64,000 bases of DNA, from NCBI GenBank assembly GCA_028711115.1, contig JAQTSV010000001.1, positions 1,111,005 to 1,175,004 on the forward strand, read 5' to 3'. A model generated the notes under the pieces. That model was not told the DNA's origin. It searched no databases and worked only from the letters and a program-made list of their open reading frames with translations. How positions within the stretch are numbered: position 1 is the stretch's first letter; every line of letters starts with the position of its first letter. A program made the position numbers and the translations under genes. Source of the DNA: Candidatus Omnitrophota bacterium. GTDB lineage: Bacteria; Omnitrophota; Gorgyraeia; Velamenicoccales; JABMQK01. Below are positions 1 to 64,000 of the stretch, piece after piece.

Positions 1-1401
1 TAACAACTCAAAAATATAATCAAGGATAGACATATTAATCCTGCATCTATCATTCGTTGGCGACCTAAGAAAAATATTGCCTTCTATAACATAATTATAA
101 AGAGGACATGTTCCACAGTAAGGTTTATAAACACAGTCGCTGCAGCTAGGAATTCCATCAAGACAAGAAGATAACGACAGAATTTTCACTATCTCATTGT
201 CAATAAATTCTTGATATTTATTTTTATTTACATTCCCCAACCTAAAAGTATCATCACCCATAACGGAAAACATCCTTCCTTCATCACAGGTATATACATC
301 ACCATTAAAATTATAAGCCAACTGGCCTGTTCCAGCTCCGCAAGGGGAACGTATCTCTAAATAATTAGGATCTCTATTAGTCAAAATCTTCTGTAGAAAT
401 ATCTTTGCTGTCCTTTCATAGAAATTATGTCCTTTAAAATTTAACACCATAATATAATCTAATGCTTCTTTATAAAAATCTAAAAAATCTTCTGCAGAAA
501 AACTGATTTTCTGTCGTGTTTTTTCTCTTATTCCAAACGGATTAACTGGCCTTAGGTGGATTCCGTCTAAACCCAAAGCAACAAACTCATCAATAATTTC
601 TCTGGGATAGGACAGGGAGTATTTGGTGATTGTAGTAAGGGCATTGAGTCTATATTTATACGTCTTGTGTTTTTTAACTTCTCCCCTTATCCTTTTAATC
701 CATTTAATAGTGTTTTTATAACTATTATTATTTGTACTCAATACAATCCGATTCTTATTATGTAATATCTCCGGTCCATCTAACGATGTGCAGAAGCTAA
801 CGTTATTCTTGATTAAAAATGTTAAGATCTTCTTGTTCATATAGGTCAAATTTGACACGAGGCTTATTAATAATTTCTTCTTTGCAGATTTGTTCTTTTT
901 ATTGGCGTACTCAACAATGAATTTAATCGTATCAAAATTTACCAAAGGTTCTCCGCCTTGAAATTCTATAGTTATATTAGAATTTGGAGATTCAAAAATT
1001 CTATCAACGACCTTTTCAGCTGTCCGGCTATCCATATCGTATTGGGTTGAATCTAAGTCTTTGGCACCACTTTGACAATATATACACTTATGGTCACATC
1101 GAAGAGTAACTACAACAATATGTAAAGACGGACCGCTTCCTAAGAACATATTGCGAGAAGCGTATTTACTGGTTAGACCATTAAAATCCAGTCTATCTCT
1201 AATAAAACCTTTATCTATAAGTTCGGAGTATTTATTAGGGGAACGATCTTCAATTTTGCCGATAAGAAATAAATCAAATTCAATTGGATCCAAGAAACAA
1301 TATCCACCCATATCATTGGTAAGCAGATACTCACCATTCAGTTTCTTGAATCTAAAAAAACCGACCTTTTCTTTATTAATATCTTTTAGCTCTAAAGGCA
1401 T
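1..1401 (-). CDS. Radical SAM/SPASM-domain maturase-like enzyme, 3' end truncated by the window edge. An ~100-aa N-terminal extension precedes the CxxxCxxC motif.
   Basis: Manual minus-strand translation from the ATG at 1401 gives MPLELKDINKEKVGFFRFKKLNGEYLLTNDMGGYCF...LGSGPSLHIVVVTLRCDHKCIYCQSGAKD... (C-x3-C-x2-C). The C-terminal part read from positions ~1-300 contains CLDGIPSCSDCVYKPYCGTCP, a SPASM/twitch-type Cys cluster. It is absent from the ORF track because it runs off the window. Confidence 0.8.
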   Translation of the reverse strand, partial: MPLELKDINKEKVGFFRFKKLNGEYLLTNDMGGYCFLDPIEFDLFLIGKIEDRSPNKYSELIDKGFIRDRLDFNGLTSKYASRNMFLGSGPSLHIVVVTLRCDHKCIYCQSGAKDLDSTQYDMDSRTAEKVVDRIFESPNSNITIEFQGGEPLVNFDTIKFIVEYANKKNKSAKKKLLISLVSNLTYMNKKILTFLIKNNVSFCTSLDGPEILHNKNRIVLSTNNNSYKNTIKWIKRIRGEVKKHKTYKYRLNALTTITKYSLSYPREIIDEFVALGLDGIHLRPVNPFGIREKTRQKISFSAEDFLDFYKEALDYIMVLNFKGHNFYERTAKIFLQKILTNRDPNYLEIRSPCGAGTGQLAYNFNGDVYTCDEGRMFSVMGDDTFRLGNVNKNKYQEFIDNEIVKILSLSSCLDGIPSCSDCVYKPYCGTCPLYNYVIEGNIFLRSPTNDRCRINMSILDYIFELL

Positions 1402-1581
1402 TTCTTTGTCAGTGCCAAAACATAATTGGAGAATTCACCGATAATAATATTATTAAAACCAGAAGAAACCTTATCAATCTTAACTTCTATGTAGCTATTT
1501 GTTTGTTTTAAGGAGAATCTGGCAAGATTGGAATAGGCTGAAACCGCATTCTGAATTGCTTTTTTTTTATAGATTTTTGTG

Positions 1582-1995
1582 TTAAACCTTACTTTTGGCA
1601 TTATTTTTCTTTACATTTCCGTATTTTTCTTCCCATGGGATAGCGATTCCCAAAGGATCTTTTAACGCGTCGCTATTAAAATCTTCACTAGAAATAGGCA
1701 AAGCAGAATAGATGGCCCGATTAACAATATATTCTCTTATCTTCTTATTGTTGGTTCCTATTTTATGCCTGAGGGAACAATACAGTAATTCATTTTCAAA
1801 ATCTCCCCTCAATTGCGCCTTTTTTCCGGCAGAAATCACTTGTTTGCTCTCCAGAGATACTCTTACTTTTTTCCCTTTACTATCGCTATCTAAAAATACA
1901 TATGCACGGTCAATAAATGCATAACAGGCATTTAATATGGCCTCCAGATTATAAATATCGCTATTTAAAACTATTTTGATAACGTTTTGACTCAT
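1582..1995 (-). CDS. Small hypothetical protein (137 aa) immediately upstream of the radical SAM/SPASM gene; possible accessory or substrate-related protein of that module.
   Basis: The 137-aa ORF has GGGAG about 10 nt upstream of its ATG. It sits in an operon-like position between the secreted Cys-rich protein and the radical SAM gene. No family recognised with certainty. Confidence 0.45.
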   Translation of the reverse strand: MSQNVIKIVLNSDIYNLEAILNACYAFIDRAYVFLDSDSKGKKVRVSLESKQVISAGKKAQLRGDFENELLYCSLRHKIGTNNKKIREYIVNRAIYSALPISSEDFNSDALKDPLGIAIPWEEKYGNVKKNNAKSKV

Positions 1996-2028
1996 TATAA
2001 AATTCTCCCTGGGATTCTACTGAATCTA

Positions 2029-3462
2029 TTAATCGCACACACCATCTTTGTTTTGATCGTTACATGCACGGCAGCATATAAAATAACGTGTGCCATCAAT
2101 CGGAGGGCTTATAGTCTCTGCCCCACCGCCACAATAACAATCATCGTCATATATCCCAGCCTCGCCAACTGACCCAGCTGCAAGATAATAATCTGCGGGA
2201 CACTCCTGAGTTCCGCTACTATCAGTATATGTGATTCTTACGCATGTATTACTAGAACCCCGTACATCCAATCTTGCTGTCGGATTCGTCGTGCCGATAC
2301 CGACGTAGCCGCCTGGTTTTATAACAAAATACGGTGATGTAAATGAAGAATCAGTTCCTGTGCCAGCACCAATTGCAAATGTACTTGAGTTGTAAACAGT
2401 TCCGATAGACCAAGGATACGCTCCTTGACGAATAATATTGATATATTGCCCACTGGCCTGAGGCTTAGTAATAACAAGATTGCCATTATATGCGTTATCT
2501 GCGTTTGTGCCGCTTGGATGAATTGTTATTCTGCCTATAGTATCTAGGGCTTGGGTTGGCGCTGATGTGCCGATACCAACATTACCCGCTGCATCAATAG
2601 CCATAGCATCACGAACGGAACTTGCACTTCTTTGCCTGAATATGATTGGCTCACTAAGATCATCACCCGTCTCGATTATAAGTACTCCGTTATTGCCCGG
2701 ATTAGTGTTGCCTTCGCTATAAATCTTCCAATAATCATTACTTGCCATTACGGCATAGATTGAGAAATTGCCATTGTTGGCGCTGGTCTGGAGTTGAAGA
2801 TTAGCTAACGTTGGACTTGTTGTCCCTATACCCACATTGCCTGCAGCATTAATAACAAGCCTCTCTAGCGAATTAGTCCCCAATGATACGTATGGAGAAT
2901 CTGCCCCTGAAACAGCAGGGTCACCTTCTCCGAGTTCTAAAAATGCTCTTCCGTTTGTAGGACTAACAGTTGTACCATCTACATCATACTGCAATCTATA
3001 AGCAGTGCCTGTCCAAGGCCAAGTCGAATACTTTGACTTTCTTCGATAAAGATATATTAAAAGACGAAGGTTGTTGTTGCCTCCCGATACGGCAAGATTC
3101 TGTATTTCAAAGGGATAGGCAGCGCTTCCGATGGTATCAGTCACATTAGAATAACCTATAATCGCGGCTCCGGTAGCAATACTTGTATAACTCCTAGCGT
3201 CATTCACAGTAAGCCGGGTAACCGGAGCACTAGTTCCAATGCCAACATTATCACTGACAAGAAGCGTTCCATTGGTTAAAGTAGCGCTCCTATAGTAGCT
3301 TCCTACGGCCATCTGGTCTACTCTTAATTCTTTATAGATTCCATACGGGGCGGGATAATAAGTGGTGAGGGTGATTTTTTCTTCGGCAAAAGAATAAAGG
3401 ATAGAAAATAAAACAGCGACTAAAACAAAAGCTGCTAATAGATTTGCCTTTTGTCTCATCAT
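2029..3462 (-). CDS. Secreted or membrane-anchored repeat protein with GNVGIGT(S/T)xPT tail-fibre-like repeats and a C-terminal tail carrying 10 Cys in ~70 aa.
   Basis: N-terminal hydrophobic segment MMRQKANLLAAFVLVAVLFSILYSFA. Four copies of the (A)AGNVGIGT(T/S)(A/S)PT motif. C-terminus CVRITYTDSSGTQECPADYY...DDDCYCGGG...YFICCRACNDQNKDGVCD. Confidence 0.6.
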   Translation of the reverse strand: MMRQKANLLAAFVLVAVLFSILYSFAEEKITLTTYYPAPYGIYKELRVDQMAVGSYYRSATLTNGTLLVSDNVGIGTSAPVTRLTVNDARSYTSIATGAAIIGYSNVTDTIGSAAYPFEIQNLAVSGGNNNLRLLIYLYRRKSKYSTWPWTGTAYRLQYDVDGTTVSPTNGRAFLELGEGDPAVSGADSPYVSLGTNSLERLVINAAGNVGIGTTSPTLANLQLQTSANNGNFSIYAVMASNDYWKIYSEGNTNPGNNGVLIIETGDDLSEPIIFRQRSASSVRDAMAIDAAGNVGIGTSAPTQALDTIGRITIHPSGTNADNAYNGNLVITKPQASGQYINIIRQGAYPWSIGTVYNSSTFAIGAGTGTDSSFTSPYFVIKPGGYVGIGTTNPTARLDVRGSSNTCVRITYTDSSGTQECPADYYLAAGSVGEAGIYDDDCYCGGGAETISPPIDGTRYFICCRACNDQNKDGVCD

Positions 3463-3463
3463 C

Positions 3464-4723
3464 TTATTTAGTTAATCTGGCGGCTAAAATTGAATTTTTA
3501 ATTTTGTTTATGTTTACCTTCATTAACTTATTATTTAGATTAACATTATTTTTTGCTTCAGTCAATAGGTAATTTTGTGAATAACCACGCCAGAAACCAT
3601 TCTTTTTCTCTTCAAACAGGACTTGTAATTGGCGGTTTAAAAAACGCCTTTTAAACTTAAGGCCTAACTTATCGCTAAGCGCCTTTAGCAAGATAAATCT
3701 CTGCTTAAGAACCTGTTCAGGAATATTATTCTTGAAATTTACCAGCGGTGTGTTGTCTCTGGGGTCGAATGGAAAAATATGCACACGACTAGGCAAAACT
3801 TTTTTCAGGAAATCCAATGTATTTAAAAACCTTTTCTCATCTTCGTCGGGAAAACCAATCATAATATCTGTGGTGATAGCCATATTTTTTATGTTCTTTC
3901 TTAACTTTGCCGCGAGCTTTAGATAATCCTGCCTCCTGTCTTTCCTGTTCATAAGTTTTAAGATTTCATTGTCACCGCTTTGAAAAGGAATATGCAGGTG
4001 CGGGCAGAGTTTTTGAGAAGTTTTCATTTTTTTGATGAGCCTGTCGGTCACATCTTTTGCCTCAATGGAACTTAAACGTATGCGCAGAACGCCTTTTATC
4101 TTTTCAATCTCTCCGATTAAATCCGTTAAGTCTATCTTCTGCTCCAAATCCCTGCCGTAATCACCCAGACAAATTCCTGTCAAAACTATTTCTTTGTAAC
4201 CTTTATCGCTCAGTCTTTTTATTTCGTTGATAATCGAAACAGGATTCCTGCTTCTGGAACGCCCCCGCACATAAGGCACTTTGCAGAAACTGCAGAAATT
4301 ATTACAGCCGTCCTGAATCTTGACAAAAGCCCTGGTGCGGCCTTGGAAATCACTTATCTCTTGAATAGCGGAAACATTATCTTTTCCGTCGGGAAAAAGA
4401 AATTCTACAATTCTATTCTTATCGTCATTGTTTAAAATTATATCTGCGCTGCCAATTCTTTCAATATCATCTGCATTTGAATGCGCATAGCAACCGGTCA
4501 CTACAACTTTAGCCAAAGGGTTTTCTCTTTTTGCCACTCTCATCAAATATCGAGACTGCCTGTCAGCGCTGCTGGTAACTGTACATGTGTTAATAATATA
4601 GAAGTTGGCTTTCTGGCCATTACCTAATTCCTTAAGACCTTTCCGCCTTAGCTGTTCCCGAATCAGCTGCGAATCATACTGATTAACTTTACAACCTAAA
4701 GTGTAGATTTTGAATGTCTGCAT
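3464..4723 (-). CDS. MiaB-family radical SAM tRNA methylthiotransferase (MtaB/MiaB-like).
   Basis: N-terminal MTTase domain (KIYTLGCKVNQYDS...INTCTVT) followed by a radical SAM core (GCNNFCSFCKVPYVRG). 419 aa. Confidence 0.85.
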   Translation of the reverse strand: MQTFKIYTLGCKVNQYDSQLIREQLRRKGLKELGNGQKANFYIINTCTVTSSADRQSRYLMRVAKRENPLAKVVVTGCYAHSNADDIERIGSADIILNNDDKNRIVEFLFPDGKDNVSAIQEISDFQGRTRAFVKIQDGCNNFCSFCKVPYVRGRSRSRNPVSIINEIKRLSDKGYKEIVLTGICLGDYGRDLEQKIDLTDLIGEIEKIKGVLRIRLSSIEAKDVTDRLIKKMKTSQKLCPHLHIPFQSGDNEILKLMNRKDRRQDYLKLAAKLRKNIKNMAITTDIMIGFPDEDEKRFLNTLDFLKKVLPSRVHIFPFDPRDNTPLVNFKNNIPEQVLKQRFILLKALSDKLGLKFKRRFLNRQLQVLFEEKKNGFWRGYSQNYLLTEAKNNVNLNNKLMKVNINKIKNSILAARLTK

Positions 4724-4735
4724 TGTTAAAATAAC

Positions 4736-5467
4736 CTAACTAAAATATAATTTTATAAACCCTGCGGCGACTATTGCTGCGGTATCCACTTTTAAAACCG
4801 AATCGCCTAAACTAACAGAGATAAAACCTGCCTGCTGTGCCGAATCTATCTCTTCTTTGGAAAAATCCCCTTCTGGCCCGATGGCAACCAGGATATTCTT
4901 TGCAGGCTTCTTTTCTAAAACATCTTTGAGATTTTGTGTACTGCCTGCCAGATTCGGTATCACAGCCAAATCGAAATCTCCGTCGAGCTTTAATCTCATC
5001 AGCCCTTCAAAATTCAGGAAATCGATTTGCGGCAGGAATAAATTTCCGCTCTGTTTTAAACTGGACTCCGCAATCTTTTTAAACCGCACTAACTTGCGGG
5101 AATAATCTTTAAGATTTACTTCCGTGCGCTCAGTCTTAAGTAAAATTATTTTTTCTGTTCCGATTTCTGTAAGTTTTTCTACGATAAAATCTATTTTTGA
5201 TTTCTTGGGCACAGCGCAGGCTACGGTTAATCTCAAAGGTAACTCTTCTTTCTTGTATGTATGTCTTTCCAGAATGTTTAATTTTGCGCCATGTTTACCT
5301 AAATGGCTGATTTCACAGATAAGTTCTGTACCGTTACCATCTATGACAGTGACTTTATCTTGATTTTTCAGGCGCAGGACATCTTTTAAATGATGCAATT
5401 CGTCTTTGTCTAGAATATTTATCTGGTGAGAATTTATATGTTGTGGATTGCAGAAGAATCTGCGCAT
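4736..5467 (-). CDS. rsmE: 16S rRNA (uracil1498-N3)-methyltransferase RsmE.
   Basis: MRRFF N-terminus, 243 aa, PUA-like N-domain plus SPOUT C-domain pattern typical of RsmE. Confidence 0.8.
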   Translation of the reverse strand: MRRFFCNPQHINSHQINILDKDELHHLKDVLRLKNQDKVTVIDGNGTELICEISHLGKHGAKLNILERHTYKKEELPLRLTVACAVPKKSKIDFIVEKLTEIGTEKIILLKTERTEVNLKDYSRKLVRFKKIAESSLKQSGNLFLPQIDFLNFEGLMRLKLDGDFDLAVIPNLAGSTQNLKDVLEKKPAKNILVAIGPEGDFSKEEIDSAQQAGFISVSLGDSVLKVDTAAIVAAGFIKLYFS

Positions 5468-5476
5468 AAATTTAGT

Positions 5477-6982
5477 TTATCCCTCGGAGAAAACAAAAGC
5501 CTGAAATGTATAAATCTGGGTTTTGGAATCTTTATAGGCGTCTGGCGCAAGGCCTGCCTTCTGCCAGCAAAGCTGACTTAGAAAAGTCTCCAGATCCCAC
5601 TTTGTCTCGGTGGCCACCTGGGGCAAGAAAACCCCGCTGGAAAAACCTCTTTTTACGATTACGCCGTCTGTGCCCAATCTAATCTTTCGCCAGTCGTCGA
5701 TTAATTGCGGTTCAGTCAATACAGAAATCTCAATCTTAATGTGGCTTAATTCATCTTTGGTCACAGGGCCAAACCGGGGATCGCCGGTAGCTGATTCTAT
5801 GGCCATCTGGGAAATAACCTTATAAATCGGCTCTCTCGACGTAAAAGTGCCGATACAACCCCTCAAATCCCCGTCTTTGTGCAGTGTGACGAATGCGCCC
5901 CGCTGTAAATTTAATTGCGGATCTTCTTCATTAAAACTCGGGGTTTTGCCTGTAACAACATATTCAGTTATGGTCTGGCGCGCAATTTCTAATAATCTTT
6001 TTTTCTGAGTTTCGTTAAACATCTGCTCTTCTCCTTTTGAAACCGGACTATTTTTGCCAGAGTTATTTTTATCTGCTTCGGATAAATCGCTGCTCTCTTT
6101 AAAAAATATGATGCTGGCGTAACCCACGACTCCTGATTTATCGCCCGTGACATCTCCTGAATTAGCGTAATCCAGGGCCTGCGCTTTCAGCCCTAATTCT
6201 TTAGCATAATTTAATAAAACCGAAACCGGTGCCAAACCGCATGCTTCGCATTCTCTTTTTAAATTTGACTGCCAGAACCCAAAGGCATCCAGATTTTTCA
6301 TATAAGAAATCGCCTTTGCGTCCATTTCCTGCGCCTCTGAATAAGGATGATAATGAGATAAATCCGTACTCGCCACGAGCAAAACCTTCTTACCTTTAGT
6401 TATATCGACGAGAATTCTGGCGACTTTGGCATAATCGCTGTAATCTAACTGACCAAAAACCATTGGCACAATTTTAAAGCCGGCTAATGATTTCTGCAAA
6501 AATGGTAATTCCACTTCTACGGCGTGTTCTCTTTCAAATGCCTCGGGTATAAATTTGATTTTATCGCTTGAAGAAATCAGCGCCTTGGTTAATTCGCTGT
6601 CAACTTCAACATCGCCTAAAGGCGTACGGAAAAATCCTTCATCATAAACAGAAATGCCTTTTAAGGCATAGAAATGCGACGGCGCAAGAATAATTACCGT
6701 ATCAAAACTTCTGCCTTTTATGGCGTCAAAACTGTAGGCGGCAACCTGGCCGGAATATGCGTATCCTGCGTGCGGGGAAATTACAGCAAGAATATCTTTG
6801 TCTTTTACATCTTGATTCTGCCTGACATTGGCAAAGAAATTGTCAATTTGGCTGGAGAGCACATCTTTATCGGCAGGATAAAATTGTCCGCTGACATTAG
6901 GATATTTTATCTTACCTTCGGCAAAAATAATACCGCAGAATAAAACAAAACAGATAAAACCCGATAAAAATATCTTCTTCAT
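5477..6982 (-). CDS. Fusion of a Memo-like protein (AmmeMemoRadiSam system protein B family) and an AMMECR1 domain (protein A family), with an N-terminal signal peptide.
   Basis: Signal-like N-terminus MKKIFLSGFICFVLFCGIIFA. Memo motif VISPHAGYAYSG. C-terminal AMMECR1 motif LRGCIGTF. Confidence 0.75.
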   Translation of the reverse strand: MKKIFLSGFICFVLFCGIIFAEGKIKYPNVSGQFYPADKDVLSSQIDNFFANVRQNQDVKDKDILAVISPHAGYAYSGQVAAYSFDAIKGRSFDTVIILAPSHFYALKGISVYDEGFFRTPLGDVEVDSELTKALISSSDKIKFIPEAFEREHAVEVELPFLQKSLAGFKIVPMVFGQLDYSDYAKVARILVDITKGKKVLLVASTDLSHYHPYSEAQEMDAKAISYMKNLDAFGFWQSNLKRECEACGLAPVSVLLNYAKELGLKAQALDYANSGDVTGDKSGVVGYASIIFFKESSDLSEADKNNSGKNSPVSKGEEQMFNETQKKRLLEIARQTITEYVVTGKTPSFNEEDPQLNLQRGAFVTLHKDGDLRGCIGTFTSREPIYKVISQMAIESATGDPRFGPVTKDELSHIKIEISVLTEPQLIDDWRKIRLGTDGVIVKRGFSSGVFLPQVATETKWDLETFLSQLCWQKAGLAPDAYKDSKTQIYTFQAFVFSEG

Positions 6983-6996
6983 ATTTATAATTAAAG

Positions 6997-7068
6997 TGGA
7001 GTCACCGGGAATTGAACCCGGACCTCATCCTTGCGAAGGATGTGTTGTCCCATTTCAACTATGACCCC
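6997..7068 (-). tRNA. tRNA-Ala, anticodon CGC.
   Basis: Reverse complement folds as a cloverleaf: GGGGTCA/TGACTCC acceptor stem with a G3:U70 wobble pair (the Ala identity element), anticodon loop TTCGCAA, T-arm CCGGGTTCAATTCCCGG, discriminator A. CCA is not encoded. Confidence 0.8.
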
Positions 7069-7173
7069 TTATTTGATAAACTCTGAATCTTAAATTCAAA
7101 ATAAATGCTGCTGTAATATGACTAATTTAACATATCAGTTGGTATTTTTCAACTCGTATTTAAAACTGTGGGG

Positions 7174-7758
7174 TTATCGTCCGGAGGTCATGCGGGAAAA
7201 AAATGTGGTGGTTAAATTCACAGCGGGGTTGTCAAACAAGGATTCAGTTTTCGTAGGGTCTTTTCTTGTCCGTATGGTAACAGTTAAAGCTGTATTATTA
7301 TATGCAGCCGGGGCAACAACATTAAAATAAGTAATACCGTTGGCTATTGTTTCATTACTTGAAGTAAAATTATCGGAAGAATAATAGATTGAGCCATATG
7401 TCCCTCCCGGCCATCTATAGGCATGCCATTGATCTGGCGCAGAAACAGTTCCGCTATTATCATAATCAACCCTAATTACTACCCTTTGGTTACTTTCCTG
7501 TATATAAAGGCTGTTATTATATAGGCCGCCGATTTGATTCTCGAAATCATTTCTAATTCGGTTTATTACCGGTATCAATTCACCCAATAATTTCGTCTGG
7601 GCTGTTGGTTTTGTCTGCATTCTGCGCATTGCCATCTCCAGAGTAATGCCTGTGAGCGCAACCACGCTAAATAACAAAATTGCTATCATAAGCTCCATAA
7701 GGGTAAATCCGGCCAAAAATCTATTATGCTTATACATTATTTCTTGTCTGTTGTGCAT
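7174..7758 (-). CDS. Minor pilin/pseudopilin with a prepilin-type N-terminal cleavage/methylation domain (PilW/GspJ-like).
   Basis: RFLAG|FTLMELMIAILLF class III signal with Glu at +5. Confidence 0.7.
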   Translation of the reverse strand: MHNRQEIMYKHNRFLAGFTLMELMIAILLFSVVALTGITLEMAMRRMQTKPTAQTKLLGELIPVINRIRNDFENQIGGLYNNSLYIQESNQRVVIRVDYDNSGTVSAPDQWHAYRWPGGTYGSIYYSSDNFTSSNETIANGITYFNVVAPAAYNNTALTVTIRTRKDPTKTESLFDNPAVNLTTTFFSRMTSGR

Positions 7759-7776
7759 CGTTTGTTAAACTAAATA

Positions 7777-8223
7777 TTATAGCGTAGGTTCGGTCCAATC
7801 TACTTCTACTTCGGCCTTACGATATTCGTAGCCGCCTCCGGGGTCTGTTATTCTATAACGCCACTTGCCGTTATATTTGGTGGCAAATTCGGTTGTACCA
7901 AAGGTGCTGTAAATATTCAAAAAATTATTTGCATAATCCATATCATACCAGGCACTCCATGCGCCATTAGCCGCTATCGGCGAAGTAGCACAATACCATT
8001 CATCTGCGCGTAAGTACGCCCTGAAATTCTCCAAAACAGTCTGTGCCACTTCATCAGCAAAATGCCTTCTCTGTGCACGCTGGATTATTTTGCTCGAAGA
8101 CAAAGTAATGCTGAACATCCCCGCGCCAATAAGTGCCAAAAGCACGGCGGAAACTATTATTTCTACTAATGTCAACCCTGCCTTCTGCTTTAATTTGTTA
8201 ATCGAATGCATCTTTCCTGACAA
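7777..8223 (-). CDS. Minor pilin/pseudopilin (PilV/GspI-like).
   Basis: KQKAG|LTLVEIIVSAVLLALIG prepilin-type N-terminus. Confidence 0.7.
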   Translation of the reverse strand: MSGKMHSINKLKQKAGLTLVEIIVSAVLLALIGAGMFSITLSSSKIIQRAQRRHFADEVAQTVLENFRAYLRADEWYCATSPIAANGAWSAWYDMDYANNFLNIYSTFGTTEFATKYNGKWRYRITDPGGGYEYRKAEVEVDWTEPTL

Positions 8224-8358
8224 AATTCCTCCGTCGATAACAACAGAGTTTTAAACTATGGATAAAAAAACCTTAGAATTTTATTTCTAAGGGACTGCTA
8301 TATTATATGTTATTTCTGAGACTCCATTCAAAGAATGAAGAAATATACATAAAAAAGA

Positions 8359-8793
8359 TTAGGGGCAAGTGCCCGTACAGCTAGCACTAACGGCAGTATT
8401 AGTAATCTCCCAATAGCGATTATAGCCACCTCTATTTCTTGTAAGTCTCGCTGTAAAAGACGCTCCAGTAGTTGCACCTGTAATTGAATAAGTCCAGCTA
8501 TTATCGCTAACCAAATCCAATCTCAAATTAGTATTTATAGTATCGATTGCAGTAACAGCAGTTGTCGATTGGGGATAATATAAACCTGTCTCTAATCTAT
8601 AAGCCCGCTCAGCTGAACGGATAAGGCTGAGTATAGCCTGGGCCTGTTTGTCCATTGTTCTCTCTCGGGAGCGGACATATGTAGGCAAGGCAATACTTGC
8701 CAATATCCCCACAATAATCACTACCACTACTAATTCAATAAGCGTGACTGCGCGTCTTTTATCTTTATGAAACATATTTATTTTCTTGAACAT
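8359..8793 (-). CDS. Pilin-like protein (144 aa) with a C-terminal Cys pair; the small partner of cassette A.
   Basis: KRRA|VTLIELVVVVIIVGILA, a prepilin-like N-terminus with Ala rather than Gly at -1. C-terminal CTGTCP. Paralog of the ORF at 10094-10525. Confidence 0.7.
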   Translation of the reverse strand: MFKKINMFHKDKRRAVTLIELVVVVIIVGILASIALPTYVRSRERTMDKQAQAILSLIRSAERAYRLETGLYYPQSTTAVTAIDTINTNLRLDLVSDNSWTYSITGATTGASFTARLTRNRGGYNRYWEITNTAVSASCTGTCP

Positions 8794-8806
8794 GTTATTC
8801 TGTACA

Positions 8807-10057
8807 CTACTTAGTTGTTTTTACGTCTGGTGGTGGATTTTTCCCGCCTCCCGGCTCTTTTCCGCCTGCCGAGCTACCTTTTAGTAATTCCCGTGGTTGC
8901 TTCAAATCATCTTGCAATCCCTTCATTAATTGTTCGAATCCTTGCTTTGGATCCATCTCTTGTTTACCTGATAGTATGTTATTTATTGTCTGTAAATCAC
9001 CTTGCAGAGTCTGTTGCATTGTTTTTATTTCATCTAAGGTCGTTCCGCTTTCTATTAACCCATCTAAAGTCACTACACCGCCTGCTGAACCACCTAATAC
9101 CATGTCTAGCGACTTTAGAAAATTTTGTATTTCCTGTGCCAAGTCCTGCAAAGCAACTACTTGGCCATCTGATACAGCCTTGTTATGCACAAGGATCCCC
9201 TCTGCAAAATAATTAGACGGTTTACCAACGCTCATGTTATAAACAAGGACTTTCTTCGGGATACTGACTTTGCTGGTTAAAGTTATCCAGCCGTCTAATG
9301 TAAAGAGTTTATCGCCGATATTCAAATCCTTGACTTTTATCCAGCCTCTTTGCGTATAGAAGGGGTGTTCTTGGGTGACATTGAGGGTTTTATTCAACGT
9401 ATAATATCCTTCGGCATCTTTGGAAAAGATCTTCTTAACGCTTACTTCTATTTTTTTCTTATTCTTTAGATCGTAACCCCATACCGTGTCTTTTGCTTTT
9501 AGTTTCGAGATAAGAATCTTTCCTTTTGGGGTATCAATCTTGGTGTTGCCTGTGAAACAGATAACGACACCACCAGTACCACCGCTGCCGCCGCTACCGC
9601 CACTTCCACCGCTACCACCTGAACCTAAGCTAGCCACCATAATCATACCTCCGGAAACTCCGGGTGGTATATTGCCTGCGCAGACCAACTCTCCGTTCTC
9701 TCTGATTCCAATAGTATATGCACCGCCAGACCTGACTGCCAGGGCGATAACTTCTGTATTGTCACCGTTGTTGGGTACGGGTGTGGTGGATACGGCAAAA
9801 TCAAAGAATCTGCCCTGGATGGGGATATTTGCATCAACCTGGGTTAAACAAGTAGAATAAATATCGTTCTCTAAGGCATAGCGCATCTCTGCTTCACGTA
9901 TAGCAGCTAACTTGTTTTTTGCCTCGGTTGTCCTTGATTTCTCCACCGCATTATTATATTTCGGCAAGGCCACAATAGTCAGAACACTGAGGATGATAAC
10001 AATGACTATCAATTCTATAAAAGTAAAACTTCTTTTGGGATTATTTCTTTTTGCCAT
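8807..10057 (-). CDS. Pilin-like fusion protein: prepilin-type N-terminal domain, a (GSG)n linker, a Hint (intein-like/BIL) domain and an ~120-aa Gln/Leu-rich C-terminal domain.
   Basis: The start is probably the second Met (MAKRNNPKRS|FTFIELIV), which has AAGGAGGA upstream; the track ORF begins 18 nt earlier. Hint blocks: CFTGNTKIDTPKG (A), TQEHPFYT (B), VLVYNMSV...SNYFAEGILVHN (F/G). Residue +1 after HN is Lys. Confidence 0.75.
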   Translation of the reverse strand: MAKRNNPKRSFTFIELIVIVIILSVLTIVALPKYNNAVEKSRTTEAKNKLAAIREAEMRYALENDIYSTCLTQVDANIPIQGRFFDFAVSTTPVPNNGDNTEVIALAVRSGGAYTIGIRENGELVCAGNIPPGVSGGMIMVASLGSGGSGGSGGSGGSGGTGGVVICFTGNTKIDTPKGKILISKLKAKDTVWGYDLKNKKKIEVSVKKIFSKDAEGYYTLNKTLNVTQEHPFYTQRGWIKVKDLNIGDKLFTLDGWITLTSKVSIPKKVLVYNMSVGKPSNYFAEGILVHNKAVSDGQVVALQDLAQEIQNFLKSLDMVLGGSAGGVVTLDGLIESGTTLDEIKTMQQTLQGDLQTINNILSGKQEMDPKQGFEQLMKGLQDDLKQPRELLKGSSAGGKEPGGGKNPPPDVKTTK

Positions 10058-10059
10058 AT
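9613..10059. repeat. Copy A of a ~447-bp near-identical direct repeat, covering the 5' part of the pilin-fusion gene including its start codon.
   Basis: Aligns base-for-base with 11161-11607 apart from ~4 substitutions (tagccacc/tggccacc, catacctcc/catgcctcc, cctgactgcc/cctggctgcc, ctggatgggg/ctgggtgggg). Confidence 0.85.
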
Positions 10060-10093
10060 GCCCATCCTCCTTCATTTATTCAAAAAACTAAAA

Positions 10094-10525
10094 TTAGGGA
10101 CAATTCCCAGCACAGGTAGCATTAATAGAGGTATCCGTAATACTCCAAGTACGGCTATAACCACCTTTGTCTCTTGTCCATGTAGCTTGAAAATGAAGGC
10201 TAGGCTGTCCTGAAGTACCTATACCCAAAATAGAATGAGTTGCCCAATTTCCATCATCAACCAAATCTAACCTTAGATTAGAATTTATGTTACTGAGGTA
10301 AGACTCCGTAGCCCCACCATTAGGATAATAGCCTCCCATTTCCGATTTATATACCCTTTCAGCTGCAAGGACAAAATTGAGTATAGCTATGGCCTGTTTA
10401 TCCATTGTCCTCTCTCGGGAACGCGTATATGTAGGCAAGGCAAGACCTGCTAATATTCCGACGACAACCACTACCACCACTAACTCAATAAGCGTTATTG
10501 CGTGCCTTCCATCTTTATAAAACAT
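10094..10525 (-). CDS. Pilin-like protein (143 aa); the small partner of cassette B.
   Basis: GRHA|ITLIELVVVVVVVGILAG prepilin-like N-terminus. C-terminal CAGNCP. Paralog of 8359-8793. Confidence 0.7.
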   Translation of the reverse strand: MFYKDGRHAITLIELVVVVVVVGILAGLALPTYTRSRERTMDKQAIAILNFVLAAERVYKSEMGGYYPNGGATESYLSNINSNLRLDLVDDGNWATHSILGIGTSGQPSLHFQATWTRDKGGYSRTWSITDTSINATCAGNCP

Positions 10526-10542
10526 ATTGCATTTTCGTGAAA

Positions 10543-11604
10543 TTACTTTTGTTCCTTTGGCGACTCGGGTGCTCCAGAGTCTTCAGGTTTTTCAGGATTC
10601 GAGTATCCCATTTTCTCTAAAAAATCTTCCCATTGCTTTTCTATCTCTTGATACTTTTTGTATAAATCATCTAAACAGCCCTGGTCCGAACAACCAAACA
10701 AAGTCTCTTTTATTTTTTCTAATTGATCTTGCAGTGTTTTTGCAATGCCTTCCGGATCTTCCCCCTTATAAAATTCCAGTTCGACATACATTTCATCTAA
10801 ATATTTTTGAAGTTCTTCGGGTTTGGTTGGTGGTTTCTCAGGCTGTTCAGTTTTTTCTTTGATCTTATCTAGTTGTTCTTGCAATTTTTCCACATCTTTT
10901 CCTTCATATTTTGACAACTCCATTTCGAATTGGTCTATTTTTGCTTGTACTTCTGATAAGCAAACCAAATCTCCTTTGCACTCATCAATCATTTTGCTTA
11001 TTTCATCTAATTGGCTCATCATCTTAACAAAAACATCATCCCATCCCATACTACCGCCGGTGCCACCGCTTCCACCACTGCCGCCACTGCCGCCGCTACC
11101 GCCACTGCCACCGCTGCCGCCGCTACCGCCGCTACCACCGCTACCACCACTGCCACCACTACCACCTGAACCTAAGCTGGCCACCATAATCATGCCTCCG
11201 GAAACTCCGGGTGGTATATTGCCTGCGCAGACCAACTCTCCGTTCTCTCTGATTCCAATAGTATATGCACCGCCAGACCTGGCTGCCAGGGCGATAACTT
11301 CTGTATTGTCACCGTTGTTGGGTACGGGTGTGGTGGATACGGCAAAATCAAAGAATCTGCCCTGGGTGGGGATATTTGCATCAACCTGGGTTAAACAAGT
11401 AGAATAAATATCGTTCTCTAAGGCATAGCGCATCTCTGCTTCACGTATAGCAGCTAACTTGTTTTTTGCCTCGGTTGTCCTTGATTTCTCCACCGCATTA
11501 TTATATTTCGGCAAGGCCACAATAGTCAGAACACTGAGGATGATAACAATGACTATCAATTCTATAAAAGTAAAACTTCTTTTGGGATTATTTCTTTTTG
11601 CCAT
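10543..11604 (-). CDS. Pilin-like fusion protein: the same N-terminal pilin domain as 8807-10057, a longer (GSG)n linker and an acidic coiled-coil-like C-terminal domain; no Hint domain.
   Basis: The first ~143 aa are almost identical to the cassette A fusion and are encoded by a near-identical ~447-bp DNA repeat. GGAGGAGGG lies upstream of the ATG. Confidence 0.7.
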   Translation of the reverse strand: MAKRNNPKRSFTFIELIVIVIILSVLTIVALPKYNNAVEKSRTTEAKNKLAAIREAEMRYALENDIYSTCLTQVDANIPTQGRFFDFAVSTTPVPNNGDNTEVIALAARSGGAYTIGIRENGELVCAGNIPPGVSGGMIMVASLGSGGSGGSGGSGGSGGSGGSGGSGGSGGSGGSGGSGGTGGSMGWDDVFVKMMSQLDEISKMIDECKGDLVCLSEVQAKIDQFEMELSKYEGKDVEKLQEQLDKIKEKTEQPEKPPTKPEELQKYLDEMYVELEFYKGEDPEGIAKTLQDQLEKIKETLFGCSDQGCLDDLYKKYQEIEKQWEDFLEKMGYSNPEKPEDSGAPESPKEQK

Positions 11605-11607
11605 ATA
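11161..11607. repeat. Copy B of the ~447-bp near-identical direct repeat.
   Basis: See copy A. Confidence 0.85.
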
Positions 11608-11696
11608 TCTGCCCTCCTCCGCTTATGTTTGTTGAAAATATTAGCAGATTTTTATTCTTTTAATATAATTTTAATATGATTCCGTTTTAACAACAT

Positions 11697-11742
11697 AACT
11701 CTCTCCCACCAGAGAACTTTTCTGATGAGAGAGAGTCTTATT
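11697..11742 (-). terminator. Hairpin (8-bp stem ACTCTCTC/GAGAGAGT) downstream of major pilin copy 1; possible terminator or attenuator.
   Basis: Inverted repeat aactctctc...gagagagtc with a ~23-nt loop, followed on the transcript by U-containing sequence. Confidence 0.3.
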
Positions 11743-11796
11743 ACTTACAAAAACAATACTTAAACAAACAACTCTGATGCAAAACTAACCTTAACT

Positions 11797-12192
11797 TTAC
11801 TCAGGACAACTCGCAGTAGGAGTACAATTTAGAGTCCCATCTTCAGTGATGTACATTGTATAATTGGCATAAGTACCGCCTGCATCCACTGTATTTCTTT
11901 TTACCCAGGCAATGCTGTTGACAGAAGTGCCAACCGACGGCGTAGAGAAATACCTTGCAGTGGAAAACTCTGAGCCTGTATCCAGATTACCTAGCGTACT
12001 TGCATAGGAATTATACTGGGCGTAATACCTGACCTGAGCAGCACGTAAAGTACCCAGTATTGTTTTTCCCTCTGCCATTCTTGCTCTTTCGCTTACTTTT
12101 ATGTACCTAGGAAGAGCTACTGACGCCAATATACCAATTACGATGATAACAATGATTAACTCGAGCAGTGTAAAACCTTTCTTGCGGAACAT
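11797..12192 (-). CDS. Type IV major pilin / GspG-like pseudopilin (copy 1).
   Basis: MFRKKG|FTLLELIIVIIVIGILA, a canonical class III signal. C-terminal disulfide loop CTPTASCPE. Strong sigma70-like promoter and a 3' hairpin. Confidence 0.8.
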   Translation of the reverse strand: MFRKKGFTLLELIIVIIVIGILASVALPRYIKVSERARMAEGKTILGTLRAAQVRYYAQYNSYASTLGNLDTGSEFSTARYFSTPSVGTSVNSIAWVKRNTVDAGGTYANYTMYITEDGTLNCTPTASCPE

Positions 12193-12274
12193 CTTTTCCC
12201 CCTTTCGCTTCTTTATTGACTTTTTATTTTATTTTATTATTTCCTTTTTCCTCTCACTCTAATTTATTTTCCCA

Positions 12275-12283
12275 CCCCCCCCC
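12275..12283. repeat. Homopolymeric C9 (G9 on the coding strand) tract in the leader of major pilin copy 1.
   Basis: cccaCCCCCCCCCtctataaa read directly from the sequence. Confidence 0.9.
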
Positions 12284-12322
12284 TCTATAAACAATATTAT
12301 ATTTATTCTTGCTATTTTTTCT

Positions 12323-12351
12323 ATTATAACTCTTTCTTTCAGCAAAATCAA
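12323..12351 (-). promoter_or_regulatory. Sigma70-like promoter for major pilin copy 1: -35 TTGATT, 17-nt spacer, perfect -10 TATAAT.
   Basis: Minus-strand sequence TTGATTttgctgaaagaaagagtTATAAT, about 120 nt upstream of the pilin ATG. A poly-G tract lies in the intervening leader. Confidence 0.45.
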
Positions 12352-12384
12352 ACAATATAAATTACATATACAGAAACATCTTAA

Positions 12385-12780
12385 TTACTCAGGACAACTC
12401 GCAGTAGGAGTACAATTTAGAGTCCCGGTCTCAGTGATGTACATTGTATAATTGGCATAAGTACCGCCTGCATCCACTGTATTTCTTTTTACCCAGGCAA
12501 TGCTGTTGACAGAAGTGCCGACTCCTGGCGTAGAGAAATACCTTGCAGTGGAAAACTCTGAGCCTGTATCCAGCTTATTTAGGTCAGTTGTATAGGAATT
12601 ATACTGGGCATAATACCTGACCTGAGCAGCACGTAAAGTACCCAGTATTGTTTTTCCCTCTGCCATTCTTGCTCTTTCGCTTACTTTTATGTACCTAGGA
12701 AGAGCTACTGACGCCAATATACCAATTACGATGATAACAATGATTAACTCGAGCAGTGTAAAACCTTTCTTGCGGAACAT
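12385..12780 (-). CDS. Type IV major pilin (copy 2), a near-identical tandem paralog of copy 1.
   Basis: Same sequence apart from a few substitutions (ASTLGNL vs TTDLNKL, SVGTSV vs GVGTSV, EDGTL vs ETGTL). The true start is probably the second Met (MFRKKGF), because AAGGGAGGGGAG directly precedes it. Confidence 0.8.
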   Translation of the reverse strand: MFRKKGFTLLELIIVIIVIGILASVALPRYIKVSERARMAEGKTILGTLRAAQVRYYAQYNSYTTDLNKLDTGSEFSTARYFSTPGVGTSVNSIAWVKRNTVDAGGTYANYTMYITETGTLNCTPTASCPE

Positions 12781-12894
12781 CTCCCCTCCCTTCATTTGTT
12801 CTATTGGTTTTTATTTTATTTTCTTACTTTCTAACTTAGATTCCTACTATAATTATAACATTTTATTTGCATTAAATCCATACTTTACAATAAG

Positions 12895-14148
12895 TTAACG
12901 ACCCGATGCAGTGGCTAAACTGAATATCGGTAAAAATATGGAAATGACCATACTCCCTATTATTACGCCCATAAACAAAATCATTACTGGTTCAAATATA
13001 GAAGTCAGCCTTGCTACAAAAGCACTCAAATAATCCTGGTAGTATTTTGCAATTCTCTTAAACATACCGGAAAGTTCTCCTATCTCCTCGCCAGTCGAAA
13101 TCATCTGTATTACCATGGGAGGGAAAAAACCTGTCTTTTCTAACGGTATGGAGAACGACTTTCCTTCACGTACATTAATTTTGATGTTGCCGATTATCTC
13201 CCGCATTATCTTATTTGGCTGGCTGCGTTCAGAAATATCCAAAGCATAAATAATAGGCACGCCACTTTCGATAAGAATAGACATCGTAGTGGAAAAACTT
13301 TCTATCATCATAAAACGGAAGAAATTACCAATAACCGGAAGGCCTATTTGAATCCTCTCTATATAACTCCGCGTGCTGTCTGTCTTCATTGAATTCCTGA
13401 TTAAAGAAACAATGCCTATAATAATCAGCACTATTAACAAAAATCTTTTTCTTAAGGTATTACTTATGGCAATGAGAATCTTGGTAGGCATAGGTAACTC
13501 CACATTCATAGAAGTAAGAATGCTGGTAAAGGTGGGGACTATTCTTATTACAAAGAACATCACTGCGCCAATCGCCACAACAAAAAGAATGCAGGGATAT
13601 ATTAACGCAGAAACGATCTTTGTTTTAAATGCCTGTCTGTCTTCTAAATAATCGGCCAGATGCCCCAAGACCATAGGTAAGTTACCGCTGGCTTCTCCGG
13701 TTTCTATCAAATAAAGCCAAAGTTCGGAAAATATGCTTTTATGTTTGGCCAAAGAATCACGGAAAGTCCGGCCTGATTCCATATCTTTTGTAATCTCGGT
13801 AACTGCACTATGCAATTTGTGCGACTCGATCTGTCTTCCGATAACATCCAGGGATTTCATTAAACTTACACCTGCGCCTAAAAGCATGGCTAGCTGACGT
13901 GCAAAAATAACCAGATCTCCGGAATTAGCACCTTCATGCTTAAAACTTTTGACCTTCCCTTTACCAAAAGCAAGACCTTTTTTCTTTTGTTCTTCTACAA
14001 CGAAGGATATATCGTATTGAACAATTGAAGTAATAACTAAACCTTTTCTCTGAAGGATAGCTACGGCTTCATCTTGGTTCGCAGCCTCTAAGAGACCGGT
14101 GTCTTTTATTCCTTCTTTTGTACGACCAATATAGGAAAATTTCGGCAT
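12895..14148 (-). CDS. pilC: Type IV pilus/T2SS platform protein, PilC/GspF family.
   Basis: 417 aa, two GspF repeats, three TM helices. Confidence 0.85.
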   Translation of the reverse strand: MPKFSYIGRTKEGIKDTGLLEAANQDEAVAILQRKGLVITSIVQYDISFVVEEQKKKGLAFGKGKVKSFKHEGANSGDLVIFARQLAMLLGAGVSLMKSLDVIGRQIESHKLHSAVTEITKDMESGRTFRDSLAKHKSIFSELWLYLIETGEASGNLPMVLGHLADYLEDRQAFKTKIVSALIYPCILFVVAIGAVMFFVIRIVPTFTSILTSMNVELPMPTKILIAISNTLRKRFLLIVLIIIGIVSLIRNSMKTDSTRSYIERIQIGLPVIGNFFRFMMIESFSTTMSILIESGVPIIYALDISERSQPNKIMREIIGNIKINVREGKSFSIPLEKTGFFPPMVIQMISTGEEIGELSGMFKRIAKYYQDYLSAFVARLTSIFEPVMILFMGVIIGSMVISIFLPIFSLATASGR

Positions 14149-14184
14149 GGCTATTTTTTATTTTAGTACATTTATAACACTATG

Positions 14185-15885
14185 TCAATCTACTAACGTA
14201 GCGCTTAGTGCTTCTTCTAAACTGGTTATGCCCTGTTTTACCGCAGATAATGCGCTTTCAGTTAAAGTCCGCATTCCGTTGTTACGGGCAATTTCTTTTA
14301 TTTTTTGAGAATTTGCCTTCTCTACAATTAAATCTCTTAGTGCATCGTTCAATAACATAACTTCTGCCACACATATCCTGCCTTTGTATCCGACGTGAGC
14401 ACATTTATCGCAGCCCTTGGCCTTATAGATTAAATCCTGGCCTAAATCTAACCTTTGTCTTTCTTCCTGGGAAGGCTCATATGGCTCTTTACAATCGGGG
14501 CATAATTTTCTAACCAATCTCTGGGCTACAATTAAAATTAAAGATGGCATTAAAAGATACGATTCAATACCTATATCAATAAGCCGGGTAATACATGATG
14601 GGGCATCATTTGTATGAAGCGTACTTAATACCAAGTGGCCAGTAAGGGCAGAACGTACACAAATCTGAGCGGTATCTAAATCTCGGACTTCTCCCACCAT
14701 CATTATATCCGGGTCCTGCCTTAAAAATGACCTCAAGGCAGAAGCAAATGTTAAGCCAATCTCTGGTTTAATCTGCACCTGGTTAATCCCTTCCAGACGG
14801 TATTCTACAGGATCCTCAACAGTCACTATGTTTTCTTTGGGAGACTTAAGTTCGTTTAATATCGCATACAAAGTAGTAGTCTTACCGCTGCCCGTAGGAC
14901 CGGTAAAAAAAATTAAGCCATAAGGACTGTGTATGCCTTTTCTTATATCCTCCAATTGCTTCTTGTCAAAACCGAGTACGGCCAAGTCTAATTTTGCCTT
15001 ATCTTTATCTAAAATTCTTAAAACAACTTTTTCGCCATAAATGGTGGGAATAACAGAAACACGAAAATCAATTGCGCGTTCCTCTAATTTTACAGAAAAT
15101 CCCCCGTCCTGAGGCAGGCGTTTTTCTGCTATGTCGAGCTTGGAAAGAATTTTTACGCGAGAGACTATGGGCAGATGCAGATGTTTTGCCGGCGGAGGTA
15201 TTTCATGCAAAACTCCGTCGATGCGGTACCTTAAGCTTATGCGGGCTTTAAAAGGTTCAATGTGTATATCGGAGGCCCGCTCATCTATCGCCTGCTTTAA
15301 AATAAGGTCCACTAATTTTACAACCGGCGCCTCTTCTGCACGGGCTATTAACCTATCAATGCTTAATTCTTCCTCGCTAGAAATCTCTTCCACCAAAGCA
15401 TCGCCGAGATAAGATTCTTTTACGGCCTGCTTTAACAAATCTCTCTTCCCATAGAATTGATCTATGGCCTTCTCGATGTCAGACTTGGTGGCTACAACCA
15501 AATTTACTTCACAGCCAGTCATCTTTCTTATGTTATCAATAAGAATTACATCCAGCGGATCATAGATTGCGCAGGTAATCGAACTCATGTTTCTTGACAG
15601 GGGAATTACTAGATTTTTTAGCGCGAACTCTTTGGGGATAAGTATATCGAGTTGGCTATCTATTTGAGGCTTTAGCAGATCAGAACCTAAAGACACATAG
15701 GGTATTTTCAGCTGTTTTCCTAAGGCCGCAACTATATCTTGTTCTGTAACAAAATTTAATTTAACAAGTATTTCACCTATGCGGCTGCCTTCTTTTTGCT
15801 GTGTCTTTATGGCCTTATCTAACTGCTCCTGTGTGATGACTCCTTCTTTAAGAAGAATCTCGCCCAGCCTAAGATATGTTGCCAT
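14185..15885 (-). CDS. pilB: Type IV pilus assembly ATPase, PilB/GspE family.
   Basis: N-terminal GSPII_E_N-like repeats, Walker A GPTGSGKTTT, tetracysteine motif CPDC...CDKC. Confidence 0.9.
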   Translation of the reverse strand: MATYLRLGEILLKEGVITQEQLDKAIKTQQKEGSRIGEILVKLNFVTEQDIVAALGKQLKIPYVSLGSDLLKPQIDSQLDILIPKEFALKNLVIPLSRNMSSITCAIYDPLDVILIDNIRKMTGCEVNLVVATKSDIEKAIDQFYGKRDLLKQAVKESYLGDALVEEISSEEELSIDRLIARAEEAPVVKLVDLILKQAIDERASDIHIEPFKARISLRYRIDGVLHEIPPPAKHLHLPIVSRVKILSKLDIAEKRLPQDGGFSVKLEERAIDFRVSVIPTIYGEKVVLRILDKDKAKLDLAVLGFDKKQLEDIRKGIHSPYGLIFFTGPTGSGKTTTLYAILNELKSPKENIVTVEDPVEYRLEGINQVQIKPEIGLTFASALRSFLRQDPDIMMVGEVRDLDTAQICVRSALTGHLVLSTLHTNDAPSCITRLIDIGIESYLLMPSLILIVAQRLVRKLCPDCKEPYEPSQEERQRLDLGQDLIYKAKGCDKCAHVGYKGRICVAEVMLLNDALRDLIVEKANSQKIKEIARNNGMRTLTESALSAVKQGITSLEEALSATLVD

Positions 15886-15886
15886 T

Positions 15887-17380
15887 TTATTTATTTTCCC
15901 AGATACTTAATGCCTTATCAATTTCTCCCTTGCGATATTGATAATCAGCTTGTTCTCTCTGTTCAAATATTTCCTTATTTAATGGTTCTTGTTTCGGAGA
16001 TTGAGACTTGGCTAAATCAATGCCCGGGGTCTTTAAAATCCTGGGGGTAATAAATACCAATAGCTCACGGTTTTTATCATCCCTGTCTTTGTGTCTGAAC
16101 ATAGCACCAGCAAAAGGAATATCCCCTAGAATCGGTACCTTTTTTCTCGTGTCGTTTAAGTCTTTTCTTAACAATCCTCCGATGACGACTGTTTCACCGT
16201 CCAAGACAGATATTGTAACTTTGGCGCTTCTTTCCTGAGGGTCAAAATAGCCGGTTAAATTGCTGTCCTCAACTGAAGAAATTGTAGGTTCTAACACCAT
16301 AGTAACTTCACCAGTCTCCGCATTTACGCTTGGCGTGACTTTAAGCGTAACGCCGACTTCGTATCTTTCGGCAGATGTACTCTGGGCATCACCTTGCTGA
16401 TCATAAGTAACGACTGTACCGACTGCGTCATTACCTGTAATCTTGATTTCTGCGGTTTCGTTGCTTAAAGTACGGATTCTCGGCCTGGCCAAAACTTTCG
16501 TGTTTTTATCTGTAATCAACAACTGTAGAGTTGCAGAAGATGAATCAGTGGGGACGCTAATAGAACCAGTAGTGATTTGCGTTTTAGCGATATCCCTGGC
16601 TACACTGCCGAAAGTATCAAAAGGAAAAGCCATACCTGTCCTGCCGGCAAGAGTCAGGGTATATAATGTACCGGACCACTCCATGCCTAATGTGTCCACT
16701 AATTGTTTTGTAGTATCAATTATTTCTGCCTCAATTACAACCTGGGGCACAGGTACGTCGAGTTTCTTAATCATTTCCTCAATACGTTCAAACCGCGAAG
16801 GCAAATCCGTAATAACTAAGCTGTTTGTCCGGGAATCTTCGCTTATTCTTCCTTCCCCGGAAATTAAATTCTGTAGAGCATCTGCCAAACTAGAGCCAGA
16901 TGTACTTGTCCCGGAAGCAGTATTTAAAGGAGACGAATTCACGCGAGCATATTTTAAGGTATATACCCTGGTAATTGTCTTTATGGGCTCTTCTTCCGGT
17001 GGCGGAGGCGGCTGTAGTTCCTTTACCACAAAGATATTGCTGCCTTCATCTAATTCATAAACTAAATTATATGAACTTAGAATCTTTTCCAGAGCGTCTC
17101 TTATAGGAACATTATCTAAATATAGCGTAATTGACTTATCAGCCACTTCTTGTGCCGCAATAAAATTCAAACCGGATTGCTGCGAGAATATTTTAAGTAC
17201 ATTGATGAGGCTGGCGCCCTCTAAATCCAGGGATATCTTTCGCCAAGATGCCTGCGTCAATAATTCCTCACTTAAACCTGCGAAGGTGGAATCAGGGAAA
17301 GAGAAAATCACAAGCAATAGGGAGAATACTAAAATAATAAATATCGAAAGAAATGATCTATTTGCCTTTTTGTTAAACAT
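15887..17380 (-). CDS. pilQ: Secretin, PilQ/GspD family.
   Basis: Signal peptide, N-domains, C-terminal secretin motif VVIGGLLRKD...VPILGDIPFAGAMF...LLVFITPRIL. Confidence 0.85.
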   Translation of the reverse strand: MFNKKANRSFLSIFIILVFSLLLVIFSFPDSTFAGLSEELLTQASWRKISLDLEGASLINVLKIFSQQSGLNFIAAQEVADKSITLYLDNVPIRDALEKILSSYNLVYELDEGSNIFVVKELQPPPPPEEEPIKTITRVYTLKYARVNSSPLNTASGTSTSGSSLADALQNLISGEGRISEDSRTNSLVITDLPSRFERIEEMIKKLDVPVPQVVIEAEIIDTTKQLVDTLGMEWSGTLYTLTLAGRTGMAFPFDTFGSVARDIAKTQITTGSISVPTDSSSATLQLLITDKNTKVLARPRIRTLSNETAEIKITGNDAVGTVVTYDQQGDAQSTSAERYEVGVTLKVTPSVNAETGEVTMVLEPTISSVEDSNLTGYFDPQERSAKVTISVLDGETVVIGGLLRKDLNDTRKKVPILGDIPFAGAMFRHKDRDDKNRELLVFITPRILKTPGIDLAKSQSPKQEPLNKEIFEQREQADYQYRKGEIDKALSIWENK

Positions 17381-17400
17381 CCTACACCCCCCTGTTTACA

Positions 17401-17805
17401 CTATTGATTATTTAGTTCTATTGTTCTTTTCAGAGCAATAGTATATTCCTTGTCATCAAAAACTAAAGTTATGCCTTCTTTTTCGATCTTGGTAATCTGG
17501 GCACCATCAAGCTTATCGCCTATGCCGTAAATCTTATTGTTAATTATCACTTTGGGTTTGTCGCTACCCCAGATTAGACCACTAAGTTTATAGCCTGAAG
17601 TATTGAATGTCACCTCTGGCTCAATGACAACGGGTTGTTCCACTACGGTTTCGACTTCTGGTTGAGGTTCAACTTTTACTTCCGGCAACCAATCCTTAAA
17701 AGGATTTTTCTTTTCCTCAGAAAATCCCATACTGAGAAAAACAAAATTCAGCAGAAGAACACCGATGAATACAATTACCTTATTTTTAAAAGTGCCTTTT
17801 AACAT
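17401..17805 (-). CDS. Small TM-anchored protein, PilP-like (pilus assembly/secretin-associated).
   Basis: N-terminal TM helix, Pro/Glu-rich linker, C-terminal beta-rich domain. Sits between the PilO-like gene and the secretin. Confidence 0.4.
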   Translation of the reverse strand: MLKGTFKNKVIVFIGVLLLNFVFLSMGFSEEKKNPFKDWLPEVKVEPQPEVETVVEQPVVIEPEVTFNTSGYKLSGLIWGSDKPKVIINNKIYGIGDKLDGAQITKIEKEGITLVFDDKEYTIALKRTIELNNQ

Positions 17806-17806
17806 T

Positions 17807-18334
17807 TTATTTTTTAGATATGAATGCCGTAATGCTTAAAAAAGCCTCGACCAGAGGACTCTCTGATTGTTCTAATTCAGGCGTAATTTGCAAACGTGTA
17901 ATCTTTGTCAATGTCTCCAGATTCTCAATCTCTGACAGAAACATCACTAAATCAGAATAATCTGCCCTGATATTCATGCTCATATCCAACGTAAAATAAT
18001 ATTGCTGATCTTGCAATCCGGATGGATCAAAGCTAGAAATATCGATATTATGTTTTGAAGCCAAATCGTTAATCTTGCCCATCACAGAAACTGTTTCCTT
18101 TGTCTGCCATCCTATATTTTTTAATTTATCGAATTCCTGGGATAATTTTTTTATTTTATTGGCTAATTCTATTTCCTGCTGATAAGTTTGAATCTTACCC
18201 CTTATGCTGCTTGACCTCATCTTTTGGTGATCCCAAATTTTTCTGCCTAAAAACAAGGTTATAAGAGCTACCACAATTATAAAAATCAGGTCTTTATTCT
18301 TTCTGAAATCAAATTTTTTAAAAAGTTCTGTCAT
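17807..18334 (-). CDS. PilO-like inner-membrane pilus assembly protein.
   Basis: Single N-terminal TM helix, coiled-coil segment; lies directly downstream of the PilM-PilN fusion. Confidence 0.5.
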   Translation of the reverse strand: MTELFKKFDFRKNKDLIFIIVVALITLFLGRKIWDHQKMRSSSIRGKIQTYQQEIELANKIKKLSQEFDKLKNIGWQTKETVSVMGKINDLASKHNIDISSFDPSGLQDQQYYFTLDMSMNIRADYSDLVMFLSEIENLETLTKITRLQITPELEQSESPLVEAFLSITAFISKK

Positions 18335-18336
18335 AT

Positions 18337-19911
18337 TTAACCCGCTATCTCAACATCGATTTCGAATCTGGTTACTTTATAGGTATTCATAATATCGCTT
18401 TTTAAAGACTTAACCGATATATTATTTACCTTATTAGAAAACAGAGGGCTGTTCTTCAGGTTAGAGATACAATTATAAGGTGCATCGACGGCTTCTTTTT
18501 CGTTCTCTCTGTAAACCAAGCCTTTCAAGTAAAGATACTTATTCGATCTATTAAAAGAAATCTCTTCAAGCCATACTCCTTCAGGCAGAAGATTAGGTAA
18601 AACCTCCAATTTTTCAGAAATAAGGATATCCTTTACGAAAAGCTTTTTATAAACCGCTAACTTATCGATAAGGTTATTATGTAAAACTTCCAAGGTTGCT
18701 GCATCCAAACCCTTGAGATCACTGCTTAACGCAGAATCTATTTCTTTAGAGACTGTCTCCAGCTGCCGACCGATTGGCTTTATGCTCAAGTCGGACAACA
18801 TAAATATACCCACCAATACTGCAGAAGCTATAGCCAGAGTCTTTATAATTTTAGCCTTGGGGATATCTAATATTTCACCCACTATGTCAGAAAGAATCTG
18901 AATATAGGAAGATAGAAAACCAAGGGCGAATTTCTGCTTCTTACCTAGATTAATAATAAGAGAAGACGGTTTATTTATACGTAATGATGCGCCTAATGCC
19001 TTTGCCAAATCCAGGCTATACTCTTCTTTGAACCCAAACATTTCATCTGTGTTCTTATATTGGACCGGCATTCCCAATTCTTTATTAAAGGCACTGACTA
19101 ATTCTTTTGATTCCTGCTTGGCCAAAACTACAATCCGGTCAACGCCCTTCTTCAAAAATTGTCTGCGGAAATAATCTATAGAAACCCTGACTTCGTTTAT
19201 TATACGGAAGGACACAGACTCCATATCCGCTTCCGCAGATTCAGGGCCACCAGCTATCTTTATATCCCTGGAAAAACAGGGTATACCATTGTCTACTATC
19301 GCGATAGTGCCTTCATCCCGCTCTAGCTCAATAACCACCACTGATTCTTTATTTGACATTATCTTTTTGACCTTAAGTAACCTAAAAAGAGAAAACTGTG
19401 ATGGTTCTATTGCCGCCACATTGAGCTTTAATTGGGTTAATATGGAATTGTATTTCTGGAGGTTATCATTTTTGATACCGGCAAAGAGCACCTCTATAAT
19501 ATTTTTCTGGGAGAATGTCTGGTAATCATAAGTAATTTCTTCCAGTTTAAAAGGTATGTATTTCTTTATCTCGAAACCAATACTGGCATCAATATCTTTT
19601 CTGGGAATCTGCGGAATCTCAAAAAACCTGACTATTAAATCCCGGTAAGGCACGCAAACAACAATTCCGGTATTCTCCAGATTGACCCTGGAATCGCGTA
19701 TCCTTCTCTGTAGAAACGCTACGATTTCTACTTCATTATCTAAGAATACGCTGAAAATATTATCCTTGGGAACTGTTACGCCCGAGGGCGCAGCAATGTC
19801 TTTAGGGTAAGGCGCATAGATATGGTTTTTTATCTTACCGGTACTAGCAGTCTCTACTATGCTTAAACCCTGAGAACCTAAAAATATGCCTACTGCATTC
19901 TTATCAAACAT
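18337..19911 (-). CDS. pilM: PilM-PilN fusion (actin-like ATPase domain plus TM segment and a PilN-like periplasmic domain).
   Basis: 524 aa. N-terminal PilM-like fold. Internal TM helix IIKTLAIASAVLVGIFML, then a PilN-like C-terminal region. Confidence 0.65.
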   Translation of the reverse strand: MFDKNAVGIFLGSQGLSIVETASTGKIKNHIYAPYPKDIAAPSGVTVPKDNIFSVFLDNEVEIVAFLQRRIRDSRVNLENTGIVVCVPYRDLIVRFFEIPQIPRKDIDASIGFEIKKYIPFKLEEITYDYQTFSQKNIIEVLFAGIKNDNLQKYNSILTQLKLNVAAIEPSQFSLFRLLKVKKIMSNKESVVVIELERDEGTIAIVDNGIPCFSRDIKIAGGPESAEADMESVSFRIINEVRVSIDYFRRQFLKKGVDRIVVLAKQESKELVSAFNKELGMPVQYKNTDEMFGFKEEYSLDLAKALGASLRINKPSSLIINLGKKQKFALGFLSSYIQILSDIVGEILDIPKAKIIKTLAIASAVLVGIFMLSDLSIKPIGRQLETVSKEIDSALSSDLKGLDAATLEVLHNNLIDKLAVYKKLFVKDILISEKLEVLPNLLPEGVWLEEISFNRSNKYLYLKGLVYRENEKEAVDAPYNCISNLKNSPLFSNKVNNISVKSLKSDIMNTYKVTRFEIDVEIAG

Positions 19912-19929
19912 AATTCATCCTTATCTCGC

Positions 19930-20109
19930 CTATTTTACTTTTGTTACACGTTGAGAACGTAACCATTTATCGATATCTCTCTTATCAAATCTCCAGACTC
20001 CGCCGACCTTAATACCTGTAATTTTGTTTTGATTGAGCCAATTGTATATAGTTTGTTTACGTAGCTTAAGGTAGTTAGCTAAATCTTCTACATCCATCAA
20101 TCTATACAT
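19930..20109 (-). CDS. Small helix-turn-helix DNA-binding protein (excisionase/MerR-like HTH_17 type), first gene of the pilus operon. Not in the ORF track because it is under 60 aa.
   Basis: Manual translation: MYRLMDVEDLANYLKLRKQTIYNWLNQNKITGIKVGGVWRFDKRDIDKWLRSQRVTKVK. The KxTIYxW...G...RF...DIDxWL pattern is typical of Xis/AlpA-type HTH proteins. Confidence 0.5.
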   Translation of the reverse strand: MYRLMDVEDLANYLKLRKQTIYNWLNQNKITGIKVGGVWRFDKRDIDKWLRSQRVTKVK

Positions 20110-20160
20110 GTCTATTCATCCTTGTCCGTCTGTAAAACCCTTGAGATGACCGTGTGTTTA

Positions 20161-20189
20161 ATTAAAACATATTTCTTTATTGTTGTCAA
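20161..20189 (-). promoter_or_regulatory. Putative sigma70-like promoter for the HTH-pilMNOPQ-pilBC operon: -35 TTGACA, 17 nt, -10 TTTAAT.
   Basis: Minus-strand TTGACAacaataaagaaatatgtTTTAAT, ~50 nt upstream of the HTH gene start. The region is AT-rich, so chance matches are possible. Confidence 0.3.
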
Positions 20190-20444
20190 GTGTTTTTTTA
20201 TATAATTTTACTTAGACTTACTTCTATTATAATATTACATCTTTTTAGCCTGTTTGTAGAAAACTGCAGAAATCTGCTAAAAAGACTCTAAATTTGATTA
20301 TATTAAGGCTGTCTTACATTCTGCCCTAAAAGACGCTATTATTACTTTATAATAACCAATCTTGTAACATATTATACTAACTATCCTAACTGATTGTGGA
20401 TTAAGGGGATATGATTAGACGAATTAGGGGGGATTGTAAAATAA

Positions 20445-20795
20445 CTATAAAGGTGTGCTGTAATCCAAGGTAATGTTCATCTTGGTCGTGCCTGGGAAAG
20501 TACTGGTGGTATTGGAAAAAATAACATTCCAGTTTTGAACGTCACTGTCATAACGACCAGTAACACTCTGCGGAGAAGCCAAGAAACTCTGCGTTCTTCG
20601 AATATTGTCTATCTGCCTCACCATCACCGCCTCAGTGGCATACTTAGCCTTGGCTCTGGCTATGTCATGTTCTACTAAGCGGGTCTGGTTGGCCAATAAA
20701 CTCAACATAACTGAAGATAGAATCATCAGAATAAAAATTATAGCTATGACTGTCAATAATGCTGCGCCTTTGTCTGTGGATAAAACCATTTTCAT
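20445..20795 (-). CDS. PilX-like minor pilin/pseudopilin-like membrane protein.
   Basis: N-terminus KGAALLTVIAIIFILMILSSVMLSLLANQTRLVEHDIARAKA resembles the PilX N-terminal domain. Confidence 0.45.
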   Translation of the reverse strand: MKMVLSTDKGAALLTVIAIIFILMILSSVMLSLLANQTRLVEHDIARAKAKYATEAVMVRQIDNIRRTQSFLASPQSVTGRYDSDVQNWNVIFSNTTSTFPGTTKMNITLDYSTPL

Positions 20796-20849
20796 AATTG
20801 TTTTGCCTGTTAAACCTATGGACTTAATAAATATGCAATTCGGAAGGGG

Positions 20850-21050
20850 CTATTTTCTAAGTTGTACGTTGTAATCGTCTCTCTCCTGCAATAAGATAAT
20901 ATGACCTTCCCGAGCCAACCAACCCAAACTCATCAAAGTAATATCCCGATCCCTGCCGATTCCTCTGAATAAGTTGGATAACTTTGCCTCGCCCTTCTGA
21001 TCCAAATAATGCCATATCTCGCCTGCGACTATGCCAATTTCCGTAATCAT
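20850..21050 (-). CDS. Small putative winged-helix DNA-binding protein (66 aa).
   Basis: Pattern of an HTH-like helix followed by a beta-hairpin (IWHYLDQKGEAKLSNLFRGIG...LGWLAREGHIILLQE). Weak. Confidence 0.3.
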   Translation of the reverse strand: MITEIGIVAGEIWHYLDQKGEAKLSNLFRGIGRDRDITLMSLGWLAREGHIILLQERDDYNVQLRK

Positions 21051-21204
21051 ATCATCTATCCCCTCTCTTTAATAACTGCCAAATTAACTGCCGGCAGTTA
21101 CATCTTCTGTTAACAGAACTCTTTTTTATAGTTATAACACTTATATCGGAATAAATCAAGAATTTTAAGGATGCTGTCTATTTCTATTTTTAAAATTATT
21201 CTTT

Positions 21205-21606
21205 TTATTCTTGGTTCGTGGCAATATTTACCTGGCTTATACCCATCTCCCGGCATAAATCCCAAATCTCTACGACTCTGCCCAAAGACGCTCTCTTATC
21301 AGCCCTTATGAGAATAGGCTTAGAAGTAAGTTTCCCCTTGGCTATATACGACTTCAGCTCTTCAAGAGTAAAAACATTTTCATTTAAATAAATGACATTT
21401 TCGCTGGACACAACGATAACAATATTCTTCTCCTGCATTACCTCGCTGGTAACAGCCTTGGGAAGATTTACCTTTATGCCTGGCTGCATAATAAAGCTGG
21501 AGGTAAGCATAAAAAATATTAAAAGCTGGAAAACAATATCTATCAGAGGCGCAATATCAAACGGCCGCAAACCATGCTCTAATTCTATGTGTCTTTTAAA
21601 TCTCAT
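21205..21606 (-). CDS. ExbD/TolR-family biopolymer transport protein.
   Basis: Single TM helix and IDIVFQLLIFFMLTS motif. 4-bp overlap with the upstream ExbB gene. Confidence 0.85.
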   Translation of the reverse strand: MRFKRHIELEHGLRPFDIAPLIDIVFQLLIFFMLTSSFIMQPGIKVNLPKAVTSEVMQEKNIVIVVSSENVIYLNENVFTLEELKSYIAKGKLTSKPILIRADKRASLGRVVEIWDLCREMGISQVNIATNQE

Positions 21607-22298
21607 TTATCCTTCTTTCCTTCTGATAGAAAATTAACCAATTCTGTGGCGTTACGTTCCATATCCAGAATAAAACTATTAATACTGCTGGCCAGGTAAT
21701 TATAAATTACAAATATAGGTATAGCGACTATAAGCCCTGCCACAGTGGTTATCAACGCCTCCCATATTCCTCCTGCAAGGTCTCCGGGATTAACCGGTGC
21801 AAAAGAAGAGGCCTTTGCCTGAATTACCTGAAAACATCTCACCAGTCCTGTTACTGTACCTAAAAGTCCCAGCAGCGGAGATATATGGGCTACAGTTGCC
21901 AAAGCGATTAGATTCTTCTCTAATTTAGGTATCTCATATAAAGAGGCATCTTCCATGGCCTGCCTTATTTCTTCTTTGCTCTTATCGTACTTTACGATAC
22001 CAGCCTTGAGTATACGGGCAATGGGGCTTCTGGAAGAATCGCATATTTCCACAGCCTCCTTTATTTTAAATTTACGGATAGTAGTCATAATATCATTTAG
22101 AAATTTATCTGTGCCAATCTTTACTTTGTGCAACTGCCATTTCTTTTCAATGGCAATAGCAAAACCGAATATGGAACAGAGGATAATCGGTATCATTACC
22201 GGTCCTCCTTTATACAATATGTCAATATTTCGATAAATGAGATAGGAAATTATAACGCTAACCGAAACCGAAATTGTTGTTATTAGTCTGTTAACCAT
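21603..22298 (-). CDS. MotA/TolQ/ExbB proton-channel family protein.
   Basis: Three TM helices, conserved C-terminal channel region (PLLGLLGTVTGLV). Confidence 0.85.
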   Translation of the reverse strand: MVNRLITTISVSVSVIISYLIYRNIDILYKGGPVMIPIILCSIFGFAIAIEKKWQLHKVKIGTDKFLNDIMTTIRKFKIKEAVEICDSSRSPIARILKAGIVKYDKSKEEIRQAMEDASLYEIPKLEKNLIALATVAHISPLLGLLGTVTGLVRCFQVIQAKASSFAPVNPGDLAGGIWEALITTVAGLIVAIPIFVIYNYLASSINSFILDMERNATELVNFLSEGKKDK

Positions 22299-22326
22299 GT
22301 ATGCCCCTTTCTTGTCCGATACCTTA

Positions 22327-24978
22327 TTAAGGTTTTGTGCCGATAACTTGTCGCAGTGATTCTATTTTTTCTTTAGCGTACTTTGATTCCGGAACATTAT
22401 AGTCAAACACTTTCTCATAAATATTTACTGCTTCCTGCCAGTTTTCCTTATCTTCGTAAATCCGCGCTGCCCTAAGCAAACCCTTTATTGCCCAAATTCT
22501 ATCTCCCCCATAAATATAAGGTATTTTTAAATATTCCTCCAGGGAGGTATCGATATTATTTGATTCCTCTGAACACTCGGCAATCTTAAATTGCAGCTCT
22601 ACACCAGATTCTCCGACGAGATACTTCATCGCCCCTCTGTAGTTATAAACGGCATCTGAGAAATTTCTGTCTTCTCTATATAAATCACCTAATTTAATAT
22701 AAGCGAGTTTTATAAATTTATTCGCAAAATCATTGTTGTCTTTACCCAGAGACTTATAAGTCGCGATAACTGGATTCTGGGTATTTGCTTTTTCTCCAGT
22801 ATAATCTAAAAAATCGCTTAATTCAAGCCCCTTATTTTCTTCTTTGGATACGGTCTTGGGAATTGACGAATCCATAGCAGAACAAGCCAGCTGTATCAAG
22901 TCCTTGTACATCTGTGCGGCTTCTTTTCGTTTATCCTGTTCTAAGAATAAATCGCCCAAGGCTAACATAGTCTTTAGTTTCACCTGTTTTAAATTGCAAC
23001 TTTCAAGAAGCTTGCTAAAACTTTCTGTCGCGCTGTCCAGTTTATTCTCTGCTAAGAAAGTCAGACCTATTTCATATCTGGCTTCCTGGACTAAATTATT
23101 ATACTCAGGATATTTCTGGATAATTGTTTCAAAACTATTCCTGGCGGATTCAAATAGTGAATTCTCGTAATAATACTGGCCTAACCAGAAAATCACATTT
23201 GGCGCAATAGACGACTCAGGGTATTCCTCTGTAAACTGCTTGAATTTACTTATGGCTTGCTTCTCTTCACCCATCTGATAAAGGGCGTTGGCTACCGCAT
23301 AATCCGACTTTTCTGCCAAATCTTTATTCTGTGCGAATTCTTTCAGGACCTTTTCAAAATTATCAATTGCCTCTTTGAACATTCCCCTGTTATTAAAAGA
23401 AACAGCAAGTAGATAAGACGCCCTGTCCCGGTACGGTGAATCAGGAAACGCATCTAAAAACTTCTGTAGTTGGTTACAGGATTCTTTAAATTCATTATTT
23501 TTAAAATAGGCGTAACCTAAATAATAATTTACTTCATCCAAAAGTTCTGACTGGGTAAACTTTTTATTAAATTCCCTCAAAGATGAAATAGCGGTTTCTG
23601 TCTTACCCAGCTTAAGATAAACAAGACTCAACTGATACCACACGTAATCATTATAAGAATTATAGGGGTAATCCTTGAGTATTCTCGTATATACATCAAT
23701 GGCCTTATCAAATTCCTGCCTATTCTGATATATGCCCCCCAGTTCGTATAATGAGCTAAGTTTTATCTGGTCGTCATTGCTCAAAGCAATTGCTTTTTGA
23801 AACTCCCCAAGAGCTGACCGGGGATCTTCTGTCTTAAGATAAATCCTGCCCAAGTTGTAATGCGCCTTGACCACTATCTCTTTTGTTTCCTTATCATCTA
23901 TTTTGCCGGCTCTGTATATAACCTTAAGGTATGCATCTGTAGCTTCTTCGAGACGCGATAAACCAACCAGACACTCTGCCTTCCCGAACAAAACCTGGAT
24001 TATCATATCGCTGCGCGGATACATCTTGATTAGCTCATTGTAATAATTAAGCGCTTCGTCTAATCTATTCAATCGATAATATAGAGTGGCCTTGCCAAAA
24101 TAGAAATTTTCCTTATTGAAATTTTTTACCTCTAATCCGTCTATCCTGGAAAATGCATCCTGCGATTCTTTCAATTTATTTTGTTTTAGATAAGACCAGG
24201 CCTCACCTTGCAAAGACGCTGCCTTTAGCCAATTGTCGTCGGTCTTCTCCAATGCCATGGAATAGTAGCTTATGGCTTTATCAAAATTATCCAAATAAAA
24301 ATTTGCATCCCCCATATAAAAATAGACCTTTGTTAATTTATCTGAATCCGGAAAAACCTTGGTAAAAATAGTGTAATTTTCCAGTACGCCGTTATAGTCT
24401 TTCTTCTGAAAGAGCGCCTCGCCTTTTTTAAACAGCGCCTCTTCCTGAATAGCATTATCTTCTGATCTAGTTAACGTATCGAATATCTGTTCCGCCTCAT
24501 CATACTTTCCGTCCTGTAAGAAAACCCAGCCCAGCAGCATCTTTGTCTCAAACAAGAGGCTGGAATTCGGATGCATTTCTACCATCTTCTTAAAATATTT
24601 GGCAGCTTCTTTATAATCTTTTACTTTTAAATATACCTGTCCTGACCAGTATAAAAATCTATCTTCAATACCATAAGATACGTAAGATTTTTCCAGTTTG
24701 GTGAGGATATCGCGCGCTTCGATAAATTTGTTATTTTGGAAAAAACACTGGGCAATATAAAGCCGAGCTTCGGTATTTGCTTGACTATCGGGAAAATCAT
24801 TTATAAATTTCTGGAATAAATTTAATGAAACGCCGTAAGAGCCGTCGTCATAAGCATTCTTTGCCACCAAGAATGCGTCTTCTTCACTTAATTCCTCGGC
24901 AAAAACCGCAATAGGAAGCGATATTATGAGGACAAAAAGGATAAATTTCTTAAACATAAGTGCTAATATAACACCCAA
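22327..24978 (-). CDS. Large exported tetratricopeptide-repeat protein (883 aa).
   Basis: Signal peptide followed by more than 15 TPR-like repeats (W/Y/A/F spacing). Lies upstream of ExbB/ExbD. Confidence 0.8.
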   Translation of the reverse strand: MGVILALMFKKFILFVLIISLPIAVFAEELSEEDAFLVAKNAYDDGSYGVSLNLFQKFINDFPDSQANTEARLYIAQCFFQNNKFIEARDILTKLEKSYVSYGIEDRFLYWSGQVYLKVKDYKEAAKYFKKMVEMHPNSSLLFETKMLLGWVFLQDGKYDEAEQIFDTLTRSEDNAIQEEALFKKGEALFQKKDYNGVLENYTIFTKVFPDSDKLTKVYFYMGDANFYLDNFDKAISYYSMALEKTDDNWLKAASLQGEAWSYLKQNKLKESQDAFSRIDGLEVKNFNKENFYFGKATLYYRLNRLDEALNYYNELIKMYPRSDMIIQVLFGKAECLVGLSRLEEATDAYLKVIYRAGKIDDKETKEIVVKAHYNLGRIYLKTEDPRSALGEFQKAIALSNDDQIKLSSLYELGGIYQNRQEFDKAIDVYTRILKDYPYNSYNDYVWYQLSLVYLKLGKTETAISSLREFNKKFTQSELLDEVNYYLGYAYFKNNEFKESCNQLQKFLDAFPDSPYRDRASYLLAVSFNNRGMFKEAIDNFEKVLKEFAQNKDLAEKSDYAVANALYQMGEEKQAISKFKQFTEEYPESSIAPNVIFWLGQYYYENSLFESARNSFETIIQKYPEYNNLVQEARYEIGLTFLAENKLDSATESFSKLLESCNLKQVKLKTMLALGDLFLEQDKRKEAAQMYKDLIQLACSAMDSSIPKTVSKEENKGLELSDFLDYTGEKANTQNPVIATYKSLGKDNNDFANKFIKLAYIKLGDLYREDRNFSDAVYNYRGAMKYLVGESGVELQFKIAECSEESNNIDTSLEEYLKIPYIYGGDRIWAIKGLLRAARIYEDKENWQEAVNIYEKVFDYNVPESKYAKEKIESLRQVIGTKP

Positions 24979-25026
24979 AAATTAGTAAATCAATACTATT
25001 CTACCTTGAGTAATTTAAGGATAAAT

Positions 25027-27846
25027 TTAAGAATTGGAAATGATTCTCTGAAGGAATTGACCAGTATAAGATTTTTTGACTCTGGCAATTTCCCGGGGAC
25101 TGCCGCTGGCAACGATCTCTCCGCCTTCGTCTCCACCCTCAGGGCCCAAGTCAATTATGTAATCTGCGCATTTAATCACATCCGGATTGTGTTCGATAAC
25201 CAAGACAGTATTACTTTTATCGACTAACCGCTGAAGTACGCCTAACAGCTTTTCTGTATCTGCGAAATGCAGGCCAGAGGTAGGCTCATCTAAAATATAT
25301 AATGTCCTTCCTGTGGAACGCTTGCTTAATTCTTTGGCTAATTTTATCCTCTGGGCCTCTCCTCCAGAAAGTGTGGTGGCGGATTGTCCTAGCTGAACAT
25401 AACCCAATCCCACATCATAAAGCGTCTTTAATATATTTCTGATTTGGGGTATATTTTCAAATAATTCTAACGCCTCTGCAATAGAAAGCTCCAGGACATC
25501 GGATATAGATTTACCCTTATACTTAACTTCTAATGTCTGCTCGTTAAATCTGCGGCCATTACAGACCTCGCATTTGACGTAGACATCGGGTAAAAAATGC
25601 ATTTCAATTTTCTTGATTCCGTCTCCCTGACAGGCTTCGCACCTGCCGCCTTTTACATTGAAACTAAACCTACCTGGTTTATATCCGCGCATGCGTGCTT
25701 CTGGCAAATGCGCAAATAAATCCCTGATATGACTAAAAACATTTGTATAGGTAACAGAATTTGAACGCGGAGTCCTGCCGATAGGAGACTGATCCACTTC
25801 AATTACCTTATCGATATTCTCAAGGCCTTTTATTTTTTCGAACTTGCCGGGTTTCTGTTTTGAACCATATAATTTTCTGGCTATTGCCCGATAAAGAATT
25901 TCATCTATTAAAGTAGATTTTCCTGAACCCGAAACGCCTGTAACACAAATAAACACGCCTAAAGGAATTTTTACATCTATATTCTTTAGGTTATGTTCTC
26001 TGGCGCAAATAATCTCAACGCATTTTTTATCTTTGTAATCTCTGGGCTTCGAAGGCGCCTCTATTTCTAATTCCTTCATTAGATATTTAGCAGTCAGGGA
26101 TTTCTGGCTCCTTAACAATTCTTTTAATCCGCCGCAAAATACTACCTCACCGCCAAAACGGCCTGCGCCCGGGCCTAAGTCCACGATATAATCCGCAGAC
26201 CTTATGGTTTCCTCGTCGTGTTCCACCACGATAAGAGTATTGCCGATATCGCGTAAACTCTTCAAAGTTGCCAGAAGCCTCTGATTATCGCGATGGTGCA
26301 GGCCGATAGTGGGCTCATCTAAGATGTAGACCACACCCACAAGACCAGAGCCTACCTGTGTGGCCAGGCGTATACGCTGCGCTTCGCCTCCGGAAAGAGT
26401 CTGGGCTTTTCTGTCTAAAGTTAAATAATCCAAGCCCACATCAATGCAGAATTTCAATCTCCTCTTTATTTCTTTTAAAATCTCATAAGCAATTACTGAT
26501 TCTTCTTTGCTTAACTGTACGTCAGAGAAAAATGCATAAGCTTCTTTTGTAGACATCTTTGTTAAATCCCATATGGATTTATTTTTTATAGTAACTGAGA
26601 GGCTTTCTTTCTTGAGGCGCGAACCACCGCAGCCGGGACACGGTAACTGTGAAATATATTTGGAGATTTCATGCTTTAAATATTCACTATCCGTCTTATT
26701 GAAAAACCTCTCGAGGTTAGGAATAACACCTTCAAACCTTTTGCCCCAAATCAAGACATCCGCACCATAAAGAATGGCATGTTTTAATTCCTTGGATAAT
26801 TTCTTAAAAGGAGTATCCAGGCTAAAATTCATCTCTTGAGCTAATTCTTTGAGAAGGGCGCGATAGTAAAGAATGTATCCTTTCCCGCCCCGCCTCCAGG
26901 GTTCAATAGCGCCGCCATTGACGGATTTATCTTTGTCGGGAATGACTAAATCCTCGTCGAACTCCATCTTGGTTCCCAGGCCACCGCAAGCCGGGCACGC
27001 GCCATAAGGTGAATTAAAAGAAAAAATCCTCGGCTCTATTTCCTCTAAATTAATTCCGCAATTCGGGCAGCTGTATTGTTCGTTAAAAACCAATTCTTTT
27101 GCCTTGCGGCCTTTGCCTTCTTCTTTATAATTTATAATGATAATACCTTTTCCTAATTTCAAGGCGGTTTCCACGGCCTCGGCAATCCGAGACTTAAACT
27201 CTGAATTATTAATCAAACGATCGATCAATACTTCTATATTATGGATTTTATATCTATCCAGCTTTATCTCATCGTTTGTCTCGTATAATTTTCCGTCGAT
27301 GCGAATACGCAAGAATCCCTGCTTTTTAAATTCCTGTATCAAAGATTGATATTCGCCTTTTCTGCCTCTTACCACCGGCGCAAAGATATCTATTTTGGAA
27401 TCTTTGGGAAGTTCTAGAATTTTACCGATAATCTCTTGTGAACTCTGGCGTATAATTGGTCTGCCGCATTTATAACAATGGGGCTTACCGATTCTGGCGA
27501 ACAATAATCTTAAGTAATCATAAATTTCGGTCTGCGTGGCTACCGTAGAACGCGGATTGCCGCCGGCGGTCCTTTGTTCAATGGAAATTGCCGGCGAAAG
27601 GCCTTCTATATGTTCGACGTTGGGTTTTTGCAGCTGCTCCAAGAATTGGCGGGCATAACTGGAAAGGCTTTCCACATACCGCCTCTGGCCTTCTGCATAA
27701 ATCGTGTCAAAGGCCAAAGAAGACTTCCCCGAACCAGAAAGTCCGGTAATTACGATAAGTTTATTTCTCGGCAGGACTAAATCTATATTTTTAAGATTGT
27801 GCTCTTTGGCACCTTTGATAATAATATTGGCATCGTAATTAGACAT
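25027..27846 (-). CDS. uvrA: Excinuclease ABC subunit A.
   Basis: Two ABC ATPase modules ([18 protein letters not shown]), zinc-finger motifs, 939 aa. Confidence 0.95.
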
Positions 27847-27877
27847 ATCTTATAGTTTTATGGTGAAACTTCGTGTC

Positions 27878-29473
27878 TCATGAAGAAAGTAATTTTTCAA
27901 AGATAAAGAATCTCATATAAGGATCCGAAGGAGCGATGTTCTGAGATACATATCCATCGAAAATATAACGATAATGCTCCTTAAGATAACTAAACAGTTC
28001 TTCTGACCCCTTATAATTAAAAAGAAAATATATAAAATAATAATGTTTTTCGATTCTTTTTTTCAATTCCTCTGATGAAATAATATAATAACAATTGCGA
28101 TCCGAATAATATTTCATAACCGAAATATTCCAATAGTTAGAAAATATAGGTTCGTCTTTTGCTAAAGTTGATCCTACTTGAGACATAATCTTACTATAAA
28201 TAAAAGAATGCATCTTTTGTGTCTTATTATATTGCGTCAAAGGCAAATCAGATTTAGAAATATTTAAACACAGCAAGATTATTATGCTTATAGCTATAAT
28301 AATCACACCGAAAAACTGAACATTTTTAGCATGAATTTTTCTTATTAACGATATCAATGCATAGAATATTAAAGTAGATAGCAATACGCTCGCCAATAAC
28401 ATATGGGTAGCTGTCTGAATATGAATCATGGCGTGAGAAGGAAATATAATCCACCAGCTTAAACCGCAGAGAAAGAATATCGATAACAGCTTAATTCCGT
28501 TTATTATGTTGATCGATGCTTCATCTTTTAATCTATTTTTTATTAAGAAAATTGGAATAATTAAGAACAAGGGGATCAATTTAAGGTTGGCACCGTTGAT
28601 GAATTTAATATTTCTTATAAAACACATATGCAACCAAGATTTAAAAGTTGGAGCCATATTCCCTAATTCATAACTATTATTGATTCTTTGCTTAGCAGCA
28701 ATAAATAAATCCTTAAATGCCGCGTTAATACTCCCTAATGCGACAGCGTTTTGTAAAAAATGTGCCAGAAAACCAATAAAGACTACAGATGCTATCATAA
28801 TCCAATATTTCCAAGCTAGTTCTTTCTTAAAAAACAAAACGAATAATAACATAAAAAGGTAAATATAGATTATATATTCAAAGCTATTTAGCGTATTTAA
28901 AAGACACAGCAATAACAAAACAGCAAATAGGATTTTCCTTCTATTCTCTAAAAACAACACAAAACAAAATAAAATTGATACCCTGAATAATTCCATATAG
29001 CTGAATTGATGTATTGAATCGGCGCTTAAAATAAAGACAGGGTTTGTAATAAAAAATAATAATCCCACAAAAGAAATAAAATAACTGCCGGGGAATACTT
29101 TTCGCAATAACAAAAACCAGAACCAGCAAGTAAACATAGAGATCAATAAAGAAACCAGCCTGAAAATAACGAGCTGGCCTGAAGGAAAGATTCTTAGAAT
29201 AACTCCGGCGATGATATTAGGAAGCGGCGGATAGTGTGTATAAAATTCACCGGGTTTTTCTATTTGTGGATTAAAGATAGGCAAGAATTTACAGTTGAGA
29301 AATCCAAATTTAACGAAATTTTTGGCAGAAATTAAACTCTCTGCATCCGCACAATTCAGCCAATGGTCTAAAAATGGATAAATAATTCTAAAAGATCCAA
29401 AGAAAGAAAAAAAGAGAAAAATTATAATTAAAGCTAAAACCGAATCATTTCTTATTTTCTTATTTAAAACCAT
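27878..29473 (-). CDS. Polytopic membrane protein, possibly a GT-C-fold glycosyltransferase (ArnT/PMT/TfpW-like).
   Basis: More than 10 predicted TM helices. A periplasmic loop with acidic residues sits near TM1. It is adjacent to a GT9 gene and a UbiA-type prenyl-phosphate pentose synthase. Family not confirmed. Confidence 0.35.
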   Translation of the reverse strand: MVLNKKIRNDSVLALIIIFLFFSFFGSFRIIYPFLDHWLNCADAESLISAKNFVKFGFLNCKFLPIFNPQIEKPGEFYTHYPPLPNIIAGVILRIFPSGQLVIFRLVSLLISMFTCWFWFLLLRKVFPGSYFISFVGLLFFITNPVFILSADSIHQFSYMELFRVSILFCFVLFLENRRKILFAVLLLLCLLNTLNSFEYIIYIYLFMLLFVLFFKKELAWKYWIMIASVVFIGFLAHFLQNAVALGSINAAFKDLFIAAKQRINNSYELGNMAPTFKSWLHMCFIRNIKFINGANLKLIPLFLIIPIFLIKNRLKDEASINIINGIKLLSIFFLCGLSWWIIFPSHAMIHIQTATHMLLASVLLSTLIFYALISLIRKIHAKNVQFFGVIIIAISIIILLCLNISKSDLPLTQYNKTQKMHSFIYSKIMSQVGSTLAKDEPIFSNYWNISVMKYYSDRNCYYIISSEELKKRIEKHYYFIYFLFNYKGSEELFSYLKEHYRYIFDGYVSQNIAPSDPYMRFFIFEKLLSS

Positions 29474-29508
29474 CGTGAACTTTGGGCTGACTTTTGTTTA
29501 AACTCTAA

Positions 29509-30804
29509 TTATATCCTACTTTGCTCGGGTAGTAAGTTTCTATGGCTGATATCGGAAATTGCATGTTTTTCTTTTTCATAAAAATAATCCATAGTAGATA
29601 TATCTGCGGTGGGTTTAATCGATAATATTTCACATATCTTTTTATATACTTCCTTGGGCGATATTGATTTCATGCAGATGTTATTCCCTCGACAGGGAGG
29701 AAAATCTGTTCTGTAAATACAAGGGCTGCAATAAACTTCCCTGGAATGAAAAATTATATTCCTATCGCTAGCAAAATCCGCATAATGCAAAGGATTACCG
29801 GGACCCCACAGAGAAACTACATTAATATCCAAACCTACAGCAATATGATATAAACCAGAATCATTTGTAACCATTAATTTGGCATTACTGATAAGCTCCA
29901 TGACAGCTTCAAAAGAAAACTTGCCAGCTGAGTTAAATGTAATCTTCTTTGCTTGATCAGAAAGTTTGCCGTATAGAGCATTGGTATAAGAATATTCTTC
30001 GGGGCTACCTATTATAAATATAGGGTTTTGCCAATCTTTCGCTAAGGCGTTAATCAACAAAACAAAATAATCCATAGGCCAACGCCTCTCCAATAACAAA
30101 TCAGAAGCGTTAGGATTGACGACAATATAAACATTAGCATCTTGGACGCCATTGGATATTAACCAATTTTTGACCTCCTGTTTATCTTGCTCTTGTAATT
30201 TTATTTTCTCAATTTTATAACCTATATCTTTATCATCTATGCCGCAAACTCTGGCAAGCTGAAGATAGATCCTGCTAATATGTTGATAGTCGTTAAACCA
30301 GACCAGATGCGTATTAAGTCCTATTCTAAATCTAGTGGATTCTTTATAAAAACCATACCTATTTCTTGCAAGGCTTAAAGTTGTCAAAATAGTAGAAAAC
30401 GCTGAATAAACTTCTAAATCAAAGTATAAATCGATTTTTAATTTCCATAATTTAATAATCAAACGAACCGTATCGAACAAAATGTTAAAAAATGAAGAAT
30501 CTCTGATATAAAGATAATTGTCAAAGAGTGAAATCCTTTCAACTAATGGTTTATTTTTAAGAGTGGTAATAAGTATATATTTTGCTGATGGGTATTTCTG
30601 TCTTAAGGCTCTGACCATCGGGGTGGCTCTTAGGATGCTGCCCATTCCTAAAAGCTTTGCTATAGCTATTGTTTTAACCTTATTCGGTGAATCATCGTGA
30701 TCTATTTTAAGAATTTTCCCCAACGGACACACAATAGAATTTAATAAAAATGCTAATGGCCTTCCTATAATTCTATCGAGAATGATTTTATCTCGTGATT
30801 TCAT
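29509..30804 (-). CDS. Glycosyltransferase family 9 (heptosyltransferase-like).
   Basis: C-terminal LMVTNDSGLYHIAVGLDINVVSLWGPGNP matches the GT9 DSGxMHLA...GPT motif. Confidence 0.7.
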   Translation of the reverse strand: MKSRDKIILDRIIGRPLAFLLNSIVCPLGKILKIDHDDSPNKVKTIAIAKLLGMGSILRATPMVRALRQKYPSAKYILITTLKNKPLVERISLFDNYLYIRDSSFFNILFDTVRLIIKLWKLKIDLYFDLEVYSAFSTILTTLSLARNRYGFYKESTRFRIGLNTHLVWFNDYQHISRIYLQLARVCGIDDKDIGYKIEKIKLQEQDKQEVKNWLISNGVQDANVYIVVNPNASDLLLERRWPMDYFVLLINALAKDWQNPIFIIGSPEEYSYTNALYGKLSDQAKKITFNSAGKFSFEAVMELISNAKLMVTNDSGLYHIAVGLDINVVSLWGPGNPLHYADFASDRNIIFHSREVYCSPCIYRTDFPPCRGNNICMKSISPKEVYKKICEILSIKPTADISTMDYFYEKEKHAISDISHRNLLPEQSRI

Positions 30805-30861
30805 AAGTAATTTTTCTTACTGATAGAACAATTTGAACGAAACTGGCCAGCGCCGTTTAAA

Positions 30862-31941
30862 TCAATAGCTCAAAAATAATTTTCCCCAATCAGTTTTCAG
30901 GATATTTCTTACCCTTTTTCTGCCGATAAAATTATACCAGAACCAATCGTGGTAAATAATCGAAGCCAAATATGACCAAGGGGTAATCACAGTCCTGAGC
31001 AATAAATGTTCCAATGGTTTAAGCCGACCCCAGTAAATCATCTTCTGTCCCCTGCTGGCAAACGTATTTTGGTTGGCCTGGAAATGAAAATTCACATCTT
31101 TGATATCTTCTCCTACAATTTCGATTTTCTTTAAATCTCCACATCCTAATCCTAATTCATGGGCAAGACGGATAAATTTCAAACTCATGGGCTCAAAACC
31201 CATCATCTTTGCCGCTATAGCATCAATAGCGACCTGGTCATTACTTGCCAAGATATAATTCTTTACATGCGGAATCATACATCTAGGCCCCGGGCCGTCA
31301 CCGGCAAAGGTTCCATCCATAACCGCAAAAATTCCTGAATGAATCTCTTTCTGAATAATCAAAAGATCAACTAATGTTTCATTAATCACAGAATGTGTAT
31401 AATGCCGTTTTTCATGCAGCAATCCTCCGAAAGAATTCTTCATCGCCCCAGTCATGGTGGTAAAGACATGAGTCTTCATCGTGGGAAGATGAATAATATT
31501 ATGGCCAATAAAGCGTTTTGGTATGTAAATACCTTCGGGGAATATCTTATCCAAAACCAAAAGCTTTGTCTTTGGTTTAAACCTAACCCACTCCTCGCCT
31601 TCATAGAGATGGATATTTCTAATGCCATATTTATTGACGACATTTATATGCTTGTTAGTTCTTTCGCCTTTTTTAGCACTGACTACAACCGTACGATTAT
31701 GGCAGGCATAAATAGAATTTTTCTCATAACCATCTTCGAGTAAAGTTTTTAATACGCCTTCTAATTGCCAGGGGGTCGAGGAACAGGCAGGATAAAAATA
31801 ATGCCAGGAAATGTTTATCTTTAAAGCTGTCTGTCTGTCTTTGGGAAGGAATTTATCATAATCAATTGATTTTAAGAGCCTTGAGTAGTCCTCTAATACT
31901 GTTTGGGGATTAGTCTTAAGTACTGCTACCTTTGAAATCAC
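30862..31941 (-). CDS. DUF362-family protein.
   Basis: N-terminus KVAVLKTNPQTV and overall length are consistent with DUF362. Uncertain. Confidence 0.45.
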   Translation of the reverse strand: MISKVAVLKTNPQTVLEDYSRLLKSIDYDKFLPKDRQTALKINISWHYFYPACSSTPWQLEGVLKTLLEDGYEKNSIYACHNRTVVVSAKKGERTNKHINVVNKYGIRNIHLYEGEEWVRFKPKTKLLVLDKIFPEGIYIPKRFIGHNIIHLPTMKTHVFTTMTGAMKNSFGGLLHEKRHYTHSVINETLVDLLIIQKEIHSGIFAVMDGTFAGDGPGPRCMIPHVKNYILASNDQVAIDAIAAKMMGFEPMSLKFIRLAHELGLGCGDLKKIEIVGEDIKDVNFHFQANQNTFASRGQKMIYWGRLKPLEHLLLRTVITPWSYLASIIYHDWFWYNFIGRKRVRNILKTDWGKLFLSY

Positions 31942-31968
31942 AACGTTTTCCTTTTACCTAACAAATTA

Positions 31969-32862
31969 TCAGTAAAGGATAACAAACACTGACAATATGT
32001 AAAGTACGATATTCAAAATGAGGGCCTTATCAGTCAATAATAAAAGCTCTGGTTCATCGCCTGCCTGGCGTTTATAAACAAGATAGAGATACCTTAACAC
32101 ACCATACAATACAAAAGGAATTGTATAAATGAGATTTGCGGTATGAAATTTAGCTATTGTTTCATGCGATAATGTATACAGGGCGTAAGAAATAACCGTA
32201 GCGGAACTGACAAGAGAAATCGCCTGATCCAGGAATCTTGAGCTGTATTCCTTTAGAACAGGACGCACATTATGATGATTTATGGTAAGAAGCAACTCGC
32301 TTCTTCTCTTGCTTAACGCCAGGAATAAAGAAATAAGCATTGTGCAGAGAATAAACCAGGAGGAAACCGCAACATCTATTGCCACAGCTCCGGCAATTAA
32401 CCTCAATACAAAACCTACAGCAATACAAAAGACGTCAATAATAACAATATGTTTTAAAGAAACCGAATATAAAATTTGAATTGCGGCATATAAAAGGCAA
32501 ACCAAGAAAAATACCGTATTTATCTTTAATGCCACTATTAAACTTGCGACCATTAATAAAAAGGCGAACAGAAAAGCTGTCTTGGGATTGAGTTTTCCTG
32601 AAGCTATGGGACGGCCGGATTTCTTGGGGCTTAATTTATCAAACTCTCTATCCAATAAGTCATTAAAAATATAAATGGCACCGGAAATAAAACAAAATAT
32701 ACAAAAAGCGATTAGCGATAACAAAAATCTTGGGCCGACCAAGAGATTTTTTGAAAATATTAATGCGACAAAGACTATTAAATTCTTTGTCCACTGAGGA
32801 GGCCGTAAACTAATAAAAATCGCAACAAGAGTTTTCATTAATTTTCTATTTTGGTTTTCCAT
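31969..32862 (-). CDS. UbiA-family prenyltransferase, decaprenyl/polyprenyl-phosphate 5-phosphoribosyltransferase-like (DPPR synthase).
   Basis: Integral membrane protein carrying the NDLLDREFD motif (NDxxDxxxD) in the first cytoplasmic loop. Confidence 0.7.
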   Translation of the reverse strand: MENQNRKLMKTLVAIFISLRPPQWTKNLIVFVALIFSKNLLVGPRFLLSLIAFCIFCFISGAIYIFNDLLDREFDKLSPKKSGRPIASGKLNPKTAFLFAFLLMVASLIVALKINTVFFLVCLLYAAIQILYSVSLKHIVIIDVFCIAVGFVLRLIAGAVAIDVAVSSWFILCTMLISLFLALSKRRSELLLTINHHNVRPVLKEYSSRFLDQAISLVSSATVISYALYTLSHETIAKFHTANLIYTIPFVLYGVLRYLYLVYKRQAGDEPELLLLTDKALILNIVLYILSVFVILY

Positions 32863-34013
32863 AAAATTTTTCTTTTAATAATTAAAAGTTTCCTGCCAAA
32901 ACTAATGTTAGCAACGCTAATAAGAAGTTTTTTAAAAACATTGAATATCTGAAAAATGCCAAATAAAATTATCCCGGATAAATTAGTTTTGAATAATCTA
33001 AATTGGTAGAGATTAATTAATTTATTCGGCCAGATCATCTTATATTCTTCCGTTCCTCTCAGCAAATCAAAATATCTTAATCTTTCTGAAAAAGATTTAT
33101 TGATTAAATATTTCAACATAATTTTTCCGGGAGAAAAAATTGAATACTCAGGATTAAATGTAGGCGTATAGTAATAAAACTGCTTATTGTAAATATAGCC
33201 GAAATGGAAAGCAATCGGGATAGCGTTAAGTTTCAAATAAGAAAAATCAAGTAAGTTCTTGTTAGTCAGCACCTCCAAAAGCCTTGAATATCTTTCTATT
33301 GATTGTGAATCGCTAAATTGACTTCTTTGAAACACCGCACCCCATCTCTTTTCATGCGACTTAACAAAAGAAGATAGAATTTCTATGCCCTCATTATATG
33401 TCTTTACTCTATCAAAAATAAGATTTCCAAGTTTATTAAGGCGATTTTCCTGCCTGTTTATATCAGACCTATATTTTTTATCCATTTTACCGAAATAATC
33501 AAACCAATCGCTATATTCCTCCAAATTAATAACAACGGACGAATCAACGGCTTTTATGCTACCCGAGAGCGCCTTATATTCTTTGACATATTTCTGGAAT
33601 AGTCTAAAATTAGAAGAATCTCCTCTTATGTAAAATAGATCTATGCAATCCCATTTTTCACGACAATCTAAAATCTGCTCAAAAATTATTTTAAAACATG
33701 CATCACTGTTCTTAGTAATAATAAAATCTAAATAATCCGAAACACCGTGAGCGATAAACTTAAGGCTTTTTAATGAAAGGATAGGCATAATTTTACGTTT
33801 CTCTACCGTGAGCGGCGCAATAGCAATTAATTCTTCGCTATCCCATACTAAAATAATAAACAACTCATGGCCGTCACCGCAAAATTCCCACCAAATCGAA
33901 AGCCACTCATGTCTTAAAAAGAATACATTATTATTGCTTCTATTTAAAACTTCATTCCAAATTTGTTCTAACTTCTTGAATTCATTGTAATCAGTTATAA
34001 TTTGAACTCTCAT
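32838..34013 (-). CDS. FemAB-like/GNAT-fold acetyltransferase (Acetyltransf_6, CelD-like).
   Basis: Length and a C-terminal GNAT-like region; common in glycan loci. Confidence 0.5.
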   Translation of the reverse strand: MRVQIITDYNEFKKLEQIWNEVLNRSNNNVFFLRHEWLSIWWEFCGDGHELFIILVWDSEELIAIAPLTVEKRKIMPILSLKSLKFIAHGVSDYLDFIITKNSDACFKIIFEQILDCREKWDCIDLFYIRGDSSNFRLFQKYVKEYKALSGSIKAVDSSVVINLEEYSDWFDYFGKMDKKYRSDINRQENRLNKLGNLIFDRVKTYNEGIEILSSFVKSHEKRWGAVFQRSQFSDSQSIERYSRLLEVLTNKNLLDFSYLKLNAIPIAFHFGYIYNKQFYYYTPTFNPEYSIFSPGKIMLKYLINKSFSERLRYFDLLRGTEEYKMIWPNKLINLYQFRLFKTNLSGIILFGIFQIFNVFKKLLISVANISFGRKLLIIKRKILWKTKIEN

Positions 34014-34040
34014 TTAAAAATTGTCCTTATAAACTTTTAA

Positions 34041-35045
34041 TTATAATGAACTTAATGGCAGACAAACAATATTTCGATACATCGAAAGAAATCTCTCCTG
34101 TGACGACAAAACTTCCTCTGGCAAGGCAGGCCAGGCAAAACTTTTTATTCCCGTATTGTAATATAAGTTTCTAATAAACAGTTCTCGCTCTTTTACTTTT
34201 AAAGGGAAAACCCAAGGGACAACACCTTCTCCTAAATGCTTAAAAATCGGCTCAGCCTCACCAGAATTCAGAAACATCTCCAAGAAAACCTCATAGGCTT
34301 TTCTTTTCTTAATTATAAACTTTTCATAATCGATATGCCTCATAATGAGCCTGGATAAATTAGAATAGCCGATAAGGTATTTGGCTAAATTCTTTTCTTC
34401 TTCAGCTGATTCTTCTTTATATATTTTAGCTTTTTTATTTAGCATTCTTAAAAACTTAGGCATAAAATAAGATGATAAATCATTGATTTTAGTGAAAATA
34501 AATTTTGTTGAATATTTAAAATCCTCTATAACGGGATTATTGCAAGGAACATATAAACAATCATTAAGATTAGATTTCTTATTCACCACTAAAGCTGCTC
34601 CGTTTGGGATTGGCAATGTTTTCCTGAAACTAAATATTGAGATATCTCCAAATGTTCCTAAGTCTGTTGAACTATTTTTACTTAAAAAACCATGGGCATT
34701 ATCTTCAATAAAGCTTATTTTGGAATTCCTGCATATATCCAGAATTCCATCTATTTGCTGTGGAAAACCAAAATAGTTAACGGCAAGAATTCCTTTTGTC
34801 TTTTCATCCAGCAAGTCTTTTATTTGTTGAGTGTTAGGAATTAAATTGTCATCTATATTATAGTATTTGACTTTGATCCCCAAATAATTGAAAGGAGCCA
34901 GAACAACGTTACAGATATAAGCAGGGATAAGAATATTGTCTCCCTCCTTGATTCCTAATATTCTCAAGCCCTCTAATAAAGCTGTCCGGGCATAGCCAAA
35001 ATAATGTATTTTATCTTGATCCAAAGGAAAAGGTAATTTTTTCAT
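34041..35045 (-). CDS. DegT/DnrJ/EryC1/StrS-family PLP-dependent sugar aminotransferase-like protein.
   Basis: GILAVNYFGF...DNAHGF...SIFSFRKTLPIPNGAALV (SFxxxK-like lysine region). Shorter than typical members. Confidence 0.5.
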   Translation of the reverse strand: MKKLPFPLDQDKIHYFGYARTALLEGLRILGIKEGDNILIPAYICNVVLAPFNYLGIKVKYYNIDDNLIPNTQQIKDLLDEKTKGILAVNYFGFPQQIDGILDICRNSKISFIEDNAHGFLSKNSSTDLGTFGDISIFSFRKTLPIPNGAALVVNKKSNLNDCLYVPCNNPVIEDFKYSTKFIFTKINDLSSYFMPKFLRMLNKKAKIYKEESAEEEKNLAKYLIGYSNLSRLIMRHIDYEKFIIKKRKAYEVFLEMFLNSGEAEPIFKHLGEGVVPWVFPLKVKERELFIRNLYYNTGIKSFAWPALPEEVLSSQERFLSMYRNIVCLPLSSL

Positions 35046-35998
35046 TTCGCTATCAATTGTTTGGTTAAATTAACACAGCGTATTAATTTAGGATAAAAAT
35101 TTGTCAATTTTACTTTGAAAATAAATAAATTTTTATATCCGGAGATATGTATTCTTCCTAGCTTGAATGGATTTTTAATTTCGATTGATTCTTCTATGCT
35201 TGAGAAAGCAGCTTCAAAACCTAAATCACGCATAATTTTTACATGAATAGGCAAAAAATCATTTTCCCCTCCATAGGGATAAGCAAAAATCTTGACTCTT
35301 TCGCCTAATTTATCCTCTATAATTTCTTTTGACTCTTTTATTTCCAATAATGCATTTTCATAATCTAACCTTGCGAGATTTACATGATTTACGGTATGCG
35401 CCCCAAAAGATATGCCAAAATTCTGCATTTCTTTTACTTCCTCCCAATTCATCGCTGAACGTTCTAATTTATAATTATCTACTCCCAAAATAAATTTTAA
35501 TTCATTTAAAAACGTATCGGGATTTGTTTTTGGTTGTTTCATATATTCATCAAACAACCCATATGCCTTAATCCTATCGGTTTCTGTTTTTAGGCAGATT
35601 TTTCTACTCTTCCCATTTAGCCTTAAAGTAATTTCTTTCCTATCTGTTTGTCTCAACCAAGTTTTAATCTTATCCCACCAAAAGACTTTGTCTGTACCGA
35701 TATATCCTGTAGCAAGAAAAACAATAGCCGGAAGATTATATTTCTTAAGAATTGGAAAAGCATAGTTATAACAATCAACCGACCCATCGTCAAAAGTTAG
35801 AAGAATCGATCTAGGCTCTAATTTTCGAGAATTATTTAAATAAAACAAAAAATCCTTAATAGATAAAATATTGTAATGTTTGCTTAAAAAGGATAATTGT
35901 TTTTCGAAAATTTCAACACTAACTGTATTGGCTTTATCAAAATATTTACTACCCTCTTTTAAGTTAGGCAGAATCCTGTGATAAGTAAGAGTTGTCAT
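35042..35998 (-). CDS. Polysaccharide deacetylase (NodB homology domain).
   Basis: ILLTFDDGSVDCY motif plus His-containing motifs. Confidence 0.75.
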   Translation of the reverse strand: MTTLTYHRILPNLKEGSKYFDKANTVSVEIFEKQLSFLSKHYNILSIKDFLFYLNNSRKLEPRSILLTFDDGSVDCYNYAFPILKKYNLPAIVFLATGYIGTDKVFWWDKIKTWLRQTDRKEITLRLNGKSRKICLKTETDRIKAYGLFDEYMKQPKTNPDTFLNELKFILGVDNYKLERSAMNWEEVKEMQNFGISFGAHTVNHVNLARLDYENALLEIKESKEIIEDKLGERVKIFAYPYGGENDFLPIHVKIMRDLGFEAAFSSIEESIEIKNPFKLGRIHISGYKNLFIFKVKLTNFYPKLIRCVNLTKQLIAK

Positions 35999-36880
35999 TT
36001 AATTATCACCAAACAATAGAGAAAAAATACAAGAAATATTCTTTATGGAATAATAAAGTGCTTTCTTGATATCCCCTCTGCGGATAAAGTGTATAGTTAT
36101 AGAAAAATTGATCTTTGATATTCTCAAACTAATTAGGTAAAAATCCAATATTCTTTTTTCTTTGTATTCCTTAAAATTTTGTTTAACAACTTCTACCTCA
36201 TGATTCGCTTGCCTCTCTATATCTAAACTCATATTTTTGCCGTGAATGATATATTCACCTAATATTTCAGGAATAAAATAAAATTTATATTCTTTAGAAA
36301 GCCTAAGCCATAAATCATAATCTTCAACTGAAAAGAACTCAGGATTTTCTCTGAACATACCAACATCCACCAAAACATCTTTCTTAACAACTGTTGCAGA
36401 AGGTGAAAGACAATTACCTTTAAATAATAGCCTTCTAAACATTCCGGTTTCATAAGGTCCATAAAATAAATTTCTAATAATTCTTCCTGAAATATCCTTC
36501 ATGATTTCATTATGACAGATTAAATCTTTATCTGGATTTTTCATAATAATTTCATAACATTTTTTTAGTTTTTCAGAATACCAAATATCATCTGCGTCAA
36601 GAAAAGCAACATATTTTCCTTTTGCATGCTTAATCCCGGTATTTCTAGCAATCGCCAATCGACTATTGTTTTGATAATAATATTTGATTCTTACATCTTG
36701 AAAACTGTTAACAATTTCCCTTGTATTATCGGTAGAGCCATCGTCGATAATAATTACTTCGTAATTATCAAATTCTTGCCTTAATACTGATTCCAACGCT
36801 TTTTTAAGCAGCCACCCTTGATTATATGCTGGGATAATTATTGAAAATACTGGCTGAGCATTATTGTCATTGATTGTCAT
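35999..36880 (-). CDS. Glycosyltransferase family 2.
   Basis: FSIIIPAYNQ...VIIIDDGSTDNT and DAD motifs. Confidence 0.8.
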   Translation of the reverse strand: MTINDNNAQPVFSIIIPAYNQGWLLKKALESVLRQEFDNYEVIIIDDGSTDNTREIVNSFQDVRIKYYYQNNSRLAIARNTGIKHAKGKYVAFLDADDIWYSEKLKKCYEIIMKNPDKDLICHNEIMKDISGRIIRNLFYGPYETGMFRRLLFKGNCLSPSATVVKKDVLVDVGMFRENPEFFSVEDYDLWLRLSKEYKFYFIPEILGEYIIHGKNMSLDIERQANHEVEVVKQNFKEYKEKRILDFYLISLRISKINFSITIHFIRRGDIKKALYYSIKNISCIFSLLFGDN

Positions 36881-38511
36881 TTTATAATCACTTCTTTCAT
36901 CATTTTTATAAATCTTTCTTCTGCCTTGCCATCCACTTTATAAAAAGAAGCTTCTATAAGTTCTGGCCATCTTTCTTTAAAACTTCTTAATTTTTCTGGT
37001 TGGTAGAATATCATATTTAAAGCTGAATTTAGACCATCTGGATCATTTACTATAGGCGCTGCTTCTATTTCGAAAAAAGAACTCATATCAATTAGCACCC
37101 CTGTATCAATACAAATCGAAGGACAGTCTAAAGCAATTGCTTCGTCAGCGCTCATAGAGTACGAAGTCACAAGGACATCTGACCTAAGAATTAACTGATG
37201 AATATCCTCATCTGAAATAATAAAATTTTTAAAATCATATTTCTTTATCATTGATTCTACGGGACAATTATGATGGGCTTTGAATACGAACATGCAATCA
37301 TCACGCCTCTTGGCAGTTTCAAATACTATCTTAATTATTTCTCTAGTATCATTTTCAGTAAATGACGTGGCAACCAATACTATCTTCTTATTTATTGGCA
37401 GATTTATTTCTATCTTTTCTTTTTTCAATCCAATCAAACCATCAAAACGTGGAGAGCCTGTTAGAAAACAGCGATTTTCTGGGTAGCCGCTTCTTATCAG
37501 AATATCCCTGCCTAATTTTCCCTGAAAAATAAAATAATCGGGAATTGGCATCCCTTCAATATAGATACTATCTAAAGAAATTTCACTTGGGCTATAAACA
37601 TACATGAGTTTGTTTGAAGTGATGGTAGCATGCTGGTAAGCAACAGTTTTGACTGCTGGGCAGCCTTTTTTTGCCCCATAATAAAGAGCACGCGAATAAG
37701 GATACATCTCCAAAAAGCTAATAATTGCTTTTGCATCACACTGTTTTACTATTCTTTCAATGGCTTTTGAAAGTAATACCCCTTCAGGAATTCCGGAACC
37801 AATAAAAGATATTCTTAATTCGTCTCTGAATAAATCAAAGACATTTTTCCCTTTAAAATTAAAACTGTCTTTAAACCCTTTCTTTCTTTCAAGAAAAATA
37901 TATTTTATCAGATGGCTAAGACTAAATGCGCTAATAATATCTGCAAAACTTAAATACGATTCATAAAAGATAATTTTCTCATACCTCAATCTGCGAATCT
38001 CTTTCAGTAATTTCGTAACGGATTTATAATAAAATGAAACGTAGCTAGTTTTAATACCGAGATTATTTTCTACCTGTCCTGGCAGATTTAAATAATACCT
38101 ATCCACCAACCCATAATTATTGCTTCTTAAATTGTTGGGATATAAAGATACAAATAGTATATATTCCTTCTCGTTCCTATTTCTAATAAATATACTGAAA
38201 ATTAAAATCTTCAGGGACATGTATATTAAAAATTTTACTCTTGATAAGAAGTAATATGCTAAAGAATTCTTAAATCCATAGTAACTTTTCTTTGGCTTAT
38301 CCCCTTTTTCTAATCTGCAAAGATTTTCAAAGACCGGGCTACACTCGGGATCCTTTTTTTGCATTTCAGTCAACCACCACAAAGAAAAATCTCCATTTAT
38401 GGTAAATAACTCTTTAAAATTTTCCCCTTTATAACGGAATTGATTCGGCCAATTAGCAATGAATCTTAAATATGCTTCTTTCGTGCTATGAATTAGTTCT
38501 TTATCAAACAT
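36877..38511 (-). CDS. Hypothetical protein; possible surface-carbohydrate biosynthesis protein or glycosyltransferase.
   Basis: A 544-aa ORF embedded in the glycan operon with start/stop overlaps on both sides. No motif recognised. Confidence 0.35.
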   Translation of the reverse strand: MFDKELIHSTKEAYLRFIANWPNQFRYKGENFKELFTINGDFSLWWLTEMQKKDPECSPVFENLCRLEKGDKPKKSYYGFKNSLAYYFLSRVKFLIYMSLKILIFSIFIRNRNEKEYILFVSLYPNNLRSNNYGLVDRYYLNLPGQVENNLGIKTSYVSFYYKSVTKLLKEIRRLRYEKIIFYESYLSFADIISAFSLSHLIKYIFLERKKGFKDSFNFKGKNVFDLFRDELRISFIGSGIPEGVLLSKAIERIVKQCDAKAIISFLEMYPYSRALYYGAKKGCPAVKTVAYQHATITSNKLMYVYSPSEISLDSIYIEGMPIPDYFIFQGKLGRDILIRSGYPENRCFLTGSPRFDGLIGLKKEKIEINLPINKKIVLVATSFTENDTREIIKIVFETAKRRDDCMFVFKAHHNCPVESMIKKYDFKNFIISDEDIHQLILRSDVLVTSYSMSADEAIALDCPSICIDTGVLIDMSSFFEIEAAPIVNDPDGLNSALNMIFYQPEKLRSFKERWPELIEASFYKVDGKAEERFIKMMKEVIIK

Positions 38512-39436
38512 TGATTTTCGCAGTAATCTGCCTGCCTAAAAAACTATTAATAAATGGTATTTTGCCTAAAAACACATCTATGGGCCAGATGTTAAAATTA
38601 TGGATAATTTTTAAATCTGGATTAAATAATGTTTCGTTATAAGATATTTCTATATCTGTTTCTTGTATGCCCATATTTGCTTTTATTATTTCGACTAATT
38701 CCTTTTTACTGATTTTGTGATAAAAGTAAGGAGTCAATGTTGTTTTGGGATAAGTCTTATTGAATATTTTATGGAGCAATTCAACTAAACCAGTATAATT
38801 CACCCAGTAAATTTCCATCCTGTATTCTTTGAGGACTTCTTTTATTTTGGTAAATGCTGTTATTAAATCGTAAGGCGGCAGATGCTGTAATGACTGGACA
38901 CTCCAAACTCCCTCTATAACTTTATTTTTTAAGGGCAAACTGCTTGCATCTGCACAAATAAGATGGACATTCTTATCTATCTGTTTCTCTAAAAGTTTCT
39001 TTGCGATTTGCAAGCTATTAAACGAAAAATCAACCCCTATTATGTTTGGCTGTCTAATACCAATCCAGTGCCATCCCCAACCAATGCCTATATCACACAT
39101 TATTTCCCCAGAATTAAACTTTGAAGCAAAAATCCTTGCTCTTCTCTTCATAATCGAGATATGATGATGGTGTGAAATAATATTCAATAATTCCTGGGAG
39201 CTGGCGTTTAAATATGTTTTTGCTAATTCATCTCTCTCTTCTTTTTCTCTCTTTTGAGCCTGGTTTCCTCCTATTAAAATAGGGATGCCATCTTTGATTA
39301 AAAAATAAGCTCTACAATTAATACATTCCAATTTACCGAAATTGATTGAAATCCCATTATGCTCATAATTTTCTGAGAGCTTAATATCAGATCCACATTT
39401 TGGACAACAAATCAAAGCTAGCAAATCCACGCGCAT
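38504..39436 (-). CDS. Class I SAM-dependent methyltransferase with an N-terminal Trm112-like zinc-ribbon.
   Basis: CPKCGSD...CINCRAYF zinc-ribbon, then the methyltransferase motif DIGIGWGW. Confidence 0.6.
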   Translation of the reverse strand: MRVDLLALICCPKCGSDIKLSENYEHNGISINFGKLECINCRAYFLIKDGIPILIGGNQAQKREKEERDELAKTYLNASSQELLNIISHHHHISIMKRRARIFASKFNSGEIMCDIGIGWGWHWIGIRQPNIIGVDFSFNSLQIAKKLLEKQIDKNVHLICADASSLPLKNKVIEGVWSVQSLQHLPPYDLITAFTKIKEVLKEYRMEIYWVNYTGLVELLHKIFNKTYPKTTLTPYFYHKISKKELVEIIKANMGIQETDIEISYNETLFNPDLKIIHNFNIWPIDVFLGKIPFINSFLGRQITAKINV

Positions 39437-39472
39437 ATTAACTAAACTCCATAATTATTGTACAAATTTATG

Positions 39473-41053
39473 CTATCTATTCAGTTTATGTCTCATTTTA
39501 AAACCATATGTCAAAATCTTAGACACTTTTGTTTTCTCGATACCAAATACTGGAGGGAAAAAAAGGATAAAACATCCAACCATTAATGAATACAAGAAAC
39601 CTGTTGTTAAAAAACCTACGATAATATTTGTATGTAACCCTAGTAAACTATTCACGATATAATTGGCAAATATAGATAGAGTTAAAAGACAACCAACGCA
39701 AAGTATCTGATGTACACAATATTTCCAAAAAGACAATTTAAGGAATTTCGAAATAAAATAAAACATAACATTTACACTGATAAACTGTAAAAATACAGCT
39801 TTAATCGCAAGTCCATTTGCGCCTAAGCTCATCCCAAATAAATTCTTTGGTGCGATTAGAAGATACGTAACGGGCAACCCAAATAGCATAAACACTACTC
39901 CTATATTTCTATAAAGCCTGGTCTGGTCTGTAGCATAAAACACAGAGCCGCTTAATTGACCATAGGTTTGGTGCAATGGGTAAAAAGCCATAATTATAAC
40001 AGCCAAAGTAGCCCCACTGAACTTTCCTCCTCCCATAATAAGAACAACCCTGTCTGCATTTACAGCTATAAAACAAGCGATAAAAGCGGTTATTGAATAT
40101 AATAAAGGCATATGGGTTCTGAAGATATTTGAAATTAGATTTAAATCTTTATTGTTATGGGCAATGGAGAATTCTCGCAAAATTAAAGGGGTCATTGCAC
40201 TTGTAAACAAAATACAAATAGTGCTTATTTGATAAGACAAGCCAAAGAATCCCTGTTGTATACTCCCTCCGAAAAACTGCAATAACCATATATCAAAAAT
40301 ATTTACAAACATTCCAACTAAACCATATAAAAAAAGCGGATGGGAATATTTATAGAATTCCTTCGTGTATTCTTTAATTTCTTTAAATTTCAGTATGCAA
40401 GTTTGCGAAATAGGGAGAATAGAATGTTTCATTATTTTTAAGAATAAAAGTATTAATAAAAATAACATGAAATAATTGTAAAAGAAAAAATTTATAAGGT
40501 TTAACTTTTGATAAACAAATAGTATGGCAATTATTATTAAACCCAATATTTTCTGTGACATCTTGCTTATTTCTGCAACGACTGTCACGCCATAAGCATC
40601 TGTCATTTGGCTTAATATATTTACTAACCAAGTAAATATCCCCAGGCAAAGAGCTAAATAAATAACAGACAATTTTTGGACAGGCCAGAGTTTAGTATAT
40701 AGACCAGTTGAATGCGAAACTATAACAAAAGCTGCAACCAATAACATGACAACTCCCATAAAATAGAAATAAAACAATACTAATTTTGACTCTTTAGGTC
40801 TCTGGGAAAGTTTTGTATAAAACCCTATTGATGTCCCCATATTAAAAAAACCTATGACTTCATTAAAAAAATTTGACAAAAAATTAAAATCACCATAATT
40901 TTGAGGACCGAGACCACGCGTTATTATTGACTGCATAACCAAATTTATAGGAAAACCTAAAATATTAGAAAAAAACTTATAAAAATATCTTTTTCTCAAA
41001 GAGTCTCCCTTGCTATTATTTCCTGTCGGCATCAAAGGATTTATTTGATTCAT
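39473..41053 (-). CDS. Oligosaccharide/polysaccharide flippase (Wzx-like, MOP superfamily).
   Basis: 526 aa, ~12-14 TM helices, typical Wzx-like N-terminal region. Confidence 0.6.
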   Translation of the reverse strand: MNQINPLMPTGNNSKGDSLRKRYFYKFFSNILGFPINLVMQSIITRGLGPQNYGDFNFLSNFFNEVIGFFNMGTSIGFYTKLSQRPKESKLVLFYFYFMGVVMLLVAAFVIVSHSTGLYTKLWPVQKLSVIYLALCLGIFTWLVNILSQMTDAYGVTVVAEISKMSQKILGLIIIAILFVYQKLNLINFFFYNYFMLFLLILLFLKIMKHSILPISQTCILKFKEIKEYTKEFYKYSHPLFLYGLVGMFVNIFDIWLLQFFGGSIQQGFFGLSYQISTICILFTSAMTPLILREFSIAHNNKDLNLISNIFRTHMPLLYSITAFIACFIAVNADRVVLIMGGGKFSGATLAVIIMAFYPLHQTYGQLSGSVFYATDQTRLYRNIGVVFMLFGLPVTYLLIAPKNLFGMSLGANGLAIKAVFLQFISVNVMFYFISKFLKLSFWKYCVHQILCVGCLLTLSIFANYIVNSLLGLHTNIIVGFLTTGFLYSLMVGCFILFFPPVFGIEKTKVSKILTYGFKMRHKLNR

Positions 41054-42813
41054 AGTAACTGCCTAAATTCTTTTGCCCATATATTTAACCAGTCCTTGCT
41101 CGCAAAAGCATAACGTTCACAAAAGTTATTCCGAGCATTTTGAATATCCGAATTCAACCACCATTTCATAGGATTATCATAAATTTCATTTACTTTTCTT
41201 GCGGCATCCTCGGGGCTCCTATAAAGCATATGGGCTTTTCTTAATAATTCAAAATATTCTTCTGCCTCTCTCCTCATTAAATATGTTTCGTGATCCCAGT
41301 ATAAAACACAAGGGACATTTATGGCTAGAGCCTCAAGAAAGGAAGTTTGTGGATTATCTATAACTACTAGATTCACCTTCTGCATATAATCAATTAGTTT
41401 ACCCTTTAACAAAAATTTTATGTTCGGGCATATCTCTTTTATATACTCTTTTTCATTCCAACCCAAACTAGAAATATAAGGACGATACAATACATTCTGC
41501 TTCACTTCTTTTCTTAAAGTCCGGAAGAATATCTTTTTATATTCGAAATAATTTTGCATATCATCTGGCTGCAGAGAAGTATTTAATCTGTAACCATAAG
41601 GAGATACAAAAGTACCTGCAAATAAAATTTTATTAATTTTAAATGAATGCGTATCTTTTAAATTAGAGAGATATATGCTTGGTAGCGGTTTAGCGTTATT
41701 GTCTTCTTTTAAACTCCACCCCCAAGTGTAGAAAATATTTTTATCTAAAGCTAGCTGTTCGTTAGGCTCAGATAAAGAGAATCCATATCCGCCACCATGC
41801 TGAAACTCAATAAGACGAGAACCTTTTATGGCTGCTTCTGCTGCATAAAACTTGAATCTTTCATTAAAGTACCATCCAACTGCAGAACCTATAATCTTTC
41901 CAATTCCTATATTCTTGACACTATCTCGATATAAATTGTAATTTTCCACATACGATAAGGGAATGACTCTGGGGATTAATTTATAAAGCAAAAACAAGAA
42001 TTTATCAGAATTATTACTCGGTTCTAATTTTAACTTTTCCCTAAAAGCAGAAGAATAGTTCTTGTTTAAGATAGTCATTTTTAGTGGATAGAAATTTCTG
42101 AAACTAACTACCTTAAGCCCTAATTCCCATTTAAGTAAAAGAATATGCATACACTTTAAATGGTACATATCTGTTAAAAAGATATCGCTTTTGAAAAACA
42201 AATCTAAAATTTTTATTAGATTATAAAAACTCTTAACTTTCCAATCGTATTTTACGTTATCAGTACATATTTTATATTCAAAGTTAATCCTATCTTTTAT
42301 AATAATTCTTTGTGGACACAAATAATGAACAATAAGACTGAATAATTTCAAGTTATAATAATCTTCTTTTAACTTATTGTGAGAATCCCTTGTATCAAAA
42401 GATGGTATTTCGCATTGTTCTTCTGGCAGGGCATGCGTATAAAAATCTGAGAACATTTCAATAGAATTCTCTATCCTTTTATATCTATCGTAAAGAATAC
42501 CGATGAAATGCAGAAGCCAATCGCCTACGAGCACACGCCAATACTCTGCTGGATAGGAAACCTGATGGGCTAAATTTAGCCTTTCAGACAACTCGGGGAG
42601 CAATTTCTCATAAATGCTATAGCAATAATCAGCGCCTTCCTTTATTTTATAAGCTGGTTTCCACGGGGAAGGCACTAAAAGATACTCTCTATTTTTAACT
42701 AGAGCTCTATTTTTCTGTTCAGTTAAACACCACGGGCCCAAAAGCAAAAGCTTTTTATCTAAATCCCAAATCTCTGAAATTCCACTAGTAGCTAAATAAG
42801 TTTTTGACACCAA
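41050..42813 (-). CDS. Hypothetical protein, possibly a LIC12162-type transferase as seen in O-antigen/nonulosonate loci.
   Basis: 587 aa, no canonical motif recognised. Position and size resemble that family. Unverified. Confidence 0.3.
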   Translation of the reverse strand: MVSKTYLATSGISEIWDLDKKLLLLGPWCLTEQKNRALVKNREYLLVPSPWKPAYKIKEGADYCYSIYEKLLPELSERLNLAHQVSYPAEYWRVLVGDWLLHFIGILYDRYKRIENSIEMFSDFYTHALPEEQCEIPSFDTRDSHNKLKEDYYNLKLFSLIVHYLCPQRIIIKDRINFEYKICTDNVKYDWKVKSFYNLIKILDLFFKSDIFLTDMYHLKCMHILLLKWELGLKVVSFRNFYPLKMTILNKNYSSAFREKLKLEPSNNSDKFLFLLYKLIPRVIPLSYVENYNLYRDSVKNIGIGKIIGSAVGWYFNERFKFYAAEAAIKGSRLIEFQHGGGYGFSLSEPNEQLALDKNIFYTWGWSLKEDNNAKPLPSIYLSNLKDTHSFKINKILFAGTFVSPYGYRLNTSLQPDDMQNYFEYKKIFFRTLRKEVKQNVLYRPYISSLGWNEKEYIKEICPNIKFLLKGKLIDYMQKVNLVVIDNPQTSFLEALAINVPCVLYWDHETYLMRREAEEYFELLRKAHMLYRSPEDAARKVNEIYDNPMKWWLNSDIQNARNNFCERYAFASKDWLNIWAKEFRQLL

Positions 42814-42849
42814 GCGATAATTCTCCTCTTCCTTGATAGAATATAGTTC

Positions 42850-43854
42850 TTAATTGATTATGGCTAAAATCCTTTTTAAACCAGAACCATCAACTAAATT
42901 TCGGCTGGATTTAAAGATAGGCTCCCGTTTACTATAGTTGTTTTTATAATAATCTAAAGCCTTAATTATCTTAGCTGGGCTAATGACATCATCCCAATGC
43001 CCCACATAAAAACTTCCTGTAAGTTTTGCATATTCAGCTGAAACCACAATTTCATGATCAATAGATGGTACAATAATGACAGGCTTTCCTAAATATGCAC
43101 ACTCATACAATGTGCGTCCAGCAGCAGTGATAACAACATCCTGAAGACTTAATAGTTTTAAAAAATTAAGGGGGTTTTTATGGACTTTTATATTTCTCCT
43201 AGATTTAACTATATCATAAACTTCTTTATGCCCAGTAAAAGACGGCCCTAATATGATATGGGCCGTAAAATCCATGCTATCTTTTAATACCGAGCGCATA
43301 ATTTTTAGTGTTAATCCTGCCGGGTCTGAACCTCCCATTGTTATCATCACATCCTTAACTTTATGGCGTATTGGAATAATTTTGATGGGTTTAGCTATTA
43401 TAAAATACTTAGTTCCTAAATATAGCCTAGTTTTATTAATCAAATGAGGGTATTTAGTAAAATCTCCTACAAAAGAATCATTAATTAATATATCTGGGCA
43501 ACCGGCACATTTGCCTAATATATCAAAAACTATTGTCTGGATTTGTCTTGCATGGGCATATTCCAACAAATCAGTGTAGGGATTAGAATAAAGATCAAAG
43601 ATTATCTTCTCCGGAGAATATTTCGCGCATAAATTAATCAAAGAAGCATCGCTATCATCATTAATATCAATAAGCTCTACATTAATACCGCGATTTTTAA
43701 CAAAATCTACTCCATCTGGGTAATTTTTCATAACAAAAATAATTTTGTATTTACTAGACAAAACATTTGCTAATATTAATGAACGTCTAATATGCCCCGT
43801 TGAAATTCCCCAGACCTTGCCTCCGTCAACTCGGAAAAGAATAACCTTTTTCAT
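42850..43854 (-). CDS. PseG-like UDP-sugar hydrolase / GT28 C-terminal family protein (nonulosonic acid pathway).
   Basis: N-terminus FRVDGGKVWGISTGHIRRSLILANVL matches the PseG FRADSSxxIGxGHxxR pattern. Confidence 0.6.
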   Translation of the reverse strand: MKKVILFRVDGGKVWGISTGHIRRSLILANVLSSKYKIIFVMKNYPDGVDFVKNRGINVELIDINDDSDASLINLCAKYSPEKIIFDLYSNPYTDLLEYAHARQIQTIVFDILGKCAGCPDILINDSFVGDFTKYPHLINKTRLYLGTKYFIIAKPIKIIPIRHKVKDVMITMGGSDPAGLTLKIMRSVLKDSMDFTAHIILGPSFTGHKEVYDIVKSRRNIKVHKNPLNFLKLLSLQDVVITAAGRTLYECAYLGKPVIIVPSIDHEIVVSAEYAKLTGSFYVGHWDDVISPAKIIKALDYYKNNYSKREPIFKSSRNLVDGSGLKRILAIIN

Positions 43855-43882
43855 ATTCAGCTAAATTTTAATTCTGCCAATC

Positions 43883-45466
43883 TTAAACAGAATAATTCCT
43901 TGCGTCTTTTTTACAGATATTACTAAGAATCTTTATGTAATAACCAACCTTTGCATAATCATTCCAAAATCCATCATTTACAAAAACACATTCATCATAA
44001 ATTTTATATAAAGCGGAGGTCAATCTTTTACCCAATTTATCCTTCCTCTCTGAACGTTCAATGTACTTATAGAAAACTTTCGGCATTTTTATATATAATA
44101 CAAACCTCTCTATCAAAGCAATAAGTTCTTTTTTAGAAATATCGGGCAAGTCTAAATTTGGAATACCATCTTTAAACACCACTCCACGGTTCTTGTTTAA
44201 AAAACCATTTTTTATTGCTATCTCTCTGAGCTCTGTTTCTTCGAGAGGAGAAAAGAATCCTACGTTAGGATAACGAACCTGGGCCTTTCTGTTTAATTCA
44301 ATAGTTTCCATAACAGTTTTTCTGCTTTCAAAAGGTATACCCAACATATTGAAAGATGAAGTACGAATCCCTGCATCATTTAACATCTTAGTCGATTCGA
44401 TTATTTCTTTTTTACTATCTAGACGCTTAAGAATTTTCTTTCTCATTATCGTATTTCCCGTTTCGATTCCTAACGTTACGCTAACACAGTTCATTTTCTT
44501 TAATAACCTTATTTTCTCCAAATTTATATTATGTGCATTAGCCATTATGGAGAAAGGAATATTAATCTCTTCGCTGTACTTCCTGGTCAAATCATCTAAA
44601 TATTTTATGGATTTAAGACAAAAATCTTCGTCGTGGAATCTGAAGAAGTTTATTTGCCATTTATTTACTAAATATTTCAACTCTTTAATAACTCTATCCA
44701 CGCTATAACATCTCAAAAACGGACCGGCATTCTTACCATAAATTTTACGATACGAAGCGTTGATACAATAAGTACAATAATAAGGACAACCCCAATATAT
44801 CATATAATCTCCAAACCTATACATTCTTCCATCGTAAGGATTAATAAATTGACGTTTATCAAAAATTGTCCAATCAAGAAAAGGTAAAGAATCCAATTTT
44901 TGGTAATAAGGCCTTACCGGCATTCTGACTATTCTTCCATTGTCTCTAAATGAAATATTCTCAATTCTCCTGGGATCATCTCCTTTGGCTATACATTCAA
45001 CAAAATCCGGCAAAAACTCTATTCCTTCACCGATACATAAGAAATCAATATATTTGCAAGCAAAGACTTTTTCTGGTGCCATCGTTGCGGCTTTATTCCC
45101 CCAAACAACTATAGTCTGGGCATTCCATTTTTTTACAATTTTTGATATCTCAAATCCAATGGAAATCTCATCTGATAATGCACTAACAGCACAAATATCT
45201 GGTTTAAATTCATTCAATTTCTTAATTAAGGTTTCTTCTAGATTGATTTTTTTCTTTTTCACATCGAAAGCACTAAAGTCAGCTTCTTTAAAAATTCTGA
45301 TTTTAGTTCGAAAACTTGAATTATCTTCAAAACCAAAATCAAAAAAGGTAGTATCAAATAAGTCAACATCGTATCCCTTGCTCTTTAAGATTGCGGATAA
45401 AAGAGCTATACTTATTGGCTTACGTCCAAATTGATCTTTGTTGGGCCAAACAAACAAAATTTTCAT
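43883..45466 (-). CDS. B12-binding-domain radical SAM protein (class B radical SAM).
   Basis: N-terminal Rossmann-like B12-binding region (KILFVWPN...) followed by CPYYCTYC. Confidence 0.8.
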   Translation of the reverse strand: MKILFVWPNKDQFGRKPISIALLSAILKSKGYDVDLFDTTFFDFGFEDNSSFRTKIRIFKEADFSAFDVKKKKINLEETLIKKLNEFKPDICAVSALSDEISIGFEISKIVKKWNAQTIVVWGNKAATMAPEKVFACKYIDFLCIGEGIEFLPDFVECIAKGDDPRRIENISFRDNGRIVRMPVRPYYQKLDSLPFLDWTIFDKRQFINPYDGRMYRFGDYMIYWGCPYYCTYCINASYRKIYGKNAGPFLRCYSVDRVIKELKYLVNKWQINFFRFHDEDFCLKSIKYLDDLTRKYSEEINIPFSIMANAHNINLEKIRLLKKMNCVSVTLGIETGNTIMRKKILKRLDSKKEIIESTKMLNDAGIRTSSFNMLGIPFESRKTVMETIELNRKAQVRYPNVGFFSPLEETELREIAIKNGFLNKNRGVVFKDGIPNLDLPDISKKELIALIERFVLYIKMPKVFYKYIERSERKDKLGKRLTSALYKIYDECVFVNDGFWNDYAKVGYYIKILSNICKKDARNYSV

Positions 45467-45621
45467 TTCCGAGAAACCTCCCTTATTTATAAATTAAAAA
45501 CAATATTGTATCTTGCGGTTCTTCAGCGGTGTATATCTGCTTCCTTGCTTTATTCTATTTCAATTATACAGGTTTTTATAGATGTCTCTGCCAAGAGATG
45601 GGTTTGCAGTAAAATAGTGGA

Positions 45622-46644
45622 TTAATATAAATCGTCCATAGTAACTAAATTCATTTTAGCGATATCACACTTTAACTTTCTTCCGACCATATCCGACAAA
45701 TTTGTTACTTTACTTTTCTCCGATGAAGGCGCGAAAAAAACAACATCCTCATTTTTTAAAACAACCCCCGCTTTAAGATCGTGTGCCGCATATATTCCTC
45801 TACGTTTATAGCGGCGCGGCTCTGTTTCTTCAAATCTAGGTGCTTTTTTCCCATCGCCTATGGCTTTTTCTAAGTCTCGTATATTCTTAATCAACATTCT
45901 TAAGTCTGCAGGCTCTATTGAACATCTTTGATCTGGACCTGGAAGAGATTTGTCGATGGTAAAATGTTTTTCGATAACATTTGCACCCAAAGCTGCAGCA
46001 ACTAAAGGAATATGTATGCCTTCGCTATGATCTGAATATCCTACAGGGCAATTTAATGCTCTTTTCATGGTTTGAATGGCTAAAAGATTACACGCTTGCG
46101 GAGGAGTTGGATAGCAAGAAGTACAATGTAAAACTATATAATCGTTATTTCCCATTTCCTCAACCCATCTTACAGCGCGAATCACCTCTTCCATGGTACT
46201 CATCCCCGAAGAAAGAATAATTGGTTTTTTTAGAGAAGCTGCCTTTTGTATTAACTCTTTATAATTAAAATCCATGGATGCAATTTTTATAAGATGGGGG
46301 TTCTGTTTCTTTATAAATTCCAAGCTGCGGAATTCTTCAGGCGTCGAAAAAAGATTAATATTTTTTTGTTTGGCAAAATCCCAAATTTCCTGCTCTTTCT
46401 CATGGGGGATTTCTGAATGAAGATTAGATTGAAAATCAGGGTGAGATGGATGCAAGAATTCCTTCGTGATAAAAGTCTGTATTTTAACTGCATCAACGCC
46501 GACTTCCCAGGCAGCGGCAATCATTTCTTTTGCAAGCGAAACTTCGCCATTATGGTTTATTCCTATTTCCGCTATCATATAAATGGGATGCTCATCACCT
46601 ATTATTTTATTATTTACATGAATAAGTTTCACTATCACCTCCAA
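45622..46644 (-). CDS. Nonulosonic acid synthase, NeuB/PseI/LegI family.
   Basis: IAEIGINHNG...VDAVKIQTF N-terminal TIM-barrel motifs and a C-terminal SAF domain. Confidence 0.85.
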   Translation of the reverse strand: MEVIVKLIHVNNKIIGDEHPIYMIAEIGINHNGEVSLAKEMIAAAWEVGVDAVKIQTFITKEFLHPSHPDFQSNLHSEIPHEKEQEIWDFAKQKNINLFSTPEEFRSLEFIKKQNPHLIKIASMDFNYKELIQKAASLKKPIILSSGMSTMEEVIRAVRWVEEMGNNDYIVLHCTSCYPTPPQACNLLAIQTMKRALNCPVGYSDHSEGIHIPLVAAALGANVIEKHFTIDKSLPGPDQRCSIEPADLRMLIKNIRDLEKAIGDGKKAPRFEETEPRRYKRRGIYAAHDLKAGVVLKNEDVVFFAPSSEKSKVTNLSDMVGRKLKCDIAKMNLVTMDDLY

Positions 46645-46715
46645 AAAGTTTAAAAATATATTATTTTTACAATACCGGTATAAATTAAGTAGACTTTTAG
46701 GAATAAAAGTTCTTG

Positions 46716-47747
46716 CTATTTATTATCTTCCCCCTCCGGCTTATTACCAATCTGCTCAATAGAAGGCCTATGACATCGTTTGCAACATGGAATAGATAAT
46801 CTTTTCTTACTCAACTGTGTTTGGCGATATCGCTCCATCGCTTTACCCAGCCAAACTTCTTTTATGGCTTGCTTTCTTAAATCCCCTATCTTTGTATACA
46901 AATTCCAATCTGAAATGCATTGAGGAATTTCTCCATTCCAAGTGATAGTGATACGTTGCCAAGGATACTGACATATAAAATCTTTGTCCTGCGGGACTTC
47001 CCTTAAAGAATAGTCATTTTCAGGATCGAAATTTATTTTATCTGTAAAATCTTTAAAGTAATCATAAAATGCCTTGGGATTCTCCTTAATGTATGACCAT
47101 AGCGCTTGGATCTTTAATAAAGGTAATCCTTTTCCAATACTATTCTTCAAACTATAAAAATTTTTAAGTTTTTCGGTAATTTCCTTAAAAGTTATAGGCT
47201 TTCTAAGCCTGTTATAATATTTTTCGAACCCATCAACCGAGACTGTTATATAATCTAGTCCTGCCTTAATTAATCCTTCTGCCAGTTTACCTTTCAGCAG
47301 TAAACCGTTTGTAATAAAAGACACCTCTTTGATCCCTTTATTTTTAGCATATTCTACCATTTTAATTAAATATGGATTAAGAGTGGATTCTCCTCTCCAG
47401 CTCAAACGTATCGAATATAAATTATTCTTAACGCATTCATCAATCCCTTTTTTATACAATTTGAAATCCATGTCACCATAATTTTTTTTATCAATATATG
47501 GCCTAAAACACATGGGGCATTTCAGATTGCAACGAAAACTGGCTTCAAAATCCACATGAAGAGGAAAAGAAGCAACGTAGTGCCATTTAGGATAATTAAA
47601 CCATTGGAACCGGTTAACACAATAATCTTTAAAATACCACCGACGTTCTTCCCATAAACGTTCACGCTCAGAAGAATCAAGGGAAAATTGATGATGATTT
47701 ATTCTCATCTCTTTTTGCTCAAGAGTTAAATTCATGATATTCGCCAC
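46716..47747 (-). CDS. Radical SAM/SPASM-domain protein.
   Basis: CNLKCPMCFRP radical SAM motif. C-terminal CQYPWQRITITWNGEIPQCISDW...CCKRCHRP Cys cluster. Confidence 0.8.
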   Translation of the reverse strand: MANIMNLTLEQKEMRINHHQFSLDSSERERLWEERRWYFKDYCVNRFQWFNYPKWHYVASFPLHVDFEASFRCNLKCPMCFRPYIDKKNYGDMDFKLYKKGIDECVKNNLYSIRLSWRGESTLNPYLIKMVEYAKNKGIKEVSFITNGLLLKGKLAEGLIKAGLDYITVSVDGFEKYYNRLRKPITFKEITEKLKNFYSLKNSIGKGLPLLKIQALWSYIKENPKAFYDYFKDFTDKINFDPENDYSLREVPQDKDFICQYPWQRITITWNGEIPQCISDWNLYTKIGDLRKQAIKEVWLGKAMERYRQTQLSKKRLSIPCCKRCHRPSIEQIGNKPEGEDNK

Positions 47748-47753
47748 CTTTTT

Positions 47754-48464
47754 TTAATTTGTTAGTACTGTAATTAATTCCTGAAAGGAAAAGTTAAATG
47801 GTAACTTTTTCTCTTTAAAGAAACGACGAGCCTGCTCTAAATCTTGAGGAGTATCAATAGAAAGCTTAAAGCGAGAATAATCAAACTCTAAATCATGATT
47901 ATAGTAACGAATTTTGTATTGAGAATCTCGGTTCAAAAAATAGTAATTAATATGTTCCCGTTCCTTTTGGTCAGTAGAATTTTTCGCTGCTTCTTCTAAA
48001 ATTCTCCGGCTAAAAATCTCTACATCCAAACCTTCTGGGAAATTGGTATATTGCCTATTGCTCAGATAATCTATTTCTTCCTGATTGTTCAAGTAATACT
48101 TTATCATTGCATCAATAATTTCAGGAATAACCAAAGGAGAATCAGATGTTATGCGGATGATTATACCTACATCAAAATATGCGCACGTACGGCAAAATCG
48201 ATCAAGACAATCTTCTTCGCTTCCGCGGTAGAATAGATAATTATATCTTTTTAACCATTCTTCCAGTATGTCATCTTTAGGATTAGTTGTGGTGGCGACA
48301 ATAATTTTATCTACACACCTGCATTTTGATAAACGTTTAAGAAGGTAACTTAAAACAGTTTCGCCAACCATTAACTCTTCTAATATTTTACCGGGAAAGC
48401 GGGTAGAACCCATACGAGCCTGAACGATAACAGCTATATTATTTTTAGTATCGTTTAAAGACAT
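47754..48464 (-). CDS. Acylneuraminate-type cytidylyltransferase (CTP_transf_3; NeuA/PseF/SpsF-like).
   Basis: IAVIVQARMGSTRFPGKIL N-terminal motif. Confidence 0.75.
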   Translation of the reverse strand: MSLNDTKNNIAVIVQARMGSTRFPGKILEELMVGETVLSYLLKRLSKCRCVDKIIVATTTNPKDDILEEWLKRYNYLFYRGSEEDCLDRFCRTCAYFDVGIIIRITSDSPLVIPEIIDAMIKYYLNNQEEIDYLSNRQYTNFPEGLDVEIFSRRILEEAAKNSTDQKEREHINYYFLNRDSQYKIRYYNHDLEFDYSRFKLSIDTPQDLEQARRFFKEKKLPFNFSFQELITVLTN

Positions 48465-49740
48465 CCACCGCTAATTTGCCCTGCAATAAAGATGGCAAAT
48501 CTCCTCTGTCTAATGCCTGCCGAATAATACTAAAAACCTGGGAAGCGATACCAATCGTGTAGTCAACATCTTTTTTTGTATGTGAGAAAGATACAAAATG
48601 CCCGTATCCCAGGAATACACCATTGAGTAAACATTCTTGCCTAAAAAGCGTCTCTATCATTTTACCCGAAACGCCTCTCATATCCTTAAAGACCAGGAAG
48701 GTTTTATGAGGTAAGCCTTCACACTTTGCATCAATTTTATATCTTGCAATAGCTTCATTTAATCCATTTTTTAACCGTTGTCCAAGAGCCAAGATGTAAT
48801 CGTTAACTTTCCTTTTTCTTAAAATTTCTATTGTTTTAATAGAGGCTGTTATAGATAACAAATCCCCGCCAAATGTAGAGGAAATAAAAACCTTGTTTTC
48901 AACAGCATTCATAATTTCTTTTTTGCCAACAAGAACAGATATAGGATAGCCATTAGCCATCGCTTTGCCAAAAACACTGAGGTCAGGCATAACAGAAAAA
49001 TATGATTGAGCACCCCCCAAGCTTAATCTAAAACCTGTAATAACCTCATCAAATATAAGTAACGCTTGGTTTTTTCTAGCCAGCTTGGCTATTTTGCTGA
49101 GGAAATTATCCTTTGGCGCATACATACCCACTGGTTCTAAAATTACGGCTGCAACTTTACCTTTATTTTGGCTGAAAATTCTCTCCAATGAATTCAAATC
49201 ATTATATTTAAATTCAAAAATTAACTTTTTTAAAGCAGCGGGGATGCCGGCATCCCTAACTGTTCTCGTAATTGTCCAATCGTGCCACCCATGATATCCA
49301 CAAACCGCCACTATCTCTCTACCTGTATAAGCACGCGCCACCCTCACAGCAGCAGACATTGCTTCTGAACCCGTCTTCAAAATCTTAACCTTTTCTGCTG
49401 AAGGGATAATATCGCATAATATTTCAGAAAGTTCTAGCTCTAGCCTATTTGATAAACTGTATAAAAACCCCCTGGACATCTGTCTTTTGACAGCAGAATC
49501 AACTTCATCATACGCATAGCCCAATATTATGGGACCCAATGCTAAAGGATAGTCAATATAGCGATTGCCATCACAATCCCAAAAGTAAGCCCCTTTTGCT
49601 CTCTCTGCAAAAATAGGACATGCCCCTAGTGTAATATATAGAGGAGATTTAGAAAAAGTCGAAACTCCATTTAAAAGTAGAGAATTTGCTTTTTCCCATA
49701 ATATATGCGATTGTTTATATCTCCTGTTATTAATAGTCAT
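48445..49740 (-). CDS. Class III aminotransferase (glutamate-1-semialdehyde aminomutase-like).
   Basis: 431 aa. PLP fold with the conserved lysine region (FGKAMANGYP). Confidence 0.8.
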   Translation of the reverse strand: MTINNRRYKQSHILWEKANSLLLNGVSTFSKSPLYITLGACPIFAERAKGAYFWDCDGNRYIDYPLALGPIILGYAYDEVDSAVKRQMSRGFLYSLSNRLELELSEILCDIIPSAEKVKILKTGSEAMSAAVRVARAYTGREIVAVCGYHGWHDWTITRTVRDAGIPAALKKLIFEFKYNDLNSLERIFSQNKGKVAAVILEPVGMYAPKDNFLSKIAKLARKNQALLIFDEVITGFRLSLGGAQSYFSVMPDLSVFGKAMANGYPISVLVGKKEIMNAVENKVFISSTFGGDLLSITASIKTIEILRKRKVNDYILALGQRLKNGLNEAIARYKIDAKCEGLPHKTFLVFKDMRGVSGKMIETLFRQECLLNGVFLGYGHFVSFSHTKKDVDYTIGIASQVFSIIRQALDRGDLPSLLQGKLAVDVFKRY

Positions 49741-49747
49741 TATAAAC

Positions 49748-50752
49748 CTATAGATAAAATTCTTTTCTTTGCAAAAGCCAATCAGTTAAATCGCCAAAAG
49801 GAACCCAGGCTACGCAATTTTTGCAGGGGGGACACTTGTCATATTTCTGTTCTAGATGGGATCTGCGGGTCTCTTTTACTTCATGAGAATTCCATATTTG
49901 ATGGAGTGTCTGCTTATTAACATCGCCTACTTTTGTCTCGGTATTCCAATCCACTGTACAAAAAGTAACTTCTCCATTCCAATTTACTGCCAAGGCATAC
50001 CACATTATCGCACAAGGATATCTCATCGAAGATGTTTCATCGCTTATCTTAAGACTTTCTATCGCCCCACACCAATTATGAATACCTGTAACCTGAACCA
50101 TATCAGCCGTATCTTTCCATTTATCAATAAATTCTTCAATTTCTTCCTTCGAAATTCCCTCAAACTCCATAATCTTTACTCGAAGAAAAGGTTGCTTTAA
50201 AGCTAGCTTAGCGCGTCTTTTAAAAAAATTTAAAACTTGTTTCTCAACTCTTTCTAAAAGATCTGCTCCCTTGTGTTTTTTATATGTTTCTGGCCTTGCA
50301 GCATCAAGACTAACAGTGATATCATCAATGCCGGAATCCAGTAATTCATCAATAGTATCATTAGTCCAACAAAGAGCATTGGTATTGACATGTATCGTCT
50401 TAGCGACTTGCATCTTCTTTGCATATCGAATCATATCCATAAACCGCGGATGTAAGAATGGTTCTCCATCTTTATGCAAATTTAGCATAATCAACTTATT
50501 ATAATGAGAGGCTTCATCAATAATGCGTGTATATAAATTCCAATCGATAAATCCTACTTTTTTATTTGCTCTCTCTCTGGGGCAATAGAAACATTTAAGA
50601 TTACAGGCATTGGTAGGTTCGATGTTTAGAATATTGGGGAAATCTGTGTTGACAACTCGTTTTATTGTAGAAGGCCTAAGACAAGTCAGAGTACCTTTTA
50701 TATAATCTTCATTCAAAAGTTGATAATAGTTATTTGTCGGGCCTCTACCCAT
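49748..50752 (-). CDS. Radical SAM/SPASM-domain protein, paralog of 46716-47747.
   Basis: CNLKCFYCPRE motif. C-terminal CAIMWYALAVNWNGEVTFCTVDWN...CPPCKNC. Confidence 0.8.
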   Translation of the reverse strand: MGRGPTNNYYQLLNEDYIKGTLTCLRPSTIKRVVNTDFPNILNIEPTNACNLKCFYCPRERANKKVGFIDWNLYTRIIDEASHYNKLIMLNLHKDGEPFLHPRFMDMIRYAKKMQVAKTIHVNTNALCWTNDTIDELLDSGIDDITVSLDAARPETYKKHKGADLLERVEKQVLNFFKRRAKLALKQPFLRVKIMEFEGISKEEIEEFIDKWKDTADMVQVTGIHNWCGAIESLKISDETSSMRYPCAIMWYALAVNWNGEVTFCTVDWNTETKVGDVNKQTLHQIWNSHEVKETRRSHLEQKYDKCPPCKNCVAWVPFGDLTDWLLQRKEFYL

Positions 50753-50754
50753 CT

Positions 50755-52464
50755 TTATCTTGCAGGCTGTTTAGACTTTACAACACGATAATTGCCGATA
50801 TAAAGTTCGTGTATACCTGTACCAAAGAAAGTGCGGATAGCATCATTTGGAGTGCAAACAATAGGTTCGTCGTTATCGTTAAAAGAAGTATTCAAAATCA
50901 AGGCGACACCTGTAATTTTACGAAATTCGTCTATTAACTTCCAGTAGCGATGGTTGATATCTTTATTAACAGTCTGCAATCTCGCTGTGCCATCCTTATG
51001 TACAACAGCTGGTATTATTGCCCGCTTCTCCTCCCTTACAGGATATACCATTTGCATAAAAGAACTGGGAAATTCTGTTGTAAAATAATCCTTTTGGAAC
51101 TCTTCCATAACAGAAGGTGCAAAAGGACGATACCACTCACGGTGTTTTATTAATCGGTTAATTTTCTCTTTCATACCTGGATCACGCGCATCAGCTAAAA
51201 TTGAACGGTTTCCTAAAGCACGTTGTCCAAATTCCATCCTACCCTGAAACCAAGCGATAACTTTATTTTCTGATATCGACTTTGCAGCCTCTTTTTCTGG
51301 ATTTTCTAAACATTCATAAAAGACAAGCGAATCGTCAAGGGCTTCTTTTATTTCTGTGTCCGAAAAACCTGGCCCCCAATAATCGTGTTCCATAACAAAA
51401 CTACGCTTATTACGTAAAATCTGATTCCAATAATAGAAACAAGCACCTAATGAACAACCGGCGTCATCTGCGCTTGGCTGTACCCAAACTTTGGTAAAAG
51501 GCGTTTCCGAAAGAATGCGGCCATTCATCTTACTATTCATTGCCACACCGCCAGCTAAACACAAAGTATTAAGCTTAGTCTTTTCTGCAAGATAAACACA
51601 CATATCTAAGGCAATGTCTTCGACTCGCTTCTGGAAACTGGCAGCGATATTAATATGCCTTTTCGTTAGTTCTTCATTCGGGTAACGCTCCGAACCAAAG
51701 GTCTCAATAAATTTGTCGGAATAACGTCGGGGACTCCAGATATAATAAGTGAAAAAATCTAAATCAAAACGCAATTCCCCCTTCTTCTTGTCAAAATTAA
51801 TTATCTTGGCAAACTGATCATAATATTCTGGTTCTCCATAAGCAGCCAATCCCATAATTTTCCATTCATCGCTATTGGTCCGATATCCTAAGTACTGGGT
51901 AATAGCCGCATAAACTTGTCCCATTGAATGTGGAAACATGGTCTTTCCTACAGAATCCAAATTATTCCCTTCTCCTATAAAAAATTGATGGGTAATATCG
52001 TCACCATAGGCATCTATTGTAAAAACAGCTGCTTTCTCATAAGGAGATACAAAAAATGCGCTGGCTGCATGCGAATAATGATGAGGAATAAAATGTATAT
52101 TCAATTCACCTTTAAGAAATTCTATCCGTTCGTCAATCCGCGTAATTCGTTTATTACTTTTATCCCCACCTATATGACGGAGAAGATTATTGGGGATATA
52201 ATGAAGAAAATGTTTGTGGTAGCGCACTGCTGCCATTGTATCCTGTGGCTCAATCTCATGCCCGGGATTCCATGCAAAAACGATATGTTCTATATCCTTT
52301 AATGTCACACCGGCGACACCCAAACAATAATCCACAGCTTCCATAGGATATGAGTCAGAAAACTTAACTCTGTTAAATCTCTCTTCTCTCGCAGCAGCTA
52401 TTAATTTGCCTTCTTTAATAATAGCGGCTGCTGAAGTGGAATCATTCAATCCTAATATATACAT
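50755..52464 (-). CDS. Carbamoyltransferase (NodU/CmcH family).
   Basis: MYILGLNDSTSAAAIIKEGKLIAAAREERFNR N-terminal ASKHA fold, plus the C-terminal carbamoyltransferase domain. Confidence 0.85.
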   Translation of the reverse strand: MYILGLNDSTSAAAIIKEGKLIAAAREERFNRVKFSDSYPMEAVDYCLGVAGVTLKDIEHIVFAWNPGHEIEPQDTMAAVRYHKHFLHYIPNNLLRHIGGDKSNKRITRIDERIEFLKGELNIHFIPHHYSHAASAFFVSPYEKAAVFTIDAYGDDITHQFFIGEGNNLDSVGKTMFPHSMGQVYAAITQYLGYRTNSDEWKIMGLAAYGEPEYYDQFAKIINFDKKKGELRFDLDFFTYYIWSPRRYSDKFIETFGSERYPNEELTKRHINIAASFQKRVEDIALDMCVYLAEKTKLNTLCLAGGVAMNSKMNGRILSETPFTKVWVQPSADDAGCSLGACFYYWNQILRNKRSFVMEHDYWGPGFSDTEIKEALDDSLVFYECLENPEKEAAKSISENKVIAWFQGRMEFGQRALGNRSILADARDPGMKEKINRLIKHREWYRPFAPSVMEEFQKDYFTTEFPSSFMQMVYPVREEKRAIIPAVVHKDGTARLQTVNKDINHRYWKLIDEFRKITGVALILNTSFNDNDEPIVCTPNDAIRTFFGTGIHELYIGNYRVVKSKQPAR

Positions 52465-52485
52465 ACGGTTATCGACCTCTCTTTT

Positions 52486-53205
52486 TTATGTTTTATTCAT
52501 CAATATTTTAAGACTATTTTTGCCGTGATTAAATAATAAATCCAGTGTAGACATATTTGGTACAAACCCCTCGCATAATTGACTATAAGCAGGCGATTTA
52601 TAATCCATCCATTGAATTTTAATATTGTTATCTTTAAAATCTTTTAAGTTAAGATAATTTCTCCCTGATATACCGCAGAGATAGACCTTAGCTTTATTTA
52701 AAATGCATAACTGTAAGATAAGATCTGAGCCTTTATAACTATCGACATCAAATTCAGAAGAATAAACCATTGGAGTAGATATTCCGATATGTCTTCTGAA
52801 ATAACTGATTATTGCCACGTTCAATTCTAACAAATAATTATATTCTTTTACATTAATCAACGAATACAGATCTTCATAATATTCTTTAAAATAGGCAGCC
52901 TTACTATAAAAATGCTGTATTTTCTTTAATAATTTATCTTTCCATCGTTGTGTATTATCTATTTCCACATCACAAATGCTTTGCGTATATCTTCCTTTTG
53001 TTTTTACAGGAACGCTAATATAAGAAATTTCTTTTTTTGGAGAAACGATCCGATTCCGATTTTCAAAATATCTTTTTTTGAATTGTACATGATCAAAAAC
53101 AACGTATTTGTCCGCTAATGCCATTTTATAAAAAAATCCTAGCCAGGGCAGAAATTCAGGTTGATGAATCGCAACTTGCATAAAAAATATTATTATTACT
53201 TCCAA
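52486..53205 (-). CDS. WbqC-family protein.
   Basis: MQVAIHQPEFLPWLGFFYKM signature. The true start may be the internal Met at ~53178. Confidence 0.7.
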   Translation of the reverse strand: MEVIIIFFMQVAIHQPEFLPWLGFFYKMALADKYVVFDHVQFKKRYFENRNRIVSPKKEISYISVPVKTKGRYTQSICDVEIDNTQRWKDKLLKKIQHFYSKAAYFKEYYEDLYSLINVKEYNYLLELNVAIISYFRRHIGISTPMVYSSEFDVDSYKGSDLILQLCILNKAKVYLCGISGRNYLNLKDFKDNNIKIQWMDYKSPAYSQLCEGFVPNMSTLDLLFNHGKNSLKILMNKT

Positions 53206-53825
53206 AACATTTTTGCAATACGAAATGTTTCTGCATAGGAAACATTTACCTTGGCACCGTCGGAACTATTTTGTTTCTTTACAAAGTCTATCCATGAATA
53301 ATTCACATTTTTCATCTCGGATTCAAATAACCTAAGAAGCTCTACCTTCTTATCTATATACTCAGAAATATTCACGTAATAATTATCTTCTTGTGAATTA
53401 CCCATAATATACCAATTGCTACGGTATAATAAAACCTCGTCACATTTGCGGCATGCACGCATAGATACATATCCGACGACGGCATGATCAGCATGAAAAT
53501 CATTGGGTTGATGAGTATATACACGGTCGGGATTAATCCGACTTACTATCTCTTCTATTTCTAAAACGAGTTTTTCTGTTGCAACAAGAGTAATTGGCTC
53601 TTTATCACAACAAATCAATTTTGCCCCAAGAAATTTAGCGCTTTTTTCACCTTCGCTCTTGGCTTCTTCCGCTTTTCTATAAAGCCCTTTTGTGGCGCTC
53701 GTGTATCCTGAATTTGTAACAACAATAATATAAATCTCATCTCCCTTATCTCTATGTTTAAGGAGACTCCCTCCGCAACCTAATTCTACGTCATCAAAAT
53801 GAGCACCTATTGCTAAAATTTTCAT
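53196..53825 (-). CDS. PIG-L/LmbE-family N-acetylglucosaminyl deacetylase.
   Basis: KILAIGAHFDDVELGCGGSLLKH motif. Confidence 0.8.
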   Translation of the reverse strand: MKILAIGAHFDDVELGCGGSLLKHRDKGDEIYIIVVTNSGYTSATKGLYRKAEEAKSEGEKSAKFLGAKLICCDKEPITLVATEKLVLEIEEIVSRINPDRVYTHQPNDFHADHAVVGYVSMRACRKCDEVLLYRSNWYIMGNSQEDNYYVNISEYIDKKVELLRLFESEMKNVNYSWIDFVKKQNSSDGAKVNVSYAETFRIAKMFWK

Positions 53826-54183
53826 ATTATCCTCGCAATTTTAAACACAATTGTAAACCCGTTCCCCGCTCTAAAGGGCGGGGTTTCAGACTCCTGACAT
53901 AATCTAGCTACTTTTGTTCTTCGATGTATTTTCTGATAGCTTTCTTATCAATTTGCCCAGCTGTTTATATCTATGTTAATTTTTAAAAATCATCTATTAT
54001 TATAAATAGCAACTAGGACAATCCTTACTTCTAACTTAATTATTTACAACACATTACACCAATTAAGGATTAACTTTCTGATGTAAGCACAAGTATTATA
54101 AATAAGTTCTACTATAACTTCAAGAAAAACTTCAATTAATGAGCAACTTATATTCTTTAATTAATGAAGAGCTGAAAGAATTA

Positions 54184-54312
54184 TTCTTTCAAATTATCTT
54201 CCGCATATTTTCTGGCATTCTTGCCTAATTGGATACGCAATTGAGGATTTTGAAACAATAAATCTATCTTCTTCCATAATTGAATCACATTTCCTGTTAC
54301 GATAATAAAACT
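54184..54312 (-). pseudogene. Remnant of the C-terminal tail of a GT4 (group 1) glycosyltransferase.
   Basis: Minus-strand translation gives ...FIIVTGNVIQLWKKIDLLFQNPQLRIQLGKNARKYAEDNLKE*, the typical GT4 C-terminal helix pattern. An in-frame stop immediately upstream limits it to ~45 codons. Confidence 0.35.
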
Positions 54313-54330
54313 CAATAATATTCAAAAAAC

Positions 54331-55296
54331 TTAACTAAAACTATTCCTGATTTCATTTTCTAAAGTACTTCTTTTAAGAATAATTCGTATAATAGACCTA
54401 AAGCCATAAACTGCCCCTCTAAGCAATCTTAAATCATAAAATCCAATCAAAACCTTCAATATAATACCGACTATAGACCATACGTAACAAATATAATTGT
54501 ATGTTGATTTTTTTACATATTTATTGAAAAAATAAAACCACCAGATAATTTGCATCTGTATATTTCTCCCACTATCATCTCTGGGGCTATTAAGCCTCTT
54601 ATGAAAAAATTTTAATCCTGAGTAAAGGAATAATTTGTATCGCGAAGAAACTACATACCCAAAAATACTATCTTCTCCGTATGAATAACCGCTATAAATT
54701 TCATCAAATTTAAACTCTTTAAGAACTTCTGTCCTAATGCATGAAGCCCCTGCCGGTATCAATTTTGATAATTGCAATAATCCATCACACTTTCTGGCCT
54801 TCCATTGAAAAATTGATTGATGATTATAAAAAGAAAAAGGGCCCAAAAAGAACATTCTCGCCAAAAGGAAATAGAACGGCGGTTTCTCATTTACAATAAA
54901 ACCGCCTAATCCACCGATTTCCCTCTTTGTATCTTTAGCAAAAATACTCAGCATATTTTTTATTGCATTATTTAGCAATATAACGTCATCATCTAATAAC
55001 AATACAAATTCCCCTGTCACATATTTTAAGGCTATATTTCTTGCCCTGGTCGCCCCATCTATTTTGGGGTCATAAACATAAATTAAGTTAATGCTATGTG
55101 GTATTACAGATTTTATTCTTTCTTCGGCATCTTTAGAACTTTGATCAACAATTATTACCTCTTTGGGTAAATAATCTTGTTCAAAAAGAGAATTTAGGCA
55201 TTCCAACAAACACTCTTCTCTGTTCTTGGTCGGTATAACAACAGATAAACTGGCTATCTCTTTCTGATGAATTGCTGACATATCATTCTCTGGCAT
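54331..55296 (-). CDS. Glycosyltransferase family 2.
   Basis: LSVVIPTKNREECL...VIIVDQSS...LLLDDDV motifs. Confidence 0.8.
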   Translation of the reverse strand: MPENDMSAIHQKEIASLSVVIPTKNREECLLECLNSLFEQDYLPKEVIIVDQSSKDAEERIKSVIPHSINLIYVYDPKIDGATRARNIALKYVTGEFVLLLDDDVILLNNAIKNMLSIFAKDTKREIGGLGGFIVNEKPPFYFLLARMFFLGPFSFYNHQSIFQWKARKCDGLLQLSKLIPAGASCIRTEVLKEFKFDEIYSGYSYGEDSIFGYVVSSRYKLFLYSGLKFFHKRLNSPRDDSGRNIQMQIIWWFYFFNKYVKKSTYNYICYVWSIVGIILKVLIGFYDLRLLRGAVYGFRSIIRIILKRSTLENEIRNSFS

Positions 55297-55309
55297 AATA
55301 TCTCTTCAT

Positions 55310-56251
55310 TTATTGTAAATGTTCTTTAGATAGCTTGACTGCCGCTAATTCGATATCGCATACCCCCCTGCAGGGAGAATGGCAGATAAAAGTTATGTTT
55401 CTTAATTTAAAATCCGGGTCTTTCAAATTGCCTAAAAGAAAACTACTCAAATCCATTTGCGAAGCTACTTTTTTGTATTCCTTGGAATTAATATACATAA
55501 AACCGCTATGGCATCTATATACGTCTGCATTGGGCTTGACTATAAAATATTTACTGCCTCCCAAGCAGCTCTTTGATTTATAATTATTATATTTTTCTCT
55601 ATCAAGGATATAATTTATCCCATGAATACTTATTTTTAAATCTTTAATTTCTCTATTCAAATCTTCATAGGCATCAACTCTAAAAAAAACTTTGAGCTTT
55701 TTCTTAAAGTAATCCTCATAATATTTAAAGTCTTTTAGATTTTCATTTGTCCCCACAAAATTAACTGTTATATTCAATTTTTGTTTCTTTAAGTAAAGCA
55801 AATTCTTGCTGAACTCGTCTAATGATGCCCTGCCTCCGTGAAAACTCGCCATCAACCTAAAATTAGCTTTTTTTGCTCTCACCAAAACATCTAAATTAGT
55901 GGAGATGTTTGATATCACCTGAGAAATGATATGTGTCTTTGCTAACCCTAGTATTAGCCTATCTAGATCTTTATATAAAAGAGGCTCGCCGCCGCTAATA
56001 GTAATGGTAGACCTAGGAAATTTATCAAATAAAACTAGCCATTCCTGATAGGGGATATTAGTTTTAAATACACTGTTGTCCTTATCTAGGTATTTTGGAT
56101 AGAGGCAATAGGAGCATTGATAGTTGCATAATAAAGTAGGGTGCAATATTATATGCGGTAAAGTGAATGGTAATTTTCTGTAGAGACTTACCAATTTAAG
56201 TTTTAAATACTCCGGGACAAGAACATTAGAAAACTGCAATAACTTATCCAT
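55310..56251 (-). CDS. Short radical SAM protein (~313 aa) with a C-terminal CxxxCxxxC cluster.
   Basis: CNYQCSYC radical SAM motif. C-terminal SCLGG...RCHSG...CHSPCRGVCD. Confidence 0.7.
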   Translation of the reverse strand: MDKLLQFSNVLVPEYLKLKLVSLYRKLPFTLPHIILHPTLLCNYQCSYCLYPKYLDKDNSVFKTNIPYQEWLVLFDKFPRSTITISGGEPLLYKDLDRLILGLAKTHIISQVISNISTNLDVLVRAKKANFRLMASFHGGRASLDEFSKNLLYLKKQKLNITVNFVGTNENLKDFKYYEDYFKKKLKVFFRVDAYEDLNREIKDLKISIHGINYILDREKYNNYKSKSCLGGSKYFIVKPNADVYRCHSGFMYINSKEYKKVASQMDLSSFLLGNLKDPDFKLRNITFICHSPCRGVCDIELAAVKLSKEHLQ

Positions 56252-57416
56252 TCGTTATTGCCTCCTCTATTTCTTTAATAATTGCTTCCTCGTAATTTAA
56301 TAACCCCCGGATACAGTTTATCTTATTGCACCCGATATCGAAACAAGGACGGCACCACACAGGTTTATAAATTATTTTTTTTATCAAACCTTTTGAAGTT
56401 TTTGTTTCTTCAACTATTATCTCGTCATTCTTTTTTCTTATATAAATATTTTTAGAATAAGGCCTCCACACACCAGGAAGGCCTGTACCAAAAAATATTA
56501 CTGCATTTGTAGGGATACTGAGGAAATGCGTTATGCCGGAATCGGCACCTACATAAAGCGAGCTCTTTGAAGCCATATAAAGAAGTTGCCATAAGGAAAG
56601 GTCTTTATCAATATACATAATCCGGTCGGTATTATCTTTAAGATAATCTTGGAATTCTTTTAAATTGGGCCGGTTAAGTTCGTCTATAATCAAGAAATTA
56701 ATTTTTTTAGCCGATAATCCTTTAATTATATCAGTATACAATTTAACGCAAGGCCCTCTGAAATTTTTGGCTCCAGCGATATTAATCATGATGAAAGGCA
56801 TTTTTAATGTTATTTCCTCGGGTTTCATCATCTTAGAAGTCAAATCTATATAATCCGGAATTTCTATGTCGACCTTCAAACTTTCTTTTATAATTTCTTG
56901 GAATGTCTCCAGGATGTGCTTTTTTGAGAAAAGCATAGAATTACTCTTGTGGGCATAATCCAGCAAAATATTAAAAGGGCCTGAATTTAAACCTGCATAA
57001 TATCGGCATTTATGTTCTTTCCTAAATTTAACAAGAAAATCAGCTTGCCGTATGCCATTAAGATCCAAATAGAGATCGTAGGCTGAGTCGCTCTTCGATG
57101 TTTTCTTGAACATCATAAAAAAAGCTTCAATTATTGCCATTATTTCTTCATAGATATAACGAGGTTTCTCTAAAATAATTTCGGTTTTAAAGAATGGTTC
57201 AAAAATAAAATTATTGCGTTTAGTGGTAAGAACTGTAATTTGGAAATACTTTTTTAATTCCAACAAAAACGGCAAAACAACAATTGCATCTCCAATTCTA
57301 TCAGCTTTATTGAGAAGGATGGTTTTTACGCCTTCTATTTGTTTCCTGGGCCTATAGATTAAGCCTACAAACTGAACAACCTTAGCAACTATCTTAATAA
57401 GTAATGATTTTAACAT
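56244..57416 (-). CDS. Glycosyltransferase family 9-like (heptosyltransferase-like).
   Basis: YVGADSGITHFLSIPTNAVIFFGTG matches the GT9 DSGxMHLA..P..LFGPT motif. Confidence 0.65.
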   Translation of the reverse strand: MLKSLLIKIVAKVVQFVGLIYRPRKQIEGVKTILLNKADRIGDAIVVLPFLLELKKYFQITVLTTKRNNFIFEPFFKTEIILEKPRYIYEEIMAIIEAFFMMFKKTSKSDSAYDLYLDLNGIRQADFLVKFRKEHKCRYYAGLNSGPFNILLDYAHKSNSMLFSKKHILETFQEIIKESLKVDIEIPDYIDLTSKMMKPEEITLKMPFIMINIAGAKNFRGPCVKLYTDIIKGLSAKKINFLIIDELNRPNLKEFQDYLKDNTDRIMYIDKDLSLWQLLYMASKSSLYVGADSGITHFLSIPTNAVIFFGTGLPGVWRPYSKNIYIRKKNDEIIVEETKTSKGLIKKIIYKPVWCRPCFDIGCNKINCIRGLLNYEEAIIKEIEEAITNG

Positions 57417-58345
57417 TTTCTCACATTCGCAAGTTCTATGTCACATATCCATCTGCACGGAGAATGGCAAACGAAATCCTTCTTATCTATCTTAAAATTG
57501 CTATCCTTGAGATTGCCGATATAAAATTTTCCCAAATCCAGAGGATTAACTAGTTCTTTATATTCAGGAGCAAAAATATAAAGCAGAGAAACCCCGCATC
57601 TATACACGCTTGCATCAGGCATCACCACTAGATACTTGGATCCTCCGTTGCATTTTTTAGGTAAATAATTATTATATTTCTCTCTATCGGCTAAATAATT
57701 TATTCCGTAAATCTGATATTGACCGATATTGCTTAAATCTCTCTTTAAATCTTCATATGCATCCAATCGGAAGAAATATCCTGTCTTTTTTTCAAAGAAT
57801 TCTTTATATTCACCGTATTTTTCTAAATTTTGTGGCGTTGCTATGTAGTTAACCATTATATTTTTAAGACCTTTGTTTTTAAGATAAAGCAGGCTCTTTA
57901 GAAACTCTTCTTTAATAATCATTTCGGGATGGAAGCTTGCCATTACCCTAAAACCTGACTTCTTTGCTTTTATCAGCACATCTAAATTCACAGAAAGATT
58001 AGTAATCACCTGGGAAATAATATGTTTCTTTGCCATTCCTTGGATTAATTTATCCATATCTTTATAGAGCAACGGTTCTCCTCCTCCGATAGTTACTAAG
58101 GAAGTGGGGAATTTATTAAACAGAGAAACCCATTCTTGGTAATCAATACGCGCGCATTTGCGAAAGTATGGATTAATATAATTTTTATTAAAGCAATAGG
58201 AACAGGAATAATTGCATTCCAAAAGAGGCGTAAAACCAATCCTGGGCGGAGAAAATGGTAAACGCGAATAAAACCTAGCCAAATGAAGCTTGGGCTTTTC
58301 GGGTAAGAACTTATTAGTTATCTGTACTAATTTTTTTATTAACAT
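57410..58345 (-). CDS. Short radical SAM protein, paralog of 55310-56251.
   Basis: CNYSCSYC motif. C-terminal KCNGG...RCGVS...CHSPCRWICD. Confidence 0.7.
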   Translation of the reverse strand: MLIKKLVQITNKFLPEKPKLHLARFYSRLPFSPPRIGFTPLLECNYSCSYCFNKNYINPYFRKCARIDYQEWVSLFNKFPTSLVTIGGGEPLLYKDMDKLIQGMAKKHIISQVITNLSVNLDVLIKAKKSGFRVMASFHPEMIIKEEFLKSLLYLKNKGLKNIMVNYIATPQNLEKYGEYKEFFEKKTGYFFRLDAYEDLKRDLSNIGQYQIYGINYLADREKYNNYLPKKCNGGSKYLVVMPDASVYRCGVSLLYIFAPEYKELVNPLDLGKFYIGNLKDSNFKIDKKDFVCHSPCRWICDIELANVRKC

Positions 58346-58350
58346 CAGAG

Positions 58351-59280
58351 TTATTTCTTAAATAAAATTCCCCTTAAAAAACCAATATGCCAACCCAATA
58401 CTGAAATTATTGAAAATATAAGAATAAAACTACTGCTTACGATACTCTTGGTCTTAACTAAAATAAATAAATAATAAAGAGCCAAAAACCAGAGAAACTT
58501 TAAGTTAATAAATAATAATACCAACATCAATAGAAAAAATAACGGAAAAACTTGTGCCTTCCTGAAAAAACCATATCTTTTTATCAAAACACCTTGCATA
58601 ACACCATATCTATACATCATAATTGAAAGTTTTCTGATAGACTGCGGCCGATAATGATATACAATGGCCTTGGGATTATACATAAACATAAGGCCTTGCA
58701 GTTTTAGGCGGTAATCCAAATCTACATCCTCGCCAGGCCACAGTTTTTCATCAAAACCGCCAACCCCCAAGAAAGCATCTTTTCGATACATAGCATTACA
58801 GGAAGGATTATGTCCGGTTTCTGACAAATCGCTGTTCTTTTTACCTTTGATATATCCACCTAAAAATCCTGCTAATTCAAAAAACTGCTGAACTCTCTTG
58901 CCAAAATTAGTTTCATCCTGAGGTGACAACTGATTTCCGCCTGTACCAGCAACTTTATCATTAATAAAACCACGCGAAAGTTCTTTCAGCCAATTTTTTT
59001 CTACTATGCAATCGCTATCAGTAAACGCCAGAAATTCACTTTTTGCTTTGCTTGCTGCGATATTGCGGCATCTCGACGGGCCAAAATGTTTATTTTCAAT
59101 TATGGTAATTTTATCTTTGTATCCGGATAAAATGTTTTTAGTATTATCTGTCGAACCGTCATCGACGATAAATACTTCATAATTTGTATAATCAATTTCA
59201 AGCAATGAATCTATACACTTCTTAATTGTTTTTTCTGAATTATACGCTGGAACGATTATGGAAATTAATGGTTCATTCAT
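58351..59280 (-). CDS. Glycosyltransferase family 2 with C-terminal TM helices.
   Basis: ISIIVPAYNSEKT...VFIVDDGSTDNT...DSD motifs. Confidence 0.8.
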   Translation of the reverse strand: MNEPLISIIVPAYNSEKTIKKCIDSLLEIDYTNYEVFIVDDGSTDNTKNILSGYKDKITIIENKHFGPSRCRNIAASKAKSEFLAFTDSDCIVEKNWLKELSRGFINDKVAGTGGNQLSPQDETNFGKRVQQFFELAGFLGGYIKGKKNSDLSETGHNPSCNAMYRKDAFLGVGGFDEKLWPGEDVDLDYRLKLQGLMFMYNPKAIVYHYRPQSIRKLSIMMYRYGVMQGVLIKRYGFFRKAQVFPLFFLLMLVLLFINLKFLWFLALYYLFILVKTKSIVSSSFILIFSIISVLGWHIGFLRGILFKK

Positions 59281-60707
59281 TTTTTAAACAAATAAGTAAA
59301 GAAATTTAAACCGCCTCTTAATTTTCGATAAATATCCGAGAAACTTCTATTCTTGAAAATAAAATTAAATATATAGCCCGGCCTTAAATAGAATTTCTTA
59401 AGCGCCGAGTCAACATAATGGTCGATTTCCCGGCTCGATAGATTCTCGTATTTTATTACTGCCGACTGCTCGCCCTGTTTTAACCAATCCTGCCAATTTT
59501 CTGATTTGAGCCAGCCTTTTTCTTTACAAATATCATAATACTCCGTCCCCGGAAACGGCACAGCCGCTGAGAATTGGACTGTGGTTAATCCTAACGCTAA
59601 AGCAAATTCGGTTGTTTCTTTAATCGTCTCTCTTGTCTCTCCGGGCAGACCGAATACAAAACAACCATGGACTTCCAAATTAGCTTTCTTTGCCGTTCTC
59701 ATAAATTCCCACATTTCGCCAACCTTGATACTTTTATTTACATTGTCCAATATTTTCTGGTCCACAGACTCAAATCCAACCAGTAATTCCCTGCAGCCCG
59801 CCTTTTTCATTATTCTAAACATCTCTAAATCATAAGAATCAACCCTGGCGTTTACGGAAAAAGTTATCTTAAGCCCGCGTTTCAGGATTTCCTCGCAAAT
59901 TCTAACCGCCCTGCCTTTATCGACGGTAAATGTATCATCTTCAAAAAAGAATTCACCACCCATTAAAACCTGGGGACAGAGTTTTATATCGCGCTCGATT
60001 TCATCAACCACGTTTTTAGGAGAACGCAAACGATAACGGGTTCCATGCATTACCTGTGGCCAAAGGCAGAAAATGCACTTGTTCGGACAGCCCCTGCCTG
60101 AAATAATATCGATGTATGGATAGAGTTTGCCTCCGTCGAAATATTTCATTAAATCCAGATGCTGCCAGGCAGGAAACGGTAAACTATCCAAATCTTCTAT
60201 AAATTCTCTTGCCTGTGTCAACTTTATTTCGCTGTTTTGACGATAGGCTATGCCTTTAACGTTTTCTAAATTGTCAAAATTTTTTATGATATCCCTTACA
60301 GTATAATCGTATTCTCCGATTGCTGCGATATCAACCGCTCCTTTTGATAATTCCAGGGTTTCTTTTGGTAAACTGCTTATGTGTGGGCCAACCATTATAA
60401 CTTTGGCACTACTTTCCTCTTTGCAAATCCTTGCGCACTCTATATCCGAATAAATGGATGGCGTAGTTGAATCCAAAACTACAAAATCGGGAGAAATTTC
60501 TTTAATAATCTTGCGCAATTTATTTTTATCCCAATCATTGGCAACAAAATCATATAGCTTAACATCGAAGTTTTCTTTCTCCAAAACCGCTGTGCAATAA
60601 GCTAACCAATCAGGCGCTCTCAGGACTCTTCCTCTGGTGCGAGCAGCCCAGCGCTGAGTACGGCAAAATCCTCTTACAAAAGGTTCATTAATTACAAAGA
60701 CTTTCAT
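59277..60707 (-). CDS. B12-binding-domain radical SAM protein.
   Basis: N-terminal B12-binding-like domain (KVFVINEPF...), then GRGCPNKCIFC. Confidence 0.8.
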   Translation of the reverse strand: MKVFVINEPFVRGFCRTQRWAARTRGRVLRAPDWLAYCTAVLEKENFDVKLYDFVANDWDKNKLRKIIKEISPDFVVLDSTTPSIYSDIECARICKEESSAKVIMVGPHISSLPKETLELSKGAVDIAAIGEYDYTVRDIIKNFDNLENVKGIAYRQNSEIKLTQAREFIEDLDSLPFPAWQHLDLMKYFDGGKLYPYIDIISGRGCPNKCIFCLWPQVMHGTRYRLRSPKNVVDEIERDIKLCPQVLMGGEFFFEDDTFTVDKGRAVRICEEILKRGLKITFSVNARVDSYDLEMFRIMKKAGCRELLVGFESVDQKILDNVNKSIKVGEMWEFMRTAKKANLEVHGCFVFGLPGETRETIKETTEFALALGLTTVQFSAAVPFPGTEYYDICKEKGWLKSENWQDWLKQGEQSAVIKYENLSSREIDHYVDSALKKFYLRPGYIFNFIFKNRSFSDIYRKLRGGLNFFTYLFKK

Positions 60708-60712
60708 TGGTA

Positions 60713-62107
60713 TTATAGCGGGATAGGAATAATATCTGCCCTAATCAATATCGATGGTAAGGCTATCTTCAAAGAAAATGCTAAGGATAATAAGATTACG
60801 GAAATGAAAAAAAGCCTCTGCAAACCTAAGCTTATTCCTAAATTTCTATTTTTCATCCATTCGTAAATTAAATTAAGGCAGTAAACAGAAAGCACAGAGA
60901 TGGCAGGATAAGCAATTAACATATAGCGCAATTCTTTGCCGGGTTTTAATGTCAGAAAAATAAAGACCACTGTAACCCATATTATAAGAAATTTTAAATA
61001 ACGGTATTGCTCGACTATTAATTTACCAAACCACTTAATTCTCTTACTCAGAATAAACATAGGAATAAATACAAATCCTAAAAGATATAGGGGAAACTGA
61101 AAGGGAATCAATATGAAATAGCTATACCATGGACGATTAGAAACCATGTTAAAAAAGAGACTCCAGTTCTTTGCAGGTTCCCATATTTCATTTACTCTGA
61201 AATATGATTGTGCTGTCTGGAGGCTAAAGTTTGAATAGTATAAATCAAACCACCATGCGCTCGCTATAAATACGCCGGCCAAAAAATATAAAATATTTCT
61301 ATCGAAAAAGAAAATTAACAGATTCCTAATATTGACTTTATCTTTTCTATGCTCTAATAAATGAAACAATAATATTACAAAAATAATATAAATGCCGCTC
61401 ATCTTGGTTAAAATGGAAATGCCGCAACTTAATCCTCCTAAAAGAGAAAATGCCGGCCTATTCTTCTTTAAGACATATAAATAAAGAATAACAGCCAAGG
61501 TAGCAAAAAGAGCTGTCATATCATCTGCCCAGATTTTATTTGCAGTCATCAAATCTGTAGGGGTTAGGCTTAAAAATAAAGCAGAAAGTAAGCCAACTTT
61601 GTGTGAAAAAAATAAACTTCCTAAAAAATATACTGCCAATATAAGTAATAAACTCGACAAGAGATTAACAAAACAGGCAAAGAATTGAAAAGCAGAATTC
61701 CTCAGCATTAAATAAATATCGTTTGATCCACTAACCAGATAAAACATCTTATTGGCAAATATCCTATGCGAAATTCCCAAAAGAAAAGGCAAGGCCGGCG
61801 GATGATGAGACAACGTCTCTCTTTCTCCTAAAAAACCTTCCAGGAGAGAGCCGACCTCCCTGTCTCCTTCGGCGATTATAATTAAATGCTCTTTAGGAAC
61901 CAATCCTCTGTCTACATAGAATAAATTATATTTTTGCTTTTTGAAGACATCTAAACCATATTTATCTGTCTTCATAGCCAGGGATATATGAATCAACTCG
62001 TCGTTATTGTAATGGGATAAAAAGAAAATGGGCAATCTGAATAGAATAGTTATAAATAAAAGCACTAAAAAACCGATCAGATATTTTTTATTAGAGGTCA
62101 GAAACAT
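60713..62107 (-). CDS. GT-C-fold glycosyltransferase, ArnT/PMT (GT83/GT39)-like polytopic membrane protein.
   Basis: More than 10 TM helices. HYNNDELIHISLAM acidic DE-type motif in the first periplasmic loop. Confidence 0.55.
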   Translation of the reverse strand: MFLTSNKKYLIGFLVLLFITILFRLPIFFLSHYNNDELIHISLAMKTDKYGLDVFKKQKYNLFYVDRGLVPKEHLIIIAEGDREVGSLLEGFLGERETLSHHPPALPFLLGISHRIFANKMFYLVSGSNDIYLMLRNSAFQFFACFVNLLSSLLLILAVYFLGSLFFSHKVGLLSALFLSLTPTDLMTANKIWADDMTALFATLAVILYLYVLKKNRPAFSLLGGLSCGISILTKMSGIYIIFVILLFHLLEHRKDKVNIRNLLIFFFDRNILYFLAGVFIASAWWFDLYYSNFSLQTAQSYFRVNEIWEPAKNWSLFFNMVSNRPWYSYFILIPFQFPLYLLGFVFIPMFILSKRIKWFGKLIVEQYRYLKFLIIWVTVVFIFLTLKPGKELRYMLIAYPAISVLSVYCLNLIYEWMKNRNLGISLGLQRLFFISVILLSLAFSLKIALPSILIRADIIPIPL

Positions 62108-63255
62108 TATTTTTTAGTTTTCATACCCAGCATATGCAAGAAAAATGAAGAAAAGATTGTCTGGATTCCGATAATAATAAATGTTGCTCCTAAAACCGCT
62201 TCCCTTACCCTCTCCAGGGGACCAAAGTGCTTCAATGTCCACTCGCTTAAAATCAGGAAATTAAAAATAAATCCAAACATAAATAAAACTATTCCGATAA
62301 AAATTCCTTTTTCTAATTTAAAATACCTCCACATAAATTGAAGGGTTTTGTCTTCATTCAAGAAACCGCTTATTACTCCGAATGTCTTGGCGAATAATCC
62401 CAGCATTATAATCTGTACTCCCAATATTGAAAAAAGACTGGCTAAGACCATGATATGGACATCCCATAGATGGCCCAAAATTACAATCGGACCGTATAAA
62501 AGAGAAAACATCAGAAATAATCCTACCAGGAAAAGTGCAATGCCCGGAAAAAGATATAACCAGGTTGGGCTGTAGATAAGCATAAAGTTAAAATGCCGCC
62601 ATGCGTCTCGGAGAGGAACTAACTTTGACTTTCCTTTACGCGGCAAATAACTCACCGGTATTTCCTTAATCTTTAAATTCTCCCTGATTGCTGCAATAAC
62701 CATTTCAGAAGCAAACTCCATTCCTAATGAATGCAACTCCATCTTTTTATAAGCCTTATCTGTAAAAGCCCTAATACCGCAATGCGCATCAGAAATATCC
62801 GTATTAAAGAAAAACCGCAAAACCCCGGAAAGTATGGGGTTGCCGATATATCTATTTGCCCAGGGCATAGCGCCTTTTTTTATCTCACCCTTGAATCGGG
62901 AACCGATTACAAAATCATATCCTTGTTTTATAGACGAGATAAACTTTCCTATCTCAGAGAAATCGTAGGTATTATCTGCATCTGCCATAACAATAATTTC
63001 GCCCTTAACCTCTTTAAAACCTCTTAAGTAAGCGCTGCCATAGCCTTTTTCCGGCTCAAAAACTACCTTTGCGCCCTCTTTCTGGGCAATAGCCACAGAA
63101 TTATCGCTAGAGCCATTATCTACAACTATAATTTCCCCGCGAATAGCCAAATCGCCTAAAACCTTCTTTGCTTCTTTAATACAAATACCCACTGTCTCTT
63201 CTTCGTTGAGGCAAGGCATGACAATCGAAACTTCAATATTATCGAATTCGCTCAT
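62107..63255 (-). CDS. Polyprenyl-phosphate glycosyltransferase (GT2; ArnC/DPM1/GtrB-like) with a C-terminal TM region.
   Basis: VSIVMPCLNEEETV...IIVVDNGSSDNS...VMADADNTYD, plus 4 C-terminal TM helices. Confidence 0.8.
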   Translation of the reverse strand: MSEFDNIEVSIVMPCLNEEETVGICIKEAKKVLGDLAIRGEIIVVDNGSSDNSVAIAQKEGAKVVFEPEKGYGSAYLRGFKEVKGEIIVMADADNTYDFSEIGKFISSIKQGYDFVIGSRFKGEIKKGAMPWANRYIGNPILSGVLRFFFNTDISDAHCGIRAFTDKAYKKMELHSLGMEFASEMVIAAIRENLKIKEIPVSYLPRKGKSKLVPLRDAWRHFNFMLIYSPTWLYLFPGIALFLVGLFLMFSLLYGPIVILGHLWDVHIMVLASLFSILGVQIIMLGLFAKTFGVISGFLNEDKTLQFMWRYFKLEKGIFIGIVLFMFGFIFNFLILSEWTLKHFGPLERVREAVLGATFIIIGIQTIFSSFFLHMLGMKTKK

Positions 63256-63340
63256 ATTTGCTTTCTGAATTAAAATAATTCTCTGACGACGATAAATTTA
63301 ATAAATATCCGAAAAACAAACCTGTCTTATTTTTAATATA

Positions 63341-63370
63341 AGGCCCCGCCGCATAAAAGTAGCGGAGCCT
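63341..63370 (-). terminator. GC-rich hairpin downstream of the small basic repeat-protein gene.
   Basis: GGCCCCGCCGC..GCGGAGCC imperfect inverted repeat flanked by A/T-rich sequence. Confidence 0.3.
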
Positions 63371-63391
63371 TATATGTAAGATAAGACCTTC

Positions 63392-63631
63392 TTATCTCTT
63401 TTTCCTCTTACCACCTCTTACCATTTTTGCGCAAGAGACGTCGCCTTTCTTGTCGACAAAATAGAGATAACCTTTCATTTTCTTTACCCCTACCTTTGCC
63501 ACCTTCTGAGGCTTTCCGCCTTTTTTCTTGCCTCTGGCCATCTTCGCGCAAGAAACATCACCTTTCTTATCGACGAAATAAAGATAGCCTTCTTTTCTCT
63601 TTATACCAACCTTTGCAACTTTCTGTGCCAT
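63392..63631 (-). CDS. Small, very basic protein made of two tandem ~38-aa repeats.
   Basis: QKVAKVG(I/V)K(R/K)(K/M)(E/K)GYLYFVDKKGDVSCAKM(A/V)RG occurs twice. Lys/Arg-rich tails. A GC-rich hairpin lies downstream. Confidence 0.45.
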   Translation of the reverse strand: MAQKVAKVGIKRKEGYLYFVDKKGDVSCAKMARGKKKGGKPQKVAKVGVKKMKGYLYFVDKKGDVSCAKMVRGGKRKKR

Positions 63632-63668
63632 TGTGTTTCACCTCCTTCCATATTGAATTTTTGAAGAT

Positions 63669-64000
63669 TTAATTTCCTATCTTTGCTGAATCAAAGATGC
63701 CTTTTAATACAGCCATTGCTGAAAGTGCTGCCAAATAACTGGTTTTAGGATTTTCTTTAAATGCGACGTTTTGAGAAATCGTCTTAAGCACACCTGCTTT
63801 GGATACAATCTCTATCTCGTGGTAATTATATTTATATTCCGGGGAAGTAATAATCTTTACTTTAGTCTTTTTTGCGCCAATTCCGGAGATGCTTAATAAT
63901 GCTGCCACATTTATATTCTGGGGAAAATATTTGATTGCAGATAACGCGGTTCCTTCAAAAATAACGGTTTCTTTCTTTATCTTATTTACATCAATACCTT
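63669..64000 (-). CDS. Hypothetical protein; the ORF continues without an ATG toward the window edge, so it is possibly 5'-truncated.
   Basis: The track ORF starts at a GTG. The frame stays open upstream for several codons. No family recognised. Confidence 0.25.
   Translation of the reverse strand, partial: GIDVNKIKKETVIFEGTALSAIKYFPQNINVAALLSISGIGAKKTKVKIITSPEYKYNYHEIEIVSKAGVLKTISQNVAFKENPKTSYLAALSAMAVLKGIFDSAKIGN

What the first reader, a model, noticed from the sequence alone, without database searches (positions are those of the whole stretch)
1..3462. Radical SAM/SPASM maturase-like module next to a secreted protein with a Cys-dense C-terminal tail
The partial radical SAM enzyme has a ~100-aa N-terminal extension ahead of CDHKCIYC (FRFKKLNGEYLLTNDMGGYCFLDPIEFDLFLIGKI...). 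It also has a SPASM-type C-terminal Cys cluster (CSDCVYKPYCGTCP), the hallmark of peptide/protein-modifying enzymes such as anaerobic sulfatase maturase, sactipeptide/ranthipeptide synthases and Hxs-type maturases. Directly upstream in the same orientation are a 137-aa ORF, a possible 69-aa ORF, and a 477-aa exported protein. That protein has GNVGIGT(S/T)xPT tail-fibre-like repeats and a last 70 residues with 10 Cys (...CYCGGG...FICCRAC...GVCD). The Cys-rich tail is a plausible substrate for thioether or other radical cross-linking. If so, this would be a protein-scale RiPP-like modification system rather than a small-peptide one.
Basis: partly seen in the sequence, partly recalled or inferred. 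Interest (0 to 1): 0.6.

Follow-up and report, generated by a model that had tools for sequence, protein, structure and literature searches.

The report
Variant Hxs operon with Cys-tipped fibre
The window opens with the front end of a variant "His-Xaa-Ser" radical-SAM protein-maturation operon from an Omnitrophota bacterium; its first gene, in every related locus examined, is a secreted tail-fibre-like protein ending in a rare four-cysteine tip, so the link is real and unannotated, but whether the tip is the enzymes' substrate remains untested.

Summary
The partial radical SAM enzyme is HxsB (NCBIfam equivalog, 511 bits against a cutoff of 370). The 137-aa ORF is HxsD. The 69-aa ORF is the "HxsD-like protein". 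About 0.7 kb beyond the window start lies a His-Xaa-Ser repeat precursor (HxsA4), the family-defined substrate, followed by at least seven more radical SAM genes.

The 477-aa protein is a signal-peptide-bearing, tail-fibre/MAT-like fibre. All 8 of its Cys (not 10) lie in the last 71 residues. This Cys tip has four invariant Cys and no Pfam or NCBIfam family. It has only 57 representatives among 1.84 billion proteins, and it is always C-terminal.

In 13 of 13 non-redundant loci the tip gene accompanies HxsD, HxsD-like and HxsB. These loci were seeded independently from HxsB, HxsD-like or the tip, and come from Omnitrophota and Patescibacteria. The gap to HxsD is 14-50 nt in 11 of them, while the upstream neighbours differ.

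The association is therefore real and previously unannotated. Substrate status is unproven, and the paired Cys counts favour ordinary disulfides.

The parts
1..1401 (-). hxsB, radical SAM/SPASM maturase (467 of 485 aa; C-terminal 18 aa beyond the window start)
   Evidence: NCBIfam TIGR03978 HxsB equivalog: 510.6 bits for the window part and 522.3 bits full length, cutoff 370. Groups with the variant HxsB clade.
1099..1401 (-). HxsB N-terminal extension (residues 1-101), positionally equivalent to the RRE-like domain of CteB
   Evidence: Covered by the HxsB family model from residue 15. The phmmer alignment to CteB 5wgg runs from query residue 32 to chain residue 24. No PqqD/RRE Pfam hit. RRE function is inferred.
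1075..1098 (-). CxxxCxxC radical SAM cluster motif (CDHKCIYC)
   Evidence: Translation; Pfam Radical_SAM 45.8 bits.
103..144 (-). SPASM-type auxiliary-cluster Cys motif (CSDCVYKPYCGTCP)
   Evidence: Translation; Pfam SPASM 20.5 bits against a cutoff of 21.5.
1392..1601 (-). HxsD-like protein (69 aa); overlaps hxsB by 10 nt and hxsD by 20 nt
   Evidence: NCBIfam NF038315, 71.7 bits, cutoff 41. NCBI names the identical protein 'HxsD-like protein' (P0132).
1582..1995 (-). hxsD (137 aa)
   Evidence: NCBIfam TIGR03976, 66.7 bits, cutoff 50; precomputed PF27806 HxsD.
2029..3462 (-). Secreted fibre protein with Cys tip (477 aa); conserved first gene of the variant operon
   Evidence: A tip-domain gene lies with HxsD, HxsD-like and HxsB in 13 of 13 non-redundant loci. 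GC3 of 0.326 groups it with hxsD and hxsB rather than with mtaB at 0.402. There are 33 nt to hxsD and no terminator-like site between them.
3385..3462 (-). Signal-peptide-like N-terminus (residues 1-26), followed by the Omnitrophota motif EEKITLTTYYPAPYGIYKELR
   Evidence: Inspection of the translation. The N-terminal motif is shared with many Omnitrophota proteins that carry other C-terminal domains.
2245..3384 (-). Tail-fibre/MAT-like stalk with four VGIGT repeats
   Evidence: PHROG tail fiber families phrog_9942 (E 2.4e-15) and phrog_18345 (E 7.7e-13). PDB hits to Bdellovibrio MAT fibres such as 8ond, on the repeat motif only.
2032..2244 (-). Cys-tip domain (residues 407-477). Core Cys are C407, C421, C463 and C464; C467 and C476 are subfamily-specific; C442 and C444 are unique to this protein
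   Evidence: Alignments A3, A5 and A9 show four invariant Cys, an invariant Gly and a near-invariant Pro. There are 57 representatives in 1.84e9 proteins, always C-terminal. The AF2 model has mean pLDDT 71.8 and a three-strand sheet. No PDB fold match.

Best explanation
Window 1-3462 is the 5' end of a variant His-Xaa-Ser (Hxs) radical-SAM maturation operon of an Omnitrophota bacterium. The gene order is: Cys-tipped fibre, HxsD, HxsD-like, HxsB, a Cys-rich 222-aa secreted protein, the HxsA4 precursor, then several more radical SAM enzymes. Everything after HxsB lies outside the window.

Shown by homology: HxsB, HxsD and HxsD-like are cytoplasmic maturation proteins. The family-defined substrate is HxsA4. 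This is a roughly 100-aa precursor with a conserved leader (IK.FLLSEEGKI.KK), a signal-like hydrophobic segment ending ASA, and a C-terminal run of H-x-S repeats.

Inferred by analogy with the canonical HXS system: HxsA4 is modified in the cytoplasm, processed and exported.

Shown by comparative genomics: the 477-aa protein is a genuine, conserved member of this operon.

My committed reading (inferred): the 477-aa protein is an exported, probably trimeric, fibre whose small beta-sheet tip is stapled by disulfides between paired Cys. It acts outside the cytoplasm together with the matured His-rich product, for example as the cell-surface scaffold or receptor that holds it. That would replace the peptidoglycan-binding domain that canonical HxsA carries and HxsA4 lacks. 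On this reading the tip is not itself cross-linked by the enzymes.

The system-level function (phage defence, as for canonical HXS, or host or prey interaction in these ultra-small bacteria) is not determined.
For: Identity of the parts:
- HxsB 510.6/522.3 bits against a cutoff of 370; HxsD 66.7 against 50; HxsD-like 71.7 against 41.
- HxsA4 scores 58.9 against 55 at L001 12750-13052, 0.7 kb past the window start.
- The same leader is found in every variant HxsA examined, in both Omnitrophota and CPR.

Operon membership of the fibre:
- Loci seeded from HxsB: 4 of 4 (L005-L008).
- Loci seeded from HxsD-like: 2 of 2 (L023/24 and L025/26).
- Loci seeded from the tip that show downstream sequence: 7 of 7 (L003, L004, L014, L015, L016/17, L019, L020).
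- The gap to hxsD is 14-50 nt in 11 of 13 loci. Upstream neighbours differ (MtaB, an rSAM plus ETF genes, a T4SS pilin, and others), with upstream gaps of up to 492 nt.
- GC3 of the fibre gene matches the hxs genes, not the upstream core genes.
- Variant HxsB sequences form one clade.
- A protein of the same N-terminal family without the tip, from the same metagenome as L003, is not next to Hxs genes.

Disulfide-stapled partner rather than substrate:
- Tail Cys counts are 4, 6 or 8 in 37-38 of 40 family members.
- AF2 places the Cys at the start of strand 1, in the following loop and at the end of strand 3 of a small sheet.
- The stalk is tail-fibre/MAT-like, and such fibres carry exchangeable C-terminal binding tips, one of them with a disulfide.
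- The tip proteins carry no HxsA-type leader (inspection).
- Canonical HxsB acts in systems whose HxsA has no Cys (for example L011).
Against: - The role of the fibre is inferred only; nothing here measures a modification or an interaction.
- The variant differs from the canonical system by exactly two additions, the tip protein and a second HxsD paralogue. That pattern would also fit one adaptor per substrate.
- The tip gene sits where radical SAM RiPP precursors usually sit, directly 5' of the maturase genes. It is duplicated in tandem in L023.
- The closest characterised relatives of HxsB (CteB, PapB, QhpD, anSME) all act on Cys.
- The hosts are presumably anaerobes, in which extracytoplasmic disulfides are less favoured (general knowledge).
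- In L023 HxsA is a 544-aa protein with its own C-terminal domain, yet tip proteins are still present. This weakens the idea that the fibre replaces a missing anchor.
- Only six loci were seeded independently of the tip.
Confidence: 0.45

Rival explanations
1. One reading: the Cys tip of the fibre is itself a substrate. Before export, HxsB (possibly guided by the extra HxsD-like protein) installs radical cross-links in the C-terminal tail. These could be thioethers from the four invariant Cys to nearby conserved Thr, Ser, Asn or Tyr, or another modification. The result would be a redox-inert stapled fibre tip, a protein-scale RiPP-like maturation analogous to QhpD acting on QhpC.
For: - Strict co-occurrence and tight spacing of the tip gene with hxsD, hxsD-like and hxsB in 13 of 13 loci.
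- The tip protein and the HxsD-like protein are the two components that distinguish the variant from canonical D-B-C-A systems.
- The tip gene has a precursor-like position 5' of the maturase genes, and tandem copies occur in L023.
- In many CPR members every Cys of the protein lies in the tip.
- The next-best family and structure matches of HxsB are Cys-directed SPASM enzymes: PapB E 1.7e-39, SCIFF maturase E 3.4e-31, anSME E 4e-31, QhpD E 4.4e-24, and CteB 5wgg E 1.4e-19.
- The tip is absent from phage genomes and viral contigs even though the stalk is tail-fibre-like.
Against: - A leader-bearing HxsA precursor is present in every locus and is the homologous substrate.
- The tip proteins share no leader motif; only the tip itself is common to the Omnitrophota and CPR forms.
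- Cys numbers are even in 37-38 of 40 members, and additional Cys appear in pairs. Disulfides predict this; thioethers do not.
- HxsB is far below the cutoffs of all thioether-forming families (PapB 136 against 340; SCIFF 108.6 against 425; QhpD 85 against 453).
- There is no C/S-x-P/A-x-R motif and no consistent Cys-X3-Asp/Glu motif (inspection).
- The modification reported for canonical HXS is on a His/Ser motif, not on Cys (PMC13128918).
Confidence: 0.3
2. There is no functional link. The fibre gene merely travels with the hxs genes, for example by sharing a promoter or being inherited as a block, and its Cys-rich tip is an ordinary adhesin domain unrelated to the radical SAM machinery.
For: - In four loci of the same lineage (L001, L003, L004, L007) the housekeeping gene mtaB is also conserved immediately upstream, so some synteny here is simply lineage inheritance.
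- All genes in the region are co-directional and tightly packed.
- The stalk belongs to a very large, mobile fibre-module family: 680 hits, most of them without the tip.
Against: - The tip-hxsD junction persists across two phyla and at least five different upstream contexts, whereas mtaB does not.
- The tip domain is rare (57 representatives in 1.84e9 proteins). Every instance with visible downstream sequence is followed by hxsD.
- Fibre homologues lacking the tip are not next to hxs genes (117 of the 120 listed homologues lack the tip; control L022).
- GC3 groups the fibre gene with the hxs genes.
Confidence: 0.08

Closest known systems
Canonical HXS antiphage system (HxsD-HxsB-HxsC-HxsA; Li et al. 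2026, PMC13128918; NCBIfam TIGR03976-03979)
   Same: - HxsB and HxsD reach the equivalog cutoffs.
- There is an exported precursor with H-x-S repeats.
- The hxsD and hxsB genes come first, and the repeat protein comes after the rSAM genes.
- The mode is radical SAM maturation of an exported protein.
   Different: - No true HxsC: the three HxsC-like rSAMs score 93-113 against a cutoff of 268, and 115-155 against 500 for HxsC4.
- There is an additional HxsD-like paralogue.
- HxsA is a small HxsA4-type precursor with a long conserved leader and no peptidoglycan-binding domain.
- A Cys-tipped fibre gene is always 5' of hxsD. No tip gene is found in five proteobacterial loci.
- Many extra rSAM genes are present.
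- The hosts are Omnitrophota and Patescibacteria, whereas 99.7% of canonical systems are in Pseudomonadota.
- HxsB identity to canonical sequences is only 24-38%.
QhpD/QhpC (quinohemoprotein amine dehydrogenase maturation: a SPASM rSAM makes Cys-Asp/Glu thioethers in a small subunit before its export)
   Same: It is a precedent for a SPASM rSAM cross-linking Cys of a folded, exported protein rather than of a short peptide. This is the working model behind the substrate rival.
   Different: HxsB scores 85 bits against the QhpD cutoff of 453. The tip has no similarity to QhpC, and there are no conserved acidic acceptor residues next to the core Cys (inspection of A9).
CteB/SCIFF thioether maturase (PDB 5wgg)
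   Same: It is the closest solved structure by sequence (E 1.4e-19). The alignment covers the radical SAM core, the SPASM domain and part of the N-terminal RRE-like region.
   Different: The SCIFF maturase model scores 108.6 against a cutoff of 425. SCIFF precursors are ~45-aa cytoplasmic peptides, not secreted fibres.
Bdellovibrio MAT (mosaic adhesive trimer) fibres and phage tail fibres (PMC10769870; PDB 8ond, 8ol4, 8ojn)
   Same: The fibre has an N-terminal export or anchor segment, a repetitive stalk with the (G)NVGIGTxxP motif, and an exchangeable C-terminal tip.
   Different: The similarity is confined to the repeat motif. The Cys tip has no PDB fold match, no S74 chaperone domain, and is not found in phage genomes. 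No MAT fibre is reported next to radical SAM genes.
Anaerobic sulfatase-maturating enzyme (anSME)
   Same: It is a SPASM rSAM acting on Cys or Ser of Sec-exported proteins before export, and the second-best solved relative (4k36/4k37, E ~4e-12).
   Different: It scores 108 bits against a cutoff of 349. There is no C/S-x-P/A-x-R motif in the 477-aa protein and no sulfatase nearby.

Membership tests
His-Xaa-Ser (Hxs) system | HxsB radical SAM/SPASM maturase (TIGR03978 equivalog) | tested here: met
   510.6 bits for the window part and 522.3 bits full length, against a cutoff of 370.
His-Xaa-Ser (Hxs) system | HxsD small protein (TIGR03976) | tested here: met
   66.7 bits against a cutoff of 50 for the 137-aa ORF.
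His-Xaa-Ser (Hxs) system | Precursor or effector with tandem His-Xaa-Ser repeats (HxsA) | tested here: met
   Outside the window at L001 12750-13052. HxsA4 NF038313 scores 58.9 against a cutoff of 55. The sequence ends HTSHSSHGSHASHGSHGSHGSH.
His-Xaa-Ser (Hxs) system | HxsC, the second paired radical SAM enzyme (TIGR03977) | tested here: not met
   The three HxsC-like rSAMs score 93-113 bits against a cutoff of 267.9, and 115-155 against 500 for HxsC4. In the minimal CPR locus the second rSAM matches no Hxs family.
His-Xaa-Ser (Hxs) system | Gene order HxsD-HxsB-HxsC-HxsA (99.6% of canonical systems) | tested here: not met
   The order here is tip fibre, HxsD, HxsD-like, HxsB, 222-aa protein, HxsA4, then rSAMs.
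His-Xaa-Ser (Hxs) system | Antiphage activity by blocking DNA entry; +8 Da modification of an HxS repeat | not testable with these tools
   Experimental properties of the E. coli system. PADLOC 2023 has no Hxs models.
HxsA4 / HxsD-like variant of Hxs (NCBIfam NF038313, NF038315) | HxsD-like protein present next to HxsB | tested here: met
   71.7 bits against a cutoff of 41. Present in all variant loci. No BLAST-detectable copy in canonical loci L009-L013.
Sactipeptide / ranthipeptide (thioether RiPP) systems | Maturase reaching the cutoff of a thioether-forming family (PapB, SCIFF/CteB, RumMC, StsB) | tested here: not met
   PapB 136 against 340; SCIFF 108.6 against 425; RumMC 78 against 720.
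Sactipeptide / ranthipeptide (thioether RiPP) systems | Short leader-bearing precursor with Cys donors and conserved acceptor residues | tested here: inconclusive
   The tip has four invariant Cys, with conserved Thr, Ser and Asn nearby, but no leader and no Cys-X3-Asp/Glu motif. The proteins are 92-855 aa long.
Anaerobic sulfatase maturase system | anSME equivalog plus a substrate carrying C/S-x-P/A-x-R | tested here: not met
   108 bits against a cutoff of 349. The motif is absent from the 477-aa protein.
MAT / tail-fibre-like trimeric fibres | Repetitive beta-helix stalk motif with an exchangeable C-terminal tip | tested here: met
   PHROG tail fiber E 2.4e-15. The profile hits 8ond at E 5.2e-7 on the repeat motif. 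Homologues carry S74, C1q and other tips.
MAT / tail-fibre-like trimeric fibres | Trimeric assembly on the cell surface | not testable with these tools
   Only monomer models could be made.

The most novel reading that the evidence does not exclude
The four-Cys tip of a cell-surface fibre is a direct substrate of the Hxs-type radical SAM machinery. On this reading HxsB, with the variant-specific HxsD-like adaptor, installs non-reducible cross-links in the C-terminal tip before export. Ultra-small anaerobes (Omnitrophota, Patescibacteria) would then build redox-proof adhesin or receptor tips by RiPP-like chemistry on a full-length structural protein, possibly even joining it to the His-rich HxsA4 product.
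Probability: 0.3. Interest if true: 0.8.

Novelty: new variant of a known kind. Interest (0 to 1): 0.55.

Why it matters
The Hxs family was defined in silico in 2011. It received its first functional assignment only in 2026: antiphage defence by an rSAM-matured periplasmic protein in E. coli. The chemistry and the role of HxsB are still unknown.

The variant described here is found in Omnitrophota and CPR bacteria. It adds two components that always occur together, a second HxsD-like protein and a secreted fibre with a rare, unannotated four-Cys tip.

This gives a concrete pair of candidate substrates (HxsA4 and the tip) and a small set of candidate enzymes. The minimal CPR operon has only two rSAMs, which makes it a tractable target for working out what HxsB does.

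It also links a radical SAM maturation system to a surface fibre in organisms that live attached to other cells. If the tip is modified, that would be a new kind of protein-scale RiPP-like maturation. If it is not, the fibre is still a new conserved partner of an Hxs system.

Tried and rejected
1. Bulk GC first suggested that the fibre gene belongs to the upstream core block (0.43 against 0.33). I rejected this because the excess is at codon position 2 (GC2 0.50, a Gly/Ala/Thr-rich protein). GC3 (0.326) matches the hxs genes.
2. AF2 on a 13-sequence tail alignment gave pLDDT 52, which is unusable. A 40-sequence alignment gave 71.8, but Foldseek against the PDB found nothing with E below 1.
The 5-sequence version found a single locus.
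4. Viral contigs held no variant HxsB and no CPR-type tip. Phage genomes held no tip.
5. PADLOC gave only generic viperin-like rSAM similarity.
6. Pfam and NCBIfam gave no family for the fibre, the tip, the 222-aa Cys-rich protein or its homologues.
7. I considered and rejected anSME, QhpD, PapB and SCIFF membership for the enzyme on the curated cutoffs.
8. The promoter and terminator scan found no more sites than in shuffled sequence, so it is uninformative.
9. Two context look-ups ended at contig edges and say nothing (L018; L021).
10. The literature search for Omnitrophota rSAM or RiPP work found nothing specific.

Full report
**What is in the window.**
All genes of the finding lie on the minus strand.
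- The radical SAM gene occupies window 1-1401 and holds 467 of its 485 codons.
- CDHKCIYC is residues 102-109, which leaves a 101-aa N-terminal extension. CSDCVYKPYCGTCP is residues 420-433.
- The 69-aa ORF (1392-1601) overlaps the radical SAM start by 10 nt. It overlaps the 137-aa ORF (1582-1995) by 20 nt.
- The 477-aa ORF (2029-3462) ends 33 nt before the 137-aa ORF and starts 1 nt after the stop codon of mtaB (3464-4723).
- The 477-aa protein has a signal-peptide-like N-terminus and four VGIGT repeats. It has 8 Cys, all between residues 407 and 476.
The clustering itself is real; under uniform placement it has probability (71/477)^8, about 2e-7.

**What the genes are.**
NCBIfam places the radical SAM enzyme in the HxsB equivalog (510.6 bits against a cutoff of 370). 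The 137-aa ORF falls in HxsD (66.7 against 50) and the 69-aa ORF in "HxsD-like protein" (71.7 against 41). All other peptide-maturase families, including PapB, SCIFF, anSME, CcpM and QhpD, are far below their cutoffs. The 477-aa protein matches no Pfam or NCBIfam family.

Upstream are mtaB, rsmE, a Memo-AMMECR1 fusion, a tRNA-Ala gene and pilin-like genes.

The best solved relative of HxsB is the SCIFF thioether maturase CteB (5wgg, E 1.4e-19). That alignment starts at residue 32, so it reaches into the region where CteB has its RRE-like domain.

**What lies beyond the window.**
An exact-protein look-up identified the source as GCA_028716625.1, contig JAQUPK010000001.1, a Candidatus Omnitrophica MAG. 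Locus L001 shows the following genes downstream of hxsB:
- a 222-aa secreted protein with many Cys and no known family;
- a 100-aa His-Xaa-Ser repeat precursor that passes the HxsA4 model (58.9 against 55) and ends HTSHSSHGSHASHGSHGSHGSHCSGGVSKI;
- a frameshifted rSAM/SPASM gene;
- two PapB-like rSAM/SPASM genes;
- three HxsC-like rSAM genes, all below the HxsC and HxsC4 cutoffs;
- a 777-aa double rSAM.

So this is an Hxs system, and its family-defined substrate lies 0.7 kb outside the window.

The canonical system (HxsD-HxsB-HxsC-HxsA) was shown in 2026 to be an antiphage system. In it, HxsB, HxsC and HxsD mature an exported HxS-repeat protein, with N-terminal processing and a +8 Da modification on SHRSS. 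HxsC binds HxsD. 99.7% of those systems are in Pseudomonadota (PMC13128918).

**Is the 477-aa protein linked to the enzymes?**

1. Starting from the protein itself.
   - Among 120 listed homologues, only three share its Cys tail.
   - All three lie directly 5' of hxsD, hxsD-like and hxsB (L003, L004, L020).
   - A profile of the tail found nine more short proteins of 94-171 aa. Every one with visible downstream sequence is followed by hxsD (L015, L016/17, L019).
   - The only metagenome hit to a tail pattern is likewise followed by hxsD and hxsB (L014).
2. Starting from HxsB.
   - A scan of 185,579 species genomes gave four variant-type loci. Two are Omnitrophota, one is labelled "Planctomycetia" and one is Parcubacteria.
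   - Each has a tail-domain gene. It is immediately upstream of hxsD in three, and 6.3 kb upstream in L006 with further cluster genes in between.
   - Five proteobacterial loci with the canonical D-B-C-A arrangement have none.
3. Starting from the HxsD-like protein.
   - This family has at least 163 clusters.
   - I chose two divergent members for their long contigs, before looking at their context. Both have tail-domain genes directly 5' of hxsD, and L023 has two in tandem.

Taken together, 13 of 13 non-redundant loci carry the tail gene. The gap to hxsD is 14-50 nt in 11 of them.

The upstream neighbour is not conserved. It is mtaB in one lineage, an rSAM plus ETF genes in another, and elsewhere a T4SS pilin plus a small ORF, a fibre paralogue, or a 153-aa ORF. 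Upstream gaps reach 492 nt. The conserved unit therefore starts with the tail gene.

A member of the same Omnitrophota N-terminal family that lacks the tail, from the same metagenome as L003, sits between trigger factor and clpP.

Composition agrees. The fibre gene's bulk GC is high only because of its amino-acid content (GC2 0.50). Its GC3 (0.326) matches hxsD, hxsD-like and hxsB (0.30-0.33), not mtaB, rsmE or memo (0.38-0.42).

Variant HxsB sequences form one clade, 44-88% identical to each other and 24-38% identical to canonical HxsB.

**What the 477-aa protein is.**
- Its stalk matches phage tail-fibre PHROGs (E 2.4e-15). Through the (G)NVGIGTxxP repeat it also matches the solved Bdellovibrio MAT fibres. 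Those are surface trimers with exchangeable C-terminal binding tips (PMC10769870).
- Its N-terminus (signal peptide plus EEKITLTTYYPAPYGIYKELR) is shared by many Omnitrophota proteins that carry other tips, such as C1q. The CPR versions have a membrane-anchor N-terminus instead.
- The only element common to all Hxs-linked versions is the tip. Its pattern is N-x-C-x4-[YF] ... G-T-x2-C-P-x-G-[YF] ... G-x-[FLM]-x-C-C. It has four invariant Cys, one invariant Gly and a near-invariant Pro.
- One subfamily, which includes the window protein, adds C-x-D ... D-G-x-C with two more Cys. CPR members end in LCCKVSNPI.
- An exhaustive HMMER search of 1.84 billion representative proteins found only 57 members at E <= 1e-3. 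One is a likely false positive. The proteins are 92-855 aa long and the domain is always at the extreme C-terminus. Named members are Colwellbacteria "hypothetical proteins".
- AF2 with 40 sequences gives a moderately confident small three-strand sheet (mean pLDDT 71.8). It has no PDB fold match.

**Substrate or partner?**
This cannot be settled computationally.

Evidence for the tip being a substrate:
- the position of its gene immediately 5' of the maturase genes;
- the tandem copies in L023;
- the fact that the variant differs from the canonical system by exactly two additions, the tip protein and a second HxsD paralogue;
- the concentration of every Cys of many CPR members in the tip;
- the fact that the nearest characterised relatives of HxsB act on Cys.

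Evidence against the tip being a substrate:
- Every locus has an HxsA-type precursor with a leader (IK.FLLSEEGKI.KK) conserved from Omnitrophota to CPR. That marks HxsA as the recognised substrate.
- The tip proteins have no such leader.
- Cys numbers in the tip are 4, 6 or 8 in 37-38 of 40 members, and extra Cys appear in pairs. This is the signature of disulfides rather than of thioethers.
- HxsB meets none of the thioether-family cutoffs.
- Canonical HxsB works in systems whose HxsA has no Cys.

I therefore commit, at about 0.45, to the reading that the enzymes mature HxsA4 and that the fibre is an exported, disulfide-stapled partner of the matured product. It may act as a surface scaffold or receptor, standing in for the peptidoglycan-binding domain that HxsA4 lacks. 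The remainder is for roles I have not thought of.

That the fibre is a genuine member of the operon I hold at about 0.9.

Whether the system defends against phages, like canonical HXS, or serves the attached or predatory lifestyle of these bacteria is open.

**Comparison with what is known, and novelty.**
The enzyme set belongs to a known kind, the Hxs system. NCBI already annotates the HxsD-like protein (P0132) and has models for HxsA3/4 and HxsC4, so the existence of variants is known to curators.

I found no description of the tip-domain fibre as a component. It has no Pfam or NCBIfam model, it is annotated "hypothetical protein", there is nothing on it in the searched literature, and the 2026 HXS paper surveys only HxsA-defined, almost exclusively proteobacterial systems.

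I rate this a new variant of a known kind, with interest 0.55. The association is solid and unexpected, and it makes the open question of what HxsB does more approachable. The striking mechanistic reading, however, is unproven.

**Caveats.**
- Only six loci were seeded independently of the tip.
- The HxsD-like family (at least 163 clusters at 90% identity) is larger than the set of tip proteins I could inspect, so loci without a tip gene may exist.
- The signal peptide, export, co-transcription and disulfides are all inferred.
- The AF2 model is of moderate confidence and monomeric.

Noticed in passing
L001 13072-14153 (outside the window, ~1.1 kb beyond its start); also L003 14236-15320, L005 12520-13664, L015: The rSAM/SPASM gene right after HxsA4 is interrupted by a -1 frameshift at a 9-10 nt homopolymer (A10 in L001; T9 in L003 and in L005/L015). 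The break lies between the CxxxCxxC and GGEPL motifs. It has the same direction and the same relative position in three divergent loci from independent assemblies. This suggests a phase-variable tract or programmed slippage rather than a random pseudogene.
   Followed up: partly
L001 12068-12736 (outside the window); homologues at L003 13220-13954, L004 3831-4547, L005 11425-12210, L007 10517-11242: A secreted 222-261-aa protein (13-14 Cys in the L005 and L007 homologues) with no Pfam or NCBIfam family is conserved between hxsB and hxsA4 in the Omnitrophota-type loci. It is absent from the CPR loci. L006 instead has a 174-aa protein with 14 Cys after hxsA, with a weak heavy-metal-binding-domain hit.
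   Followed up: partly
L001 13072-20414 (outside the window): Downstream of HxsA4 is a battery of at least seven further radical SAM genes: two PapB-like SPASM enzymes, three HxsC-like enzymes, a 777-aa double rSAM and the frameshifted gene. The number and type of the extra rSAMs differ between loci; the minimal CPR operon has only one.
   Followed up: partly
L023 7678-9312; L016 13816-14151; L025 8831-9208: The variant HxsA precursors diverge strongly after a shared leader. One is a 544-aa protein with about 40 H-S-S/H-G-S repeats and an extra C-terminal domain (Roizmanbacteria-like). The CPR precursors have H-S-S-C repeats (12-15 Cys). Most Omnitrophota HxsA4 end in GGWC or a similar Cys-containing tail.
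   Followed up: no
window 5477-6982 (-): This is a single 501-aa fusion of AmmeMemoRadiSam system protein B (Memo) and protein A (AMMECR1), with a hydrophobic signal-like N-terminus (MKKIFLSGFICFVLFCGIIFAEG). The fusion and its position next to rsmE and mtaB are conserved in L003 and L007. In L007 an rSAM-like gene precedes it.
   Followed up: no
window 6996-7068 (-): tRNA-Ala (anticodon CGC), the only tRNA or Rfam match in the 64-kb window, lies directly upstream of the Memo-AMMECR1 gene.
   Followed up: no
window 7174-8223 (-) and beyond; L003 1-6257: There is a run of prepilin-type (N_methyl) pilin-like genes. In L003 it is preceded by T2SS/T4P ATPase and platform genes, upstream of the Memo-rsmE-mtaB block. 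This is conserved synteny in this Omnitrophota lineage.
   Followed up: no
proteins P0034, P0055, P0068-P0075; L021 7069-8879: Many Omnitrophota secreted proteins share the N-terminus 'signal peptide + AEE(K/R)ITLTTYYPAPYG.Y.ELR' but carry unrelated C-terminal domains (C1q-like and various Cys-containing ends), sometimes in tandem. It looks like a lineage-specific export or anchoring module for exchangeable tips.
   Followed up: partly
window 28001-48000: A long block of lower GC (0.31-0.34, against 0.37-0.42 in the first 28 kb) with locally positive AT skew. Not examined.
   Followed up: no

Follow-up and report, generated by a model that had tools for sequence, protein, structure and literature searches.

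Tandem modular minor pilins with a predicted self-processing Hint domain in a type IV pilus operon of Omnitrophota

Two neighbouring gene pairs of a Candidatus Omnitrophota bacterium raise the question of why one and the same pilin should carry two entirely different C-terminal parts, one of them preceded by a Hint domain. The genes lie within a stretch of 64,000 nt, called the window from here on (GCA_028711115.1, contig JAQTSV010000001.1, positions 1,111,005-1,175,004). A preliminary description had likened the arrangement to polymorphic toxins and to pilin antigenic-variation cassettes, the Hint domain being seen as a release device for the C-terminal module. The locus combines known parts in an unusual form, and nothing in it points to a toxin system or to antigenic variation. 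It is probably best understood as a tandem of modular minor pilins, of which one has a self-removing, mobile or gene-converted Hint domain.

Judged by its genes, the region holds the minor pilins of an operon for a type IV pilus of T4aP/MSHA-like kind; its features are collected in Table 1. The pilin fusions and the type IV filament machinery recognised by Pfam are encoded on one strand and in one block, and assembly of the fusions is predicted. As first described, two cassettes are present on the minus strand, each consisting of a long pilin fusion (X) followed by a pilin of about 143 aa (Y), both fusions being complete genes, each with its own start codon and ribosome-binding site. The ORF of fusion A covers 8807-10075, and translation really starts at its second ATG (10057; MAKRNN..., 416 aa), since GGAGG is found 9 nt upstream, the identity with fusion B sets in at this point and the gene as called publicly also has 416 aa. 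The two minor pilins that close the block are syntenic in relatives. The major pilin is a third tandem duplication at the locus (11797-12192 and 12385-12780, 95% amino acid identity).

Table 1. Features of the pilin locus, in positions of the window
Feature	Position	Strand	Description	Evidence
Two further minor pilins	7174..8223	-	PilV-like, 148 aa; GspJ/ComGE-like, 187 aa; close the pilin block	
Small pilin Y_A	8359..8793	-	144 aa from first ATG; alternative start 8775	N_methyl E 8.8e-7
Fusion A (X_A)	8807..10057	-	416 aa: pilin module, linker, Hint, helical tail	ORF list, profile matches, public gene call
Tail A	8810..9181	-	aa 293-416; G/L/Q/K-rich, predicted helical, Gly/Pro/Lys-rich end	AF2; no Pfam match
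Hint domain	9182..9559	-	aa 167-292; type-A BIL / PT-HINT-like	PF07591 E 5.7e-12; intein N- and C-terminal models
Gly-Ser linker of X_A	9560..9625	-	aa 145-166; about 5-6 nine-nt units, ending GGTGGVVI	Translation, Tandem Repeats Finder
Pilin module of X_A	9626..10057	-	aa 1-144	428/432 nt identical to X_B module
Small pilin Y_B	10094..10525	-	143 aa, C-terminal CxGxCP loop	N_methyl E 3.7e-5
Fusion B (X_B)	10543..11604	-	353 aa: pilin module, (GGS)n linker, acidic helical tail	ORF; same gene in public assembly
Tail B	10546..11049	-	aa 186-353; internal duplication, modelled as two three-helix bundles; CKGDLVC and CSDQGC pairs	
Gly-Ser linker of X_B	11050..11172	-	aa 145-185; about 12 nine-nt units	Tandem Repeats Finder, period 9, 12.2 copies
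Pilin module of X_B	11173..11604	-	aa 1-144; leader MAKRNNPKRS, then FTFIE	Ser at -1, Glu5 present
Terminator-like hairpin	11697..11737	-	17-bp stem, between major pilins and fusion B	Consensus scan only
Two tandem major-pilin genes	11797..12780	-	131 aa each, 95% identical; upstream of cassettes	dS 0.07
Assembly machinery	12895..19911	-	PilC, PilB-type ATPase with MshEN domain, secretin, T2SSB/PilP-like, PilO, PilM-PilN fusion	Pfam

The N-terminal module of X matches the pilin profiles N_methyl, ComP_DUS, GspG and M. xanthus PilA, with E values of 1e-9 to 1e-10 for GspG and PilA, and also the solved M. xanthus PilA (PDB 8tj2, E 4.9e-6). In its N-terminus, MAKRNNPKRS followed by FTFIELIVIVIIL, the elements of a type IV pilin are recognised: leader, hydrophobic alpha-1 helix, Glu5 and prepilin-peptidase site. 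Cleavage by the prepilin peptidase is assumed, since Ser replaces Gly at -1 and the leader scores 20.0 bits against PF07963 (N_methyl), just under the Pfam cut-off of 21.2. With the pilin in aa 1-144, a GGS linker and then Hint and tail (A) or tail alone (B), both fusions are modular pilins in the sense of PMC8179133, where Streptococcus sanguinis PilB (vWA module) and PilC (lectin module) and ETEC CofB are described. The likeness extends to the N-terminal pilin module, the linker-grafted C-terminal module and the position of the gene among minor pilins. X_A and X_B differ from those proteins in that the grafted parts are orphan helical bundles instead of recognisable adhesin domains, the linkers, GGS stretches of 22 and 41 residues, are of unusual length and repetitiveness, the pilin module is near-identical in two paralogues and, in X_A, a predicted autoprocessing domain stands between tether and module.

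How the two fusions came to share this module can be read from their mosaic divergence. X_A and X_B are identical at 160 of their 163 N-terminal residues (BLASTP, E 3e-114), so that the identity reaches some 20 residues into the Gly-Ser linker; the near-identity reported earlier for DNA and protein was confirmed, and the block involved, given then as about 143 aa, had to be extended to about 163 aa. At the nucleotide level it runs from 3 nt before the ATG to the inside of the (GGS)n linker, the pilin modules differing at 4 of 432 nt and the 60 nt upstream being just 40% identical. The dS of the X pilin modules is 0.020, against 0.80 for the small pilins Y and saturation for the tails, which indicates that the pilin module was recently homogenised. 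The small pilins are indeed paralogues (57% identical, E 5e-54), far more diverged than the fusion N-termini. From the sequences, the homogenisation is attributed to gene conversion or to recombination ending in the repetitive linker, and as a result of it both tails ride on the same assembly module.

Past the linkers, which contain about 5.7 (A) and 12.2 (B) nine-nt units, the divergence is complete, as had been stated. A continues with Hint and a G/L/Q/K-rich tail, B with an acidic tail. Tail A has 124 aa, with AF2 helices at 297-395 (pLDDT 55-79) in an otherwise poor model, while tail B has 168 aa and a net charge of -20. The two Cys pairs announced for tail B are there, spaced as Cx5C (CKGDLVC) and Cx4C (CSDQGC) and not as CxxxC. 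The Smith-Waterman score between the tails is 55 against 33 +/- 6 for shuffles, 6 of 2000 shuffles reaching 55; this is marginal for two amphipathic helical sequences, and by alignment the tails are not detectably related. Both are helical as modelled; in tail B the duplicated bundle is well formed and the Cys pairs are conserved. The toxin or adhesin folds suspected in them did not emerge: no Pfam family reaches threshold for either tail, no homologue of tail B was found in a word-indexed sequence search, and the fold matches of its model are generic three-helix bundles, none specific. For tail A the toxin check consists of Pfam and a window-wide tblastn, and this tblastn with both tails gave no further copy and no silent or spare cassette in the 64 kb.

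In Ca. Velamenicoccus archaeovorus LiM and at two further Omnitrophota loci the syntenic region has one X and one Y, which measure 124-133 residues between prepilin motif and stop and have no tail extension; the database proteins nearest to the X module, at 40-46% identity, are plain pilins of 146-176 aa. This comparison marks the tails as lineage-specific and the single plain X+Y pair as the ancestral state; the minor-pilin pair X+Y is duplicated here, with a near-identical pilin body bearing two different tethered helical tails. Across the three assemblies of the source organism each of the two fusion proteins keeps exactly the same sequence, and the neighbouring proteins are mostly the same. 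One population may be the source of all three assemblies, which makes the missing strain variation weak evidence, and beyond them no strains closer than the distant Omnitrophota relatives were found. Variation of the tails across related genomes, as first envisaged, was not met with, the distant relatives having no tails at all.

The fact that relatives manage without tails could also mean that the tails, as extensions of a duplicated minor pilin, evolve fast and can be dispensed with, and that the Hint is a purely selfish insertion, none of these having a function of its own. The tails are indeed without homologues, short disordered G/S/P tails are found even at the ends of the plain X orthologues, and Hints occupy permissive C-terminal sites of other pilins. 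Nevertheless, such neutral clutter is unlikely, considering that three assemblies show the tail frames, of 124 and 168 codons, uninterrupted, that tail B is modelled as so regular a bundle and that the near-identity of the pilin modules and the catalytic residues of the Hint have both been kept.

A second alternative takes the pilin modules and GGS arrays as substrates of recombination by which tail+Y units would be shuffled, deleted or amplified in the manner of Neisseria pilE/pilS. The modules are direct repeats 1547 bp apart, conversion has evidently happened (X dS against Y dS), linker copy number differs and short-read assemblies break at the locus. In pilE/pilS-type variation, a single expression locus receives variable sequence from partial cassettes that are silent and have no promoter. 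The present locus resembles that system in its tandem pilin-related sequences with signs of gene conversion, but here it is the conserved module that was homogenised, just opposite to pilE/pilS with its exchange of the variable region. Moreover, both copies are complete, translatable genes, no promoterless or silent cassettes exist in the window, and the fusion proteins do not vary among the three assemblies, even if these may be one population. The antigenic-variation likeness is not upheld, and a switching locus is judged quite improbable.

The Hint domain of cassette A is real and keeps its catalytic residues, as had been proposed: Cys167, Thr228-Gln-Glu-His231 (TxxH) and the end ...GILVHN with His291-Asn292, followed by Lys293 (9179-9181). 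The Cys1 and TxxH positions are invariant in the Hint alignment, and the best solved relative is a bacterial intein-like domain (BIL), that of Clostridium thermocellum (PDB 2lwy, E 2.1e-5 over the whole domain). Among the best 150 matches there are 224 complete copies; Cys is the first residue in 221 of them, His-Asn the last pair in 217, and Lys follows at +1 in 179. With a Hint fold, an N-terminal nucleophile, block-B TxxH, a His-Asn end and neither a homing endonuclease nor Cys, Ser or Thr at +1, and lying in a protein that is secreted, as in the BILs of secreted variable proteins, the domain fits a type-A BIL / PT-HINT domain and is predicted to be self-processing. It departs from type-A BILs in its type IV pilin host, in the strongly conserved +1 Lys of its subfamily and in the replacement by Ser of the otherwise conserved block-F His, which may weaken C-terminal cleavage. 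Type-A BILs, with C-terminal His-Asn and no +1 nucleophile, can splice, though cleavage dominates (PMC4031507).

A twin of this Hint exists in the same genome, in a giant surface protein of 3086 aa (P0003) that is present in the same three assemblies. The two Hints, both with the block-F Ser, are identical at 373 of 378 nt, from the TGT codon of Cys1 to the Lys codon at +1, and their flanks are unrelated. In P0003 the Hint lies mid-repeat, 2000 aa before the C-terminus of the protein, and its two flanks, when joined, form one ordinary repeat unit. The P0003 gene adjoins a second secretin/ATPase pair. These identities indicate that the twin Hints were recently copied or gene-converted between unrelated proteins, and the codon-exact boundaries would fit a recent insertion and a gene conversion of two old resident Hints alike. 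Canonical (class 1) inteins have a Cys, Ser or Thr nucleophile at +1 of the C-extein and interrupt essential proteins at conserved sites. An intein of this class was considered and rejected, +1 being Lys in both twins, of which one sits at the tail junction of a lineage-specific pilin and the other in a surface protein rich in repeats.

Four other, unrelated pilin-Hint fusions were found, all complete genes (P0016, P0039, P0092, P0094). In the last three the Hint is at the extreme C-terminus, with just 2-4 residues beyond it. In a survey of 1219 modular pilins, one architecture is pilin motif plus PF07591 (PMC8179133, Dataset S1); beyond that line such fusions seem undescribed, a full-text search having otherwise given passing mentions, by term count, in two papers. 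Since X_B has the same layout without a Hint, the twin is mid-repeat and three of the four other fusions lack a releasable tail, the Hint of X_A looks like an add-on and not an integral release device, contrary to the role first assigned to it.

The same findings bear on the possibility of polymorphic effector delivery, in which the pilin module would carry a variable effector to the tip and the Hint, by autoproteolysis, would set tail A free to act on or enter a target cell, a role proposed for the PT-HINT domains of polymorphic toxins. PF07591 is the best Pfam match, and the Hint stands directly before the C-terminal module of an exported protein, as HINT peptidases do in polymorphic toxins (PMC3482391); tails A and B are unrelated, and type IV pili are seen as central to attachment and predation in Omnitrophota, a phylum with predatory or epibiotic members dependent on them (PMC10066038). 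However, this placement holds for fusion A, fusion B having neither Hint nor other peptidase. Neither signatures of a toxin or enzyme nor homologues turned up for the tails (Pfam for both, the word-indexed search for tail B), tail B being modelled as generic bundles; no immunity gene lies directly downstream of either fusion, a pilin paralogue being next in both cassettes; and there is no cassette array or spare cassette in the window. Furthermore, the twin so far from its host's C-terminus and the three pilins with almost nothing after the Hint do not suit delivery, and the carrier is a pilin instead of RHS, FHA or another stalk, pilins never being named as carriers in the polymorphic-toxin survey (PMC3482391). 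The toxin analogy is thus not borne out, and effector delivery appears distinctly improbable.

With the Hint C-terminal, as in P0039, P0092 and P0094, only N-terminal cleavage or transfer is possible, as in Hedgehog. In Hedgehog C-terminal autoprocessing (Hog/Hint) the Hint is the C-terminal domain, and N-terminal cleavage or transfer takes place. The pilin-Hint fusions differ from it in having no sterol-recognition region, and fusion A in the 124-aa module beyond its Hint. That autoprocessing is a programmed step of the pilus and the Hint no passenger, a thioester at the tether end serving at the pilus surface either to shed the tail or, in the manner of Hedgehog, to link the pilin C-terminus covalently to a nucleophile (on another subunit, for example, or in the envelope of prey or host), would explain both the C-terminal Cys...His-Asn-Lys Hints in pilins of at least five unrelated lineages and a Hint in a giant surface fibre beside a second secretin/ATPase pair in a phylum of predatory type, and is held to be very doubtful.

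According to the favoured explanation of tandem modular minor pilins, the X+Y pair would have been duplicated in tandem, and both X copies would then have turned modular, each with a pilin module, a flexible tether of (GGS)n and, different in the two copies, an orphan tail of the helical-bundle type. The pilin modules would join the filament, probably at or near the tip, together with Y and the two following minor pilins; in a third step they would have been homogenised by gene conversion or recombination ending in the linker, and in a fourth the 126-aa Hint, placed exactly at the tether/tail junction of X_A, would have been copied to or converted with that of P0003. After export, a thioester at Cys167 and cyclisation of Asn292 could lead to two outcomes: the Hint may splice out, leaving pilin, tether and tail A in the same layout as X_B, or, more often, as in characterised type-A BILs, cleavage may give a tail-less tethered pilin and free Hint and tail. 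The tip location, the autoprocessing activity and a ligand- or prey-binding role of the tails are what we infer.

As to its meaning, an identical pilin body showing two different long-tethered modules would be a simple way to diversify pilus display. The twin Hints provide a clean natural case of an endonuclease-free, intein-like domain moved or converted between unrelated extracytoplasmic proteins with codon-exact boundaries. Finally, a Cys...His-Asn-Lys Hint, putatively active in the periplasm and set in a natural GGS context, could serve protein engineering.

Within the pilus block, which lies entirely on the minus strand (see the table), intergenic gaps are short (13–36 nt). A terminator-like hairpin, found by a consensus scan only, follows the major pilins and, together with these gaps, would fit a minor-pilin transcript of low expression. 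The MshEN domain borne by the extension ATPase hints at c-di-GMP control of the pilus. Just downstream of the block, an HxsD-family gene adjoins a radical-SAM/Fer4_12 gene, in what looks like a His-Xaa-Ser-type radical-SAM cluster; the HxsD-family gene itself lies just downstream of a 477-aa ORF which has no Pfam match.

Positions of the features discussed; L numbers denote loci from other assemblies
Feature	Sequence	Position	Strand	Remark
PilM-PilN fusion, PilO, T2SSB/PilP-like, secretin, PilB-type ATPase with MshEN, PilC	window	12895-19911	-	Pfam; transcription order
Pilus extension ATPase	window	14185-15885	-	MshEN domain
Major pilins, tandem pair	window	12385-12780 and 11797-12192	-	after PilC in transcription order; duplication 11797-12780
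Terminator-like hairpin	window	11697-11737	-	consensus scan only; 3' of major pilins
Fusion B (X_B), then small pilin Y_B	window	10543-11604; 10094-10525	-	
Fusion A (X_A), then small pilin Y_A	window	8807-10057; 8359-8793	-	
Clustered differences in twin Hints	window	9218-9226	-	three adjacent codons of X_A
Two further minor pilins	window	7777-8223; 7174-7737	-	after Y_A, before Memo/AMMECR1 gene
His-Xaa-Ser-type region	window	~1-3462	-	
477-aa ORF	window	2029-3462	-	no Pfam match
HxsD-family gene	window	1582-1995	-	
Gene of the surface protein P0003	L013 (GCA_028714715.1 JAQTLW010000001.1)	3001-12261		same organism as window
Duplicated major pilin with part of pilC	L004	10251-11827		related MAG
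Radical-SAM-like gene of relatives	L007; L006	11975-12946; 5640-6614		
'GFTPLE' motif sites	L007	~12779 and 14174-14596		
'GFTPLE' motif sites	L008; L018	~12986; 137-1141		

The preliminary description of the two cassettes, as fusions with near-identical N-terminal modules followed by more diverged small pilins, holds. In fact, 160 of 163 residues are identical between X_A and X_B, and the DNA identity sets in 3 nt 5' of the ATG of MAKRNN and runs into the Gly-Ser linker, while upstream of both start codons the DNA is unrelated save for the ribosome-binding site. This onset places the start of X_A at 10057 (416 aa), in agreement with the public gene call. The linkers are arrays of a 9-nt unit, repeated 5.7 times in A and 12.2 times in B, each ending in GGTGG. 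Past them the C-termini differ: in A a Hint domain, matching PF07591 with E 5.7e-12, precedes a tail of 124 aa (residues 293–416), and in B there is an acidic tail of 168 aa (residues 186–353). The small pilins Y_A and Y_B are diverged paralogues with 57% identity.

These parts form a mosaic of ages. By Nei-Gojobori estimates, dS and dN are 0.020 and 0.006 for the X pilin modules, 0.072 and 0.040 for the major pilins, and 0.80 and 0.32 for the Y small pilins; for the tails dS is saturated and dN is 0.92. Since a 40-fold gap in dS between X and Y cannot result from a single duplication of X together with Y, the X modules must have been homogenised recently, which would have proceeded by gene conversion or by recombination with its 3' end in the repetitive linker. 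An assembly artefact was rejected, as identical proteins are found on three contigs of 0.98–1.57 Mb and short-read contigs break at this very point, the behaviour to be expected of true repeats. The major-pilin gene is also duplicated in tandem (95% amino-acid identity, dS 0.07), and in a related MAG it is likewise duplicated, together with part of pilC. Three short-read Logan contigs with an identical PilC (L015, L016 and L017; SRR22315506/08/09) stop ~140 nt past pilC, ~20–30 nt inside the first duplicated major-pilin gene, which is consistent with genuine repeats that long-read assemblies alone resolve.

As regards the tails, neither reaches any family threshold in Pfam, and no second copy of either was found within the 64-kb window. 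Word-indexed searches returned no homologue of tail B and no match to the pilin module, nulls which are weak evidence given that the collection lacks the exact sequences of A and B; full-length A returned just two weak Hint matches, probably owing to a candidate list crowded with GGS words. Modelled with AlphaFold2 without alignment, tail B forms six predicted helices (pLDDT ~77–91); it is internally duplicated (z = 6.6, 0 of 3000 shuffles), each half bearing a short Cys pair. Tail A is predicted to be helical with lower confidence; the model of A obtained in the same way was poor (mean pLDDT 41) and was left out of the fold search. Homology between the two tails was marginal (z ~3.8; 6 of 2000 shuffles scored as high), weaker per repeat, and is unproven, since shuffling destroys helical periodicity. 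The suggestion that the tails might be toxins or recognisable adhesin folds found no support in the Pfam, homologue or model searches, and all that can be said is that the predicted fold is of a kind serving protein-protein contacts. That the arrangement is neutral clutter is unlikely, for such an explanation sits poorly with the intact reading frames, the well-formed duplicated bundle and the near-identical pilin modules.

Comparison with relatives shows the pilins without tails. PilC shares 60% identity with its counterpart in Ca. Velamenicoccus archaeovorus LiM. In the LiM genome and in the MAG JBAZMA01 the order is PilB, PilC, major pilin, radical-SAM-like gene, X, Y, two minor pilins and Memo/AMMECR1; a further MAG, wrongly labelled as Planctomycetia, supplied a third locus with the same plain-pilin set. 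X and Y are single and plain in each syntenic locus (about 124–128 residues from prepilin motif to stop), and neither pilins of more than 178 residues nor a Hint-like motif were found in these loci. The radical-SAM-like gene (~323 aa, CxxxCxxC) which separates the major pilin from X in relatives, LiM included, is absent from the window. Several Velamenicoccus-type pilin genes, and also that of the pilin-Hint fusion P0039, carry a second pilin-like 'GFTPLE' motif 25–45 codons 5' of the real prepilin motif, possibly a conserved upstream element across which the long ORF extends. A genome scan with PilC gave seven loci, the three closest of which (66–74% identity) end within ~2 kb of PilC, short of X and Y. 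In an exhaustive HMMER search the X module came nearest to six plain pilins of 146–176 aa with 40–46% identity, and the metagenome collection held no close relative, only distant pilins with 36–43% identity over the N-terminus. Tethers and tails are accordingly lineage-specific.

Variation of the tails between strains, proposed in the preliminary description by analogy with antigenic variation, was not observed: both fusions are exactly the same in three assemblies of this organism, which possibly represent one population and in which the neighbouring proteins are mostly the same too. A pilE/pilS-like system is improbable, and more so than neutral clutter; silent cassettes are lacking in the window and the direction is wrong, since conversion affects the conserved part. 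Even so, deletion or amplification might be driven by the near-identical repeats.

The Hint of fusion A comprises 126 residues, from CFTGNTKI to GILVHN, followed by Lys. Its catalytic motifs are intact: when it is aligned with the Hints of other pilins, Cys1, the Thr-x-x-His of block B and the His-Asn at the end show no variation. Of the NCBIfam intein models, those for the N- and the C-terminus both give weak matches, only the latter passing its curated cut-off, and the best solved relative is the bacterial intein-like domain 2lwy, which aligns end to end. Type-A domains of this kind have a C-terminal His-Asn and no +1 nucleophile, and can splice, with cleavage products dominating (PMC4031507). 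The best 150 matches contain 224 complete copies, of which Cys opens 221, His-Asn closes 217 and Lys follows 179; judged by sequence, the Hint of X_A belongs to this large subfamily and is typical of it. Many subfamily proteins (P0004–P0152) consist of 3–5 tandem Hints joined by K-G-G(-G).

Four other pilin-Hint fusions were found, all in complete genes ending before their contigs do and none in a pilus operon. P0039 (334 aa) has an X-like pilin (38% identity) and then a Hint; P0092 (276 aa) a pilin, a G-rich linker and a Hint; P0094 (359 aa) a pilin, an extra domain and a Hint; and P0016 (553 aa) a pilin, a Cys-rich region and two Hints. After the last His-Asn they retain KFNK, KPFE, KPM and 21 residues (QQKSLV...), respectively. 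Since a terminal Hint allows N-terminal cleavage only, a pilin-borne Hint is not in itself evidence of payload release. In a 2021 survey of modular pilins, one of 1219 proteins combined a pilin motif with PF07591 (PMC8179133, Dataset S1), and by term count in literature full text 'Hint domain' and 'pilin' meet in passing mentions only.

The best match of an exhaustive search was a twin of this Hint in P0003 (MDD5550974.1), a signal-peptide surface protein of 3086 aa with GIGTTNP...LEVAG-type repeats, which accompanies the pilin locus in all three assemblies and shares an accession series with the pilins (MDD5550227-232). Its gene is flanked by those of a TPR-secretin (824 aa) and a T2SSE-type ATPase (545 aa), a neighbourhood suggestive of another type II/IV-like export system, one devoted to the giant fibre. 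The two Hints differ at 5 of 378 nt, and the identity spans the Cys1 TGT codon to the +1 Lys codon, the flanks being unrelated on both sides. Three neighbouring codons of the block-F region (GGT AAA CCG vs GAT AAG ACA, G-K-P vs D-K-T), beside a Ser where related Hints carry His, account for four of the five differences. This pattern points to either a recent codon-exact copying of the Hint between hosts or a recent gene conversion of two resident Hints; the codon-exact boundaries fit conversion as well, since conversion tracts naturally stop where homology stops. Moreover, once the Hint is taken out, the two P0003 flanks together make up a normal repeat unit that aligns with others in the protein. 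There the Hint interrupts a structural repeat, which argues for splicing out and against the release of a terminal module.

Release resembling that of polymorphic toxins is the least probable of the three rival explanations, since three of four defining features tested fail, with no toxin domain recognised, no immunity gene after either fusion and no spare cassettes in the window. Of the earlier interpretation, modular pilins with swapped tails and a Hint stand, while the toxin-like system and the pilE/pilS-like variation gained no support. We infer that X_A and X_B are minor modular pilins, probably associated with the tip, in which a shared assembly module would present two distinct helical modules, each at the end of a long flexible tether. 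After export, X_A's Hint would remove itself, either ligating the tether to tail A, giving a layout like that of X_B, or cleaving to leave a tail-less pilin. The locus is built from known kinds of parts, namely modular pilins, BIL/PT-HINT domains and gene conversion between tandem paralogues, and its main points of interest are the pilin-Hint architecture and the codon-exact twin of the Hint.

What the first reader, a model, noticed from the sequence alone, without database searches (positions are those of the whole stretch)
8807..10057. Type IV pilin-like protein carrying an intein-like Hint domain
This protein starts with a textbook prepilin N-terminus (KRS|FTFIELIVIVIIL, Glu at +5) and a ~140-aa pilin-like domain. 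A flexible GSGGSGG... linker follows. Next comes a ~126-aa segment (nt ~9182-9559) bearing all four diagnostic Hint/intein blocks: CFTGNTKIDTPKG (A), TQEHPFYT (B) and VLVYNMSV..SNYFAEGILVHN (F/G). A ~120-aa Gln/Leu-rich tail ends the protein. The residue after the terminal HN is Lys, not Cys/Ser/Thr, so canonical protein splicing is unlikely. The architecture instead matches bacterial intein-like (BIL) or Hedgehog-type Hint domains, which autoprocess by cleaving, releasing or thioester-activating a polypeptide. To my knowledge a Hint domain embedded in a pilin or pseudopilin has not been described. It could release the C-terminal domain from an assembled fibre, or create a reactive C-terminus for ligation.
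Basis: partly seen in the sequence, partly recalled or inferred. Interest (0 to 1): 0.9.

Follow-up and report, generated by a model that had tools for sequence, protein, structure and literature searches.

The report
Self-cleaving Hint domain inside a pilin
A pilus-subunit gene of an uncultivated Omnitrophota bacterium carries a small intein-like self-processing (Hint/BIL) domain that was recently copied, with exact boundaries, between this gene and a giant surface-protein gene; the arrangement is rare and unstudied, but not unique.

Summary
The ORF lies on the minus strand (8807-10057, 416 aa) and encodes a prepilin N-terminus, a small pilin head, a (GSG)n linker, a 126-aa Hint domain (Cys167...His-Asn292, then Lys293) and a 124-aa helical tail. 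The Hint passes Pfam PT-HINT (46.5 bits, cutoff 27.7) and aligns end to end with the solved BIL domain 2LWY. It folds at pLDDT 94-98, and its best structural matches are BIL domains. It meets every sequence criterion of an A-type bacterial intein-like domain and is not a canonical intein. The gene sits in a complete type IV filament operon of a Candidatus Omnitrophota genome.

New findings:
- The 381-nt Hint cassette is 375/381 identical to a copy in an unrelated 3,086-aa surface protein. Identity starts at the Cys1 codon and ends at Asn-Lys.
- None of 80 orthologous operons has a Hint, and none of the 39 with enough downstream sequence has an extended pilin.
- At least 16 other pilin-Hint fusions exist, from several independent acquisitions.
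- One orthologue pair with and without the Hint shows it interrupting a conserved pilin-like protein.
- 79% of clade members have Lys at +1.

Best reading: a mobile, self-excising BIL element in a modular pilin. The fate of the flanks is untested.

The parts
8807..10057 (-). Pilin-linker-Hint-tail gene (416 aa plus TAG stop at 8807-8809). An alternative upstream ATG at 10075 would give 422 aa.
   Evidence: ORF. The 416-aa product is on record in NCBI GCA_028716625.1 and two other contigs. GGAGG lies 9 nt upstream of the ATG at 10057.
10028..10057 (-). Class III (prepilin) leader MAKRNNPKRS, with Ser rather than Gly at -1.
   Evidence: Sequence. N_methyl Pfam 20.0 bits, just under the 21.2 cutoff. 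Two other pilin-Hint proteins also have Ser at -1.
9626..10027 (-). Mature pilin module: FTFIE... alpha1 helix and small head, with Cys70 and Cys126.
   Evidence: N-terminal matches to PilA and GspG models. Up to 46% identity to 146-176-aa pilins. Alpha1 helix pLDDT 88-95, head only 37-57. Homologous to the ordinary 120-145-aa pilins of 80 orthologous operons.
9560..9625 (-). Flexible (GSG)n-TGGVVI linker, encoded by a 9-nt tandem repeat (5.7 copies at 9569-9619).
   Evidence: pLDDT below 50.
9182..9559 (-). Hint (A-type BIL / PT-HINT) domain, Cys167 to Asn292. Cys1 codon 9557-9559, block B TQEH 9353-9376, block F 9227-9250, block G ...VHN 9182-9217.
   Evidence: Pfam PT-HINT 46.5 bits. 2LWY E 4.5e-6. 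pLDDT 94-98. Foldseek top hits are BIL2 and 2LWY.
9179..9559 (-). 381-nt mobile cassette (Cys1 codon to Lys+1 codon), 375/381 identical to L087:5767-6147 inside the gene for the 3,086-aa protein P0008.
   Evidence: Flanks match at 19/60 and 16/60, which is chance level.
8810..9181 (-). C-terminal tail (Lys293-Lys416): four predicted helices, then a Gly/Pro/Lys-rich end. No homologue found anywhere.
   Evidence: No Pfam hit. No hit among retrieved proteins or loci. Helices at pLDDT 67-89.
10543..11604 (-). Hint-less paralogue (353 aa): same pilin module, longer (GSG)n linker (12.2 repeat copies at 11057-11166), and a different Glu/Lys-rich helical tail.
   Evidence: Tails only weakly similar (E 0.003).
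8359..8793 (-). 144-aa pilin immediately downstream of the Hint gene. It is paralogous to 10094-10525, which lies downstream of the Hint-less paralogue.
   Evidence: N_methyl 28.7 bits. 78% nt identity over 206 nt to the other copy.
12895..19911 (-). Type IV filament machinery upstream in the same operon: PilM/N, PilO, a T2SSB-like protein, secretin, MshEN-type ATPase and GspF/PilC platform.
   Evidence: Pfam hits.

Best explanation
**What it is.** The segment is a catalytically intact A-type bacterial intein-like (BIL, Pfam PT-HINT) domain. It is carried on a discrete 381-nt cassette that was recently copied within this Omnitrophota lineage. The cassette sits between the flexible linker and the helical tail of a lineage-specific modular pilin in a type IV filament operon.

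**Inferred mechanism.**
1. The precursor is inserted into the inner membrane by its class III signal, and the Hint domain folds on the periplasmic side.
2. Cys167 attacks the Ile166 carbonyl (N-S acyl shift) and forms a thioester.
3. Asn292, assisted by His291, cyclises and breaks the Asn292-Lys293 bond.
4. The 14-kDa Hint thereby removes itself.

**Fate of the flanks.** The two flanks are either ligated or separated.
- Ligation: an amine of Lys293 attacks the thioester (BIL-type splicing). This gives a 29-kDa pilin-linker-tail protein with the same layout as the Hint-less paralogue.
- Separation: a 16-kDa pilin-linker and a free 13-kDa tail.

I rate the two outcomes as about equally likely.

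**Shown versus inferred.** Shown: domain identity, intact motifs, predicted fold, operon context, cassette copying, lineage specificity. Inferred: catalytic activity, cellular compartment, order of steps, ligation versus cleavage.
For: **Identity.**
- PT-HINT above the gathering score and intein C-terminal model above its cutoff.
- End-to-end alignment to BIL 2LWY, with TxxH and VYN..HN aligned.
- pLDDT 94-98.
- Foldseek top hits are BIL2 (6Y75, E 2.7e-11) and 2LWY (TM 0.85, rmsd 1.7 A), ahead of mini-inteins and Hedgehog.

**Catalysis under selection.** Across 303 related Hint copies, Cys is first in 252 of 257 scorable copies and HN is last in 269 of 287.

**Mobile element.**
- 375/381 nt identity to the copy in P0008, bounded exactly by the Cys1 and Lys+1 codons, with unrelated flanks.
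- No Hint in 80 orthologous operons, and no pilin longer than 230 aa in the 39 of them with at least 6 kb downstream.
- Tandem arrays of 2-5 Hints in relatives.
- The window Hint's nearest relatives are not pilin-borne, and pilin-borne Hints fall into at least 8 clusters.

**Excision restoring a functional host.**
- The Hint-less paralogue in the same operon has the same pilin-linker-tail layout.
- L003:13290-14513 (408 aa, with Hint) and L089:11265-12134 (290 aa, without) align on both sides of the Hint.

**Precedent.** A-type BILs form the thioester, cyclise Asn and can ligate the flanks without a +1 nucleophile (PMC4031507).

**Pilus context.**. An independent pilin-Hint gene lies in another pilus operon.
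Against: - There is no experimental evidence of any kind.
- Characterised A-type BILs give mostly cleavage, not splicing.
- Several pilin-Hint proteins end 1-5 residues after His-Asn, with a real stop codon in P0099. In those proteins ligation would be pointless.
- The residue before Cys1 is Ile here, whereas Gly is at -1 in 117 of the 257 scorable copies and Ile in only 5. The new site may process poorly.
- Ser at -1 of the prepilin site is atypical, and no prepilin peptidase gene is in the window. Processing and assembly into a filament are therefore assumed.
- The tail differs from that of the paralogue (E 0.003 only), so this is not a simple pair with and without the insert.
- No homing endonuclease or other transfer mechanism is visible.
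- That P0008 is in the same genome is an inference. Each protein is carried by three contigs, two of them longer than 1 Mb.
Confidence: 0.65

Rival explanations
1. Dedicated release module. The Hint acts as PT-HINT does in polymorphic toxins: it cuts itself and the 13-kDa helical tail off the pilin. The pilus would then deliver or shed the tail as an effector, toxin or signal.
For: The best Pfam family is the pretoxin HINT. HINT is described as a releasing peptidase placed just before variable C-terminal domains, independent of the stalk that carries it (PMC3482391). A P. syringae CdiA BIL is reported to autocleave (PMC4725963). The two paralogues share a ~99% identical N-terminal module and have different C-termini, a polymorphic-toxin-like pattern. 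Cleavage dominates in characterised A-type BILs.
Against: The tail matches no toxin or any other Pfam family and has no homologue. The downstream gene is an ordinary pilin, not an immunity gene. The paralogue carries its tail without any Hint. Many pilin-Hint relatives have almost nothing after the Hint. The Hint is a recent cassette shared with a protein in which it sits mid-chain, about 2,000 residues from the C-terminus. Ten close Hint relatives show no toxin domains.
Confidence: 0.2
2. Ligation device. The thioester formed at the end of the Gly-rich linker is resolved by an external amine or hydroxyl, as in Hedgehog cholesterol transfer or BUBL ubiquitin-like conjugation. This would link the pilin C-terminus covalently to another pilin, to an envelope component or to a target-cell surface.
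For: The top structural match is the Tetrahymena BUBL BIL2 domain, which forms a Lys isopeptide bond to the C-terminus of its N-terminal flank without ATP (PMC8616854). The flexible Gly-rich linker ends at the scissile bond, and Gly is the most common -1 residue in the clade. In pilin-Hint proteins with tails of 1-5 residues, only the N-terminal junction can matter.
Against: No acceptor is identified. The conserved His-Asn and +1 Lys point to an active C-terminal junction, which Hedgehog-type transfer does not need. The evidence for a mobile cassette does not require any host function. This copy has Ile, not Gly, at -1.
Confidence: 0.1
3. Inactive relic. The Hint no longer processes and stays in the protein as a bulky beta-rich module displayed on the pilus.
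For: The atypical Ile at -1. No experimental data.
Against: All catalytic positions are intact: Cys1, Thr and His of block B, and His-Asn. The cassette is 98% identical to a second copy, so it is too young to have decayed. Catalytic residues are conserved throughout the clade.
Confidence: 0.04
4. Canonical mini-intein that splices by the class-1 mechanism.
For: Intein N- and C-terminal models and intein structures match the domain.
Against: The +1 residue is Lys, not Cys, Ser or Thr. Of 269 related copies ending in HN, only 13 have Cys, Ser or Thr at +1. The host is a variable secreted protein, not a conserved site of a housekeeping enzyme. BIL domains outrank inteins in both the sequence and the fold searches.
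Confidence: 0.01

Closest known systems
A-type bacterial intein-like (BIL) domains (Amitai et al. 2003; Dassa et al. 2004; Clostridium thermocellum BIL, PDB 2LWY, Aranko et al. 2013)
   Same: About 130 aa with Cys1, block B TxxH and C-terminal His-Asn. No Cys, Ser or Thr at +1. Found in variable secreted or surface proteins. Best sequence match in the PDB and TM 0.85 in the fold search. The reaction scheme comes from PMC4031507.
   Different: The host is a type IV pilin. This clade has a strongly conserved Lys at +1 (79%), which none of the papers I read mentions for BILs. Activity is untested.
Pretoxin HINT (Pfam PF07591) of polymorphic toxin systems (Zhang et al. 2012, PMC3482391)
   Same: Best-scoring Pfam family, above its gathering score. 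The domain lies between a conserved N-terminal trafficking module and a variable C-terminus. NCBI names the sister copy in P0008 a 'polymorphic toxin-type HINT domain-containing protein'.
   Different: No toxin domain and no immunity gene. The carrier is a pilin, a trafficking mode not mentioned in the held text of that survey, which has 0 occurrences of pilin or pilus.
BIL2 of the Tetrahymena thermophila BUBL locus (PDB 6Y75, 6TMM)
   Same: Top Foldseek match (E 2.7e-11). The domain is flanked on its N side by a small domain ending in a flexible segment, and lysine is involved in resolving the thioester (PMC8616854).
   Different: It is eukaryotic, its flanks are ubiquitin-like domains, and sequence identity is only about 23%. 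Whether Lys293 here plays the nucleophile role is pure conjecture.
Modular type IV pilins (Raynaud et al. 2021, PMC8179133; for example S. sanguinis PilB and PilC)
   Same: An N-terminal pilin module fused through a linker to an extra C-terminal module. The architecture IPR012902 - PF07591 is listed once in their Dataset S1.
   Different: The extra module here is a self-processing enzyme plus an orphan helical tail, not an adhesin or lectin. That architecture was listed but never discussed or tested.
Hedgehog/Hog C-terminal autoprocessing domains
   Same: Hint fold (1AT0 and 6TYY at E ~5e-6). Relatives in which the Hint is the last domain of the protein resemble the Hog layout.
   Different: Hedgehog lacks the terminal Asn reaction and uses a sterol-recognition region. 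This domain keeps His-Asn and has a 124-aa tail.

Membership tests
Hint superfamily / Pfam PT-HINT (PF07591) | Profile score above the curated gathering threshold | tested here: met
   46.5 bits against 27.7, E 5.7e-12, profile positions 3-136 of 137.
Hint superfamily / Pfam PT-HINT (PF07591) | Hint (horseshoe, all-beta) fold | tested here: met
   The AF2 model has pLDDT 94-98 over residues ~165-292. Foldseek gives probability 1.00 to BIL, intein and Hedgehog structures. This is a prediction, not an experimental structure.
A-type BIL domain | N-terminal Cys (or Ser) nucleophile and block B Thr-x-x-His | tested here: met
   Cys167 and T228-Q-E-H231, aligned to the equivalent positions of 2LWY.
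A-type BIL domain | C-terminal His-Asn | tested here: met
   His291-Asn292. TIGR01443 scores above its cutoff.
A-type BIL domain | No Cys, Ser or Thr nucleophile at +1 | tested here: met
   Lys293. Lys is at +1 in 212 of 269 related copies.
A-type BIL domain | Resides in variable regions of secreted or surface proteins | tested here: met
   The hosts are a pilin and a 3,086-aa repeat surface protein. The extension is absent from orthologues.
A-type BIL domain | Autocatalytic cleavage or splicing activity | not testable with these tools
   Needs protein expression and mass spectrometry.
Canonical (class 1) intein | Cys, Ser or Thr at +1 of the C-extein | tested here: not met
   Lys293.
Canonical (class 1) intein | Insertion in a conserved site of a conserved host protein, often with a homing endonuclease | tested here: not met
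   The host region is lineage-specific. The domain is 126 aa, which leaves no room for an endonuclease.
Type IV pilin (class III signal peptide protein) | Short basic leader, hydrophobic alpha1 helix, Glu at +5 | tested here: met
   MAKRNNPKRS followed by FTFIELIVIVIIL. Helix 13-63 at pLDDT 88-95. N-terminal matches to PilA and GspG models.
Type IV pilin (class III signal peptide protein) | Gly (sometimes Ala) at -1 of the prepilin peptidase site; N_methyl profile above threshold | tested here: not met
   Ser is at -1. PF07963 scores 20.0 bits against 21.2. Two other pilin-Hint proteins also have Ser at -1, and other pilins of this operon have Gly or Ala.
Type IV pilin (class III signal peptide protein) | Encoded with type IV filament machinery and homologous to bona fide pilins | tested here: met
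   The operon has PilM/N, PilO, secretin, ATPase and platform genes. The pilin module is homologous to the 120-145-aa pilins of 80 orthologous operons.
Type IV pilin (class III signal peptide protein) | Cleavage by prepilin peptidase and incorporation into a filament | not testable with these tools
   No Peptidase_A24 gene was found among the window ORFs scanned.
Polymorphic toxin system | C-terminal toxin domain | tested here: not met
   The tail has no Pfam hit at E<=0.1 and no homologue.
Polymorphic toxin system | Cognate immunity gene immediately downstream | tested here: not met
   The downstream gene, 8359-8793, is a pilin with the N_methyl motif.
Polymorphic toxin system | Conserved N-terminal module with variable C-termini | tested here: met
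   Two paralogues are ~99% identical over the pilin module and differ after the linker.

The most novel reading that the evidence does not exclude
The 'Cys1...His-Asn-Lys' Hint clade would be a distinct class of mobile, endonuclease-free intein-like elements. It would be specialised for extracytoplasmic proteins of ultrasmall, host-associated prokaryotes (Omnitrophota, CPR bacteria, DPANN archaea). The conserved +1 lysine would be the ligating nucleophile, giving lysine-dependent (possibly isopeptide) protein splicing. On pilins, the same chemistry could be used to attach the pilin C-terminus covalently to other proteins, without energy input, at the cell surface.
Probability: 0.12. Interest if true: 0.85.

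Novelty: new variant of a known kind. Interest (0 to 1): 0.58.

Why it matters
**BIL biology.** The biological role of BIL domains has been open since they were described in 2003. This locus offers an unusually clean case:
- a very recent copy event with codon-exact boundaries;
- a Hint-less paralogue in the same operon;
- an orthologue pair with and without the Hint in another lineage;
- a small soluble construct that could be tested in a week.

**Pilus biology.** The locus adds a self-processing enzyme to the list of modules grafted onto pilins. It also raises the question of how a pilus machine handles a subunit that changes its covalent structure after export.

**Protein engineering.** If the conserved +1 Lys proves to be mechanistically important, that would also interest people who build protein-ligation tools.

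**If it is only a selfish element.** It would still document that intein-like elements colonise surface-protein genes in Omnitrophota, CPR and DPANN genomes.

Tried and rejected
- **First word-index search, whole protein.** Only 6 Hint-only hits; the GSG linker probably swamped candidate selection. Searching the Hint+tail alone gave 1 hit. The exhaustive HMMER search and a profile of fusions were needed.
- **Scans with the target protein.** Neither genome contigs nor metagenome contigs returned a relative.
- **Exact look-up of the 422-aa form.** Failed; the 416-aa form succeeded.
- **Single-sequence AlphaFold.** Useless, at pLDDT 39.
- **AlphaFold-database fold library.** Unavailable, so I could not look for UniProt entries with the whole layout.
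- **Tail.** No Pfam family. Similarity to the paralogue's tail is marginal (E 0.003), so homology is undecided.
- **Foreign origin by composition.** Rejected: the cassette's GC is 0.38-0.41, like its surroundings.
- **Phage or plasmid vector.** Only 1 and 4 weak hits, at about 30-41% identity.
- **Assembly artefact for the duplicated cassette.** Rejected, because both host proteins are intact and each is carried by three contigs.
- **Polymorphic-toxin reading.** Rejected as primary, for lack of toxin and immunity components.
- **Canonical intein reading.** Rejected on the +1 residue.
Full report
**1. The observation**

The region holds one intact ORF on the minus strand: 8807..10075, 422 aa. 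The plus strand is full of stops.
- GGAGG lies 9 nt upstream.
- The near-perfect DNA identity to a paralogue starts exactly at this ATG.
- The 416-aa product is on record in three public assemblies, whereas the 422-aa product is not.

In the 416-aa numbering the layout is:

| Residues | Feature |
|---|---|
| 1-10 | leader |
| 11-144 | pilin module |
| 145-166 | (GSG)n-TGGVVI linker |
| 167-292 | Hint (Cys167 ... His291-Asn292) |
| 293 | Lys at +1 |
| 293-416 | tail |

**2. What the Hint segment is**

Profile and sequence searches:
- Pfam PT-HINT scores 46.5 bits (E 5.7e-12) against a gathering score of 27.7, covering almost the whole profile.
- Intein_splicing, Hint_2 and Vint score just below their cutoffs.
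- The NCBIfam intein C-terminal model is above its cutoff.
- Among solved structures, the best sequence match is the Clostridium thermocellum bacterial intein-like domain 2LWY. It aligns end to end, with block B (TFDHPFY against TQEHPFY) and VYN...VHN in register.

Structure prediction:
- A single-sequence AlphaFold run was uninformative.
- With a 48-row alignment, the Hint region reaches pLDDT 94-98 as an all-beta domain.
- Foldseek ranks BIL2 of the Tetrahymena BUBL locus first (6Y75, E 2.7e-11) and 2LWY close behind (TM 0.85, rmsd 1.7 A). Mini-inteins, Hedgehog and Vint follow.

The domain has Cys1, Thr-x-x-His, His-Asn and a non-nucleophilic +1 residue. It therefore meets every sequence criterion of an A-type BIL as summarised in PMC4031507, and it fails the +1 criterion of a canonical intein.

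**3. The pilin part and the operon**

The N-terminus has a basic leader, Phe at +1, Glu at +5 and a long hydrophobic helix, predicted at pLDDT 88-95. It gives N-terminal matches to PilA, GspG and ComGC models. The N_methyl Pfam score (20.0) is just under threshold (21.2), and the -1 residue is Ser rather than Gly. The head is modelled poorly, but it is up to 46% identical to 146-176-aa pilins.

The gene lies in a co-directional operon. In order, the operon encodes:
- a PilM/N fusion, PilO, a T2SSB-like protein, a secretin, an MshEN-type ATPase and a GspF platform;
- eight pilin genes: two near-identical 131/136-aa pilins, a 353-aa pilin, a 143-aa pilin, the target, a 144-aa pilin, and minor pilins of 148 and 194 aa.

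No prepilin peptidase gene was found among the ORFs scanned; the rest of the window is mostly a surface-glycan biosynthesis cluster.

**4. Source organism**

The ATPase is up to 78% identical to those of Candidatus Omnitrophota MAGs. The exact 416-aa protein is in NCBI assembly GCA_028716625.1.

**5. The extension is lineage-specific**

I retrieved 80 orthologous Omnitrophota operons. None has a Hint domain within 10 kb of the ATPase. In the 39 loci with at least 6 kb downstream, all pilins are ordinary: 2-4 of about 120-145 aa, then about 110 and 180-225 aa. The linker+tail of the 353-aa paralogue and the linker+Hint+tail of the target are therefore recent add-ons to an ordinary pilin.

[quoted passage not shown] They then differ in two ways:
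- The number of 9-nt GSG repeats is 5.7 against 12.2 copies.
- Everything downstream differs. The tails are only marginally similar (E 0.003) and match no family.

**6. The Hint is a recently copied cassette**

The exhaustive HMMER search gave 22,068 hits. The top hit, P0008, is a 3,086-aa repeat protein that NCBI names a polymorphic toxin-type HINT domain-containing protein, from Candidatus Omnitrophota. Its Hint domain differs from the window's at 2 residues.

At the DNA level:
- 375 of 381 nt are identical, and the first 334 are perfect.
- Identity starts at the TGT of Cys1 and ends in the Lys+1 codon.
- The 60-nt flanks match at 19/60 and 16/60, which is chance.

The P0008 gene lies between a secretin gene and another MshEN-type ATPase gene on a 1.55-Mb contig of GCA_028714715.1. 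Each of the two proteins is carried by three contigs, two of them longer than 1 Mb. I infer, but did not prove, that both copies are in the same genomes. This also argues against an assembly artefact.

The cassette's GC content matches its surroundings. Phage and plasmid collections give only weak hits.

**7. Pilin-Hint fusions elsewhere**

- Six of the best 150 representatives have a prepilin N-terminus plus a Hint. A profile search raised the total to 16 genuine fusions, one of them NCBI MBM3251820.1 from Candidatus Omnitrophota.
- They carry one or two Hints after a Gly-rich linker, with tails of 1-88 residues. P0099 ends HNKPM with a real stop codon.
- P0158, 27% identical to the target, lies in another pilus operon, with MshEN-ATPase, GspF, pilins and PilM.
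- P0152, P0170 and P0172 lie in clusters of minor-pilin-like genes.
- Their Hint domains fall into at least 8 clusters at 50% identity, and the window's Hint groups with non-pilin Hints. The fusion has therefore arisen several times.
- Named close relatives of the Hint come from Komeilibacteria, Falkowbacteria and Micrarchaeota. Partner domains are varied and include no recognised toxin.

**8. A natural pair with and without the Hint**

L003:13290-14513 (408 aa) and L089:11265-12134 (290 aa) are orthologues. They align both before and after the Hint of the former. There, the Hint interrupts a conserved pilin-like protein, as an intein would.

**9. Clade signature**

Of 303 Hint copies in the retrieved set:
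- Cys is first in 252 of 257 scorable copies.
- His-Asn is last in 269 of 287.
- The +1 residue is Lys in 212 of 269 and Cys, Ser or Thr in only 13.
- The -1 residue is Gly in 117 of 257 and Ile, as in the target, in only 5.

The nucleotide identity between the two copies runs into the Lys codon, so Lys may belong to the mobile unit. The top structural match, BUBL BIL2, resolves its thioester with a lysine to form an isopeptide (PMC8616854). Whether Lys293 does anything similar is conjecture.

**10. Interpretation**

The best-supported reading is a mobile, self-excising A-type BIL element that has landed in a modular pilin.
- Shown: identity, intact motifs, predicted fold, context, cassette copying, lineage specificity, recurrence.
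- Inferred: that it is active, that it acts after export, and what becomes of the flanks.

Two lines favour ligation that restores a pilin-linker-tail protein: the Hint-less paralogue has that layout, and the orthologue pair with and without the Hint shows conserved sequence on both sides. Two lines favour cleavage: characterised A-type BILs mostly cleave, and short-tailed relatives have nothing to ligate. I leave this at about even odds.

It lacks a toxin, an immunity gene and any conserved cargo. External ligation is possible at about 0.1.

**11. Novelty**

The searchable literature has nothing on pilin-Hint proteins. The polymorphic-toxin survey never mentions pilins in its held text. Raynaud et al. 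2021 list the architecture once in a supplementary table, without comment.

The domain is a member of a known family, while the host context and the Lys-conserving clade are new variants. Interest is moderate to good: a clean, testable case bearing on the unresolved role of BIL domains and on pilus modularity, but not a new kind of system.

Noticed in passing
L087:3001-12261 (NCBI GCA_028714715.1, JAQTLW010000001.1): A 3,086-aa repeat-rich surface protein (P0008) carries the sister Hint cassette mid-chain. It is encoded between a TPR-STN-secretin gene and an MshEN-type ATPase gene, so a second type IV filament-like locus has a Hint-bearing giant protein.
   Followed up: partly
Proteins P0009-P0012 and others: Many close Hint relatives carry 2-5 Hint domains back to back with almost no spacer, some followed by a Tim44-like domain. 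One of them is from a Micrarchaeota archaeon. No explanation for such arrays.
   Followed up: partly
303 Hint copies in retrieved proteins: Lys follows the terminal His-Asn in 79% of copies, and Gly is the commonest residue before Cys1 (117 of 257 scorable copies). The conserved +1 Lys is unexplained.
   Followed up: partly
L003:10001-14513: One minor-pilin cluster has two separate pilin-Hint genes (372 and 408 aa) flanking a 710-aa GspK-like ORF. The orthologous cluster in L089 has a Hint in only the first gene.
   Followed up: yes
window 11797-12192 and 12385-12795 (-): Two tandem, 94% identical copies of a 131-aa pilin lie directly after the platform gene. They are probably the major pilin, duplicated.
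   Followed up: no
window 9569-9619 and 11057-11166: The linkers are 9-nt tandem repeats with different copy numbers (5.7 and 12.2). Together with the ~99% identical 5' modules, they would be good substrates for recombination and linker-length variation. The antisense ORFs at 9486-9860 and 10823-11407 (+) are by-products of these repeats.
   Followed up: partly
window 10028-10030 (Ser codon at -1 of the prepilin site): Ser replaces the near-universal Gly before the mature Phe. P0158 and P0159 share this, and two other pilins of the operon have Ala. No prepilin peptidase gene is in the window.
   Followed up: partly
window 14185-15885 (-); L001:3144-5562: The pilus ATPase has an MshEN N-terminal domain (Pfam). 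From general knowledge, not checked here, MshEN is a c-di-GMP-binding module. In the unrelated pilin-Hint operon L001 the ATPase is preceded by two PilZ proteins, three response regulators and a histidine kinase.
   Followed up: no
window 29509-63255 (-): A long co-directional cluster for surface-glycan synthesis: heptosyltransferase, NeuB, a cytidylyltransferase, several radical-SAM/B12 and SPASM enzymes, a carbamoyltransferase, family-2 glycosyltransferases and a PMT-like transferase.
   Followed up: no
window 5477-6982 (-): A single 501-aa protein fuses the Memo-like and AMMECR1 domains.
   Followed up: no
L090:9607-14145: Next to the pilin-Hint-Hint gene P0021 lies a 1,512-aa Peptidase_S8 protein whose N-terminal region contains '...GGGGGGVIC'. 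A phmmer search with the window Hint printed no match in it.
   Followed up: partly
L088:3001-4251: The public record of the 416-aa protein has no precomputed Pfam hit, although PT-HINT scores well above threshold when scanned directly. Fusions of this kind may be under-counted in precomputed annotation.
   Followed up: no
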